Positions 1 to 33,616 of a stretch of 33,616 nucleotides of DNA are shown piece after piece. Position numbers and translations under genes: made by a program. Below the pieces are notes generated by a model, which was given only the letters and a program-made list of their open reading frames with translations, made no database searches and had not been told where the DNA came from. This stretch comes from a virus (lineage: Duplodnaviria > Heunggongvirae > Uroviricota > Caudoviricetes). The DNA lies in IMG/VR virus record IMGVR_UViG_2778261222_000001, positions 1-33,616 of that record, one strand, 5' to 3'. The number at the start of each line of letters is the position of its first letter. Positions within the stretch are counted from its first letter, which is position 1.

Positions 1-726
1 TCACTTCGGGTATGGCTGAATCCTGAATAGCTTAGTGTTTAGTCGCTTTTTTGCGCGCTTATTCAGGAACCTGATGTAGCGATACTGATTAAATTTGTGC
101 GCCACAGCCCGCTCCTTATTAGCCCGCAAATACACGCCTCGTTGTCCTCCGCGTTTAATCGCGTTCATCGTTATCTCGTGATACCACTCGCCGTTCAGTT
201 CGTAGAACGTGCTTTCATGGCTGCCAATAAAATCAAAATTCGAAGCCTGATATACCACGCCAGCACGTCCGCAGCGTTCGTCTGCAAAGGACTGAACCCA
301 CTCCACTGACGGATACAGTAACCTGATGGTTTTCAGCGCGTAGCTGATGGCCCGTGATTCAGAGTTGCGGGGCATATCATCATGTAACCACATGCGGTTC
401 AGTTCCATATAGCCCCGGTTATCCGTTTCAAGCACGACCCGACGCCCTGAGTTGGGGTTAAGGGCATATCCCCACTGAAGAACGCCAACCAGATCACGTC
501 CGCTGAATACGCCCAGATGCAGGTAGGAGTTATTCACAAAACGGCGGGAATAGTGTTTTGTCTGAATGATTGTGCGGGCCAGCCAGCAGGATATGGTTTC
601 AACGCGCAGTTCCCTTGAACCATAGCCGACAATACGGCCTTCATACTCAATAACGCAGGGTTTTGTCAGAATGCGTGATTTCTTCTCTTTTCCCACAATA
701 CAGCTCCGTGGGATGCTCTTTGGCAT
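1..726 (-). CDS. mom: Mom-like DNA modification protein (adenine modification, anti-restriction)
   Basis: Terminal position after com as in Mu; ORF 1..738 opens with a TTG, first ATG at 724-726; stop codon is at window positions 1-3; 5' end overlaps the com 3' end as in Mu. Confidence 0.8.
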
Positions 727-832
727 TCGATATGACAATGTAACGTTTACAGCGAGGACATTTGATTTCTATATGCTTAAAGCCTCCTTTAAACAGTAAT
801 TTATTGCAGTTTTTACAGCGAACAGAGTCCAT
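647..832 (-). CDS. com: Com zinc-finger translational activator of mom
   Basis: Translation from the internal ATG at 830-832 gives [15 protein letters not shown]...CPRCKR..., which matches my recollection of Mu Com (Cys4 zinc finger, about 61 aa); AGGGGGAA Shine-Dalgarno 5 nt upstream; overlaps the mom start. Confidence 0.9.
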
Positions 833-859
833 GATTCCCCCTGTGTAAACCAGATACAA

Positions 860-954
860 TCGCCCAGAGGGCTGGGGGATATTTAATCATAATTGATGCA
901 AACAGACGATCGATATGATGATATCGATCGTCATAAACTATACAAAATGATTGT
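860..954 (-). promoter_or_regulatory. Putative com-mom promoter/operator region with a GATC-containing palindrome
   Basis: 95-bp intergenic region upstream of com; inverted repeat at 905-932 (gacgatcgata / tatcgatcgtc arms) carrying two GATC sites at 908-911 and 926-929. Confidence 0.4.
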
Positions 955-1521
955 TTAATCGCCTGATGTGAACGCTCTTACCTCGTCCAGGGTGGACAGC
1001 AGGGAAAGCTGCGCTTTCATCTCTCGCTGGCGCTGATAAATTTCATCATTGCGATCAACCTGCGCCTGAACCATTGCAGTAAGCAGCTCATCCAGTTGTT
1101 GCATTGACAACTTTACCTGCTGATTTTCCGCATCGCACCATACCATGGTTTTCCATGCCGTGACTGATTTTGCTGACATCACCACCGTGTAAAGACGGGC
1201 TATCGAATCCGGTCCCCCGTTCCAGCTATGACCGTTCCATTCAAAAATAAATGGCTGCGCCTCCTGCTCTGTACGCCATGCTTCAATTTCCCGGCGTTTG
1301 GCTGCTTTTGCTGCTTCCAGCATCTCTGACGTGACGGTGAACGGCGTTATTTCTCCCCATTTGCCGCTTTGCAGCTCCTGCCAGACTCGCTGCCCTGTCT
1401 CTGCTGTATCCGTGGCAGTTGCCGTATACGGAACCGGTTCATCCATGCCATCAAACAACACCCCACAGTCAATCGCGCCATTTTCAAGATAACGCGCATT
1501 TTCGATGCGTTTTATTTCCAT
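955..1521 (-). CDS. Tail fibre assembly chaperone (second cassette)
   Basis: ATG at 1519-1521 lies 7 nt downstream of the fibre stop (1529-1531); about 188 aa; position directly after a fibre gene. Confidence 0.65.
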   Translation of the reverse strand: MEIKRIENARYLENGAIDCGVLFDGMDEPVPYTATATDTAETGQRVWQELQSGKWGEITPFTVTSEMLEAAKAAKRREIEAWRTEQEAQPFIFEWNGHSWNGGPDSIARLYTVVMSAKSVTAWKTMVWCDAENQQVKLSMQQLDELLTAMVQAQVDRNDEIYQRQREMKAQLSLLSTLDEVRAFTSGD

Positions 1522-1528
1522 AAAACAC

Positions 1529-2887
1529 CTACGCAATACGTATGAACAAACCAATCATGACACTGGCTGACCCGGCAGACCCGAGTTCATCGCCTGACAG
1601 TGCACGATATGACCCCGGCATACCACCACCAGAACCCCGCACATATACGGAAACGCTGCCGTTATATCCAACCCTGCTACCGGTCGTGCCGTAGCACATA
1701 AATTCAACCGCACTCAGGCGTGACCCCGGATAACTGTAACCGCGTTTTATCCGGCGGTCGGTGTCTGCGTCTCCCTTACCGTTATAAGCCGCCAGTACAA
1801 GACTGCCTGCACCGTACCAGCCGTCCGTGGTACCGGGAGCAATACCGGACAGAAGAGAGATAATGTCCTGTGAGGTAATCTTCAGATTTTCCCAGCCAGT
1901 CAGATAACCATTACCTGTTGTCCAGTAGCGGTTGTAATAAATATCGCCATTAATACCGTAGAAAATAATGGCCTTTGCTGTATATCGCGGCTCCGGTGGA
2001 TTATTGCGTGCCTCAACCCACCGGATGCGGACCATCCCGTTAAACAACACACCTCCGGATATGATTTTACTGTCACCCTCAACAAAATATTCACCCGGCG
2101 TCGCATTCCTTACCCAGGACAGAAAATCATCCTCTGTGTTAAAACGGATACGCTCTGCGGGCAAAAAAATATGCCCAAAACCAAATGCGCCAGGTGTCGC
2201 CAGACGCCCTTCAGTCCGGTCACGAATGTCGCTCTGTGGCGTCATTGTGGCAGCGCTTTTCAGTCCAAGATTAGCACGGGATTCCTGCTGAGCCTCTTCA
2301 CCTTCATCAGCCAGCTCTGATAAACGATTCGCCGTTTTCAGTGTCGCAGATAACGCAGTATCAATATCTGCTCTGGCCTGCTCTGCACCGGATGCGGCCT
2401 TTTTCGCGGCGTCGGCGTTCTGCTGAACACCTTCCGCCAGTTTTTTTACCTCTTCTTTTGCACGGGCGGCAGCGTCTGCATGTTGCCCTGCCTGTCGTTC
2501 GCTTTCTGTTGCCGCTTCCGCGCTCTGCTGCGCCTGTTGCGCCAGTTCCCCGAATTTTTTCAGCGCTTCCGGGCGCAGGTCAATATCGGTTGCACCCAGA
2601 AAATCATTCAGCGAACCGTCCGTTGAATCTTCATAAACGCGAATGACGCCGATTTCTGAAAGGCGCTGTGCGCTCTGTGTCAGGCGAACACTGTATACAC
2701 CCGGCAGAACGGGGAAGTCATACTCCCCGCTCTGTGTGGTGACGTGGCTGAAAACGCCTTTCAGAATCCCTGCACGGTTGTGCAGGGAGGTCAGTGTAAT
2801 GGTTGCGCCGCCCAGCGGTTCTCCCGTGGGCGTTTTAATCACACCTTTAAGCTGCGGCATCGGGACGCTCCGGCCAGTTGATGGCAT
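1529..2887 (-). CDS. Side tail fibre protein, lambda Stf-like N-terminus
   Basis: N-terminal region ...GVIRVYEDSTDGSLNDFL matches my recollection of the lambda Stf / prophage tail-fibre N-terminal domain (...TITVYEDSQPGTLNDFL); followed by an Ala/Gln-rich coiled coil and a Gly/Tyr-rich distal domain. Start may be the internal ATG near 2860. Confidence 0.75.
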   Translation of the reverse strand: MPSTGRSVPMPQLKGVIKTPTGEPLGGATITLTSLHNRAGILKGVFSHVTTQSGEYDFPVLPGVYSVRLTQSAQRLSEIGVIRVYEDSTDGSLNDFLGATDIDLRPEALKKFGELAQQAQQSAEAATESERQAGQHADAAARAKEEVKKLAEGVQQNADAAKKAASGAEQARADIDTALSATLKTANRLSELADEGEEAQQESRANLGLKSAATMTPQSDIRDRTEGRLATPGAFGFGHIFLPAERIRFNTEDDFLSWVRNATPGEYFVEGDSKIISGGVLFNGMVRIRWVEARNNPPEPRYTAKAIIFYGINGDIYYNRYWTTGNGYLTGWENLKITSQDIISLLSGIAPGTTDGWYGAGSLVLAAYNGKGDADTDRRIKRGYSYPGSRLSAVEFMCYGTTGSRVGYNGSVSVYVRGSGGGMPGSYRALSGDELGSAGSASVMIGLFIRIA

Positions 2888-3377
2888 TAAAGGAGGCTTC
2901 GTCAGTAACGGTGCTTAAATCCAGCGCCTTTACCGCTTTGATATATGCCATCCACTGCGTAAGACGGACTTTGTCATCGTCGCTGATGGTGCCCAGCTCC
3001 AGCTCGGTTTTCCAGTCGGAGGTGATGTCCTTTGCTTCATTCAGCAGGCGCTGGCGTTGTTTTTCCGCCAGTTGCGAATAATCAACAGGAACAGGCAGCA
3101 CTTCGCCGTCCTGGTAATACCAGCAGGCTTCAATTCCAAAACCTTCCGGCAGCTCGTCCACTTCCACAATGGTGAAGCCAGCCGGATAAAGACGGGACAC
3201 GTCTTCCGCCATCGAATAAATCACGCCGGTTTCCGGGTGAATACACAATTTGTATTTCTTCGTGAATTTATCCAGTGATTCATAAAAATCCTGTCCGTCT
3301 TCACTGCGGAAATACTGAATATCCTTACCATAAGGCATATTTTCCGGGTAATAACGCGAAACGTTTCTTAGTTCCAT
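2847..3377 (-). CDS. Tail fibre assembly chaperone (Tfa-like)
   Basis: ATG at 3375-3377 preceded by AAGGAG 7 nt upstream; C-terminus ...NAINWPERP resembles the lambda Tfa C-terminus; follows the Mu-type fibre. Confidence 0.75.
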   Translation of the reverse strand: MELRNVSRYYPENMPYGKDIQYFRSEDGQDFYESLDKFTKKYKLCIHPETGVIYSMAEDVSRLYPAGFTIVEVDELPEGFGIEACWYYQDGEVLPVPVDYSQLAEKQRQRLLNEAKDITSDWKTELELGTISDDDKVRLTQWMAYIKAVKALDLSTVTDEASFNAINWPERPDAAA

Positions 3378-3391
3378 TGTTTTCTCCTTAA

Positions 3392-4387
3392 TTAACCTGA
3401 TACGGTGCGCCATGAACCATTGATATAAATCTGCGCGGATTTGTAATACACACCACCGATGTTATCCGCCGAACTTCTTCCCGTATCCTGGACATAAATT
3501 CCCGACAACTGACAGCCTGAAGGCGCGCGGAACGTCCAGGTGATTTCGTTACCACCCGGGTTGTAAAACACCTCATTGGTGTACTGAAAATTACGCACAG
3601 CGCCGGAATCGGTGGTGCTGATGGTGATATCGCTGGAGCCATCAAACGGTACATTGTTAATCCTGCGAGGGGTTTGTAGTTTTGTGGCAGTTGCTGCGTT
3701 GAAGCTGTCTTTTGATGTAAACACCTGCGCCCATTCAGACCAGGCTGCATCAGTGGTATCACGCCTTGAGCGAATATAAACCGGAGCATGCGCACCGCTC
3801 GTGCCACTCCAGCCAATCAGCAGTTCGCCTTCGCCAGATGCTGCCGCACCTTTCAGATGCAGAACATTGCCATAAGCAGTGGGATAGCCGTTGCTGTACG
3901 CTTCATACATCTGAAGTCCTGCATAGCCTTGTGCTGTACCGCTTAATGCTGTCACCGGCCCTTTTGATAAAAGGATGTCTGGTGACAGGCCGATTGCTTT
4001 AATAAATTCACTGGCGCTGTTTTTCCCGAGAATACTGCGCACAAAAGCACTGAGCGGCGTTAATGCCATTGTGTCTTCGCCGGTAAAATACGGGAACGTA
4101 TTATTCTGACCGGTTAATCCGGCAATAGCACCGGCTGAACCACTGTTCGTAATAAACAGTTTTTTCAGCGCTGTCATAATCTGGTTGGTGGTATTTTTAT
4201 CCGGTTTGATATTTGCCTGCCGGAGAATTTCCAGCAGTTCAGACTGAATAATATTAAACCAGTCCGGCCCCGGATAAGTGGGCGGAATACCGTTCCCGCC
4301 TTCGGTAAAATAAAGCGTTGTTTTGCTTAATTCAGCCGCGACAGGTGGCATCACCGGCACACCCGTCGGATTATCAACATGAAACAT
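3392..4387 (-). CDS. Tail fibre protein, Mu S-type N-terminal domain
   Basis: N-terminus MFHVDNPTGVPVMPPV... resembles the Mu/P2-type fibre baseplate-attachment domain as I recall it; GGAGAA Shine-Dalgarno upstream; 331 aa. Confidence 0.7.
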   Translation of the reverse strand: MFHVDNPTGVPVMPPVAAELSKTTLYFTEGGNGIPPTYPGPDWFNIIQSELLEILRQANIKPDKNTTNQIMTALKKLFITNSGSAGAIAGLTGQNNTFPYFTGEDTMALTPLSAFVRSILGKNSASEFIKAIGLSPDILLSKGPVTALSGTAQGYAGLQMYEAYSNGYPTAYGNVLHLKGAAASGEGELLIGWSGTSGAHAPVYIRSRRDTTDAAWSEWAQVFTSKDSFNAATATKLQTPRRINNVPFDGSSDITISTTDSGAVRNFQYTNEVFYNPGGNEITWTFRAPSGCQLSGIYVQDTGRSSADNIGGVYYKSAQIYINGSWRTVSG

Positions 4388-4390
4388 AAA

Positions 4391-4975
4391 TTATTCTCCG
4401 GTGTAATAATATTCATATTCCGTGCCCGCCAGCCGGTAATGCTTCAGCAGGCATTCCAGCTCTCGGGTCCGTTCGCTGATTAATGGCGTCATAACGTCAT
4501 CAATACAGGTAAACCGCCCGGCATCGTTGTCCGGGACTTCCACTTTCAGCAGCCAGCGATACCGTGCCGGATGCAGCGGGTACATGCAGTCACGCAGGCA
4601 GTGGTGCGGCAGAACGGCCGTCACCTTAATGGTGAAGCCCAGCGCCGCCGCTGCGGCTTCAATCTGCCAGGTTGCCAGCCCGCCTTTGCGGCGGTATTTC
4701 TCCACCACGGCCCGGCGGCGGGCTTCCGTTGTGGTGGCGGCAATTCCGCATTCCGGCAGCGCCAGATATTGCTCCCACTCCGGCAGCAGCTGGAGCGTGG
4801 TTTCCGGTCGCATCTCCACATGCAGACGCGAGGCGTCGTATTCAACGCGGGTTAAACGCTCTGCAAGCGCCCTTAAAAAACGGTTTAAATCCGTGTCGTT
4901 ATCACGCGGCCATGCCTTACCCCGTGGCATGACCTGTTGCAGTGCGGTCAGCCATTCCGTCACGCTGTGAGCCAT
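4391..4975 (-). CDS. Tail/baseplate protein (Mu gp48-like)
   Basis: 194 aa; sits between the J-like baseplate gene and the fibre, as in Mu; ATG at 4973-4975. Confidence 0.55.
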   Translation of the reverse strand: MAHSVTEWLTALQQVMPRGKAWPRDNDTDLNRFLRALAERLTRVEYDASRLHVEMRPETTLQLLPEWEQYLALPECGIAATTTEARRRAVVEKYRRKGGLATWQIEAAAAALGFTIKVTAVLPHHCLRDCMYPLHPARYRWLLKVEVPDNDAGRFTCIDDVMTPLISERTRELECLLKHYRLAGTEYEYYYTGE

Positions 4976-6036
4976 GTCACCTCCCCGATGGTGATAAGCT
5001 CATCCACATCACTGGTGGTGTCTTCCCCGATGTTCAGGAAGTAATCCGTGATACCGGACGTCATACCGATGGCCGTGCGCAGCGAGGACACCGGCAGCAG
5101 CTGACCGGGGGCCAGCGTTTTCTGTAATGCGGTCAGGTTTGCCCGGACGGCGTTCCTGTTCGCCTGGCTGTCCGGTGTCAGACGGATGGACAGGTCGAGC
5201 TTCTTCAGCCTGACCTGCACCGGCCAGACCTCGATGCCGCCCGGTTTACCTACCATCACGCCGGTGGCCGGGTGTTTGTGGCAGAACAGATACTGCTCCA
5301 TTGTCTTCAGGTCGTCCCGTGTGGGGATAATGTCTTCACGGTCATCATAAAGCCATGCCAGCCCGACCGTGCCGGGGCCGTGCCACGCATCCCACGCCCA
5401 CGCGCGGCTGACACCCGGCACTTCACGCGCCCAGATGACGTAATCATGCAGTGCACCGCCCACCGGGGGATTGCGGCGCACATACAGCAGACGGTCCAGC
5501 AGCTCTGCGATGGATTCGATGTCTGCGCCACCGGTGATGCCACTTTCAGTCACCGCGCCTGTGCTGCCCGTTCCGGGCAACGGGGACAGCAGGGTCAGCA
5601 CGGCACCGGCAGCAAGATTGCCCGCCACACCGGCTTCTTCAGCCTGCACGATGACGGTAACCTCGCCGTCCTGTACCTCGCCGGATGTGAGCACCTGATA
5701 CACCTGATTCGTGTCGGACTGCATCCGGGTTTCTGCCGGAAGGGGAGACCGGCTGGTGAAGGTCACCGGCCCGCTGGCAAAGGTGGCCTGCTTGCGGATA
5801 ACCCCTTCATACGTTGCTGTTTTGATAATGGTTTCATCATCAGATGTGGTGGACGGGATTATCTGGTCCTTAATCCAGCTCTGATGGTCGTATAAATCCC
5901 GGACCTGACTGCTGAATGACACGTTCAGCGCCTGCTCAACACTGACAGGCGGCAGCTTTTGCAGGCCGAGTTCATACGCAATATCTTTTTCGCCGTCGGC
6001 AATCAGTTTGCCCAGCGTGGGGATTTCATACGGCAT
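4960..6036 (-). CDS. Baseplate J-like protein (Mu gp47-like)
   Basis: 358 aa; size and position in the baseplate module; ATG at 6034-6036. Confidence 0.75.
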   Translation of the reverse strand: MPYEIPTLGKLIADGEKDIAYELGLQKLPPVSVEQALNVSFSSQVRDLYDHQSWIKDQIIPSTTSDDETIIKTATYEGVIRKQATFASGPVTFTSRSPLPAETRMQSDTNQVYQVLTSGEVQDGEVTVIVQAEEAGVAGNLAAGAVLTLLSPLPGTGSTGAVTESGITGGADIESIAELLDRLLYVRRNPPVGGALHDYVIWAREVPGVSRAWAWDAWHGPGTVGLAWLYDDREDIIPTRDDLKTMEQYLFCHKHPATGVMVGKPGGIEVWPVQVRLKKLDLSIRLTPDSQANRNAVRANLTALQKTLAPGQLLPVSSLRTAIGMTSGITDYFLNIGEDTTSDVDELITIGEVTWLTA

Positions 6037-6478
6037 TAATGGTGGCCTCCCATCGGCGGGTGATTTCGATTGTGAGCGTGGTTTTGTCCGGGCGGGTTAA
6101 CACCACCTGAAAGGCAATACAGTCAGGGATGATGATGCTGGCCGTGACGGTGGCGTTACGGGCGTAACCGGCCCGCAGCAGCGGTTGCATGGACAGCCGC
6201 GCGTAATCTTCCACACGCAGGCGGACATCTTCCGTCAGCTTTTCACGCTCAAGCAGCCACAGGCGGGAACCCCACGAAAAATCGCTGTACGTGTCGCCCG
6301 GCCAGCCGCGCGGGTCGCCGGAACCATCAGGGATGACATCATCGTCATCAGCACGGGCATCGGTGAAAAGGCAGATAAGAACCTGAGTGACCAGCCCCTC
6401 ATCCAGCGAGAGGCCGTTATGGGTGACGGTGATGTCACCCCGTGAGAGCATGTTATTCCAGTGGATTCCTGTCGTCAT
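6026..6478 (-). CDS. Baseplate protein (GPW/gp25-like)
   Basis: 150 aa; position between the spike and J-like genes. Confidence 0.55.
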   Translation of the reverse strand: MTTGIHWNNMLSRGDITVTHNGLSLDEGLVTQVLICLFTDARADDDDVIPDGSGDPRGWPGDTYSDFSWGSRLWLLEREKLTEDVRLRVEDYARLSMQPLLRAGYARNATVTASIIIPDCIAFQVVLTRPDKTTLTIEITRRWEATINAV

Positions 6479-7011
6479 ACGGGCGGTGATGTATTCTCAT
6501 TGTCGCCGTCCTTATGAATGTGTTCGATGAATGATTTACCGTTGATTCTGACATCTTCAGTAAATTCACAGGGACCGACGAATTTCATTTGTTTACCGAT
6601 AATATTCAGCAATTCGTCGGCGGTGAGATTTACCGTTTTCCCTGAAACGTTTAATTGTTCTCCTGTGATTTCAATGACGCCGTTTTCCTTCAGGGTGATG
6701 TGTGATTTGCCGTCCCGGTGATAAAGCCGGACATCGCCGGGGGACAGTCCTTTCGGGCGACATCGCTTGTCCTCCACCGCGATGGCAACCAGCCCGTCAC
6801 GCCGTCCGCCAACGGCCAGCACAATGGCTTCAGAACCTTCCGGCGGAACGGAAGTAAACCCGTAGTTCTGGAAGCGTTCCACGTCGTCGTCAGTGGCATC
6901 TGCCAGCGTCTGGATTTGCAGGTTCTGCCGCTCCAGACTGTCAGACACCATGCGGACAACGGCACGGTCAACCAGCAGCCGCAGACGGCGGGCAATGGCG
7001 TTTAATCCCAT
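6475..7011 (-). CDS. Baseplate assembly protein V / spike-like
   Basis: 178 aa; position after the hub gene; ATG at 7009-7011. Confidence 0.6.
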   Translation of the reverse strand: MGLNAIARRLRLLVDRAVVRMVSDSLERQNLQIQTLADATDDDVERFQNYGFTSVPPEGSEAIVLAVGGRRDGLVAIAVEDKRCRPKGLSPGDVRLYHRDGKSHITLKENGVIEITGEQLNVSGKTVNLTADELLNIIGKQMKFVGPCEFTEDVRINGKSFIEHIHKDGDNENTSPPV

Positions 7012-8072
7012 GTGGCCACCGCCTTTGTTTTCTTCGTCTTCGCTTTCATTTCCGGCATGTCCAGTGATTCAGGCGGAACCAGCGCCAGAACCGTCATCCG
7101 CCCCTGTGCGCCATCCGTCCAGGTCACCCCGGATATCAGCCAGGTGGTTTTCAGGTTCTGAATGCTGTCGTCGATATCGACAAGGCGGTTGGTCTGCCAC
7201 AGCGGGCCGCTGTCGCCCTGTTCGCGCCAGCCTGCCACCGTGATTTCCGTCGTGCGGGATTCCCCCAGCATCCGGGCTTTGTACCATTCCCCGCGAATGC
7301 TGGCCCCGCCCACGGTCAGGCTGTCTTCATTGACCAGAATGCGCGGGCGGTAACGGTTAATTTCCGGGTCTTCGGTGATGTACTGGCGACCACCCACCAT
7401 CGAGGCAGGCTGGCTGTCCCACAGTTTGCCACCGGCACTGGTGGTGCCTTTGATGATGTACTGGCTGTTACGCTCCCGCCAGCTGAAGCGCCCACGGGCT
7501 GCGAGGATATTTTTCCCCAGCACCAGTGACACACCCGCGCGAACGGAAGAGGCGCGGGTGATAATCAGGTTACCCGCCCCGTCAGACGTCAGCAGAACGC
7601 CGCGCTGTTTTGCCAGCCGGTCGAGCAGTTCAAAACCCGTTTCACCCTGTTCCAGAACGACGGACGCAAACGCCTCCCCGGTCGGGGTTTCCGTGATGAC
7701 GGTTATCCCGAACGGGCGGCAGACATCAGCCGCCACCTGTTCAAGCCGCACGCCTTTCCATTTCCCGGACGAATGCACCACAGAGCAGTCAACCAGGTCG
7801 CCGGTTTTGTCGCGCCCCATGACGCGAATCTCCACGTTATCTGCGTCATAGCTGGGGATAAAATCATCAATATACCCCGTCAGCACGGTATCCGCGCCCA
7901 GCCTGACCGTGCAGGGTTGCCCCTCACGAATTACGCGCGGTGCCGCTGCCGACCAGCGGGTTGTCACACTGAGATCAAACTCACCGGCAATCGCTTTCAG
8001 GGAACGGCTGACGGACATTTCCGTCCAGCCCTCCCACAGTTTGCCGTCAACGGTAAGAATCACGGATTCCAT
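7002..8072 (-). CDS. Baseplate hub / gpD-like tail protein
   Basis: 356 aa; follows the DNA circularization gene, as the Mu hub gene does. Confidence 0.65.
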   Translation of the reverse strand: MESVILTVDGKLWEGWTEMSVSRSLKAIAGEFDLSVTTRWSAAAPRVIREGQPCTVRLGADTVLTGYIDDFIPSYDADNVEIRVMGRDKTGDLVDCSVVHSSGKWKGVRLEQVAADVCRPFGITVITETPTGEAFASVVLEQGETGFELLDRLAKQRGVLLTSDGAGNLIITRASSVRAGVSLVLGKNILAARGRFSWRERNSQYIIKGTTSAGGKLWDSQPASMVGGRQYITEDPEINRYRPRILVNEDSLTVGGASIRGEWYKARMLGESRTTEITVAGWREQGDSGPLWQTNRLVDIDDSIQNLKTTWLISGVTWTDGAQGRMTVLALVPPESLDMPEMKAKTKKTKAVATWD

Positions 8073-9346
8073 CAGTCGGTAATCTCCACAGGTTGCGTCG
8101 GCAGAATGAATGACGGATGGCGCAGGCGGTTACGCTGCACGATTTCATCCCGTCGGCTGGTGTCACCATGCTCGCGCCATGCCAGCAATGCGGCAGATGT
8201 GGTTGTGGTCAGCGTCACCTGCCGGGTTTCCGGCAGACGGGCGGCACGCTCGCGGGCATCCGTAATCACGGCCTGCCGTAAATCGCGCAGCGTTCGCCAC
8301 AATGCCCGCTGGTTATTTTCCACCGCCGCCACCGCCTGCTCATGCAGTTCAGCCGCCAGCGTGTCACCGGCAGATAACGCCGCGTCACTGGTATCGAACG
8401 TCATCGAGGCCACGGCATTTGCCTGTCCCAGCAGGGTTTCCAGCACAACTACCTGGCGGAAGTCGTCAATGTTCTTCTGCAGGCTGTCAGACACCGGCTG
8501 ATAACCCGGTGACAGCCCAATAGCAAAGCCGATTTCACCGTCTGCCACGCTACCGGGCTTCACGGTGATATCTTCCGGCAGTGCGCCGGTGGCAACCTGT
8601 CGGGCACGTTCTCCGGCCCACTGGTTGCGTAATGTCGTGTAAACCGCCAGTGCTTCGGGTGGTTCCGTCACCAGATCAACCACGCCGTCGATGAACGAGG
8701 ACAACTCACTGACCAGACGTCCCGGCGTGGCAATAATGGTTCCGGCCATCTCCTTAAAATGGTTCAGCCTGTCCATCCACTGATTCAGTGCTGCCGGTAA
8801 CGTGGGTAGATTAGCTACAAGGTTTTCCATATCGGCCAGAAAGCTGTCGGCCATCTCACCCAGCCCGTCAAGTGCGCCGAACCAGTCGCCATCGTCGATG
8901 GCAGCTTTTACCGCATCAATGCCCGTCAGCACTTCCTGCTGCGTGTTATCCGCCGCAGACGGGAACAGGCGCTCGCCTGCCTCAAACACTTCAAAGGTGA
9001 CATACGCAATGCCATCTTCCTCCGTGCTGAGGCGATGGGTGACCTTGCCAACCTGTACGGTCTGTATCCCGAACCACGGGTGGATAAGCTCACCGGGGCC
9101 GGGAGTATTAAGCGCGTCTAAAAGGGCGTTTAAATCATCCCGGAAGTTTTTACCTGGCAGCTTTGCGTTAATCTGCTGTTGCCCCGGAACAGCCCCGTTA
9201 TCATCCGTCCAGGCGGTTTCGCGCCGGGGATACGCGCGGGGAATCGCTCTGCGGCCACCGGTGCCTTCCGTATCCACCAGAAAGAAGGGGACGCCGCGAA
9301 ACGAGGCGTCGCGCAGCCCGTCCCATTTGCCTTTGCCTGTTGTCAT
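8072..9346 (-). CDS. DNA circularization protein (Mu N-like)
   Basis: 424 aa; position directly after the tape measure gene; start overlaps the tape-measure stop (TAATG). Confidence 0.75.
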   Translation of the reverse strand: MTTGKGKWDGLRDASFRGVPFFLVDTEGTGGRRAIPRAYPRRETAWTDDNGAVPGQQQINAKLPGKNFRDDLNALLDALNTPGPGELIHPWFGIQTVQVGKVTHRLSTEEDGIAYVTFEVFEAGERLFPSAADNTQQEVLTGIDAVKAAIDDGDWFGALDGLGEMADSFLADMENLVANLPTLPAALNQWMDRLNHFKEMAGTIIATPGRLVSELSSFIDGVVDLVTEPPEALAVYTTLRNQWAGERARQVATGALPEDITVKPGSVADGEIGFAIGLSPGYQPVSDSLQKNIDDFRQVVVLETLLGQANAVASMTFDTSDAALSAGDTLAAELHEQAVAAVENNQRALWRTLRDLRQAVITDARERAARLPETRQVTLTTTTSAALLAWREHGDTSRRDEIVQRNRLRHPSFILPTQPVEITD

Positions 9347-11157
9347 TACCCTTGCTCCACGCTGGTGACGCCAGCCTGCGCACTGAGTCTGACGCCGGGT
9401 TGATCCACTCTGACGCTTTTCACGCGGGCGTCACCTTCCACCACCACACGGATTTCCCCCTGCAATTGCTGCGGAAGGAAAGGATAATTCTGTGTGGGTT
9501 GCATACCTGCCCACGGTCGCGGGTCGGCAATGTTCTTTTTCTCCAGAGAGTTAAACCAGTTCTTGATATCCGTCCATACCGTCGGGCGGTTGTTGTTTTC
9601 CTGAACCCGTGCGATTAACGCATCTGCTTCCTCTTTATTCTTTGGGAAAGCCGAGAGCACCATATCAAGGAGATTAAATCCTGATGCGGTTTGTGGTGTA
9701 ACCAGCGCTGGCGTCTTTGGTCCACGTGAGTTGCGGGATTTTCGGGGATTGCGCGATGAATCCGGTGCATCCGGCAGACCGCCGGTATTACCATTCATCC
9801 CGCCACTACCCATATTAACCACATAAACCGGCATCACACCGGAGCCGAAAACATCCGTGATGCCACCGGGTATCCCTTTGCCTTTCCCTTTGGGATTCAT
9901 TATGCCGTGGATGGTTTTACCGAACTGATACGTCTTTCTGATGGCGATAATGCCGCCCAGCGCAATCGCCATATATTTACCGACCTGCAACCAGTTCTGG
10001 ACAGTGTTCTGGTCCACGCTGTTAATGGCATCAGCCAGATCCTGAACGGGTTTTGCCAGCTGGTTGTGGGAGAATTTTTTCCAGCTGGTTTCCAGCGCCT
10101 GCATGGCCGACGTAAAATCCTGTGCAGCATACGCGGCATCTTTCATGATGCCTTTACCATCACCGACGACTTTCATATAACGTTGCAGGTTTTCTGCACC
10201 TTTGCCTGACGTTACGCTGCTTAAAAGCATGACTGAATCCTGGTTAAAACCGGCTTCAATCAGCCTTTTATTTTGTTCTTCTGCGCCCCGGTTCCCTGAT
10301 TTTCTGGCAATCTCCTGAAGCAATAGTGGAAGCGAGCGCATCCGGCCATCTTTCCCGTAAACATCAATGCCATTTGTCCGCAATGTTTTTACAACCTTAG
10401 GAAGCTGTAAATCACGGATCAGGTTTTCAACAGCGGTTGCGGCGGTATCACGGTTCCCTGTGGCATCAACGGCAGATTCAAGTGCAACCCCTACGTCCTT
10501 GACACCCTGCACACCACGTCCGCCCGCAGCGGAATACAGCGACATCGCACGGGTTGCTTTTTCTGCGATGTCTTTCAGTTCATAGGCACCTTCTTTTCCC
10601 AGCAGGTTCAGAGTATCCATTGCCTTTAAGGCTTCGTTTTCATCCTTGATGCCGAACTTCGTAAACTGAGAAAACAGCGAGCCGATGGATTCGCCTGAAC
10701 TTCCGGAAGCGGCGATAGATGCCGCCATCATTTCTTTGTTTTTAACACCAAAATCAATCTCACCCGTCACGGTGCCGACTTTTTCCACTGCGCTTATCAG
10801 TTCACTGTCATCAACCTTAAATTTGATGGCGGCGTCCTGAATACCATTCAGCATCTGTGCCATTTCGTCGCGCGTCTTTTCTGCGGCAATACCAATACGG
10901 GTCATCCGGCGATCCACCTGCGCAAACTCACGCATCATGGCGCTACCCGCAAAACCGGCAATCATCGCCGTGTAGCGGTTACCCAGCGTATCAAGGCCGC
11001 GTCCTGCGGCCTCCGTTGTGGCTTTGACAAGGCGCATGGCCTGCTGATGGTTCCGGGCGAACTGCGACATATTTGCGCCGTACTGCCGGGCTTTGGCGGT
11101 CAGGTTCCCGGCTAGGTTGATCATGATTTCCGTGCTGAGACGGTTACCTGTTGCCAT
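9346..11157 (-). CDS. Tail tape measure protein
   Basis: 603 aa, Ala/Gly-rich, with a hydrophobic segment and Gly-rich C-terminal region; follows the tail chaperone ORFs. Confidence 0.8.
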   Translation of the reverse strand: MATGNRLSTEIMINLAGNLTAKARQYGANMSQFARNHQQAMRLVKATTEAAGRGLDTLGNRYTAMIAGFAGSAMMREFAQVDRRMTRIGIAAEKTRDEMAQMLNGIQDAAIKFKVDDSELISAVEKVGTVTGEIDFGVKNKEMMAASIAASGSSGESIGSLFSQFTKFGIKDENEALKAMDTLNLLGKEGAYELKDIAEKATRAMSLYSAAGGRGVQGVKDVGVALESAVDATGNRDTAATAVENLIRDLQLPKVVKTLRTNGIDVYGKDGRMRSLPLLLQEIARKSGNRGAEEQNKRLIEAGFNQDSVMLLSSVTSGKGAENLQRYMKVVGDGKGIMKDAAYAAQDFTSAMQALETSWKKFSHNQLAKPVQDLADAINSVDQNTVQNWLQVGKYMAIALGGIIAIRKTYQFGKTIHGIMNPKGKGKGIPGGITDVFGSGVMPVYVVNMGSGGMNGNTGGLPDAPDSSRNPRKSRNSRGPKTPALVTPQTASGFNLLDMVLSAFPKNKEEADALIARVQENNNRPTVWTDIKNWFNSLEKKNIADPRPWAGMQPTQNYPFLPQQLQGEIRVVVEGDARVKSVRVDQPGVRLSAQAGVTSVEQG

Positions 11158-11353
11158 GCTGTTTCTCCAGTTGCTTTATCAGGCGGAACAGCTGCCTCAG
11201 GGGCAACTGTTCCAGGTACTGAATGCTGAATCGCTGAGACAGGTTAACCAGCAGGTTCATCAGTGCCGCCGCCAGCGGCATCAGTTCGCCCCCGCGTTGC
11301 CACCTCCTCAAGCATGTCATCCAGCGCAGCAGCTTTCGTGCTGATAAGCTCAA
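11144..11353 (-). CDS. Possible frameshift-extension ORF of the tail assembly chaperone (T-like)
   Basis: Open frame overlapping the 3' end of the chaperone gene in the +1 frame and ending 13 nt inside the tape-measure start; position equals the conserved G/GT frameshift location. Confidence 0.3.
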   Translation of the reverse strand: MSLSARKLLRWMTCLRRWQRGGELMPLAAALMNLLVNLSQRFSIQYLEQLPLRQLFRLIKQLEKQHGNR

Positions 11354-11639
11354 GGTCTGCCGGGTGGAGCATTCGCAGCTGTTTCATGTCCAGCGGGCCG
11401 GGAATGCTGCCGATGGCCGCAACCTGACGGCGCATCATCTCCAGCCCCATCAGCACTTCAGAGCAGTAGGCCACCGCCTTTCCGTTCTCGCCCAGTACCA
11501 CACGTTCTGCGGCCAGTTGTGCATCAATCACGTCGCTGGCGGTCAGCTCGCGCAGCTTCACGGTTTTATGCAGGGTTTCATCTGCCGTGCCTTTGCCGGT
11601 CAGAAGCCCGTGTTTCAGTTCAAATGTCATTTCAGCCAT
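11244..11639 (-). CDS. Tail assembly chaperone (G-like)
   Basis: 131 aa acidic protein between the tail tube and tape-measure genes; ATG at 11637-11639. Confidence 0.55.
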   Translation of the reverse strand: MAEMTFELKHGLLTGKGTADETLHKTVKLRELTASDVIDAQLAAERVVLGENGKAVAYCSEVLMGLEMMRRQVAAIGSIPGPLDMKQLRMLHPADLELISTKAAALDDMLEEVATRGRTDAAGGGTDEPAG

Positions 11640-11640
11640 G

Positions 11641-11997
11641 TCACACCTTCACGCATTTTTCACCGATAAAGTTCGCGCTGATGGTGCCTGAATCCTCGTC
11701 CAGCTCCGCCGGGTTATCCGTGGCGGAACCCGTCATCATGTAGTTCAGGCCGTTGTCGCCGTAGAACATCACCGTGACGTCTTCCCAGCTGCTGATTTCA
11801 ATCACGTCCATATCCGCTGCTGCCGCAATGGTCACTTTGATGGACGGCGAGGCCATCTTGCTGGAGATGCCCCAGACCTTGCCGCCGCCCATATGCTGGG
11901 TGCGGCTGAAGCCGCCCGGATTCAGTATGGATTTCCCCTCGGTTTTAATTTCGCGGCCATTCACGCGAATGGTCGCCATGCCAAGAATTTTTGCCAT
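11641..11997 (-). CDS. Tail tube protein
   Basis: 118 aa immediately after the sheath gene; conserved myovirus order. Confidence 0.75.
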   Translation of the reverse strand: MAKILGMATIRVNGREIKTEGKSILNPGGFSRTQHMGGGKVWGISSKMASPSIKVTIAAAADMDVIEISSWEDVTVMFYGDNGLNYMMTGSATDNPAELDEDSGTISANFIGEKCVKV

Positions 11998-12006
11998 GCG
12001 GCCCCC

Positions 12007-13482
12007 TTAAAGTTTGAACTGAATCAGACCTGCCAGCACACGCAGCTGGTTCACCAGATTCGGGTGGCAGATAAAGTTCAGGCGGTTTTTATCACTGCTG
12101 TCGCGTGTCACCTGAAGAGTGTCCTTGTAATCGCTGAAGTTCTCCACAAGGCCCGCAGGAATAAGTTCGGTCTGGCAGATATCCAGCAGCTCTGCGGTGC
12201 ACAACTTCGGCGTCATCACCGGCTGACCGGCATCCAGTGAGTCCAGCACGTCATCATCTGCCAGCTTGTGGCGCGGATAACGGTTCGTGAAACGGTTCTT
12301 GATGATGTAACGGATACGGCCCAGCGTGGCGGGTGACTGCACATCAAGGTACGACACATCCGCATCACCGTACTGATTAACCCGGTACATGGTGATTTCA
12401 CGCTCTATGCAGACGTTATCCCCGGCGTCCACCATGTGTGTGGCAATGCTGTCATGCAGCAGCAGGTTACGTTCCGGCATATCCCAGCGAACATTACGCG
12501 CAGGCGGCAGAATGCCGGTCAGAACCAGCGTCTGAAGCGGACGCGCCGGATCAATGGCGAGGTAATACGCTGCCGTTGCGCCGTATGACGCGGCCCACAT
12601 CCACGCTGGGTGCGGTGACAGGTTGGTGCCGATACAGCTAATCAGCCAGTCATTGCGGGTTTCACCAAACGTGCCTGTCTCGCCGTGCGTGCCACGAAAC
12701 GCCGTCCACAGCTGCGCCTCCATCATTTTGAGCGGCCCCCAGCGGTTCAGCAGTTCATCACGCAGGGTGTTCAGGCTTTGCGCGTCGGTGAACGGGGCGA
12801 TGATATCGGTAAACCACTCCGGGCCGATGGCCGCAACGGCGTCTGCCATTTCCGGTGTCCCGGTGCCGCCGGTAAACGCGCTGGCTGTCACCTTCACACC
12901 TGCCGGGAAGGCTTCACCGGTGTAGTAGTTCAGGCGAACGTCGGCACCGTTGCCGGTGACACCGTGCCAGTTCACGGTCAGCTCCACGGTATCCGTGGCA
13001 TCATCCTTCACCGCAGCGGCCACCTGTGTGGCAGGCTTTTTCGTCACCGCATCAGCAATGGCTTTTGCAATGTTTTCCTTCGTAGCCCCGGCGCTCACGC
13101 TCACCTGAACGGACACACCGTTAATCAGCAGTGCCACCGTTCCGGCCTCTGTTGCTGTCCCCAGCACGGTCAGCGTGGCTTTTGCAGCAGCGCCAACAGG
13201 TGCGGCAACCGGCATTGCCCAGGTTTCCGTGTACGTGTTGGCACGACGCAGCATTTTGAGCATTTCAGCCAGCATCGACCCTTTGCCATAAAGCTGGTCT
13301 GCCTGGCTGTCACTGGTGATGCGGGTCAGTGACAGGGCGTCTGCGCTGCCGGACGATACCGCATGGCCCATGACCAGAATTTTTCGGCTTTGCGCGGATG
13401 CACCATCCAGCGCCTGAGAATTGTCGATATCGATCCAGACAAGCGGGACGCGGATATCATCAGGAATTGAACCCAGCGACAT
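12007..13482 (-). CDS. Tail sheath protein (Mu L-like)
   Basis: 491 aa; size and position match the Mu sheath protein. Confidence 0.85.
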   Translation of the reverse strand: MSLGSIPDDIRVPLVWIDIDNSQALDGASAQSRKILVMGHAVSSGSADALSLTRITSDSQADQLYGKGSMLAEMLKMLRRANTYTETWAMPVAAPVGAAAKATLTVLGTATEAGTVALLINGVSVQVSVSAGATKENIAKAIADAVTKKPATQVAAAVKDDATDTVELTVNWHGVTGNGADVRLNYYTGEAFPAGVKVTASAFTGGTGTPEMADAVAAIGPEWFTDIIAPFTDAQSLNTLRDELLNRWGPLKMMEAQLWTAFRGTHGETGTFGETRNDWLISCIGTNLSPHPAWMWAASYGATAAYYLAIDPARPLQTLVLTGILPPARNVRWDMPERNLLLHDSIATHMVDAGDNVCIEREITMYRVNQYGDADVSYLDVQSPATLGRIRYIIKNRFTNRYPRHKLADDDVLDSLDAGQPVMTPKLCTAELLDICQTELIPAGLVENFSDYKDTLQVTRDSSDKNRLNFICHPNLVNQLRVLAGLIQFKL

Positions 13483-13682
13483 TATTTTTTCCCTCTGGTT
13501 TTGTTGCTATTTTTCGGAAGCGCGGTTATTTCCACATCTCCCTCGGCTTCACGGCGCAGCCAGTAAGCGCAGACGTCGAGACGTTCCCCGTCCGGGGATA
13601 AATGCGCGCCATCCGGTTTACGGACACGAACGCTTTCCCGCGCTGGCTTAATCAGTTTCTGTTCCATCGTCACCCCGTACAT
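13482..13682 (-). CDS. Small Mu-like head-tail region protein
   Basis: 66 aa ORF just upstream of the sheath gene; alternative ATG at 13665-13667. Confidence 0.4.
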   Translation of the reverse strand: MYGVTMEQKLIKPARESVRVRKPDGAHLSPDGERLDVCAYWLRREAEGDVEITALPKNSNKTRGKK

Positions 13683-14259
13683 GGATCACGTCGTTAATTT
13701 CAGTGTGTTCGCCGCAGCGCAGCGTTGCCCCGAGGCGCAGGAAGTCCGGGAGCGCGGCGAGATCAATCTCTTCATCCAGCCGGAATTCCTGCTCCCACGT
13801 CACCGCCCACATGGTGACACCCAGCCCGTCGAGGCTGACGGAGTAAATGTTGTCTGCCCGCACATCAGCAGCCATGCGTTCAGCCCCCATGCCCGCTGTG
13901 GCATCCGACGACAGCAGACGTTTGATCACCTTTCCGGCCAGCACTTCACAGCGCACGTCGCGGGAGTACCCCCACGAATCCGTCGCCATGATGTAAGCCA
14001 CCCAGGTAACCAGACCGGACAGCCCGCCGCGCGGGTTGATATCCCGGACACGCAGGGCCGCGACACGGATACAGCCAGTGCGACCGGACAGATAGCGCTT
14101 CACTTCTTCCGGGCTGTTGAACTGGCCGATGTGACGCTCCACCACGTCGGCCCGGTCAGGGGTTTTCCCCTGAAGTGCTGTTTTCAGCCAGGCCACAATG
14201 CGCTCTGCGGCCGCGACGGTGCTCCCCGGTGTGCGCAGTTCAGGGCGTTGTTCTGTCAT
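13648..14259 (-). CDS. Mu-like structural protein (gp37-like)
   Basis: 203 aa; position in the head-tail joining block. Confidence 0.45.
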   Translation of the reverse strand: MTEQRPELRTPGSTVAAAERIVAWLKTALQGKTPDRADVVERHIGQFNSPEEVKRYLSGRTGCIRVAALRVRDINPRGGLSGLVTWVAYIMATDSWGYSRDVRCEVLAGKVIKRLLSSDATAGMGAERMAADVRADNIYSVSLDGLGVTMWAVTWEQEFRLDEEIDLAALPDFLRLGATLRCGEHTEINDVIHVRGDDGTETD

Positions 14260-14801
14260 GGCAGAACCTCCTTCCAGAAATGACTGATAACCTGTTGCAG
14301 CTCCTGCTGATTGGCAGAAGACAGCCCCAGAAATTCACGTTGCGGAATGTTCATCATGCGGTTATGTGCGCCGACGGTCTGCCAGACCGGATATTTCAGC
14401 GCCCGCCCGAAACACTGCGAGATAAGCCGTTTGTGGGCGCTGACCGGCACACTGCCGGAAAAGCCGTCATTCATGATGCGGGCATAATCCAGCGGTGAAC
14501 CGATACGCACCACGCGGTTTTCCACGATGTACTGGATACTCTCCAGCAGATGGCCTTCACCGCGCAGCAGACTCTGGTTGCCGTGGCGGGTCTTTTTGTA
14601 CCCGTCAGACCAGTCCGGCCAGCGTTCGCCACCCGGACTGGTTTTCTCATCGATGATGCGGCGGCGGGTCTGTGATTCCACCACCGCACCGATGCTTTCC
14701 AGCAGCTCTGCCTGCAATGAACCATCTGCCAGTTTTTCAACGGCGCGGCGGATATCCTCCAGCCGCTGGTCACCGCTGACCTGTACAGAAATCCCCATCA
14801 C
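14256..14801 (-). CDS. Virion morphogenesis / tail completion-like protein
   Basis: 181 aa; position in the head-tail joining block. Confidence 0.45.
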   Translation of the reverse strand: MMGISVQVSGDQRLEDIRRAVEKLADGSLQAELLESIGAVVESQTRRRIIDEKTSPGGERWPDWSDGYKKTRHGNQSLLRGEGHLLESIQYIVENRVVRIGSPLDYARIMNDGFSGSVPVSAHKRLISQCFGRALKYPVWQTVGAHNRMMNIPQREFLGLSSANQQELQQVISHFWKEVLP

Positions 14802-15235
14802 AGCACCCCTTTCAGGTTGTTACGGGTGAACAGCCGGGCATTGGCACCCACCACAATGATTTTCCCGTGGTCGGTTTCTGCCGGGGTGGCATACGTCGGC
14901 AGGCCCAGGTCACGGGTGCCGTTCGCCATCTCACGCAGGGTTTTAATGGCGTCGTCGTAGCGTTTCTGGATCAGCTCCGTGATTTGATTGTCACGCTCTG
15001 ACAACCAGTAAAAAGCCAGCGATACCGCCACGCGTTGCAGCGGACGCGGGATTTCTGTCACCCCCAGCGGCAGCTGGTAGCGGCGGGACAGAAACGAATC
15101 AATTTCCGCTTCGGCATCACTGATGGCCTGACGGATTTTGTCTTCATCCAGTCCGTTGGTTTCCCGGTTAATCGCCATGTTCCAGACAAGATTGCTGTCC
15201 GCGCGTAACAGGTCTTCCTGCGTGATGTATCCCAT
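14798..15235 (-). CDS. Head-tail connector-like protein (Mu gp36-like)
   Basis: 145 aa; position after the capsid module. Confidence 0.45.
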   Translation of the reverse strand: MGYITQEDLLRADSNLVWNMAINRETNGLDEDKIRQAISDAEAEIDSFLSRRYQLPLGVTEIPRPLQRVAVSLAFYWLSERDNQITELIQKRYDDAIKTLREMANGTRDLGLPTYATPAETDHGKIIVVGANARLFTRNNLKGVL

Positions 15236-15546
15236 CAGCCTTTCTCCGCTTCCCGGACAATCAGATTCGGCTCTGCCATCAGGCGGGTGGCAACCGCAGC
15301 GGTCACCGCCACATCCTCACCGGCATGAGACCAGAAACGGCCACAGCGCCAGAACCCGTTTTCAGACACGGCCCGGACGTTCAGCCGGACAGGGGCGTCA
15401 CCCTGTACAGCAACCGGGTCTTCAGCCGGACGTGGTTCATTCGCCTGACCGTCAGCCACAATAGCGTCTGCCAGCGGTGCCGGGTTTTCCTGTGCTGCGC
15501 TGTTCTTTGTGTTTTTCGTGCTTTTGGTTCCTGCTTTTTCACTCAT
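15235..15546 (-). CDS. Hypothetical protein downstream of the major capsid gene
   Basis: 103 aa; ATG at 15544-15546; low-complexity N-terminus. Confidence 0.45.
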   Translation of the reverse strand: MSEKAGTKSTKNTKNSAAQENPAPLADAIVADGQANEPRPAEDPVAVQGDAPVRLNVRAVSENGFWRCGRFWSHAGEDVAVTAAVATRLMAEPNLIVREAEKG

Positions 15547-15550
15547 GGCT

Positions 15551-15600
15551 CTGCCTTTTAAAAGGCAGTTAAAAGGGCATTCACAGCACCTTTTAACTGC
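15551..15600 (-). terminator. Overlapping alternative hairpins between the capsid gene and the next gene
   Basis: Perfect palindrome ctgccttttaaaaggcag (15551-15568) and an 11-bp-stem hairpin gcagttaaaag...cttttaactgc (15565-15600) share the ctgc bases. Confidence 0.35.
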
Positions 15601-15617
15601 GGTTTACGGATGAAGGT

Positions 15618-16520
15618 TTATGCCGGGGTGGTGATGTACGGGCTGTCCACGATCTCCACATCCTTGTACCAGATGTTGGAATCGCCGCCGTTAACCAGCA
15701 TGGCGTCAATAATGAGCTTCGCGTCCGCACGGTTTTTCGGCCCCACCACAAGGGTGGTCGGGCGGATGCCCAGTGGTTCACCGTTGGTACCCTTCATGCC
15801 CCGCAGCAACTCATTGGCTTTTTTGTAGTTCTCCACCGTCAGTGCCGCACGGGAACCGACGGCGGTCTGCCAGAAGCCGAAGCCTGCATTACAGCGACCG
15901 TCCACCCCGTACAGGAATTCGTTATTCTTGAAGGTGTGCTCGCTGTTCAGATCGTCCAGGGCTTCAAACTTAAAGGCGCGTCGCGTCTGCCAGATAATGG
16001 GTTTCAGTACCTGCGACTCATCAATCAGGAACCACGGCTCACCCTTGTCTGATGCCGGGGTGCCGACAACGTTGCTGTACGTGCCGTCACCCAGCGGGTG
16101 GTCTTCATCAAAGAAGTTCTGGCCGTCAAAGCACAAAGTTTTGAATCCGGCACACAGCAGGGCGTAACACAGCTTGTCCGGGAACACGGCTGTCATACGT
16201 CCATAGCGTTCAGCAGTAATGCTGTACTGACCAATCTGGTCATCTTCAATGTGTTCGCGCTTAACGCGAATGGAACTTTCCCAGAGTTTGTTGGTGATGG
16301 TGTAACCATAACCGTCCAGCGTTGCCAGCTGACGCTCACCGACCCATTCTTTGATGTCCGGTAAATCTTTCATCCAGCCGTAGGTGTTGGAGGCTGACGA
16401 ACTCGGCACCTCAGAAGCAATGCGATTCCACTGCGGTTCGACACCACTCAGTCCACGGGTAAAGGCGGCGCTCAGGCAGGTGGTCAGTGCATGAAGGATT
16501 TCGGAATTGACTGCTCCCAT
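15618..16520 (-). CDS. Major capsid protein (Mu T-like)
   Basis: 300 aa; follows the protease/scaffold gene with a TGATG overlap. Confidence 0.8.
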   Translation of the reverse strand: MGAVNSEILHALTTCLSAAFTRGLSGVEPQWNRIASEVPSSSASNTYGWMKDLPDIKEWVGERQLATLDGYGYTITNKLWESSIRVKREHIEDDQIGQYSITAERYGRMTAVFPDKLCYALLCAGFKTLCFDGQNFFDEDHPLGDGTYSNVVGTPASDKGEPWFLIDESQVLKPIIWQTRRAFKFEALDDLNSEHTFKNNEFLYGVDGRCNAGFGFWQTAVGSRAALTVENYKKANELLRGMKGTNGEPLGIRPTTLVVGPKNRADAKLIIDAMLVNGGDSNIWYKDVEIVDSPYITTPA

Positions 16521-17482
16521 CAGTTATTCTCCTGTTTTGGTTTAGCGGCGAGGAACTCTTCCCCGGTAATACCCATGCTGCGACACATCGCCAGTTCGGC
16601 GTCGGTCAGTGTCTCCGCGGGTTTATCCTTGCCCTGGCTGGGCTTGTCGTTGTTCACCAGCGGCTGTGTGCCTTTGGTGTATTCCGCAAACTGTTTGCGG
16701 CCTTCTTCCGTGCGGCAGGTGGCAAGGAACATGTCACGGTTTGCCGGGGCCACTTTTCCGGCTTCGATGGCCGCATCCACAAGCGCCCCGGCTTCCTTCT
16801 CTTCCAGTTGCTGAAGGCGTTTTTCTGCGGTTTCGGCACGGTTCAGTGCCAGATTGTGGGTTTCCACCGGCACAAACTTCGTCAGATCAGGTGTCTGTGC
16901 GCGGTTCAGCGCCACCTGTTCGTTCTCCTGAAGTTGTTTAATGGCAGCCACGGTATCGTCCACCGTGGCGGATTCAGCCAGCCCAAGCAGGCCGGTGATT
17001 TGCACAGGTACTGTCATCGGGTTTTTCTCCGTATTCAGTGCAGGAAAATCCAGGTTAGGTTTGTTGGTCAGCCCGACGCTGGACAGGCGCGTCACCACAC
17101 CGTCTGCGTCAAAGAAAAACGCCGGGCTGTAATAGCGGTAGCGACGCTCACTCAGCATCCACCGGGCGTACTCGCTCCAGACAACACGGCCTTCAATGGT
17201 GCCGCCATCCGTCACCCGCAGTTCTTCCACCCAGCCATACGCCGGGGCTTCATCACCGCGTTGCCCTTTAATTTCGGTGGCATGTTCAATGTCCACCGGA
17301 ATTTTGATGTCGGACGAACGGGCGATCACCTCATGCGGATTGCGGTTAATCCACGTCCGTCCATCGCGCCCGGTAAACTCACCCGCAGGGACGAGCTCAA
17401 GCCATTCCGGCAGTTGAGCAGGTGTCAGCTCAGGGATGGGTTCTGGCAGGGAAAAACACAGCGCCAGCAGTTCCGGTTGCAT
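16520..17482 (-). CDS. Prohead protease / scaffold protein (Mu I-like)
   Basis: 320 aa with a coiled-coil C-terminal half; GGAG Shine-Dalgarno 7 nt upstream of the ATG at 17480-17482. Confidence 0.75.
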   Translation of the reverse strand: MQPELLALCFSLPEPIPELTPAQLPEWLELVPAGEFTGRDGRTWINRNPHEVIARSSDIKIPVDIEHATEIKGQRGDEAPAYGWVEELRVTDGGTIEGRVVWSEYARWMLSERRYRYYSPAFFFDADGVVTRLSSVGLTNKPNLDFPALNTEKNPMTVPVQITGLLGLAESATVDDTVAAIKQLQENEQVALNRAQTPDLTKFVPVETHNLALNRAETAEKRLQQLEEKEAGALVDAAIEAGKVAPANRDMFLATCRTEEGRKQFAEYTKGTQPLVNNDKPSQGKDKPAETLTDAELAMCRSMGITGEEFLAAKPKQENN

Positions 17483-17530
17483 GTCAGTCTCCGTCGTTTG
17501 GGGTTACCGACGGTCAGTATGCGGAAGGCA

Positions 17531-17556
17531 GAAAAAAAGCCGGATTTACCGGCTTC
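17531..17556 (-). terminator. Rho-independent terminator (minus strand), copy 1 of a repeated element
   Basis: On the minus strand: 7-bp stem aagccgg, loop taaat, stem ccggctt, followed by seven T; lies between the F-like gene and the protease gene. Confidence 0.6.
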
Positions 17557-17695
17557 ACTGAAAACAGGGAAATACCCCCTTCAAAACCACTTCAAAAACG
17601 CCACAGCACCTTCAAAAAAGTCAGAATGCACATTCACGCCATCAGAATAAAAAACGCGATTCTGGTGCGTTTCAGGGGGATTTACGGCGGGAGGG

Positions 17696-18460
17696 TTACT
17701 CACTGTCAAAACGGGCCTGTTTTGTCGCCAGCTGGCGCGCCAGCTCCTGCTCACGGTTTATGCCGGGATTGTAGTTCCAGCCCGGATCAATCCCTTCCGG
17801 CACATCTTCCTCTTCGCCCGTACGTTTGTTCACCCAGCGGACAGTTCTAATTTCCGGCGCTTCGGTGTGAATGGTGCCCTGTGCCGCCAGTTGTGCATAT
17901 TCACCACGGCTGACCTGACGGATGGTGCATTTGCAGCCCCAGCCGTTAGGGGCAAAATGCGTCTGCCAGAACGGATGATCTACCGGCAGACACAGACGCG
18001 CCCATTTCACATGCTCCGCCCGGTGCTCGCGGGATGGCCCCAGCTCATAAATCAGATACGGCATGGCCCGCTTTGTCCGCTGAATGCGTTCCCACTGGCC
18101 CGCCGCGCGGGCGGTGCGCATGTTGGTGTCAAAAATCGTGCGGAGGCGGCGGTCGCTGCCCAGCTGTACGGTGCGCCTTTCACCCGTCAGCGGATCATCC
18201 ATCTCCTGAACGCCCCACCATCCGCGTTTTATCAGCAGCGGTTGCAGCGCCTCCCGGAACTCGCTGAACGTCTGCCCGCTTTGCAGGGCGTCTTCCACAA
18301 GGGCTTTCACATCCGACAACAAATCCAGTTGCAGCATTTTTGCCACGGTGAAGCTGTTCCGGTGCTCTTCCCGCCACACATCCCGGTAATCAAAACCGGG
18401 GCGCAGCTTCTTCGCCTTCAGCCACGCCAGCGCCTCTTTCGGGATGAGAGTTTCACGCAT
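17696..18460 (-). CDS. Head morphogenesis protein (Mu F-like)
   Basis: Position after the portal gene; likely start is the ATG at 18458-18460 with GGGGGA Shine-Dalgarno (track ORF extends to 18517). Confidence 0.65.
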   Translation of the reverse strand: MRETLIPKEALAWLKAKKLRPGFDYRDVWREEHRNSFTVAKMLQLDLLSDVKALVEDALQSGQTFSEFREALQPLLIKRGWWGVQEMDDPLTGERRTVQLGSDRRLRTIFDTNMRTARAAGQWERIQRTKRAMPYLIYELGPSREHRAEHVKWARLCLPVDHPFWQTHFAPNGWGCKCTIRQVSRGEYAQLAAQGTIHTEAPEIRTVRWVNKRTGEEEDVPEGIDPGWNYNPGINREQELARQLATKQARFDSE

Positions 18461-20024
18461 GACCGGTGTCCCCCAGCGCACGCGCCTTAAAGCACACCTC
18501 CGCCAGTTGCAGGGCAAAGTCGTCCGCGTTCAGCGTTTCCTGAAGCTCAGGCAGGCGTTTCAGAAAGTCATCAAAACTGTCGCATTCCTGCGCCAGTGTC
18601 AGCACCGGGTTCGTGAACGCTTCGCCTGTTTTCTGCCAGTCACGCAGGGCATCATCCACCATCTGTGCCAGTTCGTCGGGGTGTTCCCGGTTCAGGGCGA
18701 CGCGCTCGCGGTTCATCGCCACATCACCTGACATTCCGGCAGAAACCGGATGCAGAACATCAGCCCCTTCGTCCGGTTCAGCAAGGCCGAACCGGTCCCG
18801 CAGCTCCGATTCCTGAACCCGCATCCCCCGGTCAATCAGCGGCACCAGAGCATCTGTCAGCGCCTTCAGATCTTCTGCTTCACTGATACGCAGAACAACA
18901 CGGGGGTAGTGCGCCTGTGGCCCGTAGTTGGCCTCGATATAGGGACGCACCAGATATTCATTCAGCGTGTTAGCCAGCTGTCGCGCGTCCCAGCGCACAA
19001 TGTCCATGCGCACCTGATTGTGCACGTCCGCCTGTGAACGCGAACTGCCGTTATCCGTGGTCATGGTCTGCCCCAGCACAGCCTTACTGATTTGTGCATC
19101 ACACCATTCCGCCATTTCACGGAACAGTGCGCCGCCGTTATTCCGGCTGGCGGTTTCCTTCATCTCCAGTTGCATGGACTGCGGAATGGCACACCCTGCA
19201 TCCGAGGCAATGGAGGCAATCGCATCAATCAGTACGCGGATTTGCTCCTCCGTGGCGTTGGGACCGTATTTCCCCACCGTCACCGGAATGCCGAATTTTT
19301 CCGCGAATGCCCACCAGTCACGCACGGTATAGGATTTCAGCATGTACATCACCGCCACCAGACGGGCCAGACCGTTACGCAGCGGCAGACCGGATTTCAG
19401 GCGCGGCTGGTGAACAATGAATTTTCCCGGTGTCAGCGGTACGCCATCCACCGGTTCGTCATCCGTCAGCAGGCGGAACTGGCGCAGCGTGGGTTTTTCG
19501 GCTTTCAGAAAACGGGGATCAACCCACTCATAATCACGGGGCACCCAGTGGTTATTGCGGGTGTTCCACAGAATTTCACAGACCGCCACGCCTTTCCCCA
19601 GCCCGTCAAGCAGATCAAACATCAGCTCGGGGATTTGCGGCGCGGCCATCAGCTCACGGATGGCATCCGCCAGCTGCACATCGGCATCGTCGTCACTGGC
19701 AGCCACCACCACCGGCTCGATACCCGCCACCGTCAGCTTGCGGGTGCGCAGTACCGAGGCGTAATGCAAATCGCGTTCTTCCATCTCTTCGGCAAGGATA
19801 AAAAAATCACGCGTGATGCCGTCGGCGGCATTGCGCAGAATGCCTGCCAGCCTGCCGGGATTCAGCCCGGAAGCAATGCTGATGCCCGGCGAGGCCGAGC
19901 GCACGCCAGCCTGACGCGGACGGGCCTGTATTTCATCGAGCGTCTCTTTTTTGAGCCTGTCTTCCTCACCGGTTGCCGGGTTCAGCAGACGGCGAACGGC
20001 CCCGGCCAGTTGTTTCAGGTTCAC
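18453..20024 (-). CDS. Portal protein (Mu H-like)
   Basis: 523 aa; GTG start overlapping the terminase stop (GTGA) with GAGGGAGG Shine-Dalgarno; position after the large terminase. Confidence 0.85.
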   Translation of the reverse strand: MNLKQLAGAVRRLLNPATGEEDRLKKETLDEIQARPRQAGVRSASPGISIASGLNPGRLAGILRNAADGITRDFFILAEEMEERDLHYASVLRTRKLTVAGIEPVVVAASDDDADVQLADAIRELMAAPQIPELMFDLLDGLGKGVAVCEILWNTRNNHWVPRDYEWVDPRFLKAEKPTLRQFRLLTDDEPVDGVPLTPGKFIVHQPRLKSGLPLRNGLARLVAVMYMLKSYTVRDWWAFAEKFGIPVTVGKYGPNATEEQIRVLIDAIASIASDAGCAIPQSMQLEMKETASRNNGGALFREMAEWCDAQISKAVLGQTMTTDNGSSRSQADVHNQVRMDIVRWDARQLANTLNEYLVRPYIEANYGPQAHYPRVVLRISEAEDLKALTDALVPLIDRGMRVQESELRDRFGLAEPDEGADVLHPVSAGMSGDVAMNRERVALNREHPDELAQMVDDALRDWQKTGEAFTNPVLTLAQECDSFDDFLKRLPELQETLNADDFALQLAEVCFKARALGDTGHA

Positions 20025-21556
20025 AGTAAGCCTCCCTCATTTTTCAGTCCGCGTGTCAGCTTCATCTGGCGGCGCACGTTGCGTTCTTCCGGTTTCGCCG
20101 GGCGGTTCAGGCGGTGCAGCTCGTAACGGTGGCAGTCATCCTTGCTGGCAAGGAAGCCCAGGAAAATGGCCACAGCGGCGTCGCCGTGACGTTTGTGACC
20201 GTCGCTGCCTTTGGTTCGTGAATCATCAATGCCGGGAACGCCACGCAGTAACTGAATGGCCCCGAGGTCATTGATCACGTCTTCATGCTTCGGAAGGATC
20301 AGCTCATCATCTTCAAACGCTGCACGGAACCGGGGCATGTTTTCGCGGTAGAACGCCACGGACAGCATCACCTGTTCCACTTCATCGCCGTACCGCTCCG
20401 CCGCCTGTTCTGCCAGATACTGACCGTTCCCCCGCGCATCCATTTTGATACCGTCACGACGGGGCAGACGATCGCAAAGCCAGAACAGCACCTGCTCCTG
20501 CTGTTTAAACGGCACATTGCCAAGCTCAACCAGGAACGGCACCTCGCGGGTGGTGTCATCGTTCACCGTCACCGGGGCCAGTACGGTCAGGTCACCCGAA
20601 CGCGCAAAGTCTTCCCCCAGACAGTGGCGCAGATTCTTCGGGAGTTTTTTCAGCTTGGGACGCACCACCGTTTCCAGCCATTCCCGGATATCTGCCCGGC
20701 GCTGGCTTTCCGTCAGTGCGTTAAATTCCGGTGTACCGGTAAAACGCAACACTTTTCCGGTTCCACGGGCCGCACGCTCACGCAGTGAGCGGGGGATATA
20801 CGTGCCGCCGCCGTTTTTCGGGACGCAGTAATACTCCTCCAGCGCATCTTCGCGGGTGGCGGTATTTCGCAGCAGGCCTTCTTTCCATTCCGCCTCGGCT
20901 TCCGGTGACCACACCATGCCGCGCACCTGACAGATACGCCGGTACAGCCCGTCATTGCAGGCGTCATCCAGCGTGATGGTGTGAATGCGGTAATCCCGTT
21001 TTCCTGCGCGGCTTTCCTGAATCAGCTGGTTAAACAGGTTGTCCACGCCGTCATGGGTGGAAATAAGGCGAATTTTGCCGCCCCATGTTTTCAGCGGCAG
21101 CACAGCCTTCAGCAGCTCGTCCAGTTTTTCATGGAACGCGGCCTCGTCGATGGTGACATTCCCCTGCATCCCGCGAATGTTGCTCGGGTTGCTGGACAGT
21201 GCCTTGACCTTAAAACCGCTGGCGAAGTACACGACGAACGTCAGAATGTCCTTGTCTTCGTCGGTGATCACTTCCTCGCAGATTTCTTCCGCTGCCGCAT
21301 TAAACGCTTTCGCCCACATCGCCACGGCGTCGATAAATTCGCGGGCCATCTCCTTATTCGAACCGATATAAAAGTGATCGCGCCCGCCGTCTTCCTTCTT
21401 CAGTGATGCCGTCAGTGCCGCATCCGCAGCTTCCGCCCAGGTTAAACCGGTACGGCGGGATTTCTCGGCGATTTTCAGGTCGGCATCATCCGCCACCCAG
21501 CGTTTCTGATACGGCAGCAGAACATCATATTCACTGAACGTGTCCATTTGTGTCAT
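20021..21556 (-). CDS. Terminase large subunit
   Basis: 511 aa; ATGA overlap with the upstream small-subunit-like gene. Confidence 0.85.
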   Translation of the reverse strand: MTQMDTFSEYDVLLPYQKRWVADDADLKIAEKSRRTGLTWAEAADAALTASLKKEDGGRDHFYIGSNKEMAREFIDAVAMWAKAFNAAAEEICEEVITDEDKDILTFVVYFASGFKVKALSSNPSNIRGMQGNVTIDEAAFHEKLDELLKAVLPLKTWGGKIRLISTHDGVDNLFNQLIQESRAGKRDYRIHTITLDDACNDGLYRRICQVRGMVWSPEAEAEWKEGLLRNTATREDALEEYYCVPKNGGGTYIPRSLRERAARGTGKVLRFTGTPEFNALTESQRRADIREWLETVVRPKLKKLPKNLRHCLGEDFARSGDLTVLAPVTVNDDTTREVPFLVELGNVPFKQQEQVLFWLCDRLPRRDGIKMDARGNGQYLAEQAAERYGDEVEQVMLSVAFYRENMPRFRAAFEDDELILPKHEDVINDLGAIQLLRGVPGIDDSRTKGSDGHKRHGDAAVAIFLGFLASKDDCHRYELHRLNRPAKPEERNVRRQMKLTRGLKNEGGLL

Positions 21557-22134
21557 GCGCTAATCCCCAGAATTTCACGTTTGATGGTGTCAGCCGCACC
21601 ACCTGACAGACCGCCCGTTCTGACCAGTTCTTCGGTTTTCTCTGCCATCTCCTGCGCAAACGCATCACGGATCGCTTTCTCGCGTTTATGGCTGGTCATG
21701 GCTGCCGCTTCCAGACGCTGGGCAACCAGCGCCAGTTGCCCCAGCGCCTTTGGTGCTACAGGTTTGTCGTCTTCTGCCATCGACATGGACGTTTCAAAGG
21801 CCAGCGTTTTTACAAACTCCATCAGCAGCTTGCCGACGTCTGACGTCGGCGCGGAACCCAGCTTTGCCGCCCAGACTTCGGCCATTTCGCGGGAGGCGCG
21901 GATTTTGGCCCCGACTTTTTCCATGCGGATGGCATAGCGGTTTAAGCCCGTCCGGCTTAACTGCATCTCTTCCGGCAGGTTGTGTTCGTCAATCAGGGCG
22001 TTGATGGCTTCGCGGATTTCTTCCTGCGTGTGCCGCTTTTCCCGCAGCATCTGATGCAACTGCTCCCGGATGCTGTCCGGGAGTAAATCCACTTTGGAAA
22101 GACGGCCACGGGTGGGGCGTTGTTCATTTTCCAT
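21553..22134 (-). CDS. Terminase small subunit-like protein (Mu gp27-like)
   Basis: Basic N-terminus; likely start is the ATG at 22132-22134 with AGGAGG 6 nt upstream; directly precedes the large terminase. Confidence 0.6.
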   Translation of the reverse strand: MENEQRPTRGRLSKVDLLPDSIREQLHQMLREKRHTQEEIREAINALIDEHNLPEEMQLSRTGLNRYAIRMEKVGAKIRASREMAEVWAAKLGSAPTSDVGKLLMEFVKTLAFETSMSMAEDDKPVAPKALGQLALVAQRLEAAAMTSHKREKAIRDAFAQEMAEKTEELVRTGGLSGGAADTIKREILGISA

Positions 22135-22271
22135 GTGTGCCCTCCTGTTGCTCACTACGCTGTAAACTTTCGTATGCAGATTTCAGCGCGCCACTCTGGA
22201 TTTCCCGCCATGTCAGGTTGTGCGCCAGACGGCGGAGTTCATCACGGGACGCTTTACTTATCGGATTCTTT

Positions 22272-22571
22272 TTACGGTTCACGACGGCCCCCGTCTTCAG
22301 TTCCCGGTGTTTTCAGACCGGCGTATATTTCTTCGCGAACGGACCGGATATCCTTACCCAGCAGTTTCCACAGCCGCGCACATGCCGGTGATGAGCGCAG
22401 GGCACATTTCATGGGGGTATCCGGTGCATCCGGGTTCCAGGGCTTTCCGGTCTGTTGTTCATATGCACGGGCGATGGCGTTTTTCTCAATATCCGCGAGC
22501 ACAAGACAGTACGCCAGCTGCCGCACGACGGCCCGTTCTCCGCGACTTAACGGCTTCAGTTTTCGGGCCAT
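22272..22571 (-). CDS. Hypothetical protein
   Basis: 99 aa; ATG at 22569-22571 with GAGGGA Shine-Dalgarno. Confidence 0.45.
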   Translation of the reverse strand: MARKLKPLSRGERAVVRQLAYCLVLADIEKNAIARAYEQQTGKPWNPDAPDTPMKCALRSSPACARLWKLLGKDIRSVREEIYAGLKTPGTEDGGRREP

Positions 22572-22573
22572 GC

Positions 22574-22867
22574 TCAGTCCCTCGCACGGGGTTTTTTAAC
22601 GCCCGGAACGCTGGACAGGCCGTTTGCCACATCCTCGCCGCTGCCGGTGATTTCAGCCACGTAACAGCCGCCCACATCAGACAGACGAACCAGCCCCTGC
22701 TCGCGCAACCATGCAAGCTGGGTGCGTACCACATCACGGGATACCTTATGACCGTAAGCCTGAAGGCAGGTCTGCAACACGGATTCATTCGCGCTGTCGC
22801 CACAGTCCAGCAGGGAACGCAGCAACACCAGACGACGGTCTTCAGTGAGGATCTCTTTCATCGCCAT
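22574..22867 (-). CDS. Hypothetical protein, possible winged-helix fold
   Basis: 97 aa; TAATG overlap with the upstream gene. Confidence 0.45.
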   Translation of the reverse strand: MAMKEILTEDRRLVLLRSLLDCGDSANESVLQTCLQAYGHKVSRDVVRTQLAWLREQGLVRLSDVGGCYVAEITGSGEDVANGLSSVPGVKKPRARD

Positions 22868-23172
22868 TAATTTTTTTCCTTTAACTCGTTCTCTAATAAC
22901 AAATCACTGATGCGGGATACCTGGCGGATGGATGGCCCCAGCTCTTTGATTTCTCCCCGCAGGTTGCTGATATCCAGTTGCAGGCGGTGGAACTCATCAC
23001 GGTCGGGTAAATGGTGTACCTGGCTTTCCATAACCGACACGCGGGAACGGAGTGAATCAAACTCTTCACGTTTGACGTAGGTTTTCGCCAGAATCAACTG
23101 AAGCAGGTTTATTCCTGTCATCAGCAATGCCCACAGAATGGGCCAGTTGGCCCGGATCATTTCCCAGGACAC
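22867..23172 (-). CDS. Membrane-anchored coiled-coil protein (possible lysis accessory/spanin-like)
   Basis: N-terminal hydrophobic helix WPILWALLMTGINLLQLIL followed by a coiled coil; 101 aa. Confidence 0.45.
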   Translation of the reverse strand: MSWEMIRANWPILWALLMTGINLLQLILAKTYVKREEFDSLRSRVSVMESQVHHLPDRDEFHRLQLDISNLRGEIKELGPSIRQVSRISDLLLENELKEKN

Positions 23173-23384
23173 GTTTTCCTCCTGCGTTCCCGCATCTGTT
23201 GACAGTCAATACAGGTCACCACATCCGGCAGCGCCGCAAGGCGCTGTACCGGAATAACGTTCCCGCAGTCATTGCAGAAGCCCCGGCTGTGGGACGCTTC
23301 TTTTGTCCGCGTCTGCCAGGCTTTAACGACGCTCTGACGCTCGTTCAGAACCACTTCACTGATGCGGTCGATTTCGTCGGTCAT
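23157..23384 (-). CDS. TraR/DksA-family C4 zinc-finger protein
   Basis: CNDC-x17-CIDC spacing (CxxC-x17-CxxC) near the C-terminus; 75 aa. Confidence 0.7.
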   Translation of the reverse strand: MTDEIDRISEVVLNERQSVVKAWQTRTKEASHSRGFCNDCGNVIPVQRLAALPDVVTCIDCQQMRERRRKTCPGK

Positions 23385-23989
23385 TTCGGCCCCGCAGATA
23401 TTTTGTGACGGCTTGATTTGCTGTAACGGGCAAAGCCGTCAAGGGTTCGCACGCCGAGATAGCCCAGCGCAGGGGTAAGCAACATCAGCGTGATATCCCA
23501 GTCCGGTGACGGCATATGCAGCGTGATACCTCTGGCACCGGCAATGGCTCCGGCAATCTGGCCGCAGGAAAGCAACAGCACATAGGCCAGACTGCTGTAA
23601 CAGGACAGGCGGGCCAGCAGCGGGCGCGTCTGGCGCACATAGCTGTCCGTGGCGTTGTCACCATTGCGGATGGTTTCCTGCTGTTCATGGTGTGTGGCCT
23701 GCTGGTCAGCCAGCACCAGCTTCTGCCGTTCCACCTCCAGCTGTTGCAGCTGAACTTTCAGGGTTTCCATCTGCATCAGTTGCTCCGGTGACAGCATCAC
23801 CAGCTTTTGTTCCAGAATGCGTTGCTGTTCAGCCACCGGCAGGCTTTCCCGGACGCTTTCCACCATACCGGCCACCGAGTCAGCGGCGGCAGATGTACTG
23901 CCACCAAACCAGCGCCCGACGGAACGAATCAGCCCCGGCCCGGCTTTCAGCAGAACAGAGGCGATGCCTGAAAGGGTTAACGGATCCAT
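23381..23989 (-). CDS. Putative holin-like membrane protein
   Basis: 202 aa; hydrophobic N-terminal segment, central coiled coil, C-terminal hydrophobic helices; located in the lysis block. Confidence 0.4.
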   Translation of the reverse strand: MDPLTLSGIASVLLKAGPGLIRSVGRWFGGSTSAAADSVAGMVESVRESLPVAEQQRILEQKLVMLSPEQLMQMETLKVQLQQLEVERQKLVLADQQATHHEQQETIRNGDNATDSYVRQTRPLLARLSCYSSLAYVLLLSCGQIAGAIAGARGITLHMPSPDWDITLMLLTPALGYLGVRTLDGFARYSKSSRHKISAGPK

Positions 23990-24387
23990 GAATCCCCCTT
24001 ATGAAAACGGCGCTGATGTTTATAAAGTGCCGCGCAAAAAATACCGCCCAGCCAGAACGCCAGCTGATAAGGCTCCTTCAGATAAAGAATGCCGAATGTC
24101 AGCATGAAAAAACCAACGGCCCAGACCACCCATGACCACACGACAATTCGAAGGGAAGCGGCCCGGAAACGCCTTTTGGGTTGCAGGCGATAAGGTACGT
24201 TGCCCAGCTGGAAACTGTGAATCAGACAGAGTGTCGCGCCGTATGCCAGCACCATGACCGCAAACGCCCGCCATCCGGCAAAACAGCTCGCCAGAAAAAG
24301 TACTGCCGACAGCCCCAGAAACGACCACTGGCACAACATAAAGCGGGAGTAAATAACGCGAACAAAAAGACTATTCATTCTGTGCAT
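23977..24387 (-). CDS. Integral membrane protein (about 4 TM helices)
   Basis: Start at ATG 24385-24387 with AAGGA Shine-Dalgarno; four hydrophobic segments (the track ORF extends upstream with no obvious start). Confidence 0.5.
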   Translation of the reverse strand: MHRMNSLFVRVIYSRFMLCQWSFLGLSAVLFLASCFAGWRAFAVMVLAYGATLCLIHSFQLGNVPYRLQPKRRFRAASLRIVVWSWVVWAVGFFMLTFGILYLKEPYQLAFWLGGIFCAALYKHQRRFHKGDSWIR

Positions 24388-24598
24388 TGAGTTTTTCCTT
24401 GTACTTCTGGCACTGCCAGAAAATGTCCCGTGTATCCACGGAGTTCCAGCCACGCATGTAATAGCTGGCGTGTGTGCCGTCATGGCCGGTGTAGTCCACC
24501 GGCTTCGGGGGCGGGCCTCCGGCCATGCGGTGCAAAATCTCCTGACGCAGGCGGTCACGCCGCCCGGCTTTCAGTGAGGCATCCCAGCCTTTACCCAT
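24371..24598 (-). CDS. Hypothetical small protein downstream of the endolysin
   Basis: 75 aa; starts immediately after the lys stop. Confidence 0.4.
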   Translation of the reverse strand: MGKGWDASLKAGRRDRLRQEILHRMAGGPPPKPVDYTGHDGTHASYYMRGWNSVDTRDIFWQCQKYKEKLNAQNE

Positions 24599-24599
24599 A

Positions 24600-25196
24600 T
24601 CACCCCCGCGTGGCGGACATGATGCCCTGGGGGGTATCGATGATTTCCAGACAGGCGTCGGTCAGTTTTTCCATGCGGTTAAACCAGCCGTTCAGGTATT
24701 TACCCTGGGCGGGTTTTGACTTGATGATGTCGGCATAAAAGCGGGAACGACGGACAATGCAACGGGCCAGCAACCAGTCCGGGGTGGACAGGCTCACGGC
24801 CTTACGGGTACGCGGACCGATGATGCCGTCAGCATCCACATCAGCGGCTTCCTGCAAAATCCTGATGGCTTTTTTAACGCCATGCTGAACCGCCGCATCG
24901 AACACAAACATCGCCACGCCATCAGGCCACTGGTCACATCCGGCAGGCAGCCAGTAATCGCGCCAGTAAATCTGCGCAACCTGTTCGCGGGTCAAATCCC
25001 TGATGCGGGTATCCGGTTTGCCGTCACCGTTGACATCGGTTTTGCCGTCAATCACACCGTCGCGGCGGTCAGAAATGCCGTATTTAGTTTCGCCGCCACG
25101 GTCTGTGGGGTCATTGACATAGCCGCCTTCGATATCAGGACGCAGGATAAAATTCAGCGCATGTTCAAAGGTCGGGGAGAATTTTTGATTTTCCAT
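24600..25196 (-). CDS. Endolysin, GH108-type N-acetylmuramidase with peptidoglycan-binding domain
   Basis: N-terminal motif EGGYVNDPTDRGGETKYGI typical of glycoside hydrolase family 108; AGGTG Shine-Dalgarno upstream. Confidence 0.8.
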   Translation of the reverse strand: MENQKFSPTFEHALNFILRPDIEGGYVNDPTDRGGETKYGISDRRDGVIDGKTDVNGDGKPDTRIRDLTREQVAQIYWRDYWLPAGCDQWPDGVAMFVFDAAVQHGVKKAIRILQEAADVDADGIIGPRTRKAVSLSTPDWLLARCIVRRSRFYADIIKSKPAQGKYLNGWFNRMEKLTDACLEIIDTPQGIMSATRG

Positions 25197-25250
25197 AAAA
25201 GCACCTGTGAAGCAGATTTAAACGTGGTCTGCTTCATGGTGCCGGAGGCA

Positions 25251-25276
25251 TAAAAAAAGCCGGATTTACCGGCTTC
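25251..25276 (-). terminator. Rho-independent terminator (minus strand), copy 2 of the repeated element
   Basis: Same aaaaaaagccggatttaccggcttca sequence as at 17531-17556; hairpin plus seven T on the minus strand, between the moron and lys. Confidence 0.6.
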
Positions 25277-25297
25277 ATTGAATATCAGGTTATTGGC

Positions 25298-25795
25298 TCA
25301 GTTAACTTTACGGGCAGAACATGTAGTCTTCATTACTGAACGTTCAATTTTTATCTTCCAGCCATTTACTGTTTTTTCGACAGGATCATCTTCAGCTTGC
25401 TTTAAATTTTCAACTTGCATGAAATTCAGTGGGGCTGGGGTATCATCGTCCCATGATGTCGGGCGAACATAATCAGGGACAACAAAAGGCTCAAAAACAG
25501 TTTCACATAAAGCAGACGTCATTTGAGCGAACTCGTCGCTATCGGGGCGAACCGGTCCTGTAACATACTGCATTTTTATGTTGATTTCGTTATCTCGCAC
25601 AGACGCCTTTAAATCCTGATATACACCTAAGTTAAATCCTTTAAACTCAGCAATGGCAGCGTCACCTTTACCATACCAGTCGGTATAGTCAACGGATGTT
25701 TTTTTCTGAAAAACATCTTTGACTTTTTGCTGGAATGTATCCTCCGCTTGTACAGTAGTAACAGTTAGTAAAAGAATAAGGGGAAGATATTTCAT
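25298..25795 (-). CDS. Secreted protein of unknown function (moron)
   Basis: N-terminal signal peptide MKYLPLILLLTVTTVQA followed by ED; visibly AT-rich codon usage compared with flanking genes; ATGA overlap with the mor stop. Confidence 0.6.
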   Translation of the reverse strand: MKYLPLILLLTVTTVQAEDTFQQKVKDVFQKKTSVDYTDWYGKGDAAIAEFKGFNLGVYQDLKASVRDNEINIKMQYVTGPVRPDSDEFAQMTSALCETVFEPFVVPDYVRPTSWDDDTPAPLNFMQVENLKQAEDDPVEKTVNGWKIKIERSVMKTTCSARKVN

Positions 25796-26193
25796 TGTTC
25801 GTCCTTAAATAGTTGCATTTGATATTTTCCACGCTCCAGTCGGCGCATTCTTTTGATGGCCTGATATACCGTTTTGTATGTCACTTTGTAACGCTGCACC
25901 AGCTCCGCTACGTTTTTCCCATCAAAATCACGCCAGATGCGCATGTCTCTGATAAGATTTTCCAGTATTTTCCCTTTCGGAACATATACCTGAATCCCAC
26001 CGATATGATTGCAAATCGCCACTACCAGCTCAAGGGAGTGGGCAGGGTTAACTCCAAGCCTTATCAGCTCCTGTCGCAACAGAGCATTCAGCTCAGCCAG
26101 TAAAGATGGAAATCCCGATTTTTCCTGAACATCATCAAAATATTCAAGGATACTGTCGTCCTGATAATCACCAAATAAATCCTGCTCTTTCAT
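25792..26193 (-). CDS. mor: Mor/C-family transcriptional activator (Mor by position)
   Basis: 133 aa; C-terminal region YKTVYQAIKRMRR fits the Mor/C helix-turn-helix as I recall it; follows gemA as mor does in Mu. Confidence 0.7.
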   Translation of the reverse strand: MKEQDLFGDYQDDSILEYFDDVQEKSGFPSLLAELNALLRQELIRLGVNPAHSLELVVAICNHIGGIQVYVPKGKILENLIRDMRIWRDFDGKNVAELVQRYKVTYKTVYQAIKRMRRLERGKYQMQLFKDEQ

Positions 26194-26741
26194 AGAACTA
26201 TTCTCCCGCTGTTTCTGGCGCGGGCATACGCACTGGTCAGTGCATCATATCCGCGCAGTTCCCGCCCGGTTTCGCTCACAGGTAAAGGCATGCCATGTCG
26301 GGCAAAGGCTTCCCGGATGCAGCGCATATGCCACTGTTTGAGCGTTTCGAGCACAACCTGCAACGATTCCCCATGACACCAGGCCAGCGTGGAAACACCC
26401 TGACCACCATTACGTCTGGCCGTCAGGCGTTCAACGTATTTGTCCAGCGCGGCGTCGCTGATATCGGATACGAAACCATCAAGAAACATCTGCTGCCAGA
26501 TTTTATAAATCTTCTCGCGCGGTGTGACATGCCCCTTAAAGCGACGGCGGGGATGTTTATTCTGCTTTTTAAAACCGCGCTCTTTCATGGCATCGAGCAC
26601 TTGTTCCAGTTGTGCAACGGACAGCTCGCGGCAACTGGTTTTGCCCGTGCACTGCACCAGAAAGGCGCGGTAAGTGTCATCGTCGAGGTGCAACTCCCGG
26701 CGGGCAACATGAATTAATTTAATCAGGGATGTGCGACTCAT
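26190..26741 (-). CDS. gemA: GemA-like regulatory protein
   Basis: Position immediately upstream of mor; ATG at 26739-26741 (track ORF begins at a GTG at 26786). Confidence 0.65.
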   Translation of the reverse strand: MSRTSLIKLIHVARRELHLDDDTYRAFLVQCTGKTSCRELSVAQLEQVLDAMKERGFKKQNKHPRRRFKGHVTPREKIYKIWQQMFLDGFVSDISDAALDKYVERLTARRNGGQGVSTLAWCHGESLQVVLETLKQWHMRCIREAFARHGMPLPVSETGRELRGYDALTSAYARARNSGRIVL

Positions 26742-27108
26742 TTTGCCCCATCTCCTTAATGCAGTGTTTTTCGACCCATGCCACACGAGCAGAATTCAGG
26801 TGGCATCTGTCATGTAGGCATTCATCATGGTAGTGCACGTTATCTACATTAAATGGCAGGGATTCATCCAGCCCACTCGCGACAAAATCCGCATGTAATT
26901 GTTCTAGCGCAGCCTCGCTGTCTGCTCCGATTGATTCAAAATAGTCATAAACATTGGCGCATAATCCGACTCCCCGAATAAACCCTTCCCCTTCCGTTTC
27001 TTGCGCTCCGTTTTTTAACCACTGGTTATAGGCGACATAAAAATCATAAAGATGTTTTCTGGTGCTGGCGGATGCGGATTTAATTTCATTTTTCTCTGCG
27101 TTATTCAT
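26719..27108 (-). CDS. Hypothetical early protein with His/Cys-rich motif
   Basis: 129 aa; HYHDECLHDRCH motif suggests metal binding. Confidence 0.45.
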   Translation of the reverse strand: MNNAEKNEIKSASASTRKHLYDFYVAYNQWLKNGAQETEGEGFIRGVGLCANVYDYFESIGADSEAALEQLHADFVASGLDESLPFNVDNVHYHDECLHDRCHLNSARVAWVEKHCIKEMGQNESHIPD

Positions 27109-27283
27109 TTCTTAATACCTCTTCGCAATAAAAGATTTCATTGGGATAATGTTTTTGTATGCGCTCCATCACCTGCATACATGCCTGCTCGGTGGGCCAG
27201 ATTTTTTCCGTTACAGGGATGGCATCACAGGCATCATTCCCGCAGGTGCCAACCAGCAGGACAAAGCCAATTGACTTAATCAT
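27101..27283 (-). CDS. Small Cys-rich protein with N-terminal hydrophobic signal-like segment
   Basis: ATG at 27281-27283 overlaps the upstream stop (ATGATTAA); MIKSIGFVLLVGTCGNDAC..., five Cys in about 60 aa. Confidence 0.4.
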   Translation of the reverse strand: MIKSIGFVLLVGTCGNDACDAIPVTEKIWPTEQACMQVMERIQKHYPNEIFYCEEVLRNE

Positions 27284-27818
27284 GTTCACTGACTTCCTGT
27301 GTTGCGGCCGGAGCTGGTGAATAATCAAGAATGAGATAGCGCATGACGTGGTCGGTGATATTCCAGCCACTGGAACCACAAATAAAGCGCCCCAGCCGGA
27401 TATCGATATACGCCATCACAAAACGGGGCATTCCCTGTTTGCACATCTCGTCATCCACTTCAGCAACGATGTAAACCGACTCGCAGGTCAGTACGCCTGT
27501 CGCAAATTCTTTTGCCAGTGCCGGAATGGCATTGCCTTCCAGCCAGGGCAAAGAGCGGCGGAACGCGCACCATTGAGCATCATCAACATCGGGGTGTTCC
27601 GTTGTTGCGTTTCGTCTTACAGGAGGCGTCGGACGAGGGCGCGGAACGTCATAAAAGCCATTACATTCAGTCAGCAATCCGGCATCAACCGCATCGCGCA
27701 GGAAATACACCATTGAGGAAGGTGGCATCTTCATTTTTTCAGCCAGAACGCCACAGGTCAGACGGCCGTAAGCGCGTAATAATGTACTGACACCGTTCAG
27801 AATTTTTGCATCAATCAC
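27276..27818 (-). CDS. Hypothetical early protein, possible N-terminal winged helix
   Basis: 180 aa. Confidence 0.45.
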   Translation of the reverse strand: MIDAKILNGVSTLLRAYGRLTCGVLAEKMKMPPSSMVYFLRDAVDAGLLTECNGFYDVPRPRPTPPVRRNATTEHPDVDDAQWCAFRRSLPWLEGNAIPALAKEFATGVLTCESVYIVAEVDDEMCKQGMPRFVMAYIDIRLGRFICGSSGWNITDHVMRYLILDYSPAPAATQEVSEHD

Positions 27819-27821
27819 CGG

Positions 27822-28427
27822 TTATTCCTCCGTCAGCGCCACAAATTCAGAATGTTTAATGCGCTGGCATTCGGCGGGAACCGGTCCCTTAACCTCACCG
27901 CCAAGAAGGCGTACTTTAAACAAAATGCCGAATCCATCACGGCCGTGGTGCATTTCCCACACTGATTTGATGTCAAACAGGTCAACTTCGGCATCTACAT
28001 TAAGTTCATTACACAGCCAGCCCGGAAAATCCGGGTGTTTTTTGAGCTGATTTTCACAGTCCCGGATGAGCTTCCCGTACTCACGGCCTGCCGGTATTGT
28101 CATATCCGGCATTGCGCCCCATAACTGAATATCACCAATGAAAAGTGTCTTTGATTTAGCCTCCCATCCTTCCGGTGGTAAACGGTTAAACCAGACACGC
28201 GTAACCCTCTCAGGCCCTTTGTCACCAGACAAAGACACAGCGGTTGCATTCACTGATTGCTGTAATAACGCAATAACCTCACCACGCTTAACAGAAACGT
28301 CTTTCAGCCAGCGAATCGTATAAGCGTTAGCGGCTGTGTCACTCAGTTTAAAATAAGCACATGCTGTCATTTTCATTCTCTCCGGTTCTGATTCAGGCGC
28401 GAGTAGTCCCCTGACGTATCGCGCCAT
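27822..28427 (-). CDS. Hypothetical early protein
   Basis: 201 aa; true start may be an internal Met. Confidence 0.45.
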   Translation of the reverse strand: MARYVRGLLAPESEPERMKMTACAYFKLSDTAANAYTIRWLKDVSVKRGEVIALLQQSVNATAVSLSGDKGPERVTRVWFNRLPPEGWEAKSKTLFIGDIQLWGAMPDMTIPAGREYGKLIRDCENQLKKHPDFPGWLCNELNVDAEVDLFDIKSVWEMHHGRDGFGILFKVRLLGGEVKGPVPAECQRIKHSEFVALTEE

Positions 28428-28467
28428 AATTAAACGAATGTGAATTAATTAAATATTCGTGGTGGTA

Positions 28468-28992
28468 TTAAATACCGGCTTCCTGTTCAAACGGAATAAT
28501 AGAAAAATCTTCAATGCCCGATTTAACTGTAATTCCGGCAACACCTGCGACCGCTTTCGGTTCCAGTAAAATCGCTTCCTTGTTGATTTCCTGTTTCGTG
28601 CGAATAAAGCGTTGCAGGCCAAGACGCTCCAGCGTTTCCATCACCGCATCCACACCGCGAATGCTTACCGATGGTGGGCGCAGACGCCATGACACATCGC
28701 CGGTTACCAGGTTTGCCGTCTTCACCTTGCCGCCGTTCGTCAGTTCGTCACGGTTCGCTTCACACCATCCCTGAACGCCTTTTGAAAGGGTTTCGATACT
28801 GGTTTTAAGCGGCGCAATCTGCGAGGCGTATTTCTCCGTAATCTCGGCGATAGCGTCATTCATTTCCGTTTCAAGTCGTGCCGCTTCGCGTTGCAGGTCA
28901 CCAATCCGGCGGATATCACATACCACGGCATCGCGGGATTGCGGAACATAAGCCGCTGCGGCACTCTTGATTCGTTTTGCTGGTTTAGCCAT
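28468..28992 (-). CDS. gam: Gam host-nuclease inhibitor (Ku-like DNA end-binding protein)
   Basis: 174 aa; MAKPAKRIKSAAAAYVPQ...IPFEQEAGI matches my recollection of Mu Gam over its full length; AGGAG Shine-Dalgarno upstream. Confidence 0.9.
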   Translation of the reverse strand: MAKPAKRIKSAAAAYVPQSRDAVVCDIRRIGDLQREAARLETEMNDAIAEITEKYASQIAPLKTSIETLSKGVQGWCEANRDELTNGGKVKTANLVTGDVSWRLRPPSVSIRGVDAVMETLERLGLQRFIRTKQEINKEAILLEPKAVAGVAGITVKSGIEDFSIIPFEQEAGI

Positions 28993-29012
28993 ATAAATAA
29001 AGCTCCTGTTAA

Positions 29013-29312
29013 TTAATATTCGCTGTATACAATGCTGGATACAGCACGATTGCTTAATTCCATCTTTTGGGCAATGGCATGAATAGCCAGCCCTTCTTTA
29101 TAAAGTTCACGACACAAATATTTGTCGTGCTCACTGATTCGATATGCACACAACGATATTCCGTGCCTTCTGGCATGTGCCTGTAGGGCGGCTGGGGCAA
29201 CGTTCAGTTTTTTCGCCATTTCCTCGACGGTCATTTTCCCGACACTGGCTTCGATAAATTCCCGGTCTTCGCGTGACCAGCGTTTACGCTTACACATCAT
29301 TCCGGTCACCAC
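29013..29312 (-). CDS. Small helix-turn-helix DNA-binding protein
   Basis: 99 aa with two HTH-like segments (MTVEEMAKKLNVAPAALQAH and GLAIHAIAQKMELSNRAV). Confidence 0.45.
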   Translation of the reverse strand: MVTGMMCKRKRWSREDREFIEASVGKMTVEEMAKKLNVAPAALQAHARRHGISLCAYRISEHDKYLCRELYKEGLAIHAIAQKMELSNRAVSSIVYSEY

Positions 29313-29732
29313 TCAGTACAACATGGGGTCACGCAGTGATGCCGGAATATGCCGCAGCGATAACTGAACCGCTTTCAGGGCAAGGGAAGAATACGTCCCC
29401 TGCGTCCAGCCTTTCGCCATTTGCCGGTAATCGCGCCAGATGTTCTGCCACTGCTCCCGTGCGTCCGGGTCTGATGCGCTGATGTATTCGCGGTCCATGA
29501 CGTATTCCCATAAATCCACATTGAAGGCATTGCCAAACGTAATGGCGCGGAATACCGCCTCCCCGCAATAACGCGCACAAATGCTGTAATGGTCGAATGC
29601 AATCAGGTAAGTCTTTTCGCCATATCCCTCAACTTCGCGCGCGCAAATAAACTCGCGTAAGTCTCCGCCATTGTTATTACGCATTTTGATTCGAATTAAT
29701 GCCTGGATTTCGTTTCTGATTTTGGCGTTCAT
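29313..29732 (-). CDS. Hypothetical early protein
   Basis: 139 aa. Confidence 0.45.
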   Translation of the reverse strand: MNAKIRNEIQALIRIKMRNNNGGDLREFICAREVEGYGEKTYLIAFDHYSICARYCGEAVFRAITFGNAFNVDLWEYVMDREYISASDPDAREQWQNIWRDYRQMAKGWTQGTYSSLALKAVQLSLRHIPASLRDPMLY

Positions 29733-29746
29733 TGTCAGCGTTCCTT

Positions 29747-30010
29747 TCAGTGACGTGTTCCTTCAACTGTCGTTTCTGTGACACTGCCACCCGAAATGAC
29801 GCCATCATTTTTCAGTATTTCAATGGCCTCATGGGCTGATTCGCGAACGATATCCCGGCTTTTTTCCAGAACCAGTAACGCTATCGCACCAGCAAGCGTG
29901 TACTCATCACCATCCAGTTCTGCGCTGTGGTCCACGTTAACATTGGTGCGTAAATGCTGCCCTTTAACTTCAGATGTCACATTTTTGATTTCGATAATGA
30001 CTTTTGCCAT
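29747..30010 (-). CDS. Hypothetical early protein
   Basis: ATG at 30008-30010 with GAGGA Shine-Dalgarno (track ORF extends to 30064). Confidence 0.45.
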   Translation of the reverse strand: MAKVIIEIKNVTSEVKGQHLRTNVNVDHSAELDGDEYTLAGAIALLVLEKSRDIVRESAHEAIEILKNDGVISGGSVTETTVEGTRH

Positions 30011-30042
30011 TTTGTTATTCCTCACAAATAAATAATTCGTTA

Positions 30043-30270
30043 TTAACGCCAGATAATCTGGCAACCATTAAGGCGGGCCGTCCATACGGAACGGGCAACC
30101 CCTGATTTATGCTCCATAATCCTGACAGCGTTTCTGACCAGCTCCGGTGGCGGGCAGGTAATTTCAAGCACCGGGCGGGCCACGCCCAGCCAGGATTCGT
30201 TGACGTGGCTGCCGCGCTCCTGTAACCAGCTCTTTACTTCCGTTGCCATTTTGATATTCCGTGACATCAT
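30043..30270 (-). CDS. Hypothetical small protein in the position of Mu kil
   Basis: 75 aa; begins 12 nt after the B stop. Confidence 0.4.
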
Positions 30271-30282
30271 GATTTATGCCCC

Positions 30283-31215
30283 TTACCACCAGTTCAGTAA
30301 CTTCGGGTTGCTGTAAACCTCTTTAAAAGCCGCTTTAATGTAGCCTTTGGATAACGGAACACCTTTCCCGCTGGCTGCCAGCCATGCCTGATTCAACGTA
30401 TGAGTTAATACACGTAATGCACCTGGTTTTTCCGCTATGCTCTGCATGAGTGATAATTCATCTTCACCCTCAATGCCCCAGGCTTTCGCAATTGCCACCA
30501 CATCAGCCTTTTTGGCTTTACGCAGTTGTTTTGTTCTGGCGAAACGGCTGAACAAACGCGCAAGGTCATCCGTTCCCCGATGTGTGGCTTTGGCTAATTG
30601 GCTTGGGTTACCAATCAATACCATCCCGACGCCTGTTGCATCCTGAATGGCGCGCAACTGCTCCAGCCCGTCCATGCTCAGGTGGTCAGCTTCATCCACA
30701 ATCACCAGACCGCGTGTGCCGTTCAGTTTTTTGCGAATGGCACGGGTCAGCGCGCCTTTACTCCTTTGCGGATTATCAATTCCCAGCGCGTCTGCCAGTT
30801 CCAGCAGGCACTCGGTCACTGTTGAGTGCGCAGGGGAAAGGGTCACCATCCAGGTATTAGATACACGGTTACTGTATTCACGGGCCGCAACGGTTTTACC
30901 AACACCCGGTACACCAACCAGAACGCTGATACAGCCCATAACACGCACGGTCTGAAACAGCTCGCGCAAATCACGGAGGGTTTGTGTTTCCACAAGTTGC
31001 GGTGCACCTGGTAATTCCTGGCTTTTCTGCCAGTCCTGATGCCACACCAGTAATTTGTCATGCATCCCTTCGGTATCGCCTTTGTAACGACCTTTGCGAA
31101 GTTCCGATAGCGTGGCCTCTGACACGCCCGCCTCTTTAGCAATAACACCCTGAGTTTTTACGCCGTCGGAAATCAGCGCATTAATCGTATTGAAAACATC
31201 ATTAATATCGGTCAT
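30283..31215 (-). CDS. B: Transposition protein B (AAA+ ATPase, target DNA activator)
   Basis: 310 aa; Walker A motif GVPGVGKT; N-terminal HTH; follows the transposase; GAGGAAG Shine-Dalgarno. Confidence 0.9.
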   Translation of the reverse strand: MTDINDVFNTINALISDGVKTQGVIAKEAGVSEATLSELRKGRYKGDTEGMHDKLLVWHQDWQKSQELPGAPQLVETQTLRDLRELFQTVRVMGCISVLVGVPGVGKTVAAREYSNRVSNTWMVTLSPAHSTVTECLLELADALGIDNPQRSKGALTRAIRKKLNGTRGLVIVDEADHLSMDGLEQLRAIQDATGVGMVLIGNPSQLAKATHRGTDDLARLFSRFARTKQLRKAKKADVVAIAKAWGIEGEDELSLMQSIAEKPGALRVLTHTLNQAWLAASGKGVPLSKGYIKAAFKEVYSNPKLLNWW

Positions 31216-31258
31216 ATTACTTCCTCGGTTATTTAAAATTAACTTTGCTTCCCTGTTT

Positions 31259-31287
31259 AACAGTCCGTTCCCGCGGACTGTTTTTTT
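31259..31287 (+). terminator. Stem-loop in the A-B intergenic region with a T-run on the plus strand
   Basis: aacagtccg / cggactgtt 9-bp stem with 6-nt loop, followed by tttttatt on the plus strand; lies 3 nt from the A stop codon. Confidence 0.3.
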
Positions 31288-31289
31288 AT

Positions 31290-33377
31290 TCAGGCCAGCG
31301 GATCATCCTGTTCCTGTATGGCTGCAAGTTTCTGCAAACCCAGCCTGAAATCGCGTTCATAATCTTCGTCGTAATCCTCCTCATAATCCTGTTGCTGGAT
31401 GGTTACCGTATTACCAACCGGGCGATAAACATTATCCAGCCAGGGTTCAGTCTGTTTGTGCTCCAGAATCTGAATGCCTTCATCCTCAGCATCACGAATT
31501 TTTTCCTCAGCGCGTTTGCGCATTCCTTTAATACGCTGCTGTTGTTTGTGATATTCAGCACTGACAGCAAAGGCTGCGCGTTTATTGCCGTTCCATATCG
31601 CCTCACAGATAAAGCTGCCGTCCTTGCGACGTACCGTAATTCGCTCGGCGTCATGAATGTCATAACTGATAAGCACTTTGCGACCGTGTTCGTCACGCAA
31701 CTCCGGCGCGTAGTAAATATTGTTCAGCCACTGAATTTCGCAGCGTCTTACCGGTCGTTCCACCATCGGGCGGAACATGTCGCGCAGCTCAAGATCACTC
31801 AGCCACTCAATTTCGGTGTCTTCTTCTGCTAGGCGTTTTTTTCTGAACTCTGCCGGGCTGTAATGCCGCCCGTTCGGTTTCATCGGCAGCTCAGAATGTG
31901 GGCGGTTGTTGTACCATTCCACGCCTTCACGAATAGCCTCAATAAGCTCCGCCCACGATGGTAGCTCGCGCATTGCAGCTTTCTGTCGGTCGTTCAGAGG
32001 CTTGTCCTGTTGCATGGCGTTAAACGCTGAACGCAGATCACGGTTAAGTACACGCAACGATTCCCGGTCAGCACCCTTGCCAAAATAGGTGCGATACCTC
32101 CTGGCTATACGCATTGGCAGCGTCCGGTTCAGGCGTTCAATAATGCCGCGCCCCTGTGGATTACCGGCAATACCTGTTGGGTGTTTAATCCCCAGGCGGG
32201 GCAGAATACCCACGACCTCTTTGTCCAGCATGTCAGCCGTTTCACCAGAACCGTTATCCGAGTAATACAGAAACGGTTTTCCGTGGTTGCGAATGCCGTG
32301 CTGTATCGCACCGGCAACGGCGAACACGTTCTCGGCAAGGTCAAGACTCCAGCCAACAACAAACCGGGTTCCACCGTCGATCACAAATGTGACTTCCGGT
32401 GAGAATGGACGCCCGTGGATCGGATGTGCACATTTCAGCTTCATACCGTGACCGTCACCAATCCAGACATAATTCACCGGCATAGCTGCCCAGTCGCGAC
32501 GGGTGAATCCTTCAAGCTGACGGTATTCACTGCCGGTAACACGGCCTTTTTGTTTCACCACTTCCGGCAATTTTTTCATGGCATAACGAACCACATCGTA
32601 AGAGGGCATCACCTCTATCATGTAGGGTTCGTCTGCATGGCGACGCTGCCATTCCGCGACAAAATCTTCGTAGGCTTCTGACATAGATCTGCCATTCGCC
32701 TGGCGATACTGCGCCAGAAATTCAGGCAGCCAGCTAATTTCTTCCGGTTTTATTTCGTCGCGTTTTCCCGGTGCCAGTAACAGCAGCCGTTCTGCGGCGT
32801 TCTGTGATTGGTTGTATTTCAGCACCCACTGATAAAGCGGGTCACGACTGATGGTGCGATTAGCTCCACGTTTTGCATTGGCGGTAGCTGTGGCCTGTTG
32901 CAGGCGTTCCGGTAGTTCACCTTTACGGGCTTTTTCGACAAGATAGTTAATGGCTTTCAGCCGCCCGAGATTACCGTCGCTTTCCAGCTTCAGTACTTCC
33001 ACCACCAGCGCAGCCCTTGCTTCAGATACCCGACGCTGATTTTCGGTCAGCGTATTCAGGCGTTCTTCCATCAGTTGTGGCGAACCGCGATATGCTTCGA
33101 TTGCCTGGACAGCATCAGGATTGCGTGTTTTTCTGACAACAGCTTTCACTTCAGAAACATCGTTCTCTTTAGCCACCAGTTGTTCCACATAGCGTTCACG
33201 CAGTGCCTTTTGTGTTATTTCCGGCAGACAATCAATGTGGTATTCAATGGCTTTTGTACCTGCGCGTTTACGTCGGAGATGTTCTGATGAAGCCAGTTTT
33301 TTTATGGCGTACCTCACACCCTGCGCGCTTCCCGGCATACCTGGTAGCCCTACGAGTTCGTTTACTGACACAAACAT
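31290..33377 (-). CDS. A: Mu-type DDE transposase A
   Basis: 695 aa; position after ner and before B; size comparable to MuA. Confidence 0.9.
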   Translation of the reverse strand: MFVSVNELVGLPGMPGSAQGVRYAIKKLASSEHLRRKRAGTKAIEYHIDCLPEITQKALRERYVEQLVAKENDVSEVKAVVRKTRNPDAVQAIEAYRGSPQLMEERLNTLTENQRRVSEARAALVVEVLKLESDGNLGRLKAINYLVEKARKGELPERLQQATATANAKRGANRTISRDPLYQWVLKYNQSQNAAERLLLLAPGKRDEIKPEEISWLPEFLAQYRQANGRSMSEAYEDFVAEWQRRHADEPYMIEVMPSYDVVRYAMKKLPEVVKQKGRVTGSEYRQLEGFTRRDWAAMPVNYVWIGDGHGMKLKCAHPIHGRPFSPEVTFVIDGGTRFVVGWSLDLAENVFAVAGAIQHGIRNHGKPFLYYSDNGSGETADMLDKEVVGILPRLGIKHPTGIAGNPQGRGIIERLNRTLPMRIARRYRTYFGKGADRESLRVLNRDLRSAFNAMQQDKPLNDRQKAAMRELPSWAELIEAIREGVEWYNNRPHSELPMKPNGRHYSPAEFRKKRLAEEDTEIEWLSDLELRDMFRPMVERPVRRCEIQWLNNIYYAPELRDEHGRKVLISYDIHDAERITVRRKDGSFICEAIWNGNKRAAFAVSAEYHKQQQRIKGMRKRAEEKIRDAEDEGIQILEHKQTEPWLDNVYRPVGNTVTIQQQDYEEDYDEDYERDFRLGLQKLAAIQEQDDPLA

Positions 33378-33379
33378 CT

Positions 33380-33616
33380 TTATGCTACCTTACGAACGTA
33401 TCGGCTGGGCCAGATCTCCTCCGGAGCCACACCAATAGCATCAGCAATGATGCGTTCATACTTAGGGCATTTACGATACAAGGCGTTCTTTAACGAATCC
33501 CTGTTTAAACCTGCTTCAACAGATAGAGAACGTAAAGTAAAGCCTTTCACATGTACCGCCGCGACAACATGCGCGGGATGCCAATCCTGTTTAACAACTT
33601 CATTTATAGACATCAT
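33380..33616 (-). CDS. ner: Ner-like DNA-binding early regulator
   Basis: 78 aa; ...WPSRY... C-terminal motif matches my recollection of Mu Ner; ATG at 33614-33616, the last bases of the window; directly upstream of A. Confidence 0.85.
   Translation of the reverse strand: MMSINEVVKQDWHPAHVVAAVHVKGFTLRSLSVEAGLNRDSLKNALYRKCPKYERIIADAIGVAPEEIWPSRYVRKVA

What the first reader, a model, noticed from the sequence alone, without database searches (positions are those of the whole stretch)
1..832. com-mom anti-restriction module present
Mom-family enzymes modify adenines in phage DNA and give broad resistance to restriction; Com is needed to translate mom. Presence of both, with the characteristic overlap, means this prophage likely carries hypermodified DNA when induced. 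The Mom homolog here (about 241-245 aa) is somewhat longer than I recall for Mu Mom.
Basis: partly seen in the sequence, partly recalled or inferred. Interest (0 to 1): 0.5.

Follow-up and report, generated by a model that had tools for sequence, protein, structure and literature searches.

The report
Mu-type com–mom DNA-modification operon
The first 832 bases carry a close copy of phage Mu's well-studied com–mom gene pair, which decorates phage DNA adenines to escape restriction enzymes; this is an ordinary, already annotated feature of an E. coli Mu-like prophage.

Summary
Confirmed and ordinary. On the minus strand, mom ends at base 1 and com runs 832..647. They overlap as in phage Mu. Mom is 95-96% identical to Mu Mom, matches the crystal-structure sequence 8BV8 (E 1e-154), and keeps every residue shown by mutagenesis to matter. 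Com is 73-74% identical and keeps its four zinc cysteines.

The Mu translational switch is intact. A short hairpin (713-726) has the Com-recognition loop CC-N3-GAG. Next to it a hairpin (692-712) buries the mom Shine-Dalgarno sequence and GUG start.

Mu has the same upstream ATG, and RefSeq lists Mu Mom as 241 aa. The start used in Mu is the GUG, giving 231 aa, and that GUG is conserved here.

The exact proteins are already in RefSeq as "protein mom" and "Com family" regulator. The source is E. coli GCA_002232555.1.

One nuance: the prophage is a mosaic. It lacks Mu's late activator C and the invertase gin. It keeps two of Mu's three Dam (GATC) sites upstream of com, at the same 18-nt spacing. 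The promoter-proximal part differs, so how com-mom is transcribed here is unresolved.

The parts
1..696 (-). mom coding sequence from the conserved GUG start (231 aa). Mom is a GNAT-fold (Gcn5-related N-acetyltransferase) tRNA(Gly)-dependent adenine N6 aminoacyltransferase.
   Evidence: Pfam PF25680 gives 252.6 bits. It is 96% identical to Mu Mom. PDB 8bv8 matches at E 1.2e-154 over 1-231. All mutagenesis-defined residues are identical. Of 62 nt differences from Mu, 51 are at third codon positions.
697..738 (-). In-frame upstream extension of the mom ORF (ATG 724-726 gives 241 aa; TTG 736-738 gives 245 aa). It is probably not the start used.
   Evidence: Mu has the same ATG, and RefSeq uses it for Mu Mom. 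The ATG is GTG in several relatives. No Shine-Dalgarno sequence precedes it, whereas GGAG lies 7 nt before GUG 696. The literature places the mom start at the GUG inside the TIS (translation inhibition structure) stem (PMC6483171).
647..832 (-). com coding sequence (61 aa): zinc-ribbon translational activator of mom.
   Evidence: Pfam PF10122 gives 30.5 bits. PHROG 13819 gives E 4e-43. It is 74% identical to Mu Com, with C6, C9, C25 and C28 conserved and a one-residue deletion. The exact sequence is on at least 1000 public contigs.
713..726 (-). Com-target RNA hairpin AUGC-CAAAGA-GCAU. The loop carries CC(N)3GAG at 716-723.
   Evidence: The fold is predicted identically for the window and for Mu. 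The stem is 100% pairable in 9 distinct variants, and only the three N positions of the loop vary. The motif equals the SELEX (in vitro selection)-defined Com site 5'-CC(N)2-3GAG-3' in a hexaloop (PMC6483171).
692..712 (-). Translation inhibition structure (TIS): hairpin CCCACGG-AGCUGUA-UUGUGGG, with the mom SD GGAG (704-707) and the GUG start (694-696) in and next to the stem.
   Evidence: Predicted in the window and in Mu. All 7 pairs are kept in 9 variants, and the single stem change is C-G to U-G. Variable columns are 8 of 13 in loops against 2 of 22 in stems, Fisher p=0.0017.
837..841 (-). com Shine-Dalgarno sequence (GGGGG), 4 nt upstream of the com ATG at 830-832.
   Evidence: Read directly from the sequence. 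Conserved in window-type relatives.
905..932 (.). Perfect 12-bp inverted repeat holding two Dam sites (GATC 908-911 and 926-929), 18 nt apart. Homologous to GATC sites 1 and 2 of Mu's Pmom upstream (OxyR/Dam) region.
   Evidence: the repeat finder I2. The same 18-nt spacing is found in Mu and in all 30 upstream variants examined. GATC is otherwise 2.7-fold under-represented in the window: 44 sites against 117±10 expected. The RNA hairpin is about -14.5 kcal/mol, z -3.0.
933..942 (-). Conserved TATAG element 7 nt upstream of the first GATC-containing tetramer. It sits in the register of an OxyR ATAG-N7-CTAT-type half-site.
   Evidence: TATAG plus ACGATCGA is conserved between the Mu-type and window-type upstream regions. 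Assigning it to OxyR is an inference from Mu literature cited in PMC3378877.
833..904 (-). Promoter-proximal region and com leader. It diverges from Mu Pmom: no T6 run, no TAAGAT -10, no third GATC, only a partial TTAT-N6-ATAT dyad at 879-892. The promoter is not identified.
   Evidence: Alignments. No sigma-70-like site was found in 600-1200. The region is conserved among 16 distinct window-type relatives.

Best explanation
This is a functional orthologue of the phage Mu com-mom operon, sitting at the right end of a Mu-like transposable prophage of E. coli.

Shown by sequence:
- mom encodes a GNAT-fold enzyme essentially identical to Mu Mom.
- com encodes the small zinc-ribbon protein.
- The two genes overlap by 50 nt.
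- The mRNA around the mom start can form the same two adjacent hairpins as in Mu.

Inferred from Mu experiments:
- Late in lytic growth the com-mom mRNA is made.
- The mom Shine-Dalgarno sequence and GUG start (694-696) are locked in the TIS hairpin (692-712).
- Com binds the CC-N3-GAG hexaloop of the neighbouring hairpin (713-726) and opens the TIS, so Mom is translated.
- Mom then takes glycine from host Gly-tRNA(Gly), puts it on N6 of adenines in double-stranded phage DNA (loose SASNY context), and the glycyl group rearranges to N6-carbamoylmethyl-dA. This makes packaged DNA refractory to many restriction enzymes.

Transcription:
- It is probably still gated by Dam methylation and OxyR through the conserved pair of GATC sites at 905-932.
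- The activator step must differ from Mu, because this prophage has a Mor orthologue but no C gene, and the C-box, T6 run and -10 part of Pmom are replaced.
- Either read-through from the late tail operon or an unidentified activator-dependent promoter in 833-904 supplies the transcript.
For: - Identity to Mu: DNA is 88-89% identical over 1-822. Mom is 95-96% identical and Com 73-74%.
- Family and structure matches: Pfam Mom and Zn_ribbon_Com both score above their cutoffs. PDB 8bv8, 'Methylcarbamoylase mom', matches at E 1.2e-154.
- Functional residues: Y28, W48, H58, Y59, R111, S124, D149, R151, Y159 and W181 are all identical.
- Purifying selection: 51 of 62 nt differences from Mu in mom are at third codon positions.
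- RNA switch: both hairpins are predicted in the window and in Mu. In 9 distinct variants, 100% of cells pair and variation is confined to loops (Fisher p=0.0017). The loop motif equals the experimentally defined Com site (PMC6483171).
- Chemistry: mechanism taken from PMC13219725.
- Dam sites: the spacing is conserved with Mu, against a GATC-depleted background.
- Missing Mu genes: tblastn finds no C and no gin. Mor is 63% identical to Mu Mor and 32% to C. The STEC719 relative has the same architecture.
- Read-through is possible: no strong minus-strand terminator lies between 17.5 kb and com.
- The phage lineage looks active: an identical transposase is found on 22 contigs, and the two places read have different flanks.
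Against: - No expression or chemistry data exist for this prophage.
- The Mu-type C-binding site, T6 spacer and -10 are absent, and no sigma-70-like promoter is detectable upstream of com. A silent cassette therefore cannot be excluded by sequence alone.
- Only 2 of Mu's 3 GATC sites remain.
- The hairpins show no compensatory (double) substitutions. Their support is conservation plus Mu experiments, not covariation.
- Folding z-scores of the 41-71-nt RNA segments are unremarkable, -0.3 to -1.4.
Confidence: 0.88

Rival explanations
1. The Mom here is a genuinely longer variant (241-245 aa) with an extra N-terminal segment that Mu Mom lacks, possibly altering function.
For: The mechanical ORF is 245 aa from TTG and 241 aa from ATG. 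GenBank AF083977 lists Mu Mom as 231 aa.
Against: Mu carries the same in-frame ATG ten codons upstream of its GUG, and RefSeq lists Mu Mom as 241 aa. The residue numbering of the 2026 structure paper only fits a 241-aa Mu protein. The GUG with GGAG 7 nt upstream is invariant, while the ATG is GTG in some relatives. The 10-residue truncation is fully active in Mu.
Confidence: 0.03
2. The cassette is present but transcriptionally silent in this lineage. It was acquired from a Mu-type phage without its C activator, so induced virions carry unmodified DNA.
For: There is no C homologue and no Mu-type C box, T6 run or TAAGAT. No sigma-70-like promoter lies upstream of com. No Mor-box lies upstream of com; the box occurs only at 17532-17555 and 25252-25275.
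Against: Purifying selection on mom is strong: 8 aa changes against 62 nt changes. The Com site, the TIS and the whole window-type upstream region are conserved across 16 distinct relatives and 48 complete E. coli genomes. Mu literature describes mom as cytotoxic when mis-expressed, so a useless copy would be expected to decay.
Confidence: 0.08
3. Sub-rival on the transcription step only: com-mom has no promoter of its own here. It is expressed purely by read-through from the Mor-dependent late operon that starts near 17.5 kb, and the 905-932 palindrome acts as a partial terminator or methylation-sensitive roadblock.
For: Only chance-level terminator-like matches lie on the minus strand between 17536 and 833. 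com starts 122 nt after the upstream tail gene. The palindrome folds to about -14.5 kcal/mol with a weak U-tract. No sigma-70-like site was found.
Against: The upstream region keeps homology to Mu's promoter-distal control region, and 833-904 is conserved among relatives even where the upstream gene differs: DUF4376, an SGNH hydrolase operon, or tail-fibre remnants. That pattern suggests a self-contained control region travelling with the cassette.
Confidence: 0.3

Closest known systems
com-mom operon of Escherichia phage Mu (also D108 and SfMu)
   Same: Same gene order, a 50-nt overlap and position at the right end of the transposable phage. Mom is 95-96% identical and Com 73-74%. The Com hairpin with its CC-N3-GAG loop and the TIS hairpin with the GUG start are the same. 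Two upstream GATC sites have the same 18-nt spacing, and the preceding TATAG is present. Homology with Mu continues about 45 nt past the mom stop.
   Different: There is no gin invertase or G segment upstream. The third GATC, the C-binding dyad, the T6 spacer and the TAAGAT -10 of Pmom are replaced. The phage has no C gene. The right-end transposase-binding repeats differ, TATCTTGAA-type.
Window-type com-mom cassettes in other E. coli Mu-like prophages (for example STEC719, RM13752, plasmid pCFSAN004178P_01)
   Same: The upstream region is the same, with two GATC sites and no gin. A single Mor-family gene is present, and tail-fibre or DUF4376 genes sit upstream. Identity is 87-95% over com plus its upstream region. 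PGAP annotates them as 'protein mom' and 'Com family'.
   Different: The gene immediately upstream of com varies: DUF4376, an SGNH hydrolase set, or truncated fibre genes. There are small differences in the 833-870 segment.
tRNA-using GNAT enzymes FemX and TacT
   Same: GNAT fold, and an aminoacyl-tRNA as co-substrate or substrate. This is a property of Mu Mom reported in PMC13219725 and carried over here through 96% identity.
   Different: Mom's acceptor is adenine N6 in dsDNA, and it has an HTH-like insertion at residues 175-209. No direct sequence comparison with FemX or TacT was made here.

Membership tests
Mom (PF25680; tRNA(Gly)-dependent adenine N6 aminoacyltransferase of phage Mu) | Full-length sequence match to the family profile above the curated cutoff | tested here: met
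   252.6 bits against a cutoff of 27.1, covering profile positions 1-202 of 202. PHROG 1384 gives E 2.9e-82.
Mom (PF25680; tRNA(Gly)-dependent adenine N6 aminoacyltransferase of phage Mu) | GNAT fold with the Mom-specific HTH-like insertion (residues ~175-209) | tested here: met
   Gap-free alignment to the crystallised Mu Mom sequence 8bv8 at E 1.2e-154. Only D178N and V209A differ within the insertion. The fold is inferred from 96% identity; no model was built.
Mom (PF25680; tRNA(Gly)-dependent adenine N6 aminoacyltransferase of phage Mu) | Residues needed for activity: R111, S124, D149, R151 (essential); W48, H58, Y59, Y159, W181 (strongly reduced when mutated) | tested here: met
   All are identical in the 241-aa numbering. 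The residue list comes from PMC13219725.
Mom (PF25680; tRNA(Gly)-dependent adenine N6 aminoacyltransferase of phage Mu) | Produces 6-NcmdA on dsDNA using Gly-tRNA(Gly) | not testable with these tools
   Needs nucleoside LC-MS or an in vitro assay.
Com (PF10122; Mu translational activator) | Small protein with an N-terminal CxxC...CxxC zinc ribbon matching the family profile | tested here: met
   30.5 bits against a cutoff of 22.9. PHROG 13819 gives E 4.3e-43. C6, C9, C25 and C28 align to the Mu cysteines.
Com (PF10122; Mu translational activator) | Gene immediately upstream of mom, with its 3' end overlapping the mom start | tested here: met
   com is 647-832 and mom starts at GUG 696, a 50-nt overlap as in Mu.
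Com (PF10122; Mu translational activator) | Cognate RNA target: a short hairpin with 5'-CC(N)2-3GAG-3' in a hexaloop, next to a hairpin that sequesters the mom SD and GUG | tested here: met
   Hairpins at 713-726 and 692-712. Every stem position pairs in all 9 variants, and the loop motif is kept. The motif definition comes from PMC6483171.
Com (PF10122; Mu translational activator) | [quoted passage not shown] | not testable with these tools
   Needs EMSA, toeprinting or reporter assays.
Mu-type Pmom transcriptional control (Dam/OxyR gate plus C activator) | Cluster of three GATC sites upstream of the promoter (OxyR binds when they are unmethylated) | tested here: inconclusive
   Two of the three are present, at 908-911 and 926-929, with the Mu spacing of 18 nt and the upstream TATAG. 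The third is GCATCA here. OxyR binding is not testable.
Mu-type Pmom transcriptional control (Dam/OxyR gate plus C activator) | Phage-encoded C protein (Mor/C family) as obligatory activator | tested here: not met
   tblastn with Mu C finds only the Mor orthologue at 25792-26193, which is 32% identical to C and 63% to Mor. The STEC719 relative also has a single Mor-family gene.
Mu-type Pmom transcriptional control (Dam/OxyR gate plus C activator) | C-binding dyad overlapping a poor -35, a T6 run in the spacer, and a TAAGAT -10 | tested here: not met
   The alignment shows this segment replaced. Only a partial TTAT-N6-ATAT remains at 879-892, with no T6 and no TAAGAT. Pmom features were taken from PMC3378877 and PMC4461284.

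The most novel reading that the evidence does not exclude
The com-mom cassette moves as a self-contained module between otherwise divergent Mu-like phages. In this C-less lineage its promoter-proximal half has been rewired to a different activation input (the phage's only Mor-family protein, a host factor, or late-operon read-through). The Dam/OxyR methylation gate and the Com/TIS translational lock were kept. On this reading the two negative safety layers are the indispensable part of controlling a toxic enzyme, and the positive activator is interchangeable.
Probability: 0.4. Interest if true: 0.3.

Novelty: already known. Interest (0 to 1): 0.12.

Why it matters
It matters little beyond correct annotation.

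It tells us that this E. coli prophage, if induced and if the operon is transcribed, should package DNA carrying N6-carbamoylmethyl-adenine. Such DNA resists many restriction enzymes. That is relevant for anyone trying to cut, sequence by methylation-aware methods, or restrict this phage.

The small added value is comparative. The cassette is one of two Mu-type segments in a mosaic genome whose transposition and structural modules are only 27-50% identical to Mu. It also occurs without Mu's C activator. That gives a natural test case for which parts of the famous multilayer mom control are obligatory.

Tried and rejected
1. A longer Mom variant was rejected. Mu has the same ATG, and RefSeq lists Mu Mom as 241 aa.

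2. I looked for a second Mor/C-family gene and for gin, using Pfam on the early-region ORFs and tblastn of Mu C, Mor and Gin against the window. Only the Mor orthologue was found.

3. The 165-aa ORF between mor and the endolysin was considered as a C substitute. It has a signal peptide, no Pfam or PHROG hit and no similarity to C, so it is not a transcription factor candidate.

4. I searched for the phage's Mor-box upstream of com. It occurs only at 17532-17555 and 25252-25275.

5. I tested a possible com-leader hairpin, a C-rich box pairing with the com SD. It is conserved, but the covariation term is -0.02 and there are no compensatory changes, so I dropped it.

6. The covariation test of the Com and TIS hairpins found no double substitutions, only two pair-preserving single changes. 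Support is therefore conservation, not covariation.

7. The sigma-70 promoter scan upstream of com found nothing. My manual attempts to place -35 and -10 elements were unconvincing and are not reported as features.

8. An exact-pattern scan of genome contigs with the com-upstream 40-mer found nothing. The source was identified through the exact Mom protein instead.

9. NCBIfam gave no hit for either protein.

10. My early impression that com-mom was the only Mu-like DNA in the window was wrong. That query stopped at 25 kb, and a full comparison shows a second Mu-type block at 25979-30284.

11. No structure prediction was run. A 96%-identical solved structure exists, so a model would add nothing.

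Full report
**1. Observation.** The minus strand of 1-832 holds two overlapping ORFs.
- The mom frame has its stop at 1-3. It is open back to GTG 696 (231 aa), ATG 726 (241 aa) and TTG 738 (245 aa, the mechanical ORF).
- com runs from ATG 832 to its stop at 647-649 (61 aa).
- Pfam assigns the first ORF to the Mom family (252.6 bits, cutoff 27.1, full profile). It assigns the second to Zn_ribbon_Com (30.5 bits, cutoff 22.9).
- PHROGs gives 'Mom-like DNA modification protein' and 'gpCom control of modification', the latter at E 4e-43.
- The DNA of 1-822 is 88-89% identical to the com-mom region of Mu, D108, SfMu and related phages.

**2. Mom.**
- Over the 231-aa core the protein is 96% identical to Mu Mom. 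Over 241 aa it is 95.4% identical.
- It matches the sequence of the solved Mu Mom structure 8BV8 end to end, E 1.2e-154.
- The 2026 structure and mechanism paper (PMC13219725) shows that Mom is a GNAT-fold enzyme. It transfers glycine from Gly-tRNA(Gly) to N6 of adenine in dsDNA. The glycyl group then rearranges to 6-NcmdA.
- That paper also reports that R111, S124, D149 and R151 are essential, and that W48, H58, Y59, Y159 and W181 strongly affect activity. An HTH-like insertion (about residues 175-209) is required.
- In the window protein every one of these residues is identical. The eleven differences from Mu are A3K, R8S, N9C, Q31R, K38R, V133T, D178N, V209A, R226K, K235R and V236I.
- Of 62 nucleotide differences in the 696-nt core, 51 are at third codon positions. 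That is the signature of purifying selection.

**3. The length question.** This is not a biological difference.
- Mu has the same in-frame ATG ten codons upstream of its GUG.
- GenBank AF083977 annotates the 231-aa GUG product. RefSeq NC_000929 annotates the 241-aa ATG product.
- The residue numbering of the structure paper fits only the 241-aa numbering, and its 'Δ10' construct is the 231-aa form.
- PGAP uses 241 aa for most E. coli copies and 231 aa for one.
- The start used in Mu is the GUG inside the TIS stem (PMC6483171).
- Here that GUG (694-696) is invariant and has GGAG 7 nt upstream. The ATG has no Shine-Dalgarno sequence and is GTG in several relatives.

**4. Com and the translational switch.**
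- Com is 74% identical to Mu Com. All four zinc cysteines are present and there is a one-residue deletion.
- RNA folding of the region around the mom start gives the same two adjacent hairpins for the window and for Mu. The first is AUGC-CAAAGA-GCAU (713-726). The second is CCCACGG-AGCUGUA-UUGUGGG (692-712), which holds the SD and the GUG.
- I collected 43 related loci from IMG/VR plus E. coli prophages, which gave nine distinct sequence variants of this segment.
- In all nine variants every stem position can pair. The only two stem substitutions are pair-preserving: A-U to G-U and C-G to U-G.
- The remaining variation lies in the loops: 8 of 13 loop columns are variable against 2 of 22 stem columns, Fisher p = 0.0017.
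- The three variable loop positions of the first hairpin are exactly the N positions of the experimentally defined Com site 5'-CC(N)2-3GAG-3' (PMC6483171).
- There are no compensatory double substitutions. The support is conservation plus the Mu experiments, not covariation.

**5. Transcriptional control region.** Upstream of com the homology to Mu weakens at about 822 but does not vanish.
- Thirty distinct upstream sequences fall into two classes.
- The Mu class has three GATC sites at -109, -91 and -78 from the com ATG. These are followed by the C-binding dyad, a T6 run and TAAGAT.
- The window class has two GATC sites at -97 and -79, with no T6 run and no TAAGAT. It has only a partial TTAT-N6-ATAT at 879-892.
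- Both classes share TATAG, the ACGATCGA...ATCGATCG pair and its 18-nt spacing.
- In the window the pair sits in a perfect 12-bp inverted repeat at 905-932.
- GATC is otherwise strongly depleted in the window: 44 sites against 117±10 expected.
- In Mu these sites are the Dam/OxyR gate (PMC3378877). I infer that the gate is retained here.
- No sigma-70-like promoter is detectable upstream of com.
- The window class occurs with at least 80% coverage in 48 of 5426 complete E. coli genomes.

**6. Context.** The source is E. coli GCA_002232555.1, contig NLUM01000002.1.
- The prophage ends 127 bp beyond the mom stop. It interrupts a Flag-2 flhA-like gene next to hicAB-yafL, and the flank is 100% identical to E. 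coli chromosomes.
- The window is a Mu-like transposable prophage with all genes on the minus strand. It carries MuA-like and MuB-like genes, Gam, GemA, Mor, a GH108 endolysin, terminase, sheath and baseplate.
- Compared with Mu it is a mosaic.
  - Mom is 95% identical.
  - The semi-essential early block (25979-30284) is 75-85% identical at the DNA level: Gam 93%, gp11 88%, GemA 81%, Mor 63%.
  - Structural proteins are 27-50% identical.
  - MuB is 44% identical, and MuA 29% over its C-terminus only.
- There is no C and no gin. The single Mor-family protein is a Mor orthologue.
- A Mor-box-like dyad plus T-run nearly identical to Mu's middle promoter Pm occurs exactly twice, upstream of the endolysin and of the head protease. 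It does not occur upstream of com.
- The related STEC719 prophage has the same layout.
- No strong minus-strand terminator lies between 17.5 kb and com. Read-through from the late operon is therefore possible.

**7. Mechanism.**
- Shown: gene identity, catalytic residues, the overlap, the RNA elements and the Dam-site pair.
- Inferred from Mu: Com opens the TIS, Mom momylates phage DNA late in infection using host Gly-tRNA(Gly), and the DNA becomes restriction-refractory.
- Unresolved: what drives transcription in a phage without C.

**8. Novelty.**
- The exact Mom protein is RefSeq WP_440939572.1, 'protein mom'. Its 90% cluster has 1295 members, and those listed come from Escherichia, Salmonella, Shigella and Cronobacter.
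- The exact Com sequence is on at least 1000 contigs.
- This is an already known, routinely annotated module.
- The only mildly new point is the C-less, gin-less lineage with a replaced promoter-proximal segment.

Noticed in passing
window 1-33616: GATC (Dam site) is strongly under-represented in the whole prophage: 44 sites against 117±10 expected from dinucleotide-preserving shuffles. All 100 shuffles had more.
   Followed up: partly
window 17532-17555 and 25252-25275 (minus strand): The element AAGCCGGTAAATCCGGCTTTTTTT occurs exactly twice, upstream of the head protease operon and of the endolysin. It is nearly identical to the Mor-binding dyad and terminator of Mu's middle promoter (AAGCCGGTTAATCCGGCTTTTTTT). 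With only one Mor/C-family gene and no C, this suggests a two-tier cascade in which Mor turns on late genes directly.
   Followed up: partly
window 25298-25795 (minus strand): A 165-aa ORF lies between mor and the endolysin. It has a clear signal peptide (MKYLPLILLLTVTTVQA) and no Pfam, PHROG or Mu match. It looks like a secreted moron sitting where Mu has its middle operon (E18-E20 and C).
   Followed up: partly
window 955-4387 (minus strand): Two consecutive tail-fibre sets lie on the same strand. The first is a fibre (3392-4387) plus a Caudo_TAP chaperone (2847-3413). The second is a lambda-Stf-like 'prophage tail fibre N-terminal' protein (1529-2887) plus a DUF4376 protein (955-1521). There is no invertase and no invertible G segment, unlike Mu.
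   Followed up: no
window 25979-30284: A second Mu-type block: 75-85% DNA identity to Mu's semi-essential early region (Gam 93%, gp9 86%, gp8 84%, gp11 88%, GemA 81% at the protein level). Transposase A (29%, C-terminus only), B (44%) and all structural genes (27-50%) belong to a different lineage. The genome is a mosaic.
   Followed up: yes
window 31290-33377; loci L053, L054: The identical 695-aa transposase is found on 22 public contigs. The two places read have different flanks: next to glpF/glpK in one and inside another phage's terminase region in the other. This is consistent with a recently active transposable phage.
   Followed up: partly
L002 6727-6853 (source contig, just outside the window beyond base 1): Right after the mom stop there is a terminator-like hairpin, GCAGCGGTTAAGGCCGCTGTTTTAT. 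It is followed by three or four TATCTTGAA repeats that differ from Mu's R1-R3 transposase sites. The prophage ends 127 bp after mom, inside a Flag-2 flhA-like gene.
   Followed up: partly
window 647-832 and RefSeq relatives: PGAP names Com 'Com family DNA-binding transcriptional regulator'. The experimental literature describes it as an RNA-binding translational activator, so the database name is misleading.
   Followed up: no
window 833-862: A C-rich box (UCCCCC, about 857-862) is complementary to the com Shine-Dalgarno sequence (GGGGGA, about 836-841) and could sequester it in a leader hairpin. It is conserved in relatives but has no covariation support (covariation term -0.02).
   Followed up: yes
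window 23173-23380: This apparent 208-nt 'intergenic gap' in my ORF list probably encodes a small TraR/DksA-type zinc-finger protein. A gene with that name is annotated at the equivalent place in the STEC719 relative. I did not verify this in the window.
   Followed up: no

Follow-up and report, generated by a model that had tools for sequence, protein, structure and literature searches.

The window, by which we mean the whole stretch of 33,616 nt that was analysed, is a Mu-like prophage genome in reverse orientation. It runs on the minus strand from ner, at 33.6 kb, to mom, and searches with the Mu proteins (tblastn) recovered the Mu gene order of ner, B, kil, gam, gemA, mor, terminase, portal, capsid, sheath, baseplate, fibre, com and mom. 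The com gene (647–832, minus strand) encodes a 61-residue zinc-ribbon translational activator (Pfam Zn_ribbon_Com, PF10122) that is 72.6% identical to Mu Com (tblastn, 832–650), and mom (1–696, minus strand) encodes a protein of 231 residues that is 96.5% identical to Mu Mom (tblastn match 696–4). As in Mu, the start of mom overlaps the end of com. Alignment with Mu Com places the com start at the ATG at 832, behind a Shine-Dalgarno sequence GGGGG at 837–841, and not at the TTG at 859 that an earlier, sequence-only reading had assumed; the non-coding interval before com is accordingly 833–954 (122 bp) instead of a 95-bp region at 860–954. The contig index has 4885 blocks with exactly this Com protein, which was found in E. 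coli prophages at random insertion places (e.g. fliH, next to rnr), as expected of a transposable phage.

The upstream neighbour of this interval is a DUF4376 tail-fibre assembly gene (955–1554, minus strand), which closes the late tail operon and occupies the place of Mu gin; no gin gene was found in the window. Between 955 and 4387 (minus strand) there is no invertible G segment. Instead, two fibre/chaperone sets stand in tandem on one strand, the first consisting of a 331-residue fibre protein (3392–4387) and a Caudo_TAP chaperone (2847–3413), the second of a phage_tail_N fibre (1529–2887) and the DUF4376 chaperone. Relatives of the phage carry differing genes directly upstream of the com cassette.

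A repeat search of the interval found a perfect palindrome at 905–932, GACGATCGATAT-GATG-ATATCGATCGTC, in which two arms of 12 bp (905–916 and 921–932, 100% complementary) flank a spacer of 4 nt. It lies 73–100 nt upstream of the com ATG and 23 nt past the stop of the DUF4376 gene at 955, which is read from the same strand as com. The 28-bp inverted repeat of the sequence-only reading is thus real, but its arms are 12 bp rather than 11 bp long and its pairing is perfect rather than near-perfect. The two GATC sites that had been noted in it, at 926–929 and 908–911, are indeed 18 bp apart from start to start. No second copy of the palindrome sequence occurs in the window, Rfam gave no match at E ≤ 1 on either strand of positions 500–1700, and a Fur-box or nod-box-like reading (ATC-N9-GAT) was set aside as a poor fit by eye.

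A repeat of this quality is rarely produced by base composition. In first-order Markov sequences of the same length as the window, 0.025 perfect inverted repeats (arms of at least 12 bp, loop of at most 12 nt) are expected per simulated window and 1.5% of simulations have any, while the real window has two with arms of at least 12 bp, at 905–932 and at 15565–15600. The second (GCAGTTAAAAGG...CCTTTTAACTGC, with a 12-nt loop) is found in the gap behind the major capsid gene, where it adjoins a further palindrome, CTGCCTTTTAAAAGGCAG, at 15551–15568. The GATC pair alone, on the other hand, is not significant, since 44 sites spread over 33.6 kb should by chance yield about one pair at 18 bp or less (Poisson estimate), and other close pairs elsewhere in the window are 24 and 39 bp apart. 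The window contains 2.7-fold fewer GATCs than expected (44, where dinucleotide-preserving shuffles give 117 ± 10 or 119 ± 11), and the tetranucleotide is likewise avoided in the Mu genome (72 observed, 132 expected). GATC depletion is known for prophages (PMC4659465, PMC6602927); these two E. coli methylome papers mention it, and do not mention sites at com-mom. What makes the pair meaningful is that it is conserved upstream of com in other lineages.

In Mu, the mom operator reportedly comprises three Dam sites and is bound by OxyR when they are unmethylated. OxyR is further said to tell methylation states apart and to bind hemimethylated DNA. The numbering of the Mu GATC sites and the limits of the footprint follow earlier work on Mu. 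Control of mom in Mu by Dam and OxyR is described in outline in PMC2909390, with a summary also in PMC4461284.

When the window was compared with the Mu mom promoter region, the palindrome aligned base for base with the Mu operator, at the same position. On the coding strand, direct comparison pairs GACGATCGAATCAATTAAATCGATCGGTAATACAGATCGATTATG in Mu with GACGATCGATATCATCATATCGATCGTCTGTTTGCATCAATTATG in the window and, over a longer stretch, ATAGAAAACGACGATCGAATCAATTAAATCGATCGGTAATACAGATCGATTATGCCCCAATA in Mu with ATAGTTTATGACGATCGATATCATCATATCGATCGTCTGTTTGCATCAATTATGATTAAATA in the window. The GATC distal to com (926–929), at the 3′ end of an upstream OxyR-like half-site, is orthologous to the promoter-distal GATC, the first, in the Mu operator, and the proximal one (908–911) is orthologous to the second; the 18-bp spacing between them is identical. 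At the position of the third Mu GATC, the alignments show CATC (895–898, minus strand), in which the Dam target is lost and ATC is kept. Thus, the window has the position and colinearity of a Mu-type operator, but only two of its three GATCs. CATC occupies the third site in the window and in all members of its lineage that were examined, and it is the same substitution that was made experimentally in work on OxyR and Dam at gtr and opvAB, where it removes the Dam site and leaves the OxyR consensus unchanged. Judged by this alignment, the palindrome is a homologue of the Mu mom operator and not just an analogue.

The ‘different architecture’ that had been proposed for the element stands in part. 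The GATC pair and its spacing are those of Mu, and in Mu, too, the pair sits in a dyad, albeit a shorter one (CGATCGA / TCGATCG). Three differences are nevertheless genuine: Mu’s third GATC is missing, the downstream OxyR half-site has degenerated to 5/10, and the dyad, 7 bp in Mu, has grown to 11–12 bp. The two operators also differ in their surroundings, since in Mu the first GATC and the ATAG preceding it lie inside the 3′ end of gin, with the gin TAA stop between the two GATCs, whereas in the window the same positions are non-coding. The host range of the Mu operator and of the window’s lineage is the same (E. coli).

How far this layout extends was judged from MAFFT alignments of coding strands. 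The set comprised 17 viral contigs with Com proteins 90–100% identical (L082–L098), the more distant lineages L101, L002, L100 and L099, and a Salmonella-type lineage at 60% Com identity (L003, L103–L134). All enterobacterial com lineages examined have a common skeleton, ATAG-N8-GATC-N14-GATC-N9-(G/C)ATC, and most of them keep the ATAG. A pattern search found GATC-N14-GATC just upstream of com in about 50 loci (Mu, L002, L003, L082–L098, L100, L101 and about 30 of the Salmonella type).

Within the window’s own lineage, the stretch from the ATAG to the proximal GATC is nearly invariant in 16 distinct sequences. No part of the intergenic region varies less than this operator block, neighbouring positions differing in up to 9 of the 16, and both GATCs are kept in all of the approximately 30 members of the lineage, although the genome elsewhere avoids GATC. 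Of each arm, 11 bp are invariant; the 12th pair differs in 9 of the 16 sequences, so that only 11-bp arms are a feature of the lineage. The block is also unchanged behind at least three unrelated upstream genes and therefore belongs to the com-mom cassette. The copy in the window is slightly atypical of its lineage: it carries the T needed for the 12th arm pair, and it differs from all close relatives by a 2-bp deletion at 846–850 (GGT--TTAC instead of GGTTATTAC) and by an extra T at about 879 (ATATCCCCC instead of ATACCCCC), between the operator and com.

Phages of other hosts provided a natural control. Some 75 distinct com-upstream regions from non-enterobacterial hosts (L005–L081 and L136–L161; Acinetobacter, Moraxella, Neisseria, Eikenella, Methylophaga, Clostridia and others) contain 0–2 GATC in 140 nt, and none has the enterobacterial layout; the one region with two, that of L025, has them 47 bp apart. 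Enterobacterial lineages have 2–3 GATC upstream of com, individual deletion variants excepted, over a local background of 0.3–4.6 per kb. The Dam-site operator appears confined to enterobacterial cassettes, a distribution of the GATC cluster that suits a device made for hosts with both Dam and OxyR; E. coli, in which the window’s lineage lives, has both.

Several relatives carry altered operators. In three genomes of the Salmonella type (L102, L132 and L135, at about 2400–2440), a 31-bp deletion has removed the first two GATCs, and the third site reads AATC; in L109, also of the Salmonella type, the second GATC has become GAAC. These variants resemble Dam-independent deletion mutants reported for Mu. 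Since the operator has been lost in some Salmonella-type relatives, it is dispensable in some settings. In Escherichia phage Chuche (L176, PP925824.1, 8560–9740) and in Salmonella L003, a three-GATC operator, ATAG-N8-GATC-N14-GATC-N9-GATC, stands upstream of com with a strong terminator before it. In Chuche, a P2-like phage, an annotated DNA methyltransferase takes the place of mom behind com, and the cassette is flanked by an ogr-like regulator and the integrase. The presence of the operator upstream of com in these genomes indicates that it travels with com cassettes between phage types that lack C protein.

We then scored potential OxyR half-sites, of which a Mu-type operator should have two about three helical turns apart, against the 15-bp dimer consensus ATAGnTnnnAnCTAT, which has 10 scored positions, as in PMC2909390 and PMC4856963; such consensus counting is a crude predictor of binding. 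The upstream half-site, ATAGTTTATGACGAT (927–941, minus strand), matches at 8/10 positions, a score reached by only 0.009% of 15-mers in the window; the corresponding site scores 7/10 in Mu and 9/10 in L098. The downstream position, ATCGTCTGTTTGCAT (896–910, minus strand), 31 bp from the upstream one, is degenerate. It scores 5/10, compared with 7/10 in Mu and 8/10 in agn43, and 5/10 is common (5.5% of all window positions) and near background. The Mu half-sites, at 7/10 and 7/10, are 31 bp apart in a layout like that of agn43, and L101, L002, L099 and the Salmonella-type lineage have this layout too. The full 37-bp OxyR consensus was abandoned as a discriminator, several registers being tied at 12/20 in the window, where Mu scores 13/20 and the controls (operator-deleted and unrelated sequences) reach 10/20, and half-site scoring was more informative. 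With so poor a downstream half-site and no third GATC, binding of an OxyR tetramer here may be weak or may fail altogether, and these two losses give genuine grounds for doubt about a reading based on OxyR and methylation.

The comparison with characterised OxyR-Dam systems runs along the same line. In agn43 (flu) of E. coli K-12, half-site 1 (ATAGAATAAAACGAT, 8/10) ends in GATC 1 and half-site 2 (ATCGTTTATATCGAT, 8/10) spans GATC 2 to GATC 3, with centres 32 bp apart. The window shares with agn43 an ATAG-N7-CGAT half-site ending in GATC, two GATCs at a distance of 18–19 bp, and potentially the principle of competition between Dam and OxyR, but agn43 has three GATCs and two good half-sites, whereas the window has two GATCs and one good half-site. 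Moreover, agn43 is a chromosomal adhesin gene with heritable ON and OFF states, whose sites lie downstream of the transcription start according to the literature, while no phase variation is known for mom (PMC2909390). The gtr operon of P22 and opvAB of Salmonella resemble the window in that their GATCs are embedded in OxyR half-sites and in that the CATC change introduced there is the one seen naturally here. They differ in having four GATCs, arranged as two pairs, in the alternative occupancy of their three to four half-sites, in being also activated by OxyR, and in sharing no sequence homology with the window. At both agn43 and gtr, OxyR is blocked by methylated GATCs.

The requirement for C that the sequence-only reading had carried over from Mu found no counterpart in the window. 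There is no C gene, and C-dependent activation of com-mom was rejected on that account. The single regulator of this family, a Mor/C-type activator at 25792–26193 (minus strand; Pfam Mor, E = 6.6e-30), is 63% identical to Mu Mor and 32% to Mu C, and no second Mor/C-family gene was found in the window at E ≤ 10. It is a candidate for the activator that drives late transcription. The dyad AAGCCGGTAAATCCGGCTT occurs in two identical copies on the minus strand, both with a T-run behind them, one at 17537–17555, upstream of the head genes (head protease), and one at 25257–25275, upstream of the lysis genes; these copies match a dyad inside the annotated Mor-activated middle promoter of the Mu record. 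No such dyad was found near com, even by degenerate searches. The phage thus seems to run a two-tier cascade, early and then Mor-type late, compared with the three tiers of Mu. Among the lysis-region genes there is in addition a 75-residue DksA/TraR-type C4 zinc-finger protein (PF01258; 23157–23384, minus strand), for which Mu has no equivalent there, and which could bind RNA polymerase and so matter for late transcription.

A C-box-like sequence, TTATGATTAAATAT (879–892, minus strand), does align with the C-protein site of Mu, TTATGCCCCAATAA, reported as TTAT-N6-ATAA. The window, however, has TTAT-N6-ATAT and its relatives TTGT-N6-ATAC and similar forms, so neither the C gene nor the exact site beside the operator, the two marks of a C-dependent Pmom, is present. 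The left half of this sequence varies within the lineage (TTGT, TGTG and others, in 5–9 of the 16 sequences), and the 15-mer containing it has no second copy in the window. Another candidate C box, TTAACTGAGCCAATAACC, matched a loose pattern upstream of the lysis genes and was discarded, as that promoter carries the Mor-type dyad. Scanning of 600–1700 returned no sigma-70-like promoter on either strand; given this and the absence of C, it is not certain that the operator has a promoter downstream of it. A GC-rich dyad, CCCAG-CCCT-CTGGG, is located at 863–876 (minus strand), between the C-box-like sequence and the ribosome-binding site of com. In L098 it reads CCCTG...CAGGG, with both sides changed and the dyad kept, and most relatives have one mismatch. 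Finally, no phage-encoded Dam or other methyltransferase was found among the scanned window proteins or the Mu homologues, and self-methylation of the GATCs by a phage Dam was dismissed.

Together, the position of the palindrome and its base-for-base alignment with the Mu operator make methylation-sensitive control the best inference for its function. The sequence-only reading had seen an ‘analogous epigenetic switch’; by position and alignment the element is the counterpart of the Mu operator, as that reading supposed, although it is homologous rather than merely analogous, differs in architecture only in part, and is not accompanied by the activator. On balance, we consider the element to be probably a host-Dam-sensitive operator, presumably read by OxyR, that helps to silence the toxic com-mom operon. 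OxyR binding, sensitivity to methylation and the direction of the effect are all extrapolated from homology. On the model of Mu and agn43, OxyR, a LysR-type protein of the host, would settle across ATAG...GATC...GATC while the GATCs are unmethylated or hemimethylated after replication, and would hold the toxic mom operon silent; once host Dam had fully methylated the GATCs, OxyR could no longer bind, and transcription late in lytic growth would be permitted. In these terms the operator of the lineage is, as far as its sequence tells, a reduced version, with the upstream half-site and two GATCs retained and the remaining GATC and half-site eroded.

The lengthened dyad might have other uses. It may act mainly as RNA, as a hairpin at the 3′ end of the long late tail operon (a partial terminator, an insulator or a stabiliser of that end) which restricts read-through into the toxic com and mom genes, with the GATCs as passengers, or it may have such a second role beside that of an operator. 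In com-sense RNA, the palindrome is predicted to fold at −15.7 kcal/mol (−15.0 and −16.0 in relatives), whereas the Mu dyad reaches about half this stability (−8.5) and the Salmonella-type dyad about a third (−4.9). Its 12-bp stem, 4-nt loop and placement directly after the last gene of an operon, 23 nt past the stop and on the same strand, are those of a rho-independent terminator. The dyad has not been lengthened in the Salmonella-type lineage, where a separate, strong terminator precedes the operator (stem −15.7 kcal/mol, as stable as the hairpin in the window). In addition, no strong canonical terminator was found on the minus strand from the head-operon promoter region (17.5 kb) to com, where there are only a few weak consensus matches, and L098 keeps 11 pairs by means of a shifted register with a C-G pair. 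The hairpin nonetheless lacks an adequate U-tract. Its tail, UGUUUGCA, has 4 U in 8 (GGUUUGCA in most relatives), with a T-tail score of 2.32, and 0.95 in relatives, against 3.07 and 3.58 for two terminator-like comparison hairpins. Only 5/12 pairs of its moderately G+C-rich stem are G-C, the d’Aubenton-Carafa discriminant is negative (by hand calculation), and the hairpin travels with com-mom and not with the upstream gene. The consensus scan for terminators did not call it, and as an intrinsic terminator it is a minor rival only. We regard a mainly RNA-level role as unlikely; an insulating role in addition to that of an operator is conceivable.

The same lengthening could also reflect a change of protein, the extended dyad having become the site of another symmetric DNA-binding dimer, of host or phage, that has replaced OxyR and may or may not be sensitive to methylation. 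While the downstream half-site decayed, the dyad gained five matched pairs beyond the two self-complementary CGATCG cores; its centre is of even length, unlike the 15-bp OxyR half-site, and the circuit around it, without C and without gin, is unlike that of Mu. However, we identified no candidate protein, the palindrome sequence is found nowhere else in the window, and the Mor-type dyad AAGCCGGTAAATCCGGCTT is unrelated to it. The upstream ATAG half-site, moreover, lies outside the dyad, is conserved alongside it and fits OxyR. A replacement of this kind strikes us as improbable.

We give a similarly poor chance to the proposal that the element is a decaying relic of a three-GATC operator that no longer regulates anything, the expression of com and mom then resting simply on read-through or on a promoter that escaped recognition. 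Of the original three GATCs and two half-sites, one each has already been lost, the activator C is absent, and a sister lineage tolerates deletions of the operator. Yet a relic should not be the most invariant intergenic part of its lineage, nor should it keep both GATCs in every one of about 30 members when the genome otherwise avoids them, and its dyad has been improved rather than degraded.

Lastly, the operator could have been rebuilt as a two-GATC perfect dyad that works unlike that of Mu, either as a dual DNA and RNA element or as an ON/OFF switch operated by Dam and OxyR (or another protein). We hold this to be improbable in this lineage without C and gin. A dual element would combine a methylation-sensitive protein site on the DNA with a hairpin that attenuates read-through transcripts from the tail operon. 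In the switch version, competition in the lysogen, where no phage activator would be needed, would lead to heritable states of com-mom, that is, to phase variation of a DNA-hypermodification enzyme in the style of agn43.

Mom carries out a rare hypermodification of adenine that defeats many restriction enzymes and is toxic if mistimed, and the operator of Mu that senses host methylation is a textbook case of bacterial epigenetic control. A specialist would expect Dam sites in front of a Mu-like com-mom in relatives from E. coli, and no new principle emerges from finding them; the two-site, C-less version with its long dyad, together with the natural deletion variants, is useful rather than surprising. 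The comparison shows that the operator is conserved and that it moves as a part of the com cassette among several lineages of enterobacterial phages. Nature has also dissected it, in a widespread lineage with two GATCs and one good OxyR half-site, in relatives from which the operator has been deleted, and in a P2-like phage in which it precedes a com-methyltransferase cassette. These variants are material with which to test which parts of the Mu and agn43 designs matter.

Follow-up and report, generated by a model that had tools for sequence, protein, structure and literature searches.

A probable Mu-type −2 programmed frameshift in a tail chaperone gene carried by a Mu-like prophage

Background

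The tail gene gp41 of phage Mu reportedly undergoes a −2 programmed frameshift on the sequence GG GGG CGA, which Xu, Hendrix and Duda are said to have described in 2004. The literature presents the event as tandem −2 slippage of the ribosome on this sequence. Mu gp41 and its frameshifted form FS-gp41 (Mup41; Mu_41, Mu_56, UniProt P0DJY4) belong to the PF23746 family, as does the chaperone described here. Phages lambda (gpG/gpGT) and P2 (gpE/gpE+E') likewise have their frameshifting genes situated before the gene of the tape measure; both have, as predicted here, two products with a common N-terminus and a rare C-terminal extension. These proteins are tail assembly chaperones which are absent from the virion, and the same role is presumed here. 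The family PF10109 groups E, 41 and 14. Outside phage tails, 5' Shine-Dalgarno (SD) stimulators are described as a prominent element of dnaX and of approximately 56% of IS-element frameshifts.

On sequence grounds, the tail assembly chaperone gene described here very probably contains a programmed −2 frameshift like that of phage Mu. What the sequence shows at this locus is the gene order, the homology, a slip site identical to that of Mu, the conservation of this site, a coding frame which changes at the motif, and stop codons which bound the shift window. The kind of frameshift is already known, and the locus is in all likelihood an ordinary Mu-type −2 case.

Gene order and overlapping frames

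The window is the whole stretch of DNA that was analysed (33,616 nt); features of the tail region are listed in Table 1. All genes of this region are encoded by the minus strand and belong to a complete Mu-like prophage. They follow one another in the order tail tube, chaperone, tape measure, with the tube gene directly 5' of the chaperone gene. The chaperone matches the PF23746 profile (Gp41_Mu) over its full length (E 3.7e-37) and also matches PF10109 (Phage_TAC_7); the coordinates of the gene take in its stop codon (11246..11244).

A second open reading frame, ORF2, lies in the +1 frame relative to the chaperone ORF; this is the same frame as −2. The ORF2 frame is open over 11383..11144, and it and the 0 frame are both open over 11383..11247, giving an overlap of approximately 45 codons. 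The ORF2 stop codon (11146..11144) is 14 nt inside the tape-measure gene, which starts at ATG 11157..11155. A sequence-only reading of this DNA had pointed to both ORFs, to the +1 frame of the second and its end inside the tape-measure start, and to the conserved G/GT-type frameshift position between tube and tape-measure genes; on each of these points it was correct. Dozens of spurious ORFs are found in the GC-rich window, and an open alternative frame alone carries little weight here.

A promoter and terminator scan of 10900..12100 gave no match, and thus nothing suggests that ORF2 is transcribed as a unit of its own. No match was obtained in an Rfam scan of 10900..11900 (E ≤ 1) or in a PDB sequence search with the predicted fusion protein (E ≤ 1).

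Table 1. Features of the chaperone locus, in window coordinates
Feature	Position	Strand	Remarks
Tail tube gene, Mu gpM-like, 118 aa	11641..11997	-	PF10618 Tail_tube, E 5.3e-37; phrog_185
0-frame tail assembly chaperone ('G' product, Mu gp41 homologue), 131 aa, ATG start	11244..11639	-	PF23746; phrog_508
ORF2, 69 aa from TTG	11144..11353	-	+1 frame relative to chaperone ORF
SD-like AGGAGGTG, candidate 5' stimulator	11301..11308	-	Core GGAG 11307..11304, 10 nt 5' of octamer
Putative slip site CGG GGG CGA (0-frame codons)	11286..11294	-	Nonamer and phase identical to Mu gp41
Predicted T extension, −2/+1 frame after slip, 47 aa + stop	11144..11287	-	Peptide conserved in all relatives
ATG in T frame, RefSeq start of separate 45-aa 'hypothetical protein'	11279..11281	-	PGAP, near-identical E. 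coli prophage
GC-rich hairpin, 7 bp in window, core GCCG/CGGC, possible 3' stimulator	11264..11280	-	Starts 5 nt after CGA
Tape measure protein gene, 603 aa	9346..11157	-	PF10145; phrog_973, E 2.6e-118

Slip site and its conservation

The octamer GG GGG CGA (GGGGGCGA) is found in the overlap at 11293..11286, with GGG and CGA as 0-frame codons, as in Mu; the nonamer CGGGGGCGA is identical to the Mu gp41 sequence and is read in the same codon phase. The sequence-only reading had proposed a search of the overlap for slippery sequences and rare codons and a comparison with Mu-like relatives. The search yields this octamer and the rare codon CGA, which makes up 4.6% of Arg codons across 11 genes of this phage (CGG only 16%, AGG only 2.7%); the comparison finds the same nonamer and phase in Mu gp41 and an ORF2 frame which is kept in every intact relative.

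The octamer occurs once in the window versus 1.6 expected occurrences (both strands), and its frequency was discarded as an uninformative test of significance. It goes beyond chance because of its strand, its phase, its place in the overlap and its conservation in all intact relatives. Across 77 viral and 25 genome loci, all relatives which keep the five-G run have it in phase; Vibrio, Haemophilus, Endozoicomonas and Kistimonas loci at 41–46% identity are among them. Counted by distinct contexts, it is in phase in 84 of 84, making GG GGG CGA invariant across gammaproteobacterial Mu-like phages down to approximately 41–47% chaperone identity. In these contexts the codon before GGG is always NGG (CGG in 82, AGG in one and GGG in one) and the codon after it is always CGA; the next codons outward are of 15 and 12 types. 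Over 129 nt and 55 distinct sequences, the nonamer is the longest stretch without variation.

Among relatives, a +1-frame stop is found as near as 6 nt upstream of the motif, and the 0-frame stop lies 27–48 nt downstream. Stop codons in both frames thus restrict the permitted shift window to approximately −6..+27 nt around the motif.

One locus (L080) was considered as an exception lacking the motif and was rejected as such; its sequence is that of L025, which has the same source genome, apart from single bases in homopolymers. Two natural in-frame G-T fusions (L104 and L106) are probably assembly errors or decayed copies. L104 contains additional indels besides its 4-G variant.

The T extension

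The predicted fusion, join(11639..11286, 11287..11144), is a protein of 165 aa (…EVATRGR-ELMPLAAAL…KQHGNR). Its T extension matches phrog_38797 (E 1e-43); profile-profile comparison with the T tails of the Mu clade (hhalign) gives a weak but consistent match (E 8.6e-5, 36 columns, probability 60%). The extension is found in all intact relatives, where it runs for 33–44 codons past the 0-frame stop, and the end of the T ORF always abuts the tape-measure start.

Coding signal changes frame at the slip site. Codon-position entropy, a measure of variability, has the pattern of the 0 frame before the motif and that of the +1 frame after it, with the change falling exactly at the motif; over the +9..+35 overlap, the frame tracked by selection is +1. 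The base directly 3' of the motif takes all four values; these give only D or E in the +1 frame, versus P, T, H, A or S in the 0 frame.

Proposed mechanism

The majority of ribosomes would read the 0 frame to its stop and produce the 131-aa chaperone, the 'G' analogue. A minority would slip backward by 2 nt while decoding xGG GGG CGA (11294..11286). The P-site tRNA-Gly would leave its GGG codon and pair perfectly with the GGG that lies two bases upstream. According to the published tandem model, the tRNA-Arg(ICG) that decodes the rare CGA would also re-pair, to GGC. Slipped ribosomes would then translate 47 further codons in the −2/+1 frame, giving the 165-aa fusion (the 'GT' analogue, …TRGR-ELMPL…), and would terminate inside the tape-measure start. 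If the two act like lambda gpG/gpGT, the tape-measure protein would be coated by both products, and recruitment of the tube protein would fall to the rare T extension. This would set the fixed G:GT ratio that correct tail assembly requires, and neither protein would be found in the virion. The roles of the two proteins are inferred by homology from lambda.

Direction of the slip and alternative explanations

The −2 direction is transferred to this phage by homology from Mu. For Mu, it is taken from the GenBank note to CDS Mu_56 ('verified -2 translational frameshift in PMID 15469818') and from two papers which cite the original study. On this comparison the slip is almost certainly −2 rather than +1. 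The sequence-only reading had suggested a +1 slip, which it called the less common type; instead, the overlap holds the exact Mu slip sequence in the same phase, and the case is the one already described for Mu. A slowly decoded A-site codon such as CGA fits the −2 model equally well as +1.

Sequence alone does not separate a −2 slip from a +1 slip on GGG-C with a slow CGA in the A site: both reach the same target frame, and the −2 slip adds one extra residue. In the +1 case, tRNA-Gly on GGG would slip forward to GGC while the A site awaits CGA, giving a 164-aa product (…TRG-ELMPL…). The rarity of CGA in this phage would suit it, as at hungry-codon +1 sites, and the natural 4-G variants L080, L104 and L106 encode exactly this type of in-frame fusion. 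It is nevertheless very unlikely. The identical Mu site is annotated as an experimentally verified −2 site and appears as tandem −2 in the literature. Each of the two Mu fusion proteins on deposit has the 188-aa −2 form, and there is no deposited 187-aa +1 form. (The junction residue of the Mu fusion differs between GenBank UIW09302.1 and UniProt P0DJY4, R versus G.) Re-pairing at +1 is possible but poorer: GGG to GGC is mismatched at the wobble base and keeps two of three pairs, whereas GGG to GGG in the −2 slip is perfect. Backward re-pairing requires both Gs of the NGG codon while a +1 slip does not, and these two Gs are invariant in the 84 contexts despite the cost of a rare codon. Finally, the conserved GGAG is 10 nt upstream of the octamer, not approximately 3 nt as in prfB. 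SD-like spacings of approximately 10 nt are associated with backward shifts, and those of approximately 3 nt with the prfB type.

The remaining alternatives do without ribosomal slippage. The T frame could be an independent small gene which starts at the ATG within it and uses the G-run as its SD sequence; near-identical E. coli prophages have this CDS in their PGAP annotation, and the 45-aa protein has been deposited from at least 1000 contigs. GGGGG is 7 nt upstream of the ATG, and ATG or GTG is found at the start position in most of the clade. However, there is no ATG, GTG or TTG within 14 codons of the motif in seven of 45 distinct contexts: Mu, Raoultella L085 (same clade, ACG), the Enterobacteriaceae MAG L102, Vibrio, Kistimonas and two Kluyvera loci. 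All seven keep the slip octamer. The residues seen at the start position (M, V, L or T) represent ordinary amino-acid variation, selection across the overlap follows the +1 frame as described above, and an SD role for the G-run leaves the invariant flanking C and CGA unexplained. In Mu, moreover, the fusion protein is a verified product according to the GenBank note. The sequence-only reading had held that a ribosome-binding site of its own, together with lack of in-frame conservation in relatives, would speak against a frameshift in ORF2. The former is present in part, as a plausible RBS-like G-run with an ATG downstream; conservation points the other way, as ORF2 is kept in frame in every intact relative, and both parts would be needed. 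An independent gene is very unlikely. Transcriptional slippage on the G5 run, in which some mRNAs, a minority, lose one G or gain two and are then translated conventionally into the fusion, would fit the homopolymer at the junction and the genomic 4-G variants. It is hardly credible: five Gs are far shorter than the runs of approximately 9 A or T given for bacterial transcriptional slippage in a review, the invariant CGA codon and the fixed-phase NGG constraint are left unexplained, and the literature describes the Mu event as ribosomal. Lastly, the T frame might be a functionless chance opening in GC-rich DNA, given the many spurious long alternative-frame ORFs in the window and an octamer about as frequent there as expected. 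This has next to no probability, and comparison with relatives already contradicts it: the T peptide is conserved, codon periodicity is that of the +1 frame, the ORF end abuts the tape measure and the motif is invariant in approximately 100 loci.

These readings differ in the peptides that they predict. Tandem −2 slippage would give the tryptic junction peptide ELMPLAAALMNLLVNLSQR, preceded by …TR/GR, and P-site-only −2 slippage would give GGELMPLAAALMNLLVNLSQR. The junction peptide of a +1 slip would be GELMPLAAALMNLLVNLSQR; independent initiation would give N-terminal (f)MPLAAALMNLLVNLSQR without fusion.

Candidate stimulators

GGAG is found at −13..−10 in most contexts. Of 40 upstream wobble positions, none is as well conserved as the two wobble Gs at −13 (96%) and −10 (99%). 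The first GGAG codon encodes seven different amino acids despite its 96% wobble conservation. By this pattern the GGAG of this clade is under nucleotide-level selection, and wobble conservation is the sole ground on which it is put forward as a candidate stimulator.

Downstream of the slip site, a hairpin is predicted in all relatives, with differing register and invariant core pairs (ΔG −8 to −14 kcal/mol); its z values of −1.5 to +0.2 are not significant. The single-sequence fold downstream of the slip site gives z = −0.81. In the alignment fold the covariation term is +0.28, and only one pair, approximately 100 nt downstream, has a compensatory change. An explicit count of hairpin pairs finds four of six invariant and covariation equal to that of shuffles. 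Downstream RNA structure was therefore rejected as evidence for a stimulator, there being no significant or covarying structure, and is kept as a possibility.

It is conceivable, if rather doubtful, that in the enterobacterial clade, unlike in Mu, the −2 shift is driven by a dnaX-style internal SD (AGGAGGUG, core GGAG), perhaps together with the GC hairpin at its 5-nt spacer. A short 5-nt spacer is the hairpin geometry reported to favour −2 over −1. If this were true, a natural bacterial −2 site would for the first time have defined stimulators, and it would be a tractable place to ask why a ribosome slips by two bases instead of one. For experiments on what stimulates −2 shifting, the conserved GGAG upstream is an inexpensive starting point.

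Annotation

Of 5426 complete E. coli genomes, 49 carry a prophage of this lineage. The long chaperone form of this lineage is annotated nowhere in a collection of 15 billion proteins; the C-terminal part of the fusion is filed as the 45-aa 'hypothetical protein' on the contigs mentioned above. The main value of recognising a Mu-type −2 site here lies in annotation, as it corrects this entry. Existing knowledge of phage tail assembly and recoding is unchanged.

Comparison with known systems

Mu is the closest described system. It shares with this phage the gene order sheath, tube, chaperone, tape measure, N, and the same target frame, with a T stop which adjoins the tape-measure start. The T extensions are similar in length (47 aa here, 50 aa in Mu), identical in register and weakly similar in sequence, with a common LPL(R/S)x(L/F) motif; the Mu G product is only 43% identical to the chaperone here. 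The distance from slip site to 0-frame stop is 48 nt here versus 27 nt in Mu. Two elements of the clade described here are missing from Mu: the conserved SD-like GGAG(G), 10 nt upstream, and an ATG or GTG four codons downstream. The frameshift is annotated as verified in Mu; in this phage it is predicted from the sequence.

Lambda and P2 differ in the shift itself. Both use a −1 shift on X XXY YYZ heptamers (G GGA AAG in lambda), in contrast to the G5 run followed by CGA and the −2/+1 frame seen here, and the chaperone has no detectable sequence similarity to lambda G.

The −1 cassette of E. coli dnaX consists of a 5' SD stimulator, a slip site and a 3' stem-loop. An SD-like sequence approximately 10 nt upstream is found here too, as is a GC hairpin a few nt downstream, although the latter is statistically unsupported at this locus. 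The dnaX shift is −1; the shift proposed here is −2, as in Mu.

Prophage setting and tail gene order

The window comprises an essentially complete Mu-like prophage lying on the minus strand. Its tail genes are transcribed in the order tail sheath, tail tube, chaperone, tape measure and Mu N-like protein. It also encodes terminase, Mu portal, protease I, capsid T, gp36, baseplate P and J-like proteins and a tail fibre; no tRNA genes were found in 1..33616. A 1.1-kb query that spans the slip site (11000..12100) has matches in 49 of 5426 complete E. coli genomes (50 records), with an identity of 95–99% in 46 of the 50 records. In the tail-fibre region (955..3413), the fibre gene (2887..1529) lies between two different putative fibre-assembly/DUF4376 ORFs. 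Within 1..4500, the only repeats detected were weak inverted ones (73–75% complementary), and no clear Mu G-segment-like invertible cassette is seen.

Features of the prophage and of the chaperone overlap
Feature	Position	Strand	Remarks
MuA transposition protein	33377..31290	minus	
MuB transposition protein	31215..30283	minus	
GH108 endolysin	25196..24600	minus	
Tail sheath	13482..12007	minus	PF04984/PF17482
Tail tube	11997..11641	minus	PF10618, E 5e-37
Tail assembly chaperone, 131-aa ORF	11639..11244	minus	Gp41_Mu PF23746, end-to-end match, E 3.7e-37; PHROG 508
Second ORF, +1 frame of chaperone ORF	11353..11144	minus	
Strong internal Shine-Dalgarno-like AGGAGGTG	11308..11301	minus	GGAG core kept across clade, at synonymous positions
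CGG GGG CGA	11294..11286	minus	0-frame codons
RefSeq 45-aa protein	11144..11281	minus	L081 (related locus) 2320-2457
Tape-measure protein, 603 aa	11157..9346	minus	
Mu N-like DNA-circularisation/hub protein	9346..8072	minus	
Mom	738..1	minus	

Slip site and target frame

The sequence-only reading placed a second ORF in the +1 frame of the chaperone (G), ending within the tape-measure start. This ORF is present, and it terminates 14 nt into the tape-measure gene; its +1 frame is also the −2 frame. The frame of this extension (T) is open from 11383, and it and the 0 frame are both open over 11383..11247. A search of the overlap for a slippery sequence located CGG GGG CGA. Close to the end of its gp41, phage Mu carries this nonamer without any difference in sequence or codon phase, and its current GenBank record has a two-piece CDS, Mu_56, annotated as a verified −2 translational frameshift. 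Since the overlap has the Mu nonamer in the Mu phase and Mu is annotated as −2, the '+1 frame' ORF occupies the frame that −2 slippage is known to reach in the Mu chaperone family. The proposal of a less common +1 shift is not borne out; the slip site is that of Mu, where the shift is −2. Lin, Gilbert and Brierley attribute the Mu event to tandem −2 slippage on GG GGG CGA; in their account the A-site tRNA-Arg (anticodon 3'-GCI-5') re-pairs more favourably after a shift of −2 than after one of −1.

Conservation among relatives

The relatives comprise 77 loci found in viral contigs, with 55–98% identity, and a further 25 taken from contigs sampled at one genome per species. GGGGGCGA is found at the same place and in the same phase in every relative with a five-G run, among them those from Vibrio, Haemophilus felis, Endozoicomonas, Kistimonas and Kluyvera (41–46% identity). 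In 84 distinct contexts of 200 nt, GGG is preceded by the codon CGG in 82, AGG in one and GGG in one, and is followed by CGA in all 84; the next codons outward are of 15 and 12 types. In the phage's own genes, CGG makes up only 16% of Arg codons, AGG 2.7% and CGA 4.6%; the rare codon CGA is part of the motif. When 55 distinct sequences are compared without gaps, the nonamer is exactly the longest invariant run in 129 nt. Stops occur in the +1 frame down to 6 nt before the motif (L014, L061) and in the 0 frame 27–48 nt after it; taken together, the family's sequences leave a stretch of only ~35 nt around the motif for a shift.

Upstream of the motif, 0-frame codon position 3 is the most variable (1.19 bits vs 0.38–0.76). 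Downstream, +1-frame position 3 is the most variable and 0-frame position 3 is now the least. Relatives share a conserved +1-frame T tail (…NLSxRF…LPLRQL…), whose profile matches Mu-clade tails (E 8.6e-5) with equal length and register.

L080 (~1840), L104 and L106 (~1530) have a four-G run, which puts G and T in one frame ('…RGEL…' or '…RGEW…'). L080 was rejected as an exception; it duplicates L025, with which it shares a source genome, and differs solely by single-base homopolymer changes. L104 has additional indels. Most simply, all three are probably assembly errors or decayed or decaying prophage copies; less probably, the four-G loci represent a natural variant making only the fusion (GT).

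Alternative reading: independent initiation of the T region

The main alternative is that the T region is a separate 45-aa protein, started at an ATG four codons past the motif. RefSeq/PGAP annotates it in this way in near-identical E. coli prophages ('hypothetical protein', WP_001127483.1), the protein has been deposited from at least 1000 contigs (Escherichia, Shigella, Salmonella), and a G-run 7 nt upstream of the ATG may be taken for a ribosome-binding site; no G-T fusion of the window's lineage is deposited in a collection of 15 billion proteins. However, only some family members have ATG or GTG as the putative start codon. Of 45 distinct contexts, seven lack any ATG, GTG or TTG within 14 codons of the motif, and all seven keep the slip octamer. 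These are L085 (Raoultella; same clade as the window, with ACG at the putative start codon), Mu and its close relatives L102 (Enterobacteriaceae MAG) and two Kluyvera loci, and the more distant Vibrio and Kistimonas. All four bases occur directly after the motif, yet the resulting T-frame residue is always D or E, compared with a 0-frame residue of P, T, H, A or S; over +9..+35 of the overlap, selection tracks the T frame. No promoter-like or terminator-like site was found between the ORFs. These points argue against separate initiation.

Direction of slippage and predicted products

For the frameshift, the Mu evidence and the codon choice in relatives make −2 much more likely than +1. The Mu fusion protein has been deposited twice, each time in the 188-aa −2 form; no deposited protein has the 187-aa +1 form. 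For tRNA-Gly to re-pair with GGG after a backward slip, both Gs of the preceding codon are required, whereas a +1 slip can do without them. Both Gs are invariant, despite forcing a rare Arg codon and being untranslated in the T frame.

Two products are predicted: G, of 131 aa, and GT, a 165-aa product of join(11639..11286, 11287..11144). Tandem slippage would give the junction …EVATRGR-ELMPLAAAL… and P-site-only slippage …TRGG-ELMPL…. Databases differ in the Mu junction residue (1827-1835 of L001, phage Mu AF083977), with both entries at 188 aa: GenBank UIW09302.1 has R (…QERG-R-EWLRC…, the tandem −2 model) while UniProt P0DJY4 has G (…QERG-G-EWLRC…, the P-site-only −2 model).

Re-pairing after a −1 slip on the G-run of 11286..11294 would be equally perfect, with a stop after 2 codons in the window. 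The −1 tail shows no conservation, with 2, 5, 9, 13, 20 or 36 codons in relatives; any −1 slip would yield a slightly shortened chaperone.

Possible stimulators

Most contexts have a Shine-Dalgarno-like GGAG 10 nt upstream of the octamer. In the 120 nt upstream, which hold 40 wobble positions of the 0 frame, the two within GGAG are the most conserved: G occupies position −13 in 96% of contexts, though the codon there encodes seven different amino acids, and position −10 in 99%. This conservation points to nucleotide-level selection, and GGAG may act as a frameshift stimulator. The Shine-Dalgarno-to-slip-site spacing in dnaX is also 10 nt. Upstream stimulators of this kind are described as a major feature of dnaX and many IS-element −1 frameshifts.

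A predicted GC-rich hairpin begins 5 nt after CGA; in the work of Lin et al., a spacer 1–2 nt shorter than the −1 optimum favoured −2 shifting. The hairpin is no more stable than shuffled sequence, its register differs between clades, and its core is invariant, with no covariation found.

Comparison with Mu

The practical use of these results is annotation correction; the sole mildly new aspect is the conserved upstream element, which is absent from Mu and likewise from Kluyvera, Vibrio, Haemophilus and other distant members. The frameshift finding is real, and the window's chaperone almost certainly belongs to the already known Mu-type −2 frameshifting family instead of representing a rare +1 shift; the slip site is the one on which the −2 mechanism was established.

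Follow-up and report, generated by a model that had tools for sequence, protein, structure and literature searches.

A covarying RNA stem-loop between the major head gene and the gene-35 homologue of Mu-like prophages

The T-phi signal of bacteriophage T7, which follows gene 10, is a weak or partial terminator, and intercistronic hairpins that stabilise messages are exemplified by the REP element between malE and malF of Escherichia coli and by the hairpins of the puf operon of Rhodobacter. Systems of alternative hairpins are typified by trp-type attenuators and by the translational hairpin of com-mom in bacteriophage Mu. Furthermore, phages are known to tune expression by means of weak terminators, T7 being the model, and phage terminators that allow read-through have been mapped by ONT-cappable-seq (PMC9163698). 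In Mu itself, the slot between the gpT gene and the gp35 gene, i.e., between T (Mup34) and Mup35, contains a stem-loop (TTAAAAGGCGG-TTCAGA-CCGCCTTTTAA, about 20062-20089 of NC_000929) that lies two to nine nucleotides past the T stop codon, and the same element occupies the same slot in Yersinia Muvirus vB_YpM_3. The Mu record (NC_000929) leaves this stem-loop unannotated, and a literature search for 3' ends mapped after Mu T or after the capsid genes of Mu-like phages found nothing specific.

Here we describe the corresponding intergenic region of a complete Mu-like prophage, a type present in 48 of 5,426 complete E. coli genomes with 93-97% identity. The window, i.e., the whole stretch of 33,616 nucleotides that was analysed, contains the prophage in reverse orientation, with every long gene, from a transposase-like gene (33377-31290) to the tail genes, on the minus strand, so that the relevant RNA is the reverse complement of the strand given. 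The major head (capsid) gene (15618-16520, minus strand; stop codon TAA at 15620-15618) encodes a 300 aa protein of the Mu gpT family (Pfam PF10124, Mu-like_gpT, E = 1.2e-111), the RefSeq relatives of which in E. coli are annotated as "Mu-like prophage major head subunit gpT family protein". On its upstream side lies the Mu I protease/scaffold ORF (16520-17482, minus strand). The gene after the capsid gene (15235-15546, minus strand) encodes a 103 aa protein that belongs to phrog_10420 (E = 6e-53), a PHROG family of unknown function, and that has no match in Pfam and PDB sequence searches. Given its synteny with Mup35, and because some RefSeq E. coli genomes call it "HI1506-related protein", this gene is a homologue of Mu gp35 and Haemophilus HI1506; it is followed by the gp36 ORF (14798-15235, minus strand).

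The capsid gene and the gene-35 homologue are separated by 71 nt (15547-15617), one of two spacers longer than 20 nt in the otherwise overlapping head-tail block. The other such gap (86 nt, 11158-11243, minus strand) is located upstream of a 603 aa ORF, the probable tape measure, and could hide a frameshifted extension of the tail chaperone. A scan of positions 12000-20000 detected no sigma-70-like promoter and, since the sheath and tail genes lie downstream with overlapping junctions, substantial read-through of the T-to-35 spacer must occur. Farther upstream, a canonical intrinsic terminator is present at 17536-17556 (minus strand; GAAGCCGG-TAAAT-CCGGC followed by seven T), about 50 nt upstream of the protease (I) start and within a 213-nt gap (17483-17695) that also contains, upstream of the terminator, a second small hairpin (AGGGGGTATTTCCCT) and three direct repeats (TTTTGAAG) at about 17575-17625. 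Probably, this is where the preceding late unit ends, where the I-T unit is controlled, or both.

In the mRNA, the spacer reads UAA-ACCUUCAUCCGUAAACC-GCAGUUAAAAGG-UGCUGUGAAUGC-CCUUUUAACUGC-CUUUUAAAAGGCAG-AGCC-AUG. The capsid stop codon is followed by a pyrimidine-rich stretch of 17 nt (15601-15617, minus strand), which varies among the relatives in both sequence and length, and then by hairpin A (15565-15600, minus strand), in which the 5' arm (15589-15600) pairs with the 3' arm (15565-15576) over 12 perfect base pairs. Within the region between the arms (15577-15588), the folds place a 1-nt bulge (15588), two additional pairs (15587:15577 and 15586:15578) and a 7-nt terminal loop. A preliminary description of this DNA had recognised the hairpin and its position next to the capsid gene, both of which hold, but gave an 11-bp stem, one pair short of the perfect helix and without the two pairs past the bulge.

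Several properties set this hairpin apart from its surroundings. It is the longest inverted repeat that the repeat finder detects in the 33.6 kb window, and the RNA of the 71-nt spacer folds with z = -4.5 relative to dinucleotide shuffles, with 0 of 200 shuffles as good; the raw folding energy of the same tile is unremarkable (24% of the window tiles fold as well) because the window is richer in G+C, so that only composition-controlled comparisons single the spacer out. The stem has a stability of -19.1 kcal/mol; A-U pairs make up 7 of the 14, and next to the tail the helix amounts only to GCAG/CUGC. Rfam 15 gave no match at gathering thresholds over the whole window, and a sensitive pass produced a sole, sub-threshold chance hit (Flavo-1, 18.4 bits against 42).

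Two other possible features of the spacer were discarded. In many of the best folds, an outer helix joins the pyrimidine stretch after the stop codon to the Shine-Dalgarno sequence of the next gene, an arrangement that suggested translational coupling; it was rejected as a composition effect, the duplex energies of the 5' and 3' flanks being no better than those obtained with a shuffled 5' flank (34 of 34 distinct sequences, with mostly positive z values between -1.3 and +1.5). A role as an RNase III site was set aside because a stem of 11-14 bp is shorter than the typical substrates of this enzyme.

Searches based on the capsid protein yielded 13 genome loci and 72 viral-contig loci, with 29-100% protein identity. 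The E. coli lineage comprises 18 loci with 7 distinct spacers, in which hairpin A and the adjacent palindrome B (see below) are almost invariant, the substitutions falling in the 5' flank, in the region between the arms of A (two, one at the bulge and one in the terminal loop), and in the 4 nt that precede the ATG; when viral contigs were scanned with a pattern for more variants of this lineage, the same 18 loci and 7 variants came back. Hairpins with different stems are found at the same place in Klebsiella, Raoultella, Serratia, Brenneria, Kluyvera and Pluralibacter (the stems of other lineages include, e.g., GTTACAGCGGG/CCCGCTGTAAC, GTTACAGCAGG/CCTGCTGTAAC, GTTAAAGCGGG/CCCGCTTTAAC, CTTTATCGGGTG/CACCCGATAAAG and GCTTTAGCGGGTGT/ACGCCCGCTAAAGC). 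All 37 distinct spacers of the relatives contain a hairpin, with energies from -12.5 to -23.8 kcal/mol and 24 distinct stems. Across 24 non-E. coli sequences, 91% of the cells are paired, with double-sided changes at 7 of the 12 pairs (46 cells). Their covariation score of 0.48 compares with 0.03-0.10 for slid partners, and none of 500 shuffles reaches this value. The pairing is asymmetric with respect to the strand, with 10 G·U cells at five positions versus a single A·C cell, which favours an RNA on the mRNA (sense) strand. Hairpin A thus represents an RNA element, supported by covariation, that is common to Mu and many Mu-like prophages, occupies the only sizeable spacer of the head gene block and is absent both from Rfam and from the annotation of Mu.

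Beyond this set, most of the more distant gpT phages have strong hairpins after the capsid gene as well, as seen in Vibrio (-20 kcal/mol), Rhodovulum (-30), Ralstonia (-27) and, within the Paracoccaceae, a prophage (-34). This is not a universal feature, given that the Pseudomonas Casadabanviruses (MP22, D3112) have only weak structure at this slot; in three remote loci, the capsid gene is followed by almost no spacer.

The Mu stem-loop shares with A the TTAAAAGG/CCTTTTAA motif of the arms, and in both cases a TTTAAA leader precedes the Shine-Dalgarno sequence. The two are not identical: in place of the bulged GC pair and longer loop of the window, Mu has a GC core (GGCGG/CCGCC) with a 6-nt loop. 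Mu also lacks an extended palindrome B, and its Shine-Dalgarno sequence (AAGGAGGAG) is much stronger. A covariance model from which the E. coli lineage and Mu were left out identifies A, in the GUUA...UAAC register, as its top match in the window (15564-15602, minus strand), although the match is weak (7.5 bits, E about 0.5 in 3.5 kb); its top match in Mu is the hairpin downstream of T, also weak (11.3 bits, E about 0.05). The homology of A with the hairpins of other lineages appears to be carried mainly by position, by the shared GTTA...TAAC base of the stem and by Mu as an intermediate. To all appearances, hairpin A is the local version of a stem-loop kept by Mu-family phages in the interval that separates T, the major head gene, from the gene-35 homologue.

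The second structure of the spacer, palindrome B (15551-15568, minus strand; CTGCCTTTTAAAAGGCAG, listed for the minus strand as CUGCCUUUUAAAAGGCAG), is a perfect 18-nt palindrome, as previously described and as borne out by direct reading and by the repeat finder. It shares four bases with hairpin A (15565-15568), which are the last four nucleotides of the 3' arm of A (CUGC in the mRNA). As RNA, B would form a 7-bp stem with a UUAA loop (-9.6 kcal/mol for the isolated hairpin). Taken alone, B is weaker evidence, considering that a perfect palindrome of at least 18 nt occurs somewhere in 22% of dinucleotide-shuffled windows. The place where it occurs is nonetheless striking, as the T-to-35 gap contains all four copies of CCTTTTAA in the window, against 0.6 expected. 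Its 3' arm contains AAGG (15554-15557, minus strand), the probable Shine-Dalgarno sequence of the next gene, 7 nt before the ATG (15546-15544), in line with the earlier placement of the palindrome beside the ribosome-binding region of that gene. In the E. coli lineage, this Shine-Dalgarno sequence is weaker than in the relatives, which have GAGGAUGG at the aligned place.

The core of B, CTTTTAAAAG, aligns with CTTTAAAG in other enterobacterial lineages and with ATTTAAAG in Mu, each located directly upstream of the Shine-Dalgarno sequence, and in the E. coli lineage the flanks CTGC/GCAG lengthen the 6-8 nt palindrome of this leader to 18 nt. The AU-rich leader resembles those of strong phage ribosome-binding sites, e.g., that of T7 gene 10. 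Motifs of the TTTAAA type recur in the upstream flank, the loop and the leader before the Shine-Dalgarno sequence in many lineages. The full palindrome is confined to the E. coli lineage, being absent from Mu and all other lineages compared, and it is perfect in 16 of the 18 loci of that lineage; the only variant (L020/L021) gains a mismatch with no compensating change and also loses two outer pairs of A. The 7 variants of these 18 loci differ by few substitutions, and no evidence of selection on B as a structure was seen in them. We conclude that the E. coli lineage has elaborated the AU-rich leader (UUUAAA) of the ribosome-binding site of gene 35 into B, which does not amount to the alternative state of a switch. 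B may have arisen as a side effect of the repeated CCTTTTAA/TTAAAAGG motif, or else through palindrome "correction" by template switching, a known mutational route.

The latter process also enters a highly improbable reading of the locus, namely that the palindromes act as DNA, as the site of a dimeric protein or as a cruciform, or that B is a neutral template-switch "correction" of a quasi-palindrome. The perfect symmetry of B with its AT-rich centre and the existence of such a mutational route are compatible with this scenario, as are the hairpins of several relatives that are palindromic through the loop. In L012 and L050 (Brenneria and related), perfect palindromic symmetry extends across the whole hairpin after the capsid gene, loop included (GGGTGTTTAAACACCC in L050, e.g., TATCGGGTGTTTAAACACCCGATA). 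However, no second copy of B was found in the window or the prophage with up to 3 mismatches, the loop sequences differ between lineages, which argues against a shared protein site, and the asymmetry between G·U and A·C favours RNA of the sense strand.

The preliminary description proposed that A and B are mutually exclusive, so that only one can form at a time. Only the four outermost pairs of A compete with B, and the best fold with B forced (-22.1 kcal/mol) retains A, trimmed to 8 (+2) pairs and stacked on the full B, so that the two can coexist. The best fold with A intact has -26.0 kcal/mol, i.e., forcing B costs 3.9 kcal/mol, and folding of both conformers, the check suggested at the time, showed them to be unbalanced: in the intact RNA, the pair probabilities of A are 0.98-1.0, whereas those of B are about 0.02, a difference that persists from 25 to 42 °C (0.007-0.026 for B). 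B rises to about 0.95, with the Shine-Dalgarno sequence predicted to be buried, only when the 5' arm of A is missing or kept open. Even with A formed, the GG of the Shine-Dalgarno sequence is predicted to be paired by other weak local partners in every context folded, and B would therefore make no clear on/off difference.

These results bear on the proposal of a switch in which A and B alternate to attenuate transcription or to gate the translation of gene 35, a proposal that we regard as very unlikely. The location of AAGG inside B, the CUGC segment common to both hairpins, the dominance of B once the 5' arm of A is lost or opened and the near-constancy of B in the E. coli lineage speak for such a switch. 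As in trp-type attenuators and com-mom, two potential hairpins overlap, and a Shine-Dalgarno sequence is part of one of them. In the mRNA, the polymerase passes A (15600 to 15565) ahead of B (15568 to 15551), and A is complete before B is made, so that B, the competitor located 3' of the main hairpin, cannot pre-empt A during transcription and cannot be an antiterminator. The population of B is about 2% versus 98% for A, no leader peptide, ligand pocket or other sensor is evident, and B is not conserved, its one variant being an uncompensated mismatch. The hallmarks of an alternative-hairpin attenuator, i.e., two structures of comparable stability, a competitor that is made first and conservation or covariation of both structures, were not observed here. 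Viewed as a translational operator that sequesters the Shine-Dalgarno sequence, the site gives a mixed picture: AAGG is part of the 3' arm of B, B is populated to about 2%, the GG is predicted to be paired by other weak local partners in all folded contexts, and no signal that would open the helix was identified.

Elsewhere in the window, a small ORF at approximately 738-832 (minus strand) encodes a protein that resembles the zinc-finger translational activator Com of Mu. It lies upstream of an ORF (738-1) that runs off the end of the window and by position takes the place of mom. Close by, a perfect 12-bp hairpin (905-932; GACGATCGATAT-CATC-ATATCGATCGTC) is located just after the gene ending at 955.

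The notion that the locus is a partial terminator or attenuator that sets the ratio of capsid to downstream proteins fared differently in its two parts: the two-conformer attenuator is not borne out, whereas there is a selected RNA structure after the capsid gene, and a partial terminator or stability element that would set capsid versus downstream expression is the most reasonable reading of the sequence comparisons. The tail that follows A, CUUUUAAA, has 4 U in 8 nt, while about 5 or more are expected of a terminator, and a scan for canonical terminators did not call this site although it did call the one at 17556-17536, 2 kb away. Among 29 distinct hairpin/tail combinations of the relatives, the 8 nt past the stem contain between 0 and 5 U (median 2), and in many cases no U adjoins the stem, so that the conserved requirement is the stem and not a terminator tail.

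A different kind of element was observed in L078 (IMG/VR contig 3300025047_000001), a gpT relative with 45% identity, which has a textbook terminator (GCCGCC...GGCGGC followed by TTTTTT) about 24-60 nt past the capsid stop codon and is the only one of the relatives with a canonical T6 tract. Given that the enterobacterial relatives have at this place a hairpin that lacks a U-tract, the same slot is filled by different kinds of 3' elements depending on the lineage.

It is possible, albeit doubtful, that A is primarily a leaky Rho-independent terminator, such that part of the late transcripts end in CUUUU and read-through feeds the downstream genes. In this lineage, the stem is followed by C-UUUU-AAAA, in Mu the GC core is followed by UUUU, L078 has a full terminator at the same place, and the placing of weak terminators behind highly expressed genes is an established strategy of phages (PMC9163698). 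Against this possibility stand the failure of the scan at this site, the shortage of U in this tail and in those of the relatives, the AU-rich composition of the stem beside the U run and the conservation of the helix as opposed to the tail. The likeness to T7 T-phi and similar weak phage terminators goes only so far: in each case, a stable hairpin lies right after the capsid gene within a longer late unit in which read-through is needed, but hairpin A has no canonical U-tract, and none is conserved in its relatives.

Among the relatives, the distance from the hairpin to the start codon is constrained (17-26 nt, median 21), whereas the capsid stop codon lies at a freely variable distance from the hairpin (2-32 nt). 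This closer tie to the downstream start codon would be compatible with a role at the ribosome-binding site of gene 35 as well, and we considered the scenario in which the hairpin serves this gene as an insulator or 5' stabiliser located about 10 nt upstream of the Shine-Dalgarno sequence, either by keeping the ribosome-binding site in a defined context or by shielding a processed mRNA from decay that depends on the 5' end. In the Vibrio and Rhodovulum phages, too, the hairpin abuts the Shine-Dalgarno sequence. In either mode, this appears unlikely: a conserved ribosome-binding-site sequence in the 3' flank would by itself fix the distance, there is no known need for high expression of gp35, and no processing site is known.

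We therefore lean, with some reservation, toward an intercistronic mRNA barrier (or weak terminator) that would favour the message for the protease and the capsid over the distal message. Hairpin A is a stable stem-loop 17 nt past the capsid stop codon, it dominates the ensemble of structures, and what is conserved is the pairing on the transcribed strand, independently of the sequence. In this respect, it is similar to the malE-malF REP element and the puf hairpins, each of which is a stable stem-loop lacking a U-tract that is located past the higher-output gene of a polycistronic message and in which pairing rather than sequence is kept. The difference from the malE-malF REP element is that A is single-copy and has no REP consensus, and protection from exonucleases is putative here.

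Under the barrier hypothesis, A would act as RNA on the minus-strand transcript, within the late mRNA between T and the gene-35 homologue. The polycistronic late message would be cut downstream, and A would stall 3'-to-5' exonucleases, which we propose as the main mechanism. A minority of polymerases might be released as well in this lineage and in Mu, given the four U that come after the stem or form its end. As a result, the protease/scaffold and capsid segment would outlast or outnumber the distal segment. We infer from the position and conservation of A an effect on mRNA stability or termination and, through it, on the expression ratio; a stability barrier and partial termination are not separable on the basis of the sequence.

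In the E. coli lineage, one could additionally imagine that A works as an "anti-sequestor" for B: in the intact polycistronic message, A would retain CUGC, so that B could not close the ribosome-binding site of gene 35, whereas the loss or opening of the 5' arm of A, e.g., by endonucleolytic cleavage within or upstream of the loop of A, would allow B to shut (predicted in about 95%) and bury the Shine-Dalgarno sequence. This is a far-fetched scenario in our estimation. If it were true, processed downstream fragments would be translationally silent, which would amount to a processing-coupled shut-off on top of the conserved capsid-gene hairpin.

The finding leaves the general view of phage gene regulation unchanged, hairpins and weak terminators after capsid genes being a familiar theme. 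If, however, hairpin A sets the ratio of the protease and capsid to the distal products, it would account for the way in which one late transcript yields hundreds of capsid subunits and only a few of the neighbouring proteins, and it would also be a compact part for the tuning of expression inside operons.

Follow-up and report, generated by a model that had tools for sequence, protein, structure and literature searches.

In phage Mu, a single middle promoter, Pm, drives a middle operon that ends in C, and the late promoters Plys and PI carry a C box (consensus TTAT-N5-6-ATAA; PMC12867686) and need C. The Mor dyad of Pm spans positions -51 to -36 (PMC4287176), and the bases immediately downstream of this dyad are reportedly critical for activation (PMC2582627). 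Positions -57 to -52 of Pm read GTAAAC (Table 3 of PMC4390567), and applying this numbering to the Mu sequence AF083977 places +1 at 9224 and identifies the dyad as AGTAAAGCCGGTTAAT and the -10 hexamer as TATCCT. Within the Pm annotated in that record (9163-9233), a terminator predicted by TransTermHP is annotated at 9179-9200. The hairpin of Mu Pm is presumably the mapped Mu early terminator, t9.2.

Here, we analyzed a stretch of 33,616 nucleotides from a virus of the Caudoviricetes (IMG/VR record IMGVR_UViG_2778261222_000001; “the window”), in which one 26-mer is repeated at two operon junctions. Homology to Pm, gene context, conservation and folding make it probable, with considerable confidence on our part, that the 26-mers form the upstream halves of two Mor-dependent σ70 promoters of the Mu Pm type and at the same time encode intrinsic terminators, with Mor binding, transcription start sites and termination as the predicted components of this reading.

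An exact repeat at two operon junctions

The 26-mer, TGAAGCCGGTAAATCCGGCTTTTTTT on the minus strand and AAAAAAAGCCGGATTTACCGGCTTCA in its plus-strand form, has two exact occurrences in the window (Table 1), which bears out the original prediction of an exact repeat, apart from coordinates that were one base too low. Chance matches did not arise in 100 dinucleotide-preserving shuffles, and a third copy is absent from the window at a tolerance of up to 3 mismatches. The shared sequence extends beyond the 26-mer and can be written as TTCA[G/A]-26mer-[C/A]TGCCT[T/C]C[C/G]GCA, with agreement at ~40 of 44 positions.

The gene context that had been claimed for both copies is likewise confirmed by gene annotation. 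All genes concerned lie on the minus strand: copy 2 is flanked by an open reading frame of 165 amino acids (orf165), which follows mor, and by the endolysin gene, while copy 1 is preceded by an F-like minor head gene and followed by the genes for the protease I and the capsid protein T. The distance from the stop codon to the 26-mer is 21 nt for orf165 and copy 2, and 139 nt for F and copy 1. RefSeq relatives of the endolysin are annotated as GH108. The slot between mor and copy 2 is variable among relatives; searches of orf165 against Pfam, PHROG and NCBIfam gave no match, and a PADLOC match to ZorB/MotB-like proteins (E = 0.0017, 15.9 bits) was too weak to be credited. No Rfam family was found in the whole window at gathering thresholds.

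The mor product is 63% identical to Mor of Mu and 32% identical to C (tblastn/blastp). A second gene of the Mor/C family is absent from the window, as tblastn with Mu C matches mor alone, and a single Mor-family CDS is also present in an annotated E. coli relative, the STEC719 prophage, which is 96-98% identical. The C box occurs in neither copy of the 26-mer.

Table 1. Genes, repeat copies and predicted regulatory elements at the two junctions (positions in the window).
Feature	Position	Strand	Description
mor	25792..26193	-	PHROG 532 (1.3e-40), Pfam PF08765 Mor (6.6e-30)
orf165 (165 aa)	25298..25795	-	overlaps mor stop codon; last gene before copy 2
Predicted Mor dyad, copy 2	25264..25279	-	AATGA-AGCCGG-TAAAT (AATGAAGCCGGTAAAT), 13/16 vs Mu AGTAAAGCCGGTTAAT
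26-mer, copy 2	25252..25277	-	predicted Pm-type promoter, -49 to -24, of lysis/packaging operon; predicted early-operon terminator
-10-like hexamer CACCAT	25236..25241	-	10 nt past T7 run; predicted start near 25228
Hairpin TGAAGCAGA...TCTGCTTCA	25208..25236	-	from folding (z = -4.2 for 126-nt region); predicted 5' end of lys transcript
Endolysin gene	24600..25196	-	PHROG 315; first gene downstream of copy 2
F-like minor head protein gene	17696..18517	-	PHROG 220; last gene upstream of copy 1
Predicted Mor dyad, copy 1	17544..17559	-	AGTGA-AGCCGG-TAAAT (AGTGAAGCCGGTAAAT), 14/16 vs Mu AGTAA-AGCCGG-TTAAT
26-mer, copy 1	17532..17557	-	predicted Pm-type promoter, -49 to -24, of protease/capsid operon; RNA with 8-bp hairpin and U7
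-10-like hexamer CATACT	17516..17521	-	10 nt past T7 run; predicted start near 17508
Hairpin CCGTCG...CGACGG	17491..17513	-	from folding; predicted 5' end of I transcript, just before RBS
Head maturation protease (Mu I-like) gene	16520..17482	-	PHROG 328; first gene downstream of copy 1

Homology to Mu Pm and predicted promoter architecture

The minus strand of the 26-mer is identical at 24 of 26 positions to the Mu stretch TAAAGCCGGTTAATCCGGCTTTTTTT (AF083977 9176-9201), which falls within the annotated Pm. This stretch, -49 to -24 in Pm numbering, includes the Mor-binding dyad, the adjoining bases and the T-tract. The predicted dyads of the window are symmetrical at 3 of 5 positions, compared to 4 of 5 in Mu, and specificity of the window Mor for dyads that differ from that of Mu at 2-3 of 16 positions is assumed here. 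The segment just downstream of the dyad, CCGGCTTTTTTT, is identical to Mu. The -10 hexamer of Mu Pm lies ten nt past the T7 run, and the -10-like hexamers of both window sites are found at exactly that spacing. The -35 position reads TCCGGC at the window sites, i.e., there is no -35 element. As an alternative position for the Mor site, the perfect hairpin palindrome centered near -38 was considered, but it is disfavored by clades that lack the right arm and keep the left arm and the loop (see below); the Mu-defined dyad, centered at -43.5, is favored from the sequence comparison, with some doubt left by compensatory changes in the stem.

At each copy, the start codon follows the T-run at a distance of only 50-56 bp, a stretch that includes the -10-like hexamer, and a σ70 scan between each hairpin and the start codon found no full promoter. 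The repeat had originally been thought to insulate separate late promoters located downstream of the hairpins. The short gap, the lack of a -35 element and the negative scan speak against such promoters, and the 26-mer itself is homologous to Pm. Since copy 1 precedes all of the head and tail genes, a promoter must overlap this copy unless the terminator is read through. Folding places one further hairpin at the predicted 5' end of each late transcript (Table 1). The corresponding stems of the I transcript in relatives differ in sequence, yet still pair (e.g., CTGTCCGTC...GACGGACAG), and other hairpins are found in relatives at the equivalent place of the lys transcript.

A search for additional sites, allowing ≤3 mismatches to the 26-mer and ≤5 to its core or to the dyad, yielded no further convincing intergenic site in the window, and the gaps at 22156-22271, 15547-15617 and 11158-11243 contain no box. 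A dyad match with 3 mismatches (22545-22560) was dismissed, as no hexamer is present at the right spacing, and a core-like match inside gene N (8527-8543) was dropped on inspection. A gene-internal candidate for a third Mor box (6627-6644, in a baseplate gene) might take the role that PP has in Mu.

Terminator geometry and conservation among relatives

Each copy reads GAAGCCGG-TAAAT-CCGGCTTT on the minus strand, followed by further T. A terminator scan detected both copies, on the coding strand only, with 8 pairs (5 of them G-C) and a loop of 5 nt. The T-run (17532-17538 in copy 1, 25252-25258 in copy 2) comprises seven T when counted from the 5-bp G-C stem, with about four of them past the 8-bp stem. 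Folding of the short region gave a centroid of -12.6 kcal/mol (z = -3.0), and both copies are situated at operon ends, past the stop codons. Both thus look like intrinsic terminators of canonical geometry, as had been predicted from their shape, and the earlier idea of an insulator between transcription units fairly describes one likely role of the repeat, but not the whole of it.

Indeed, this geometry and position could be explained if both copies were pure intrinsic terminators whose identity is incidental, with the late operons being expressed from separate promoters, by read-through or by antitermination. Compensatory stem changes in two lineages agree with this explanation, as does a single occurrence of the exact 26-mer, again as an apparent terminator, in an unrelated metagenome-assembled genome of the Ignavibacteriaceae. 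The 26-mer also resembles ordinary intrinsic terminators in its G+C-rich 8-bp stem, 5-nt loop, U7 and post-operon position. However, base-for-base conservation that extends to the loop and holds between phages with 60-70% identical proteins, as seen in the 26-mer, is not a feature of ordinary terminators, nor do these retain one arm and the loop after loss of the other arm, as the box at the I sites does. A mere terminator also leaves the match to Mu Pm at equal -10 spacing unexplained, and downstream of its T-run there is neither space for nor a match to a full σ70 promoter. We therefore consider it unlikely that the repeat consists of terminators alone.

The pattern of conservation is more readily reconciled with a promoter that overlaps a terminator. 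More than 100 related prophage contigs carry the box ahead of the endolysin gene and of the protease gene I; about 1% of complete E. coli genomes contain a prophage of this family, which also occurs in Klebsiella, Raoultella, Kluyvera and Pluralibacter. A pattern scan, which fixes the core of the sites and thus leaves the flanks and the Mor- and I-anchored samples as unbiased evidence, returned 125 sites, ~74 of them between mor and lys, ~28 between F and I, and ~12 where Pm lies in Mu itself, immediately behind a Mu-type Mor. In some phages, a Pm identical to that of Mu stands directly before lys. Among the Mor-anchored IMG/VR loci, the box lies directly before lys in 16 of 16, each with one Mor/C match compared to two in Mu, and the hairpin and at least seven T are present at the lys sites of the entire sample. 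The flanks have diverged, but conservation persists in CA(A/G)TG-box and in two bases of the hexamer, A (position 2) and T (position 6), which are the best-conserved ones downstream of the box. The loop bases and the CA(A/G)TG upstream of the stem are near-invariant, even between phages whose proteins are 60-70% identical.

At the I sites, the hairpin and its T-run are kept in the clade of the window, compensated in L163, weakened in L019, L021 and L022, and lost in L017, L018, L020, L023 and L164-L172. In the L164-L172 clade, CAGTGAAGCCGGTTAATCC and a CACACT hexamer are kept without hairpin or T-run, although such I sites may be remnants in decay and no longer functional as promoters. Because the Mor-box half of the element and the -10 hexamer are kept everywhere and the hairpin and T-run are not, the exact repeat is better read as a shared protein-binding site and promoter than as a terminator only.

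Conversely, the element might be a promoter only, its hairpin and T-run being by-products of what Mor and RNA polymerase need (a dyad, adjacent bases and a T-tract spacer), with little termination in vivo. The reported importance of the bases adjoining the Mu dyad for activation (PMC2582627) fits this view, and the I sites without a hairpin indicate that the box can exist alone. Yet the right arm and T-run, dispensable at the I sites, have been kept at all lys sites of the sample, the places at which early transcripts would continue into the lysis genes if no terminator were present, and an 8-bp G+C-rich stem with U7 is a strong predictor of termination. A promoter devoid of terminator function thus appears improbable, even more so than terminators alone.

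The exact identity of 26 bp inside one genome could also stem from a recent duplication or gene conversion, a small mobile hairpin element or a recombination hotspot, in which case copy 1 would have no site-specific function. Both sites, however, are syntenic and conserved across prophages of Escherichia, Raoultella, Kluyvera, Pluralibacter and Klebsiella. They also carry class-specific bases that are consistent across diverged clades, CAATGAAG (CAAT) at lys and CAGTGAAG (CAGT) at I, and hence evolve separately; within several genomes, e.g., of the L017 and L021 groups, the two copies differ. When the genomes of 185,579 species were scanned for the exact 26-mer, it was found in just six DNA stretches; in addition to the Ignavibacteriaceae stretch mentioned above, these are five stretches in Mu-like prophages, the relatives in which a search had been proposed. 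A junction with mor upstream and I downstream occurs in 0 of 125 sites. The original suggestion of a recombination hotspot thus finds no support, and we regard this whole group of explanations as very improbable.

A predicted stop and restart junction compared with known systems

According to the reading that we prefer, a promoter and a terminator encoded by the same bases, the element would act at two levels. On the DNA, the single Mor-family activator is predicted to bind the imperfect dyad A(G/A)TGA-AGCCGG-TAAAT (-51 to -36 by analogy to Mu) and to direct host RNA polymerase to promoters in which a -10 hexamer (CATACT or CACCAT) is present and a -35 element is lacking, so that transcription of the protease/capsid operon and of the lysis/packaging operon would begin at the respective predicted starts (Table 1). 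In the RNA, a transcript arriving from upstream would fold into the 8-bp G+C-rich hairpin with U7 and terminate: copy 2 would stop the early operon before the lysis genes, and copy 1 the operon from lys to F before gene I. With no C gene in the phage, the cascade would have two tiers, and the late operons would be activated by Mor itself. Most likely, the repeat is a regulatory element of an ordinary, known kind.

A broader model, for and against which we find the balance about even, is that a dual-coded junction, which stops transcription and restarts it only with Mor, is placed by enterobacterial Mu-like phages at lys and, as an option, at I, where it can decay to a promoter only. The two-tier cascade would then be the common arrangement, the C tier of Mu an insertion between Pm and lys, and the gene-internal third box a possible counterpart of PP. 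This suggests that the three-tier cascade of Mu is an exception among its relatives. A conspicuous pair of apparent terminators is reread, through its homology to Pm, as the probable control point of late expression in this prophage, which yields predicted late promoters, start sites and a regulator for the whole prophage family. As a sequence signature, the box could help to annotate late operons in Mu-like prophages, and it is predicted to be usable as a compact, Mor-inducible promoter that brings its own upstream terminator.

A specific description of the late promoters of Mu-like phages without C was not found in the searchable literature. One Mor/C-family gene per genome is also found in the Klebsiella phage Kp4866-3 and in Mu-like phages of Vibrio, Burkholderia and Pseudomonas; Kp4866-3 resembles the window further in having the same box before lys, together with a degenerate box before I. 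The two sites occupy the same genomic positions as the C-dependent Plys and PI of Mu, one ahead of lys and the other between the head-assembly genes and the protease gene I, and they share the same logic: a -10 hexamer is present, a -35 element is missing, and the -35 region is overlapped by an activator dyad. The box of the window sites, however, is of the Mor type, and the window has no C gene.

The closest likeness is to Pm itself, with which both sites share the 5-6-5 dyad, the G+C-rich AGCCGG spacer, CCGGC-T7, the 10-nt gap to a weak -10 hexamer and the missing -35 element, as well as a Mor gene just upstream and the overlap with a predicted terminator. They differ from Pm in their half-sites (AGTGA/TAAAT compared to AGTAA/TTAAT in Mu, with 2-3 of 16 dyad positions changed) and in the additional orf165 that sets copy 2 apart from mor. 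Moreover, in contrast to the one Pm of Mu and its middle operon, the window contains two copies, each of which is predicted to drive a late operon directly.

An exact repeat with the layout of Mu Pm

The window is a Mu-like prophage, in which all genes around the two copies of the 26-mer lie on the minus strand (see table). The plus strand carries AAAAAAAGCCGGATTTACCGGCTTCA exactly twice (minus-strand form, TGAAGCCGGTAAATCCGGCTTTTTTT); no third copy with up to three mismatches was found in the window, and 100 dinucleotide-preserving shuffles gave no match. The exact 26-bp repeat of the original prediction is thus borne out, as is its placement between the early/middle block and lys and between the F-like gene and the protease-capsid block, which agrees with the minus-strand gene order; the sites were right, with coordinate values one base low. 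A terminator scan recovered both copies, with eight pairs (five G-C), a 5-nt loop and a T-run, and RNA folding, proposed as a check, gave a stable hairpin (41-nt fold; centroid -12.6 kcal/mol, z = -3.0). Since no T-run follows the hairpin on the plus strand, the element is unidirectional. The likeness between the two loci spans about 44 bp (TTCA[G/A]-26mer-[C/A]TGCCT[T/C]C[C/G]GCA).

In the annotated Mu record (AF083977), the middle promoter Pm, activated by Mor, lies at 9163-9233, directly after mor, with a TransTermHP-predicted terminator within it, at 9179-9200. The Mu counterpart of the 26-mer is ACAGTAAAGCCGGTTAATCCGGCTTTTTTTACGTCCTCAATATCCT, to which the window 26-mer is identical at 24 of 26 positions. 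Mu numbering was anchored on Table 3 of PMC4390567 (-57 to -52, GTAAAC), which sets +1 at AF083977 9224. The Mor dyad extends from -51 to -36, centred at -43.5 (PMC4287176; PMC4390567); by the derived numbering it reads AGTAA-AGCCGG-TTAAT in Mu, and the -10 hexamer TATCCT lies ten nucleotides beyond the T7 run. In Mu, the Mor site therefore takes in the left arm and loop of the hairpin together with the bases immediately 5' of it. Both window copies fit this layout gap-free, with CCGGC-T7 exactly as in Mu and TCCGGC at the -35 position. A sigma-70 scan found no complete promoter from either hairpin to the start codon, 50-56 bp off.

No credible family match was found for the 165-aa ORF between mor and copy 2. 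This slot is variable in relatives, holding other ORFs or none, with the box directly after mor, and may be an accessory "moron" position closing the early operon.

Features around the two copies, in minus-strand order (window positions)
Feature	Position	Strand	Remark
Transposase			first, ahead of GemA
GemA	26190-26786	-	
Mor	25792-26193	-	
165-aa ORF	25298-25795	-	overlaps mor stop codon
Copy 2, predicted Mor dyad AATGA-AGCCGG-TAAAT	25264-25279	-	13/16 vs Mu
Copy 2	25252-25277		between 165-aa ORF and endolysin
Copy 2, -10-like hexamer CACCAT	25236-25241	-	ten nt past T7
Endolysin	24600-25196	-	
Small lysis-region ORFs		-	after endolysin
Small and large terminase, portal		-	after lysis-region ORFs, before F-like gene
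F-like minor head protein	17696-18517	-	
Copy 1, predicted Mor dyad AGTGA-AGCCGG-TAAAT	17544-17559	-	14/16 vs Mu
Copy 1	17532-17557		in 213-bp intergenic region, F-like gene to protease I
Copy 1, -10-like hexamer CATACT	17516-17521	-	ten nt past T7
Protease I	16520-17482	-	
Capsid T, tail genes, com-mom		-	in that order beyond protease I
com	647-859	-	
mom	1-738	-	

Putative promoter and terminator halves in relatives

A search of related genomes, also proposed originally, recovered the 26-mer in Raoultella and Kluyvera, as exact pairs about 7.66 kb apart, and singly in Pluralibacter. Scanning one genome per species (185,579 species) gave one unrelated match, in an Ignavibacteriaceae MAG (CAYXTW010000023.1, 929-954) that appears unrelated to the prophage; its single exact copy follows a stop codon. 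Because a chance match is very unlikely, convergence, contamination or transfer are possible.

In a Mor-anchored sample (16 IMG/VR loci collected by Mor homology, with proteins down to ~60-70% identity), AAGCCGGT(A/T)AATCCGGCTTTTTT stands directly 5' of lys in 16/16 loci. A scan with the core pattern returned 125 sites: ~74 between mor and lys, ~28 between F and I, ~12 at Mu's own Pm position right behind a Mu-type Mor, and 8 in unrelated contexts. In several phages a Pm nearly identical to that of Mu, down to the context of the mor stop codon, stands directly 5' of lys, and there is no middle operon. The original prediction had also raised a recombination hotspot; this, like recent duplication, gene conversion or a mobile element, is contradicted by the comparison, as both sites are syntenic in five genera, each site class keeps its own bases from clade to clade (CAAT for lys, CAGT for I), the copies differ from each other in some genomes, and 0/125 scan sites have mor upstream and I downstream.

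According to the information profile, the flanks diverge freely except for CA(A/G)TG immediately 5' of the box and a short TGCC motif past the T-run. A hexamer cAnnnT is further conserved ~22-23 nt past the loop; its near-invariant A and T are as would be expected of a -10 element.

I sites were compared across I-anchored and Mor-anchored samples. The window's clade retains the complete 26-mer. Among the other relatives' loci, the stem of L163 is doubly compensated (GAAGGCGG...CCGCCTTT) and its T-run weak, T-runs are broken in L019, L021 and L022, and the site reads CAGGGAAAGCGGTTAATCCACTTTCTTCTCC in L017, L018, L020, L023 and the Klebsiella phage Kp4866-3. In the L164-L172 clade it reads CAGTGAAGCCGGTTAATCCACCTGAGTCCCC, without hairpin (-1.6 to -4.6 kcal/mol) or T-run, but with the left half intact and a CACACT hexamer at the correct spacing. 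Retained throughout are thus the Mor site as defined in Mu and the -10 hexamer. Hairpin and T-run, optional at I, are retained at every lys site of the Mor-anchored sample. Where the hairpin persists, it seems itself to be under some selection, since pair counting over 17 distinct I sites gave 90% paired cells with four changed on both sides, a number reached in 0/500 shuffles.

A terminator alone does not account for the identity to Mu Pm, for the conservation of the loop and of bases upstream, or for clades retaining half a hairpin. A promoter alone does not explain why right arm and T-run are invariably retained at lys and losable at I. We read the pattern as two distinct selective pressures, one for promoter function everywhere and one for termination of early transcripts ahead of the lysis genes.

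A single activator and its predicted action

The window's one Mor/C-family protein shares 63% identity with Mu Mor and 32% with Mu C, and tblastn of the window with Mu C, Mu Mor and window Mor revealed no second Mor/C-family gene. Each of the 16 Mor-anchored loci likewise has one Mor/C match, versus two in Mu, and the E. coli relative STEC719 has one RefSeq-annotated "Mor transcription activator family protein" in the entire prophage. In the phage collection, two Mor/C places per genome occur in Mu, D108, SfMu and Yersinia Mu-like phages, and one in Kp4866-3 and in Vibrio, Burkholderia and Pseudomonas Mu-like phages; a single activator is thus common outside the close Mu group. Window Mor begins with MKEQDLF and ends in YQMQLFKDEQ. 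This C-terminal Q-x-x-LF resembles the clamp-binding QPDLF of MuC, unlike the QPSLL of Mu Mor (motifs from PMC12867686). Relatives' termini read YQMQLF, QPDLF, YQLDLF or HQMPLF, in some RQYSLDME. A MuC-like terminus would fit Mor acting as late activator in C-less phages.

It is quite probable that the element is both promoter and terminator; homology, context and conservation are observed, and from them we infer Mor binding, start sites and termination. Before Mor is made, early-promoter transcripts would stop at copy 2, leaving lysis and structural genes silent. Mor would then bind at -51 to -36 of the two sites and bring in sigma-70 RNA polymerase, with predicted initiation near 25228 (lys) and 17508 (I). 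Mu Mor recruits polymerase via the C-terminal domains of its alpha and sigma subunits (PMC4287176), and a preprint describes a bound Mor tetramer just 5' of a non-optimal -35 element (10.1101/2025.05.02.651988). Copy 1 would also terminate the lys-to-F transcript, and because the genes for protease, capsid and tail are all downstream of this canonical terminator, PI would be obligatory in this phage. Of the insulator ahead of separate late promoters originally proposed, the likely terminator stands, but the element itself would be the late promoter's activator site. Both predicted transcripts fold into a stable 5' hairpin right ahead of the RBS (17491-17513 and 25208-25236, both minus strand); relatives have differing sequences there with pairing still possible. 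These hairpins could be 5' stabilisers or translational control elements.

Further sites and comparison with Mu

Within the baseplate assembly protein V/Mu gp45-like gene (6475-7011), CAGGGAAAACGGTAAATC (6627-6644, minus) is similar to the degenerate Mor boxes at relatives' I sites, CAGGGAAA[G/A]CGGTTAATC, with an AT-rich TATTAT 23 nt past its TAAAT; Kp4866-3 has this motif as well. It codes for S-G-K-T-V-N, and across six lineages below 85% amino acid identity, Gly is GGG in 5/6 (rare in the rest of the gene), Val only GTA/GTT and Asn only AAT. The motif may be a third, gene-internal Mor-dependent promoter, with coding constraint as the alternative; Mu PP is gene-internal too (gene N).

Just 5' of copy 1, in the F-I intergenic region (17575-17619, minus), TTTT(T)GAAG occurs three times, spaced; the equivalent in relatives is TTAAACG/TTTGAACG, also three times. 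The Mu G-I intergenic region has TTTTAAAACG...TTTTTAAACCG...TTTAACGG just downstream of the annotated gyrase cut site (AF083977 17879-17880), and the window motifs are probably homologous to this central strong gyrase site. Past the major capsid gene T and ahead of the following ORF (15547-15617, minus), two adjoining AT-rich palindromes, AGTTAAAAGG...CCTTTTAACT and CCTTTTAAAAGG, may form an attenuator. At ~860-950 (minus), 5' of com/mom, lie a GATC-rich palindrome, GACGATCGATATCATCATATCGATCGTC, and, despite the prophage being C-less, a C-box-like TTAT-GATTAA-ATAT, akin to the Mu consensus TTAT-N5-6-ATAA (PMC12867686) and to ATTATGCCCCAATAAC of Mu Pmom.

The window elements occupy the same places as the C-dependent Mu promoters Plys and PI, but without a C box and in a phage without C. 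What is new, modestly, is a pair of identical, putative Pm-type promoters directly driving late operons in a widespread C-less prophage family, together with comparative evidence separating promoter half from terminator half. By every testable sequence criterion the element belongs with Mu Pm, and it would work in the same way. The early transcript of Mu ends at about 9.2 kb, and a terminator-shaped hairpin overlapping the Mor site is already present in Mu itself.

Follow-up and report, generated by a model that had tools for sequence, protein, structure and literature searches.

The F-protease I interval and its repeats

The window analysed here is a stretch of 33,616 nucleotides that carries the gene set of a Mu-like transposable phage, as judged from Pfam and from the PGAP annotation of an E. 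coli prophage with 97.7% identity. Genes for Ner, transposase, MuB, Gam, gp16, a Mor-family protein, lysozyme, terminase and portal were identified, together with those for F, protease I, capsid T, the tail proteins, Com and Mom. The prophage also encodes a TraR/DksA protein in addition to the Mor-family protein. All long ORFs of the window are on the minus strand. The stop codon of the F-like gene (17698-17696) and the start of the protease I gene enclose a non-coding interval of 213 bp (17483-17695), and a short array of direct repeats lies within it, 96 nt upstream of the protease I start codon, with a terminator-like hairpin and its T7 run (17556-17532) on the downstream side. Measured in the annotated E. 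coli homologue, the distance from the repressor end to the array is about 47% of the prophage. In near-full-length related contigs (n=40, 30-37 kb) it is found at a median of 46.8% from the nearer end. A central non-coding position upstream of protease I is also that of the strong gyrase site (SGS) of Mu-type phages.

The repeated sequence CTTCAAAA occurs three times in the whole window when both strands are searched, and all three exact copies belong to the array, with start-to-start distances of 11 and 20 bp. When taken on the coding (minus) strand the repeat units are longer than CTTCAAAA and the array reads TTTTTTGAAG-N11-TTTTTGAAG-N3-TTTTGAAG; the units are called R1, R2 and R3 here, and the spacer between R2 and R3 is TGG. 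Coordinates of all features are collected in Table 1. The earlier note had described three direct repeats, spaced by roughly one and two helical turns, in the non-coding DNA between the F-like gene and the terminator. Repeats, spacing and location are all as it said, its coordinates being 0-2 bases off. The total of three copies is unremarkable for a window of this kind (1.2 expected; three or more in 11 of 100 shuffles). What is unusual about CTTCAAAA is its clustering and not its total count. No other 8-mer of the window has three non-overlapping copies inside 45 bp, and when the window was simulated 400 times with a first-order Markov model, a cluster of this type, for any 8-mer, appeared only twice.

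Table 1. Features in and around the F-protease I interval (window coordinates; the gyrase-motif scale is counted on the coding strand from position 0)
Feature	Position	Strand	Remarks
F-like minor head protein gene	17696..18460	minus	upstream boundary; Pfam Phage_Mu_F, E=6e-15; PGAP annotation of 97.7% identical E. coli prophage
Predicted strong gyrase site	17569..17698		-63 to +66 of the 130-bp motif, coding strand count
Predicted 4-bp staggered gyrase cleavage site	17632..17635		position homologous to Mu cuts A|AATC, T|GATT
CTTCAAAA copies	17579-17586, 17590-17597, 17610-17617		+ strand coordinates
Repeat unit R1, TTTTTTGAAG	17610..17619	minus	+16 to +25 on the gyrase-motif scale
R1-R2 spacer, GTGCTGTGGCG	17599..17609	minus	GC-rich, 11 nt
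Repeat unit R2, TTTTTGAAG	17590..17598	minus	+37 to +45
Repeat unit R3, TTTTGAAG	17579..17586	minus	+49 to +56
TATTT	17570..17574	minus	+61 to +65; fourth AT-rich phase prolonging the array
43-nt block, hairpin GCCGG-TAAAT-CCGGC + T7 run	17520..17562	minus	outside the gyrase site
Mu-like protease I gene	16520..17482	minus	downstream boundary; Pfam Mu-like_Pro, E=5e-44

The hairpin downstream of the array belongs to a block of 43 nt, and a second copy of this block, which is a direct repeat with 91% identity, is present upstream of lys (25240-25282, minus). A possible -10 sequence was noticed at each copy, CATACT (17521-17516) at protease I and CACCAT (25241-25236) at lys. The 43-nt element is probably a terminator and/or the site of a late-promoter activator. 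In Shewanella phage MuM16-2 the sequence GAGCAACCGNCGTTAWTTAWTC is common to the lys and I upstream regions, the lys copy being without the 3' half of the hairpin. At another place in the window, upstream of the com/mom genes on the minus strand (about 907-930), there is a near-perfect GATC-rich palindrome, CGATCGATAT-CATC-ATATCGATCG, followed by ATTATgattaaATAT and a CCCAG-CCCT-CTGGG dyad. The mom promoter of Mu, which is under the control of Dam/OxyR and C, is similarly arranged.

Conservation and variation of the array

A protease-alignment scan of viral contigs gave 80 relatives (47-98% identity) and each of them (80/80) has the array upstream of I. The earlier note had looked to related prophages for a check of its reading, and the homologous intergenic region carries the array in every relative examined. 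Three units are present in the F-I interval of a Brenneria salicis prophage, Klebsiella phage Kp4866-3, Shewanella phage MuM16-2 and Vibrio phage martha, where the layout is R1-N11..13-R2-N3-R3 and the unit is TTTAAAC or TTTGAAC, not TTTGAAG. The proteases of the Shewanella and Vibrio phages are only 44-48% identical to that of the window, yet the layout is kept. A scan of genome contigs with the protease gave a single locus, in Brenneria, and a DNA search of the phage collection found no intergenic homologues. Of 5,426 complete E. coli genomes, about 46 contain a prophage of this family. A nhmmer profile built from five relatives picked up the array of the window at E=7.4 only, which is not significant (9.9-bit bias correction). 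A pattern derived from the relatives only, TTTTTRAACNNNKWTTRAAC, has a single match in the window with up to two mismatches, and this match is at the array (0.05 expected).

More than 33 distinct versions of the array exist among the 80 viral-contig loci. Constant features are 3-6 consecutive T before R-A-A-S, a two-turn and then a one-turn spacing, and GC-rich spacers; on the sequences compared, constraint is on the sequence class and the spacing. When eight E. coli variants were aligned, the three units were found to be invariant and the flanks variable. Within the R1-R2 spacer the 3' part GTGGCG is invariant and the 5' part variable; spacers equivalent to that of the window in relatives are, for example, GCGCCACGGCG and GTTTCTGTGCG. 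Substitutions in the eight variants cluster in this 5' part and in the predicted gyrase cleavage core, which is the most variable intergenic stretch among close E. coli variants. At 17621-17632 of the window (minus TGTGCATTCTGA) the variant cores are GTGCATTCTGAC, GTACACCCTGGC, GTATACCCTCAC and GCACACTCTGGC, and an alternating pyrimidine-purine pattern is kept in their first seven bases.

It was also considered that the units evolve in a concerted manner, AAAC changing to GAAG in all three along with a co-evolving sequence-specific protein. The survey of 80 loci disposed of this idea by turning up many arrays of mixed units (AAAC/GAAC/GAAC, AAAC/GAAC/AAAC, AAAC/AAAC/GAAC, AAAC/AAAG/AAAC and some that end in AAAT). 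Since the units vary singly (AAAC, GAAC, GAAG, AAAG, AAAT), the seeming concerted change came from too small a sample.

Seven loci (L161, L164, L165, L169, L178, L179 and L181) have an additional ORF of about 110-130 codons, which is inserted about 10 nt after R3 and separates the array from the hairpin element close to I. In these loci the array is 458-479 nt away from I and still has the upstream core beside F, and the hairpin element GGAAAGCGGTTAATCC keeps adjoining I. The array thus goes with the core and not with the I promoter. The same insertion junction has been used by at least three different inserted sequences in the seven loci.

Among more divergent Mu-like phages, an exact-pattern scan located the units in the G-I gap or in the gap upstream of I (L087, L073). 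In three GC-rich phages of the Mu-like type (L027, L062 and L095) it occupies the F-I gap and is inverted relative to the genes, and in L056 and L081 it is inverted upstream of F. Thus, the orientation of the array with respect to transcription is not conserved in distant Mu-like phages. In the Klebsiella/Brenneria group (L003 15878-15889, L002 2327-2338 and most of L155-L211) the sequence TG(T/G)G(A/G)TACGATG is present about 25 nt upstream of the array. It coincides with the predicted gyrase core and fits an extended -10 promoter (TGnTACGAT) as well; in the window this position is taken by TGATGGCGT. The upstream half of the site in the Klebsiella/Brenneria group may have a second or a different function.

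Relation of the array to the strong gyrase site of phage Mu

[quoted passage not shown] The left arm of the site can be dispensed with and the right arm is essential; repeat motifs in the right arm bend the DNA over a long range (PMC10052514). A cryo-EM structure of gyrase with Mu217 shows the right arm wrapped around a GyrA C-terminal domain, AT repeats facing the protein via the minor groove and GC repeats facing outward; the two scissile bonds are A|A and, on the opposite strand, T|GATTT (PMC11626157). The essential right arm, its bending repeats and its wrapping on the GyrA C-terminal domain are backed by PMC13284261 jointly with these two publications. A fragment of 133 bp (17812-17944 of Mu) has served as the Mu SGS in gyrase assays, and the genome-wide E. 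coli gyrase motif spans 130 bp with arms that have an AT/GC periodicity of 10.75 bp (Sutormin et al. 2019, PMC6379681).

The gyrase cut of Mu is annotated in GenBank at 17879/17880, between G and I. Starting 11 nt to the right of the cut, Mu reads TTTTTTAAAAC-gcgccacggga-TTTTTAAAC-cgg-TATTTAAC, so the layout TTTTTTAAAAC-N11-TTTTTAAAC-N3-TATTTAAC is that of the window array. In the alignment R1 corresponds to TTTTTTAAAAC (+15 to +25), R2 to TTTTTAAAC and R3 to TATTTAAC. The homologous array of Mu (17891-17932) is inside the mapped SGS, where it forms one arm of the assayed fragment, and the annotated late promoter is downstream of it (17977-18043). The Mu protease is only about 25% identical to that of the window (tblastn), yet the array layout is kept. 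A Mu-type prophage of E. coli SE11, whose I and F are 98% and 95% identical to those of Mu, provides the bridge that makes the homology between Mu and the window explicit at the sequence level. It has a Mu-like core, ATAAAATCA, followed by TTTTTGAAG-N11-TTTTTGAAG-N3-TTTTGAAG, and its array is 95.7% identical to the window array over 46 bp with unrelated flanks. A single ungapped alignment anchored on R2 lines up the window, Mu, SE11, Kp4866-3, Brenneria, Shewanella and Vibrio. From this alignment and from the match of the relatives-only pattern, the window has the R1-N11-R2-N3-R3 set of phased AT-rich units that is found in the right arm of a Mu-type SGS.

The resemblance to the Mu SGS covers the position immediately before protease gene I in the middle of a transposable phage, the three T-tract/A units in the order R1-N11-R2-N3-R3 at the same distance from the cut (here a predicted one), the GC-rich spacers, and a coincidence of the AT phases with the gyrase wrapping motif, which is partial in the window. 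On the other hand, there are differences. The unit is TTTTGAAG in the window and TTTTAAAC in Mu. The cut-site cores read GGCGT|GAAT|GTGC (predicted) in the window and CATAA|AATC|AGCC in Mu, and the window core is not recognisably similar to ATAAAATC of Mu. Beyond about +75 the window has the hairpin/promoter element in place of the distal right arm of Mu. The upstream flanking gene is F in the window and G in Mu, because the G homologue of the window has moved behind the capsid gene.

A further comparison is offered by O157:H7. The SGS of the Sakai Sp18 prophage is reportedly the only heterologous site that supported Mu replication; none of the remaining sites placed at the Mu centre, among them candidates taken from further Mu-like prophages, gave such support (Oram & Pato 2004, summarised in PMC10052514). 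Resemblance in sequence is thus no guarantee of strong activity. The array was read from a strain with a Sakai Sp18-type prophage, not from the published construct, and the G-I gap there contains TTTTCTAAC-ctg-TATTTAAC-ggg-CTTTAAAAT. As in the window, three units are found upstream of I, here in the G-I gap, but the unit sequences differ and all the O157:H7 units are 11 bp apart with no two-turn gap, in contrast to the 11 and 20 bp of the window. The O157:H7 Mu-like prophage also has a PGAP feature 'tRNA-OTHER' on the opposite strand between F and G (L217 1157-1237).

The scissile bonds in the cryo-EM structure place position 0 of the gyrase motif at 17876 of Mu, so that R2 of Mu starts at +37. 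Moving this register to the window without gaps puts position 0 at 17635 on the coding strand, and the predicted site then takes up nearly all of the DNA between the F stop codon and the hairpin. Cutting is predicted at T|GAAT on the minus strand (17636|17635) and at C|ATTC on the plus strand (17631|17632); the cleavage position is uncertain and could be off by a few bp or by one helical turn. The Topo-seq consensus for E. coli gyrase has its right-arm AT phases at +19-22, +31, +39-41, +49-53 and +61-64. The AT part of R1 falls over +19 to +22, R2 over +39 to +41, R3 over +49 to +53 and TATTT over +61 to +64, which would explain the one-turn and two-turn spacing noticed in the earlier note. 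On the left side TAA, TAAAT, TGAAA, AGAAT and TTTTTTATT fall on most of the consensus AT phases. Taken together, AT-rich stretches of the window are at about -62, -48, -37, -28, -18, +20, +40, +51 and +62 from the predicted cut, in partial agreement with the genome-wide motif (PMC6379681). The AT content at consensus-W and consensus-S positions is 67% and 47% in the window and 79% and 48% in Mu.

A crude AT/GC template, which uses the published Topo-seq consensus pattern only and is not a weight matrix, was run as well. In the Mu control it peaked exactly at 17876 (z=3.6, rank 6 of 36,585). At the homology register of the window it gave z=2.6-2.7 (99.6-99.7th percentile), and the best local peak was at 17621, 11 bp from this register, with a rank of about 33 in the window. 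SE11, Kp4866-3, Brenneria and Shewanella gave z=2.7-3.5 within 1 nt of the predicted register, and the Vibrio phage only 1.4 with an offset of 3. Fourier power at 10-11 bp reaches only about the 99th percentile, both in the window and in Mu's own site. Template and Fourier periodicity are weak discriminators and were therefore taken only as a check of the register, for which the template scores are supportive but not strong. Apart from the homology, the evidence is statistically modest.

Mu-type phages have, in addition, a two-unit copy of the motif with 11-bp spacing in the DNA that separates attL from the repressor gene, about 200 bp inward of the left end. This copy has the opposite orientation to the central array. 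Its coordinates are 35783-35803 in L001 (the prophage family of the window, outside the window itself), 204-222 in Mu (L011) and 407-425 in L007, and it reads CTTCAAAAatgCTTCAAAAA in the family of the window and CTTCAAAAAACGTTCAAAACCG in Mu. We know of no described function for this copy.

Readings of the array and its probable role

The repeats are functional-looking, and on the basis of the sequence comparisons they probably represent phased AT-rich bending signals in the right arm of a Mu-type SGS at the prophage centre. The general idea of the earlier note, a helically phased array that binds a protein, holds as far as the phasing and the conservation are concerned; its two specific proposals, a late regulator or an RNA element, are not supported. 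The late-transcription regulator (Mor/C-like or TraR-like) was thought to act on the protease/capsid promoter. The prophage does code for candidates of both kinds, helical phasing would suit cooperative binding, and the array stands close upstream of I in the interval that holds the late promoter P_I in Mu (AF083977). The C-dependent late promoters of Mu (P_lys, P_I, P_P and P_mom) are related to the array in that P_I shares its intergenic region, being annotated between the SGS and gene I. However, no copy of the motif was found upstream of lys (25197-25297) or com (860-954), even with one mismatch allowed, and what the lys and I upstream regions share is the 43-nt hairpin element, which is likely to be the promoter element of this prophage as a block separate from the repeats. 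In Mu the homologous array is upstream of the annotated late promoter and within the mapped SGS, and in the seven relatives with the extra ORF it is separated from I by some 460 nt while the hairpin element stays at I, so its position relative to the promoter is not fixed as in a Mor/C late-promoter element. Mor/C proteins are described as binding dyad-symmetric sites, not direct repeats. A late regulator is therefore highly improbable as the ligand. Slightly less probable still is an RNA-level element, either in the F 3' UTR or as an sRNA that ends at the hairpin, with the repeats as sites for an RNA-binding protein. The repeats are on the coding strand and are followed by a hairpin that looks like a strong intrinsic terminator, an extended -10-like sequence lies upstream of the array in the Klebsiella/Brenneria group, and Rfam gave a weak match to sroD (E=0.14). 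The sroD match reaches 20.7 bits, the gathering score being 50, and Rfam had no match above threshold; the fold of the RNA is no better than that of shuffles (z-score -1.6) with the repeats unpaired in the centroid, so that neither Rfam nor folding assigns a structured cis-regulatory RNA or sRNA to the locus. Moreover, the -10-like motif is not conserved in the window, the distance between array and hairpin ranges from 22 to more than 130 nt (about 400 nt with the inserted ORF), and in three distant Mu-like phages the array runs against transcription.

That the array is a non-functional remnant of local duplication or slippage is the least credible possibility. Short tandem-like repeats can arise through slippage, and two unrelated viral contigs have tandem 11-bp TTTTGAAGGGN arrays (L051 from 637 onward and L100 at about 1010-1060, at least four copies, no Mu-like gene detected), which may be iterons or another phased element. 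The layout is conserved, however, from E. coli to the Shewanella and Vibrio phages and Mu in spite of the divergence of their proteases, the array is present in all 80 relatives, and the units are invariant where the flanks vary; as far as sequence comparison goes, the remnant reading is already contradicted by these data. More weight, though still little, can be given to phased bent DNA or a site for nucleoid proteins (Fis, IHF, HU) or MuB that organises the prophage domain and is not a gyrase site, a reading that we consider unlikely. The Mu domain is known to depend on IHF, Fis, HU, MuB and the L end in addition to the SGS (PMC3820752), phased T-tracts are intrinsically curved, and the two-unit copy at the left end of Mu-type phages, including the prophage family of the window, keeps this possibility alive. 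[quoted passage not shown] A role for nucleoid proteins or MuB is less economical than a gyrase site.

For the SGS, then, the protein bound is most likely host DNA gyrase, acting via the GyrA C-terminal domain, as we infer from the analogy with Mu. Gyrase would bind with its cleavage core at about 17632-17635 and the DNA on the I-gene side would wrap around a GyrA C-terminal domain. The T-tract/GAA units are at about +20, +40, +51 and +62, and thus their narrow minor grooves would face the protein and the GC-rich spacers would be turned outward. The wrapped arm could then serve as the transported (T) segment, giving strong and processive supercoiling, and supercoiling from the prophage centre would draw the phage ends together for transposase synapsis and replicative transposition. 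A more speculative and rather doubtful extension is that the T-tract/RAAS units form a specific recognition module, for the blades of the GyrA C-terminal domain or for another phage or host protein, which is used at the centre as three units and at the left end as the inverted two-unit copy and physically couples the SGS to the L end. If this is true, the coupling might account for the dependence of the Mu prophage domain on the L end and not on the R end.

For the biology of Mu itself an array of the SGS type is expected and not surprising. What the present analysis adds is a name for an unannotated and strictly conserved non-coding element of a Mu-like prophage family, found in E. coli and in phages of Klebsiella, Brenneria, Shewanella and Vibrio, and it guards against mistaking the array for a late-gene operator. 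Strong gyrase sites are already in use for raising plasmid supercoiling. The more than 33 arrays, with a constant layout and variable units, amount to a natural mutagenesis series of SGS right arms, and such a series could guide the design and the prediction of strong gyrase sites.

Follow-up and report, generated by a model that had tools for sequence, protein, structure and literature searches.

The DNA analysed here, a stretch of 33,616 nucleotides (the window), is a complete Mu-like prophage that runs from Mom to the repressor and encodes Mom/Com, tail, head and terminase functions, gp27, gp26, Mor, GemA, Gam, B, A, Ner and the repressor. Its part from 22500 to 25900 is present in 46 of 5426 complete E. 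coli genomes, and our open reading frame (ORF) calls agree with the RefSeq PGAP calls in E. coli prophages that are 97.8% identical. The features relevant to the region of interest are as follows.

25298..25795, minus strand: p165, a secreted protein of low GC content (43%) encoded in the variable 'moron' slot that separates Mor from the terminator
25256..25276, minus strand: intrinsic-terminator-like hairpin, GAAGCCGG-TAAAT-CCGGCTTT followed by a T-run
25197..25255, minus strand: conserved 59-nt leader, 98-100% identity to the E. coli prophage L009
24600..25196, minus strand: endolysin of 198 aa with GH108 and PG_binding_3 domains (PF05838, PF09374)
24371..24598, minus strand: p75, a soluble, basic (net +4) three-helix protein of 75 aa
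23977..24387, minus strand: p136, an inner-membrane protein of 136 aa with four transmembrane (TM) segments (hydropathy)
23381..23989, minus strand: p202, a protein of 202 aa with a coiled-coil-like domain and a C-terminal TM hairpin
23157..23384, minus strand: TraR/DksA-type C4 zinc-finger protein of 75 aa (PF01258, TIGR02419, phrog_54)
22867..23172, minus strand: DUF2730 protein of 101 aa (PF10805) with an N-terminal TM helix (~11-29) and a coiled-coil domain
22574..22867, minus strand: Mu gp26 homologue of the VpaChn25_0724 family, winged-helix-like (NF050184, E=7e-36)

The operon has the order GH108 endolysin, p75, p136, p202, TraR-like protein, DUF2730 protein. The p75 gene starts 1 nt past the endolysin stop, and the successive overlaps from there up to and including the gp26 end are 17 nt (p75 with the following gene), 13 nt, 4 nt (p202 with the TraR-like gene), 16 nt (TraR-like gene with the DUF2730 gene) and 1 nt. 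The initial annotation had read the region as a lysis cassette consisting of an endolysin, a four-TM membrane protein, a holin-like protein, an embedded zinc-finger protein and a membrane-anchored coiled-coil protein. This reading is supported, and all of these genes were found on the minus strand where they had been placed, the four-TM and holin-like proteins being the products of 23977-24387, by hydropathy, and 23381-23989 (202 aa), respectively; however, the 75-aa ORF at 24371-24598 had been overlooked. Gene content, family membership, synteny, variability patterns and the absence of lipoprotein ORFs were established computationally, TM topology was judged solely from Kyte-Doolittle hydropathy and the positive-inside rule, and the functional role given for every cassette protein is a proposal. 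In the literature searched, we found no experimental work on any protein of the cassette.

The hairpin at 25256..25276 has a stem of 8 bp with 5 GC pairs and a T-run, and at this terminator-like element the Mor/moron transcription unit would end shortly before the lysis operon begins. With the putative terminator lying downstream of p165, the p165 gene is outside the lysis operon. The N terminus of p165 is signal-peptide-like and without a lipobox; the corresponding slot of other prophages from E. coli and enterobacteria is empty or holds unrelated secreted proteins of ~160-178 aa or three-TM proteins of ~108 aa. Nucleotide identity with L009 abruptly returns at 25267; the two 60-nt alignment windows that span the leader (25267-25148) are 98-100% identical between the two prophages while the sequences further upstream are non-homologous. 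No sigma-70 consensus site was found in the leader at 25197..25255. By analogy with Mu Plys, the leader may be the site of a Mor/C-dependent late (lys-type) promoter, and it probably holds the ribosome-binding site of the endolysin gene. At the other end of the operon, the gp26 homologue is 61% identical to Mu gp26 (E=2e-42); it is a downstream neighbour that marks Mu-type synteny and gives no sign of a lysis role.

The endolysin matches PF05838 over profile positions 7-85 of 85 (E=6e-25, 88 bits, cut-off 21.2) and, in its C-terminal part, PG_binding_3 (PF09374; E=2.9e-17). Moreover, it belongs to phrog_315 'endolysin' in PHROGs (E=5e-56), and 2ikb and 2is5 are its solved relatives (E=1.3e-21). 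The prototype of the GH108 N-acetylmuramidase endolysins (PF05838) is gp61 of coliphage N4, and the EGGY motif of GH108 enzymes carries the catalytic Glu. This motif is found at residues 23-26 and is followed by D-x-GG-x-T-x-x-GI, residues 21-42 (DIEGGYVNDPTDRGGETKYGIS) aligning with HEGGYANHPKDPGGETNWGIT of 2ikb. The profile match and the motif bear out the earlier assignment of the enzyme as GH108-type and not T4-type. The N terminus is charged (MENQKFSPTFEHALNFILRPDIE), and no TM or SAR segment was detected in the whole protein using 19-residue windows at Kyte-Doolittle thresholds of 1.6 or 1.2. The SAR endolysin class was ruled out because the protein has no weakly hydrophobic Gly/Ala-rich N-terminal segment. 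In total, the endolysin is predicted to be a soluble N-acetylmuramidase-type GH108 enzyme.

p75 matches phrog_2121 (E=8.5e-39), has 104 homologue clusters and is modelled by AlphaFold with a pLDDT of 84.6. We conclude that the p75 ORF is a real, conserved gene, and we propose that p75 may be a cytoplasmic lysis regulator.

Related loci are found in Vibrio phages 1.028.O, Martha 12B12 and vB-Vv-ZX4290 and in the Mu-like Shewanella prophage MuM16-2. They share a module of endolysin, p75-like protein (86-90 aa), p202-like protein, TraR, DUF2730, gp26 and small terminase, and the p202-like gene directly follows the p75-like gene, which adjoins the endolysin gene. By contrast, they lack the four-TM gene, their endolysins vary in type (GH108, DUF5675, L,D-transpeptidase-like), and protein identities are just 26-45%.

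p136 has a net charge of +14 with basic N and C termini and a basic central loop, and its predicted topology is N-in/C-in. It matches phrog_12596, a family of unknown function (E=1.5e-53); homologues in a word-seeded search comprised just 13 clusters, and no match to a holin family was found in Pfam, NCBIfam or the PHROGs annotation. Of 80 enterobacterial loci, nearly all encode a four-TM protein in this slot of ~390 nt, with identities of 27-47%; within E. coli, the slot has two alleles that are 40% identical to each other. Nucleotide identity to L009 falls to 45-67% precisely across 24400-23965. Thus, by sequence comparison, the p136 gene appears to be a sharply bounded, hypervariable and exchangeable allele. 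Because it is hypervariable and limited to enterobacterial relatives, being absent also from the enteric locus L068, p136 is probably a timing accessory, and we propose an accessory holin, an antiholin or a timing factor.

p202 consists of an amphipathic Gly/Ala-rich N-terminal helix, a helical domain of ~100 aa, a TM hairpin and a basic tail. An invariant motif, QxTIRxGD...TRP, precedes the C-terminal hairpin, the hydrophobic helices of which lie at 124-152 and about 166-185; these helices are only moderately hydrophobic and fall under the TM threshold used in some relatives. The protein's own PF11351 score is below the cut-off (19.7 bits, E=1.3e-3; cut-off 24.8), and 44 of 101 full-length homologues found by phmmer match PF11351 at E<=0.01, the best at 1.7e-9. 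The AlphaFold model has a pLDDT of 91.8, and its top Foldseek match in BFVD is 'Holin of 3TMs' (E=1.4e-7, probability 1.00). These observations support assigning p202, as a divergent protein, to the GTA_holin_3TM superfamily, which includes the RcGTA holin and ICP1 TeaA, but not strict family membership. The PF11351 members rcc00556 and TeaA are experimentally tied to lysis: RcGTA release requires the locus rcc00555-rcc00556, termed the endolysin-holin locus in that work (PMC5026251), and TeaA makes the PMF collapse, with DNP acting as its trigger (PMC7182436). p202 resembles these proteins in remote sequence and fold and in having its gene near an endolysin gene; it differs from them in scoring below the Pfam threshold and in having a conserved core that combines a long helical domain in the cytoplasm with the QxTIRxGD...TRP motif. 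Moreover, its cassette also encodes p75, a four-TM protein and a DUF2730 protein, none of which is linked to RcGTA or ICP1 lysis in the passages of PMC5026251 and PMC7182436 consulted.

The p202 gene is a membrane-protein gene in the endolysin neighbourhood, two genes past the endolysin here and immediately after it in non-Mu phages; genes of this family directly follow endolysins of at least five types, i.e. GH108, DUF5675, M15, Amidase_2 and Mu gp22-like. p202 is kept in the plaque-forming Vibrio and Shewanella relatives and in L068, all of which have a soluble endolysin and no four-TM gene. Because relatives without the four-TM gene retain it, p202 is the best holin candidate and the probable pore-former. 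The initial annotation had left the holin open; this GTA/TeaA-related, conserved protein narrows the choice but does not settle it. Janthinobacterium phage Donnerlittchen and loci L126, L132 and L136 each have a canonical LydA-type holin as well as a p202-like gene, and the p202 family therefore need not be 'the' holin.

The TraR-like protein scores above the cut-offs of PF01258 (E=7.5e-11, 42.3 bits vs 24.9) and TIGR02419, 'phage/conjugal plasmid TraR family' (61.4 bits vs 59.7), in agreement with the zinc finger that had been noticed as embedded in the cassette. Its cysteines are arranged as C37-x2-C40 and C58-x2-C61, and its acidic N terminus is MTDEID (D3, E4, D6). DksA-like regulators of the F-plasmid TraR/lambda Orf73 type were reportedly described by Gopalkrishnan et al. 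in PNAS in 2017. The protein is similar to these in size (~75 aa), in the C4 zinc finger and in the acidic N-terminal tip; unlike theirs, its gene sits in a late lysis operon, with a membrane-protein gene on either side. This position is common to Klebsiella, Vibrio and Shewanella relatives, the gene is missing from the Mu-like locus L092, and the protein has no similarity to Mu gp24. We infer that it is an RNA-polymerase secondary-channel regulator that is co-transcribed with the lysis genes and not a lysis protein.

The DUF2730 protein matches PF10805 with residues 4-98 on positions 1-102 of 102 (E=1.3e-30, 105.9 bits, cut-off 24.9) and is 27% identical to Mu gp25 over 94 residues (pairwise E=4e-12). 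Downstream of its gene lie homologues of Mu gp26, gp27 and gp28, matching the order in Mu. The Mu lysis region encodes the SAR endolysin gp22, the spanins gp23/gp23.1, gp24, the releasin gp25, gp26, gp27 and gp28 (PMC9239132). Chamblee et al. 2022 (PMC9239132) report 34 transposable phages in which a DUF2730 gene comes no more than five genes after the endolysin gene, and the gene here, the fifth after the endolysin, is within that range. On this sequence evidence, the protein is a homologue of the Mu gp25 'releasin'. One K/R residue precedes the TM helix and five lie within 16 residues after it, which predicts an N-out/C-in topology with a cytoplasmic coiled coil, the reverse of an i-spanin, which is a type II inner-membrane protein (N-in, C-out) whose coiled coil is periplasmic. 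The mechanism described for the Mu releasin has as its target a SAR domain that is embedded in the membrane and has Lys residues at positions 6 and 7, and only 2 of the 9 endolysin families of Chamblee et al. have SAR domains (PMC9239132). Because its cognate endolysin has no SAR domain, the DUF2730 protein, though a family member, cannot work as described for Mu. Martha 12B12 and 1.028.O-type Vibrio phages likewise carry DUF2730 and have non-SAR endolysins, the role of DUF2730 in them being unknown (Chamblee et al., PMC9239132). The cassette offers a system for asking what a DUF2730 protein does beside a soluble endolysin.

For o-spanins, which are small outer-membrane lipoproteins with a lipobox signal, usually encoded within or beside the i-spanin gene, the 33.6-kb window was scanned in six frames from every start codon with a strict and a relaxed lipobox. 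The four positive controls (lambda Rz1, T7 18.7, P2 LysC and Mu gp23.1) were all recovered; no lipoprotein ORF was found anywhere in the prophage. The sole lipobox matches sit in TM helices of p136 and p202, are not kept in homologues and were rejected. A unimolecular spanin of the T1 gp11 type (N-terminal lipoprotein signal and C-terminal TM) was likewise not found, there being no lipobox ORF in the prophage. With no lipoprotein ORF and just three true membrane proteins in the prophage (p136, p202 and the DUF2730 protein), the cassette is without a spanin by conventional criteria. The initial annotation had seen no lipoprotein spanin partner, with which the whole-window scan agrees, and a canonical spanin pair or an additional holin elsewhere in the prophage, which would have spoken against its cassette reading, was searched for and not found. 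Coliphage phiKT also has a Gram-negative phage lysis cassette without a recognisable spanin and is described in the LambdaSo preprint (10.1101/2024.01.23.576932) as a spanin-less phage with the 'disruptin' gp28; unlike in phiKT, no short, strongly cationic amphipathic disruptin-like peptide is evident here, p75 being a predicted folded three-helix domain.

Altogether, these observations suggest, with a probability of roughly 0.6, that the minus-strand operon at 22867-25196 comes first among the late operons of a complete Mu-like (transposable) prophage of E. coli and carries the phage's lysis functions, with p202 as the best holin candidate and no spanin. Transcription would begin past the terminator (25276-25256), presumably at a promoter that requires a Mor/C-family activator, and the transcript would cover six translationally coupled genes and continue into gp26, gp27 and the terminase genes. 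The GH108 muramidase, having no secretion or SAR signal, would build up folded in the cytoplasm and require an inner-membrane lesion. p202, with its large cytoplasmic helical domain and C-terminal TM hairpin (positive-inside rule), is the best candidate for making this lesion; p75 and p136 are most likely modulators of hole formation, i.e. antiholin-like proteins, timing factors or a second holin. With no SAR endolysin to release, the DUF2730 protein must act otherwise than the Mu releasin, and as a membrane-tethered cytoplasmic coiled coil it would most plausibly trigger or organise the membrane lesion. TraR would be a passenger regulator that reprograms host RNA polymerase late in infection. 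Finally, the outer membrane might rupture without a spanin by mechanical failure after murein loss or through some uncharacterised cassette component.

The roles of the two multi-spanning proteins could be reversed, p136 being the true holin of the enterobacterial phages and p202 serving as an antiholin, regulating lysis or acting at a later stage. p136 would suit this role with its 136 aa, four TM helices and strongly basic cytoplasmic C terminus (net +14), its translationally coupled gene in the lysis cassette beside the endolysin region and a topology that is constant despite extreme sequence diversity, which is typical of holins; moreover, other phages have a canonical LydA-type holin alongside p202-like proteins. 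A possible dual start (M1-H-R-M4, MHRM) points the same way, but the dual-start reading is weak because a Shine-Dalgarno-like AAGGA is positioned for M1. However, p136 matches no holin family, and its gene is missing from the Vibrio and Shewanella relatives and from L068, all of which have the same soluble-endolysin cassette. We therefore consider a reversal of roles unlikely, and retain p202 as the probable pore-former.

The other alternatives turn on the DUF2730 protein and on the state of the prophage. Like Mu, this prophage has a late operon that opens with an endolysin gene and has a DUF2730 gene a few genes downstream, after which come gp26 (61% identity), gp27 and the large terminase. 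Since Mu itself has no holin (PMC9239132), this homology and synteny would fit holin-less lysis in which the DUF2730 'releasin' is the key factor for membrane passage of the endolysin, none of the other membrane proteins having to do with lysis. This is very unlikely: Mu has a SAR lysozyme on which its releasin acts, whereas the soluble GH108 muramidase here has no hydrophobic N-terminal segment and the cassette must somehow export a cytoplasmic enzyme; Mu gp25 was not found to behave like a holin (PMC9239132); and p202-family genes are linked to endolysins in unrelated phages without DUF2730. The slot between endolysin and gp25 also differs, holding a two-component spanin in Mu and p75, the four-TM gene, p202 and TraR with no lipoprotein here. 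The membrane-anchored coiled coil, the DUF2730 protein, had been the implied spanin candidate, and it could in principle be an inner-membrane spanin half with a lost or unrecognised outer-membrane partner. As the only single-pass coiled-coil protein, with a coiled-coil-like domain behind an N-terminal TM helix, it has a superficially i-spanin architecture; but it is a full-length DUF2730/gp25 homologue, its flanking charges predict N-out/C-in, the prophage has no lipoprotein ORF to partner it, and Mu carries gp25, described as a membrane-tethered cytoplasmic protein, in addition to gp23/gp23.1 (PMC9239132). We rejected this candidate and give the idea almost no credence. Decay of the cassette in a cryptic prophage, such that lysis is no longer driven, is highly improbable. 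It would be in line with the window deriving from a prophage that may not be inducible and with the related Shewanella element MuM16-2 being described as apparently inactive (PMC8541194); however, every ORF is intact and overlaps its neighbours in operon fashion, and the gene order is kept across 80 IMG/VR loci from many genera, with p202 protein identities of 62-99%.

The window holds one complete Mu-like transposable prophage that runs from Mom/Com at the low end (1-859) to the repressor at the high end (33000-33616): Mom/Com is followed by the tail, head, portal and terminase (20021-21556) genes, a homologue of Mu gp27 (PF11985, E=1.8e-54) and the lysis block, past which lie Mor, GemA/gp16, Gam, B, A, Ner and the repressor gene. 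The coordinates 22867-25196, which the initial annotation had assigned to the cassette, are the exact ends of a block of six ORFs, and in an E. coli prophage of 97.8% identity RefSeq PGAP makes the same six calls. The genes listed initially are all real, but a 75-aa gene directly after the endolysin gene (p75) had been overlooked; p75 belongs to the operon as its sixth gene.

Genes of the lysis block
24600-25196, minus strand: endolysin, 198 aa
24371-24598, minus strand: p75, 75 aa
23977-24387, minus strand: four-TM membrane protein, 136 aa
23381-23989, minus strand: p202, 202 aa
23157-23384, minus strand: TraR zinc-finger protein, 75 aa
22867-23172, minus strand: DUF2730 protein, 101 aa

The endolysin and p75 genes are separated by a 1-nt gap, the later junctions overlap by 17, 13, 4 and 16 nt, and the gene after that for the DUF2730 protein, a gp26 homologue, overlaps by 1 nt. 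A strong terminator-like hairpin (25276-25256) divides the endolysin gene from Mor and the low-GC gene for the secreted protein p165 (25298-25795; 43% GC), and in comparison with another E. coli prophage (L009), nucleotide identity changes from essentially none upstream of 25268 to 92-100% from 25267 onward. Based on the hairpin and the jump in identity at 25267, the late lysis operon most likely starts in a conserved 59-nt leader (25197-25255), by analogy with Plys of Mu. Between Mor and the lysis operon, p165 occupies a variable moron slot (25268-25800). Of 80 related loci, some have nothing there and others carry genes for unrelated secreted proteins of ~160-178 aa or for three-TM proteins of ~108 aa; p165 itself has weak similarity to same-slot proteins of Vibrio phages. 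We rejected p165 as a lysis or outer-membrane factor because the slot is empty or carries unrelated genes in sister prophages, a terminator follows p165 and its GC content is low; the slot was left out of the cassette.

The endolysin is of the GH108 type, as originally proposed. It matches PF05838 (GH108; E=6e-25), PG_binding_3 (E=2.9e-17) and phrog_315 'endolysin' (E=5e-56), and its EGGY...GGxT motif aligns with the solved structures 2ikb and 2is5 (E=1.3e-21). Because hydropathy analysis detected no hydrophobic segment in this protein, even at a lax threshold, the endolysin is predicted to be a soluble cytoplasmic enzyme that needs a membrane lesion to reach the murein; by contrast, the endolysin of Mu is a SAR endolysin.

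The membrane-anchored coiled-coil protein, which the initial annotation implied to be a spanin candidate, is instead a homologue of Mu gp25: it matches PF10805 (DUF2730) end to end (E=1.3e-30) and is 27% identical to Mu gp25 over 94 residues (pairwise E=4e-12). The gene 3' of it is 61% identical to Mu gp26, and the order in which gp26, then gp27 and the large terminase gene lie downstream of DUF2730/gp25 is common to Mu and the window. One K/R precedes the TM helix of the DUF2730 protein and five K/R follow within 16 residues; these flanking charges agree with an N-out/C-in topology, the reverse of that of an i-spanin, and the protein should not carry the name 'spanin' in annotations. With refinements for this protein, the holin candidate and the overlooked p75, the initial interpretation of the cassette was mostly right, and the finding is real.

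Mu gp25 is a membrane-tethered cytoplasmic 'releasin' that is required to free the Mu SAR endolysin; Mu has the spanins gp23 and gp23.1 besides gp25, and in 34 transposable phages the DUF2730 gene lies at most five genes downstream of the endolysin gene (PMC9239132). The role of DUF2730 proteins alongside soluble endolysins was left as a question by Chamblee et al. 2022 (PMC9239132). The prophage described here falls in this class. Moreover, 46 of 5426 complete E. coli genomes carry the stretch 22500-25900 (93-98% identity), and because the cassette is native to E. coli, standard coliphage lysis genetics is directly applicable. It thus offers a tractable E. coli system for DUF2730 with a soluble endolysin as well as for spanin-less breach of the outer membrane.

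In searching for lipoprotein signals, we scanned every ORF from each ATG, GTG or TTG in six frames of the whole window using a strict and a relaxed rule. The sole matches in the window were cysteines within TM helices: the four-TM protein has LASC in its TM1, and p202 has LLSC when read from an internal in-frame GTG. Both were rejected as chance, since conservation extends neither to the other E. coli allele nor to the Klebsiella homologues. In control sequences, the relaxed scan recovered lambda Rz1, T7 18.7, P2 LysC and Mu gp23.1 and gave a single false positive over ~11 kb. The prophage encodes just three genuine membrane proteins, namely the four-TM protein, p202 and the DUF2730 protein, and PGAP annotates no holin or spanin across the entire element, including the Com/Mom end. 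In total, the lipobox scan, the survey of membrane proteins and the PGAP calls gave no canonical holin and spanin pair elsewhere in the prophage, and the initial observation of a missing spanin partner therefore stands. By current criteria, the prophage is spanin-less. Given that spanin-less phages such as phiKT are known, as summarised in 10.1101/2024.01.23.576932, this makes it unusual, not unprecedented, and adds one more natural spanin-less system that bears on how the outer membrane is breached. An alternative-frame ORF within p202 (23485-23688; Cys/Pro-rich) was rejected as an embedded o-spanin because a signal peptide is lacking and the ORF is not maintained in Klebsiella phage Kp4866-3.

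The holin candidate, initially left without an identity, can be narrowed to p202 through its PF11351 relatives and a fold match. p202 itself matches PF11351 (GTA_holin_3TM) with E=1.3e-3 and 19.7 bits, under the cut-off of 24.8. An exhaustive phmmer search gave 131 representative homologues; of the 101 full-length homologues, 44 hit PF11351 with E<=0.01 (lowest 1.7e-9), and it is the only family to recur among these 101. The AlphaFold model of p202, built using the homologue alignment, is confident and all-helical (pLDDT 91.8, pTM 0.72), with helices at 3-28, 30-47 and 52-63, long helices at 68-111 and 116-152, the latter holding the first hydrophobic stretch, and short helices within 164-177. 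Among predicted viral structures, the one closest to this model is annotated as 'Holin of 3TMs, for gene-transfer release' (E=1.4e-7, probability 1.00, 31% identity). PF11351 includes RcGTA rcc00556 and ICP1 TeaA, both of which experiments have linked to lysis: lysis and release require the rcc00555-rcc00556 locus (PMC5026251), and TeaA, for which DNP is a trigger, collapses the PMF (PMC7182436). The best-conserved part of the p202 family is a hydrophilic D-x-Q...Q-x-T-I-R-x-G-D...T-R-P stretch just before the first C-terminal TM helix, and the positive-inside rule would place the ~100-aa helical domain and the basic tail of p202 in the cytoplasm. We regard p202, a GTA/TeaA-type protein, as the holin candidate, and the hypervariable four-TM protein as its probable accessory.

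The genomic context of p202-like genes argues that the family is a genuine, widespread lysis-cassette component: in another 80 loci, more distant than the first set, these genes directly follow the endolysin gene, with or without Mu-specific genes, and no fewer than five endolysin types are represented (GH108, DUF5675, M15 peptidase, Amidase_2 and Mu gp22-like). In Janthinobacterium phage Donnerlittchen (L089 1708-2962) and three further non-Mu loci (L126, L132 and L136), a canonical LydA-type holin and an endolysin are followed by a p202-like gene in the usual place of spanin genes, so a p202-family protein need not always be the only holin. In Donnerlittchen, no lipoprotein ORF lies near the p202-like gene. 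The cassette ties the DUF2730 question to a broadly distributed family that has hardly been studied and is related to the holins of RcGTA and ICP1. In RefSeq, one p202 allele (L002 2882-3490, E. coli TD225-C4, WP_032239570.1) is named 'twin-arginine translocase TatA/TatE family subunit'; because an NCBIfam scan gave no Tat match at E<=0.1 for the window allele, this name looks like a marginal mis-annotation.

By hydropathy, the four-TM protein has four helices; both of its termini and its central loop are basic and its net charge is +14, suggesting an N-in/C-in topology. Few homologues are detectable, and its sole match is a PHROG of unknown function. In almost every enterobacterial locus, a ~390-nt slot holds a four-TM protein, with identities of just 27-47%; the two alleles within E. 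coli (136 and 141 aa) are 40% identical, with flanking genes >90% identical. Nucleotide identity to L009 falls to 45-67% solely over 24400-23965 and is 92-100% on either side, and the gene forms a sharply bounded replacement cassette (23965-24400). We give appreciable weight to the possibility that the four-TM protein is the holin in enterics. Yet the gene is absent from Vibrio phages, Shewanella phages and the enteric-type locus L068, in which (1354-2205) the stop codon of p75 directly adjoins the start codon of p202 (GTGTAAATGGATCC). Because this is a gene of the late operon with translational coupling to its neighbours, yet relatives with the same soluble endolysin do without it, we read the four-TM protein as a probable accessory, be it a lysis-timing factor, an antiholin or a second holin, rather than the essential holin. 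L068 is a natural enterobacterial-type variant without the gene; it keeps the longer periplasmic loop of p202, and co-variation of this loop with the four-TM gene was therefore rejected.

p75 is basic and conserved in the Mu-like members of the group, and its homologues carry the precomputed label PF26867. Its model is a three-helix domain (pLDDT 84.6) for which no informative structural neighbours were found. In phage T4, RIII acts on the holin T; by analogy, a reasonable guess is that p75 is a cytoplasmic regulator acting on the cytoplasmic domain of p202. phrog_2121 (284 positions) matches p75 on positions 3-75 and p202 on 91-273, which hints at the existence of fused or jointly clustered versions; no natural p75-p202 fusion was found among the homologues examined. 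The TraR protein scores above the TraR-family cut-offs, and it carries the four cysteines as well as an acidic N-terminus. The position of its gene is conserved in the group, and the Mu-like locus L092 lacks it. We take TraR to be a putative co-transcribed RNA-polymerase regulator, not a lysis protein; it was rejected as a counterpart of Mu gp24, to which it has no similarity, and TraR is absent from Mu.

A more far-reaching reading, to which we assign a probability of roughly 0.1, is that this lineage lyses the Gram-negative cell without a spanin or SAR endolysin by means of p202, which has a large conserved cytoplasmic domain, and the DUF2730 protein, possibly with p75. This machine would export the soluble muramidase and account for the breach of the outer membrane; DUF2730 proteins would then act as triggers of membrane lesions in general instead of as specific 'releasins', and members of the p202 family would do more than a simple holin does. 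Weakly in its favour, p202-like genes hold the usual post-endolysin position of spanin genes, sometimes beside a canonical holin, and in 54 of 80 diverse p202-type loci, a same-strand search out to 2.5 kb gave no lipobox ORF; inspection of the matches in the other 26 indicated that most look spurious. However, small lipoprotein ORFs (70-76 aa) lie close to some distant p202-type cassettes (L117 2935-3165, L118 2708-2932, L120 2958-3170, L140-L144, e.g. L140 5608-5832, and L155 5685-5909), one group of them directly upstream of a GH108 gene and Pro-rich past the lipobox Cys. They may be o-spanins or u-spanin-like, which argues against p202 as a universal spanin substitute. With most loci having no nearby lipoprotein ORF, a role of p202-family genes as spanin substitutes across phages is suggestive only.

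We infer all functional assignments from homology, synteny and sequence features, and five genes now 'hypothetical' or misnamed can be given better provisional names. The module is common to Klebsiella phage Kp4866-3, Shewanella MuM16-2 and Vibrio phages (1.028.O-type, Martha 12B12 and ZX4290), in the order endolysin, p75-like, p202-like, TraR, DUF2730, gp26 and small terminase, and the gene order is invariant in 80 IMG/VR loci (enterobacterial-type prophages). A megablast search of the region against 50,697 cultured phage records gave no match; the module is already represented in cultured Vibrio phages, and the cassette type is also widespread in Klebsiella, Citrobacter, Yersinia, Serratia and others. 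Vibrio phage vB-Vv-ZX4290 encodes a 190-aa lipoprotein with lipobox LAGC upstream of the late activator (L005 707-1279); its large size and its distance from the cassette do not suggest an o-spanin. Unlike Mu, which has no ORFs between gp26 and gp27, the window carries two small basic soluble ORFs between the corresponding homologues (22124-22571; 99 aa, net +7, and 52 aa, net +5), the 52-aa ORF being missing in several sister prophages. In strain SA53-3, the prophage is inserted between ynfC and ynfD, and this copy carries an IS3 insertion beside the tail-fibre gene (entry L175).

Follow-up and report, generated by a model that had tools for sequence, protein, structure and literature searches.

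A TraR-type zinc-finger gene in the late lysis and packaging operon of a Mu-like Escherichia coli prophage

Introduction

What does a short TraR-like protein do when its gene lies among the lysis and packaging genes of a phage? Proteins of the TraR type let mobile elements reprogram the host RNA polymerase (RNAP) without triggering the stringent response. The gene considered here lies at 23157..23384 on the minus strand of the window, by which we mean the whole 33,616-nucleotide stretch of DNA that was analyzed. The window is a Mu-like transposable myovirus prophage of Escherichia coli with every gene on the minus strand. A preliminary description had placed the gene product in the TraR/DksA family and had proposed that, in a phage with no recognizable second Mor/C activator, such a factor could help to redirect host transcription during late development. 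The family, its mechanism, its phage homologues, and the RefSeq annotation of the window protein are already known. Here we ask how far the known mechanism can be carried over to this protein and to its position in the genome.

Results

A DksA/TraR-family protein of 75 residues

The ORF starts with ATG and stops with TGA, and encodes a protein of 75 amino acids (MTDEIDRISEVVLNERQSVVKAWQTRTKEASHSRGFCNDCGNVIPVQRLAALPDVVTCIDCQQMRERRRKTCPGK). Its ATG, at 23384, is the earliest start codon in the open frame. The four cysteines are arranged as C37-N-D-C40 and C58-I-D-C61 with 17 residues between the pairs, on the minus strand and exactly in the CxxC-x17-CxxC spacing of the preliminary description; the codon for C37 is at 23274-23276. 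Sequence, Pfam match, and alignment place the C4 zinc knuckles at residues 37-61 (23202..23276, minus strand), with I44, P45, and R48 between the cysteine pairs.

The protein scores 42.3 bits against Pfam PF01258 (zf-dskA_traR; gathering score 24.9; E = 7.5e-11). NCBIfam model TIGR02419 ('C4_traR_proteo') describes the 'phage/conjugal plasmid C-4 type zinc finger protein, TraR family', and residues 3-66 match its positions 1-64 of 64 with 61.4 bits, only 1.7 bits above the cut-off of 59.7. We assigned proteins to the TraR subfamily by a full-length match above the curated cut-off together with a length of about 65-80 amino acids, and the 75-residue protein shows both. Residues 1-73 match PHROG 54, 'DksA-like zinc-finger protein' (E = 1.2e-19), which also contains F TraR, lambda Orf73, and P2 Orf82. 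Solved DksA and TraR chains in the PDB match by sequence with E of about 1e-6, and a near-identical E. coli protein is named 'TraR/DksA C4-type zinc finger protein' in RefSeq. Such agreement with the family is far more than chance would give.

The equivalog models of individual family members score below their cut-offs on the window protein. This holds for NF010268 (F TraR; 29.9 versus 108) and NF008243 (YbiI; 36.7 versus 96), as well as for the DksA models TIGR02420 (31.3 versus 115.5) and NF008045 (32.1 versus 289). Because the score is below the NF010268 cut-off, the protein is not an orthologue of F TraR.

An AlphaFold model based on an alignment of 66 homologues reached a moderate pLDDT of 78.7; a model from the single sequence was poorer (62.8). 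The better model predicts helices at residues 3-27, 46-51, and 59-71, with the zinc domain between the first and the last of these. The predicted N-terminal helix (residues 3-27; 23304..23378, minus strand) has a pLDDT of 78-87, and the predicted C-terminal helix (residues 59-71) is encoded by 23172..23210 on the same strand. The model thus has the three-part architecture of TraR, namely an N-terminal helix, a zinc globule, and a C-terminal helix. In a Foldseek comparison with the PDB, the best match was RNAP-bound TraR (6n57_M; E = 4.9e-4, TM 0.56), followed by 5w1s_M and then by RNAP-bound DksA. The window protein is therefore a short DksA/TraR-family member of the TraR type. Passage of both the Pfam and TIGR02419 cut-offs, membership in PHROG 54, the best fold match, and the RefSeq name all bear out the family assignment made earlier.

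Residues that contact RNA polymerase in TraR are largely conserved, with exceptions at the tip and at the Si3 interface

An exhaustive search of 1.84 billion representative proteins found 453 relatives at E <= 0.001; a faster word-indexed protein search returned close relatives only. We aligned 66 homologues of TraR length together with F TraR (67 sequences) using MAFFT, and took the roles of TraR residues from papers in eLife (2019) and mBio (2022) (PMC6970531, PMC9239242). Invariant in 67/67 sequences are C37, C40, R48, C58, and C61, and D3, D6, I44, Q62, and E66 are conserved in at least 90%. The window protein keeps all of them.

The N-terminal helix of TraR (residues 2-27) threads the secondary channel of RNAP and brings its tip within a few angstroms of the active-site Mg2+; TraR function requires D3 and D6, the two aspartates of the DxxDxA motif at the tip (PMC6970531, PMC9239242). 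The corresponding tip of the window protein, D3-E-I-D6-R-I8, reads DxxDxI in place of the family motif DxxDxA, with D3 encoded at 23376-23378 and D6 at 23367-23369. D3 occurs in 64/67 and D6 in 66/67 sequences of the alignment. A lack of acidic N-terminal residues had been named in the preliminary description as evidence against secondary-channel function; both aspartates are present and belong to the residues conserved in at least 90% of the 67 sequences. Position 8 is more variable (A in 53 sequences, I in 6, and V in 4), and the window protein has Ile instead of A8, as does every allele of the E. coli prophage clade.

R48 of TraR touches the beta' rim helices, where the zinc globular domain is seated (PMC6970531, PMC9239242), and this residue is found also in 50/50 distinct relatives encoded in the same genomic slot (see below). 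P43 and P45 matter for TraR binding, and P43A weakens it (PMC6970531); the window protein has Val at position 43 and keeps P45. E46, R49, and K50 of TraR touch beta'Si3 and account for about half of activation and little of inhibition (PMC6970531). These three interface residues are replaced by Val46, Leu49, and Ala50 here. At position 49, the 67 sequences have L in 32 cases and R in 23, such that the R48-L49 pair represents the majority state, and the same-slot relatives all have L or I. In the C-terminal helix, which in TraR touches the beta lobe/Si1 (PMC9239242), Q62, E66, R67, R69, and K70 are shared with F TraR. Not all family members of other lengths behave like DksA or TraR (PMC9239242).

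The gene lies within the late operon

The early end of the window carries genes for the Mu transposase (31290-33377), MuB (30283-31215), GemA (26190-26786), and Mor (25792-26193), all on the minus strand like the genes that follow. Searches with Mu Mor (E = 1.4e-52) and Mu C (E = 1.7e-15) match only the ORF at 25792-26193, so the window holds a single gene of the Mor/C activator family, as had been stated in the preliminary description. An ORF of 165 codons without a family match follows at 25298-25795, in a low-GC stretch. A strong intrinsic terminator-like hairpin with an 8-bp stem and a T-run (25276..25256, minus strand) closes the Mor operon about 60 nucleotides before the start of the GH108 endolysin gene (24600-25196; with a PG_binding_3 domain), with which the late operon begins.

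Between the endolysin gene and the TraR-like gene, at about 23381-24598, are three genes for small or membrane proteins of PHROGs 2121, 12596, and 1544. The PHROG 12596 membrane protein is encoded at 23977-24339. The PHROG 1544 protein, a membrane protein of 202 amino acids with weak, sub-threshold similarity to GTA_holin_3TM, is encoded at 23381-23989 directly upstream of the TraR-like gene. Directly downstream is a DUF2730 gene (22867-23172; PF10805, E = 1.3e-30). Mu gp25, the 'releasin' required for SAR-endolysin release, belongs to the DUF2730 family (PMC9239132). Then come genes for a PHROG 436 protein at the position of Mu gp26 (22574-22867), a 99-amino acid PHROG 8988 protein (22272-22571), a 52-amino acid product named 'hypothetical' by PGAP in a related genome (22124-22282), the gp27 small terminase (21553-22155), the large terminase (20021-21556), and a Mu-type portal (18453-20024), with the tail sheath gene further along at 12007-13482.

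Neighboring reading frames abut or overlap all the way from the endolysin gene, past the TraR-like gene, to that for the PHROG 8988 protein. The stop codon of the 202-amino acid membrane protein gene and the start of the TraR-like gene form an ATGA overlap (23381..23384), and a second ATGA, at 23157..23160, joins the stop of the TraR-like gene to an in-frame ATG of the DUF2730 gene, as it does in IMG/VR loci L025-L042. A scan of the minus strand from the terminator to the TraR-like gene for sigma-70-like sites found none. Based on the abutting or overlapping frames and the lack of an internal promoter-like site, the TraR-like gene is a late gene that is co-transcribed with lysis and packaging genes, and the ATGA overlaps couple it to them in translation. 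The late location proposed in the preliminary description is thus confirmed: the gene is downstream of Mor and the terminator, after the endolysin gene, and before the genes for the small and large terminase.

The start of the DUF2730 gene is itself ambiguous. The ORF list and PGAP place it at GTG 23172, which gives a 16-nucleotide overlap with the TraR-like gene. A start at ATG 23160 yields the classic ATGA stop/start overlap and agrees with the alignment of relatives, and the window protein would then begin with MIRANW.

The pairing with DUF2730 is conserved in Mu-like relatives

We used the downstream DUF2730 gene as an anchor for synteny and considered the best 80 of 167 confirmed IMG/VR loci, in which DUF2730 is 56-100% identical to that of the window. 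In 80/80 of these best loci, a TraR-like ORF is located directly upstream of DUF2730 on the same strand, with an overlap of up to 13 nucleotides or a gap within 16 nucleotides. These loci are not independent, since they represent one lineage with 56 distinct TraR-like proteins. The same gene order is present in Klebsiella phage Kp4866-3, Vibrio phage martha 12B12 and its relatives, Shewanella phage MuM16-2, and Vibrio phage ZX4290: Mor, endolysin, a small protein, a membrane protein of roughly 200 amino acids, the TraR-like protein, DUF2730, a gp26-like protein, and the small terminase. In Klebsiella phage Kp4866-3, the upstream neighbor is the same as in the window. For the Burkholderia transposable phage KS10, a dksA/traR gene between endolysin and small terminase was noted in 2008 (PMC2628397).

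The tip motif varies among same-slot relatives, being D-x-x-D-x-I in the E. coli clade and D-x-x-D-x-A in others. Position 3 is Lys or Arg in 19/50 distinct full-length same-slot proteins (for example, MTKAFDRASD...), which shows that the lineage does not hold strictly to an acidic tip. In this tally by fixed position, three sequences with one residue less (MDDFDRA...) are out of register, such that the counts of R at position 6 and three of the four counts of S at position 8 are artefacts. The K/R3 variants come from IMG/VR contigs L043-L104 (for example, L045:2778-3008) and from L004:3001-3231, and they form a natural variant series. A characterized protein with K3 is Xenorhabdus bovienii Gp34 (MSKALDLA), which binds RNAP well and inhibits more weakly (PMC9239242). 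We considered Gp34 as a Mu-type relative and rejected it, because its Table S4 sequence resembles P2 Orf82.

In Mu itself, gp24 (L003:3025-3219; NC_000929 11524-11718) is a protein of 64 amino acids encoded directly upstream of gp25 (DUF2730). It has the CxxC-x17-CxxC spacing, and its N terminus, MNEDQNRA, recalls MxDxxDRA. On the other hand, it gives no match to Pfam zf-dskA_traR, belongs to PHROG 3260 and not to PHROG 54, reaches an hhalign probability of only 45%, and lacks R48. These comparisons did not establish homology; Mu itself may carry a TraR-like gene here that has degenerated.

Alleles of the gene show purifying selection

Prophages in 51/5426 complete E. coli genomes match the region at 91-97% identity. 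A megablast search of the phage collection with 21500-25300 gave no match, so no GenBank phage isolate is close at the DNA level, and the element was found just as an E. coli prophage in those genomes and in IMG/VR contigs. We compared 13 distinct nucleotide alleles from the window, 18 IMG/VR contigs, and one E. coli chromosome. Relative to the window allele, dN/dS ranged from 0.19 to 0.71 in 12 comparisons and was mostly 0.2-0.35. Variation among alleles falls mainly in the linker (positions 24-36), and there is none at D3, D6, I8, the cysteines, or R48. The frame is intact in 18/18 viral contigs and in isolated plaque-forming phages. The TraR-like gene is thus real and under purifying selection.

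A few E. coli assemblies carry frameshifted or truncated alleles (P0014, P0016-P0019), whose first 27-47 residues are identical before the frame is lost. These broken alleles are occasional decay in resident prophages, as expected for prophages.

Discussion

Comparison with characterized homologues

F TraR (PDB 6N57, 5W1S) is the best structural match of the window protein. The two proteins, of 73 and 75 amino acids, respectively, align without gaps, and Cys 37, 40, 58, and 61 coincide. D3, D6, G41, N42, I44, P45, R48, P53, Q62, E66, R67, R69, and K70 are identical. Both genes lie deep within a long operon of a mobile element, which is a conjugative plasmid in the case of F TraR and a phage here. 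Overall identity is only about 30%, and F TraR has A8, P43, and E46/R49/K50 where the window protein has Ile, Val, and Val/Leu/Ala. In vitro, F TraR raises the activity of three tra promoters 2- to 3.2-fold (PMC9239242).

Published assays of five phage homologues gave the same result for each: binding to RNAP at the DksA site, inhibition of rrnB P1, and complementation of a dksA deletion (PMC9239242). Among those of the tested homologues that we compared by sequence, P2 Orf82 has the highest identity with the window protein, at about 40%, and both are encoded by E. coli phages and share the DxxDxI tip (MPDNVDFI in Orf82, MTDEIDRI here). P2 Orf82 'lacks A8' yet binds RNAP like TraR, with an IC50 for rrnB P1 of 250 nM compared with 50 nM, an approximately 5-fold difference; it activates thrABC and argI 2- to 4-fold and, upon induction, complements a dksA deletion (PMC9239242). 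It differs from the window protein in having R48-R49 instead of R48-L49, and its gene is part of the early Pe replication operon instead of a late lysis and packaging operon.

Lambda Orf73 is likewise a TraR-type protein of an E. coli phage, but it is expressed from the early pL transcript (exo-xis region), has six cysteines and a full DxxDxA motif, and is only about 30% identical. Inhibition of rrnB P1 depends on its D3 and D6 and is weakened by D6N and, strongly, by D3N; Orf73 raises phage yield about 4-fold, and shows little or no activation (PMC9239242). It is almost without effect on lambda's own lytic promoters pL, pR, and pR' (PMC9239242).

E. coli DksA, the best PDB match by sequence (E = 9.5e-07), has the same zinc-finger domain, and in the HMMER alignment R48-L49 of the window protein matches the 'RRLEARP' segment of DksA. 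DksA is longer, with 151 amino acids and a coiled coil, and needs ppGpp.

Closer in genomic position are TraR/DksA-type genes annotated in four transposable phages, Burkholderia KS10 (gp7), Vibrio martha 12B12, Shewanella MuM16-2 (p23), and Vibrio ZX4290. These genes occupy the same slot from the lysis genes to the small terminase, directly upstream of DUF2730 where DUF2730 is present. Their products are 33-45% identical to the window protein and have A8, as opposed to I8 in the E. coli prophage clade. All four phage homologues of known context that have been characterized lie in early or regulatory regions and not in late ones (PMC9239242).

Proposed role and alternatives

We consider it probable, at about 0.7, that the window protein binds RNAP as a secondary-channel factor of the TraR type. 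Made late in the lytic cycle, it would mainly damp promoters of rRNA and ribosomal-protein genes. Once the late operon is switched on in a Mor-dependent manner, the protein would be synthesized and would bind host RNAP without contacting DNA. The N-terminal helix would enter the secondary channel and bring D3 and D6 near the active site, R48 would sit on the beta' rim helices, and the C-terminal helix would contact the beta lobe/Si1. Promoters with short-lived open complexes, namely those of rRNA and ribosomal-protein genes, would then be inhibited independently of ppGpp. Polymerase and nucleotides would thereby become available for late phage genes, at a stage when the cell has no further use for new ribosomes. 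With Ile in place of A8 and the beta'Si3-contact residues absent, full binding would be expected together with a potency below that of F TraR, as in P2 Orf82, and with weak direct activation.

Several observations count against the RNAP-binding reading: I8, V43, Val/Leu/Ala at positions 46/49/50, the narrow TIGR02419 margin, and K/R3 in 19/50 relatives. We are less certain of the specific physiological role than of the mechanism. Since the characterized phage homologues of known context are early or regulatory genes and the window gene is late, its physiological role may differ from theirs.

The preliminary description had linked the protein to the lack of a second Mor/C homologue, and one version of this link is a protein that acts mainly on the phage's own late promoters, as a co-activator that makes up for the missing activator. 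The action of F TraR on tra promoters is a precedent for a TraR-type protein that acts on promoters of its own element (PMC9239242). However, the gene is itself downstream of the start of the late operon, and its product therefore cannot switch on late transcription; lying after the terminator and the endolysin gene and having no promoter-like site of its own, it could at most provide feedback. The slot is filled in every relative examined, which makes the gene look like a constant component of the module. Moreover, the Si3-contact residues that give about half of TraR activation are replaced, and lambda Orf73 barely affected pL, pR, and pR' (PMC9239242). We thus regard co-activation of late promoters as unlikely and find no support for a connection with a missing C activator, whereas the broader part of the proposal, a polymerase factor that redirects host transcription in late development, agrees with the reading that we favor. 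A modest positive feedback on late promoters, like that of F TraR on tra promoters, could still accompany it.

It is quite unlikely that the protein works primarily with its neighbors in the lysis cassette, DUF2730 or the 202-amino acid membrane protein, for example in the timing of lysis, with RNAP not its main or not its only partner. The gene adjoins DUF2730 in 80/80 best contigs and in all matching isolated phages, and ATGA overlaps couple it to both neighbors. In addition, Vibrio phage VP882 TraR works in complex with QisA, a co-derepressed partner (bioRxiv 10.64898/2026.07.27.740977). Yet growth arrest by VP882 TraR still requires the RNAP-binding motif (bioRxiv 10.64898/2026.07.27.740977), and the most conserved residues of the window protein and its homologues (D3, D6, R48, Q62, and E66) are those with contacts or functions at RNAP in TraR. 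A fixed gene order is common in phage late modules without physical interaction, and the published reconstruction of Mu lysis makes no mention of gp24.

A combination of both activities would be very unlikely, but can be formulated by analogy with VP882 TraR-QisA: the TraR-like protein and a membrane-tethered DUF2730 protein might form a fixed two-gene unit that ties the shut-off of host transcription, physically or in time, to the control of lysis. If this were true, the replaced beta'Si3-contact surface could be a surface for binding the partner.

That the gene is a decaying, functionless TraR remnant carried in prophages is extremely improbable, because dN/dS is well below 1, the frame is intact in 18/18 viral contigs and in plaque-forming phages, and all invariant family residues are kept, despite a few frameshifted E. 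coli alleles and the variation at positions 3 and 8 among relatives.

The TraR-like gene and its relatives lie in the late lysis and packaging operon in all Mu-like phages examined, and a TraR-type action of the window protein on RNAP would show the mechanism at work at the end of the lytic cycle as well. In the papers that we consulted, we found no description of the strict pairing with DUF2730 in a late operon, of the clade-specific I8 and K/R3, or of the absent Si3-contact residues. The gain over earlier work is incremental. Natural variants with I8, with K/R3 in sister clades, and without the Si3-contact residues are available for structure-function work.

Other features of the region

The endolysin encoded at 24600-25196 lacks a hydrophobic SAR segment at its N terminus, although the phage encodes a homologue of the DUF2730 releasin and two membrane proteins. 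The role of DUF2730 beside a soluble endolysin is a question that was raised earlier (PMC9239132).

The 165-amino acid product of the ORF at 25298-25795 has a clear signal peptide (MKYLPLILLLTVTTVQA/ED), and the ORF lies in a stretch with a GC content of 43% compared with about 57%. Searches of Pfam, PHROG, and the PDB gave no match. We considered this ORF, given its position after Mor, as a hidden C-type activator gene and rejected it on account of the signal peptide and the lack of a family or PDB match. It looks like a moron-type secreted accessory gene at the site of Mu genes 18-20 and C.

Between the gp26-like gene and the small terminase gene, the Klebsiella relative carries an ORF of 91 codons where the window has the 52-amino acid ORF and the gene for the PHROG 8988 protein.
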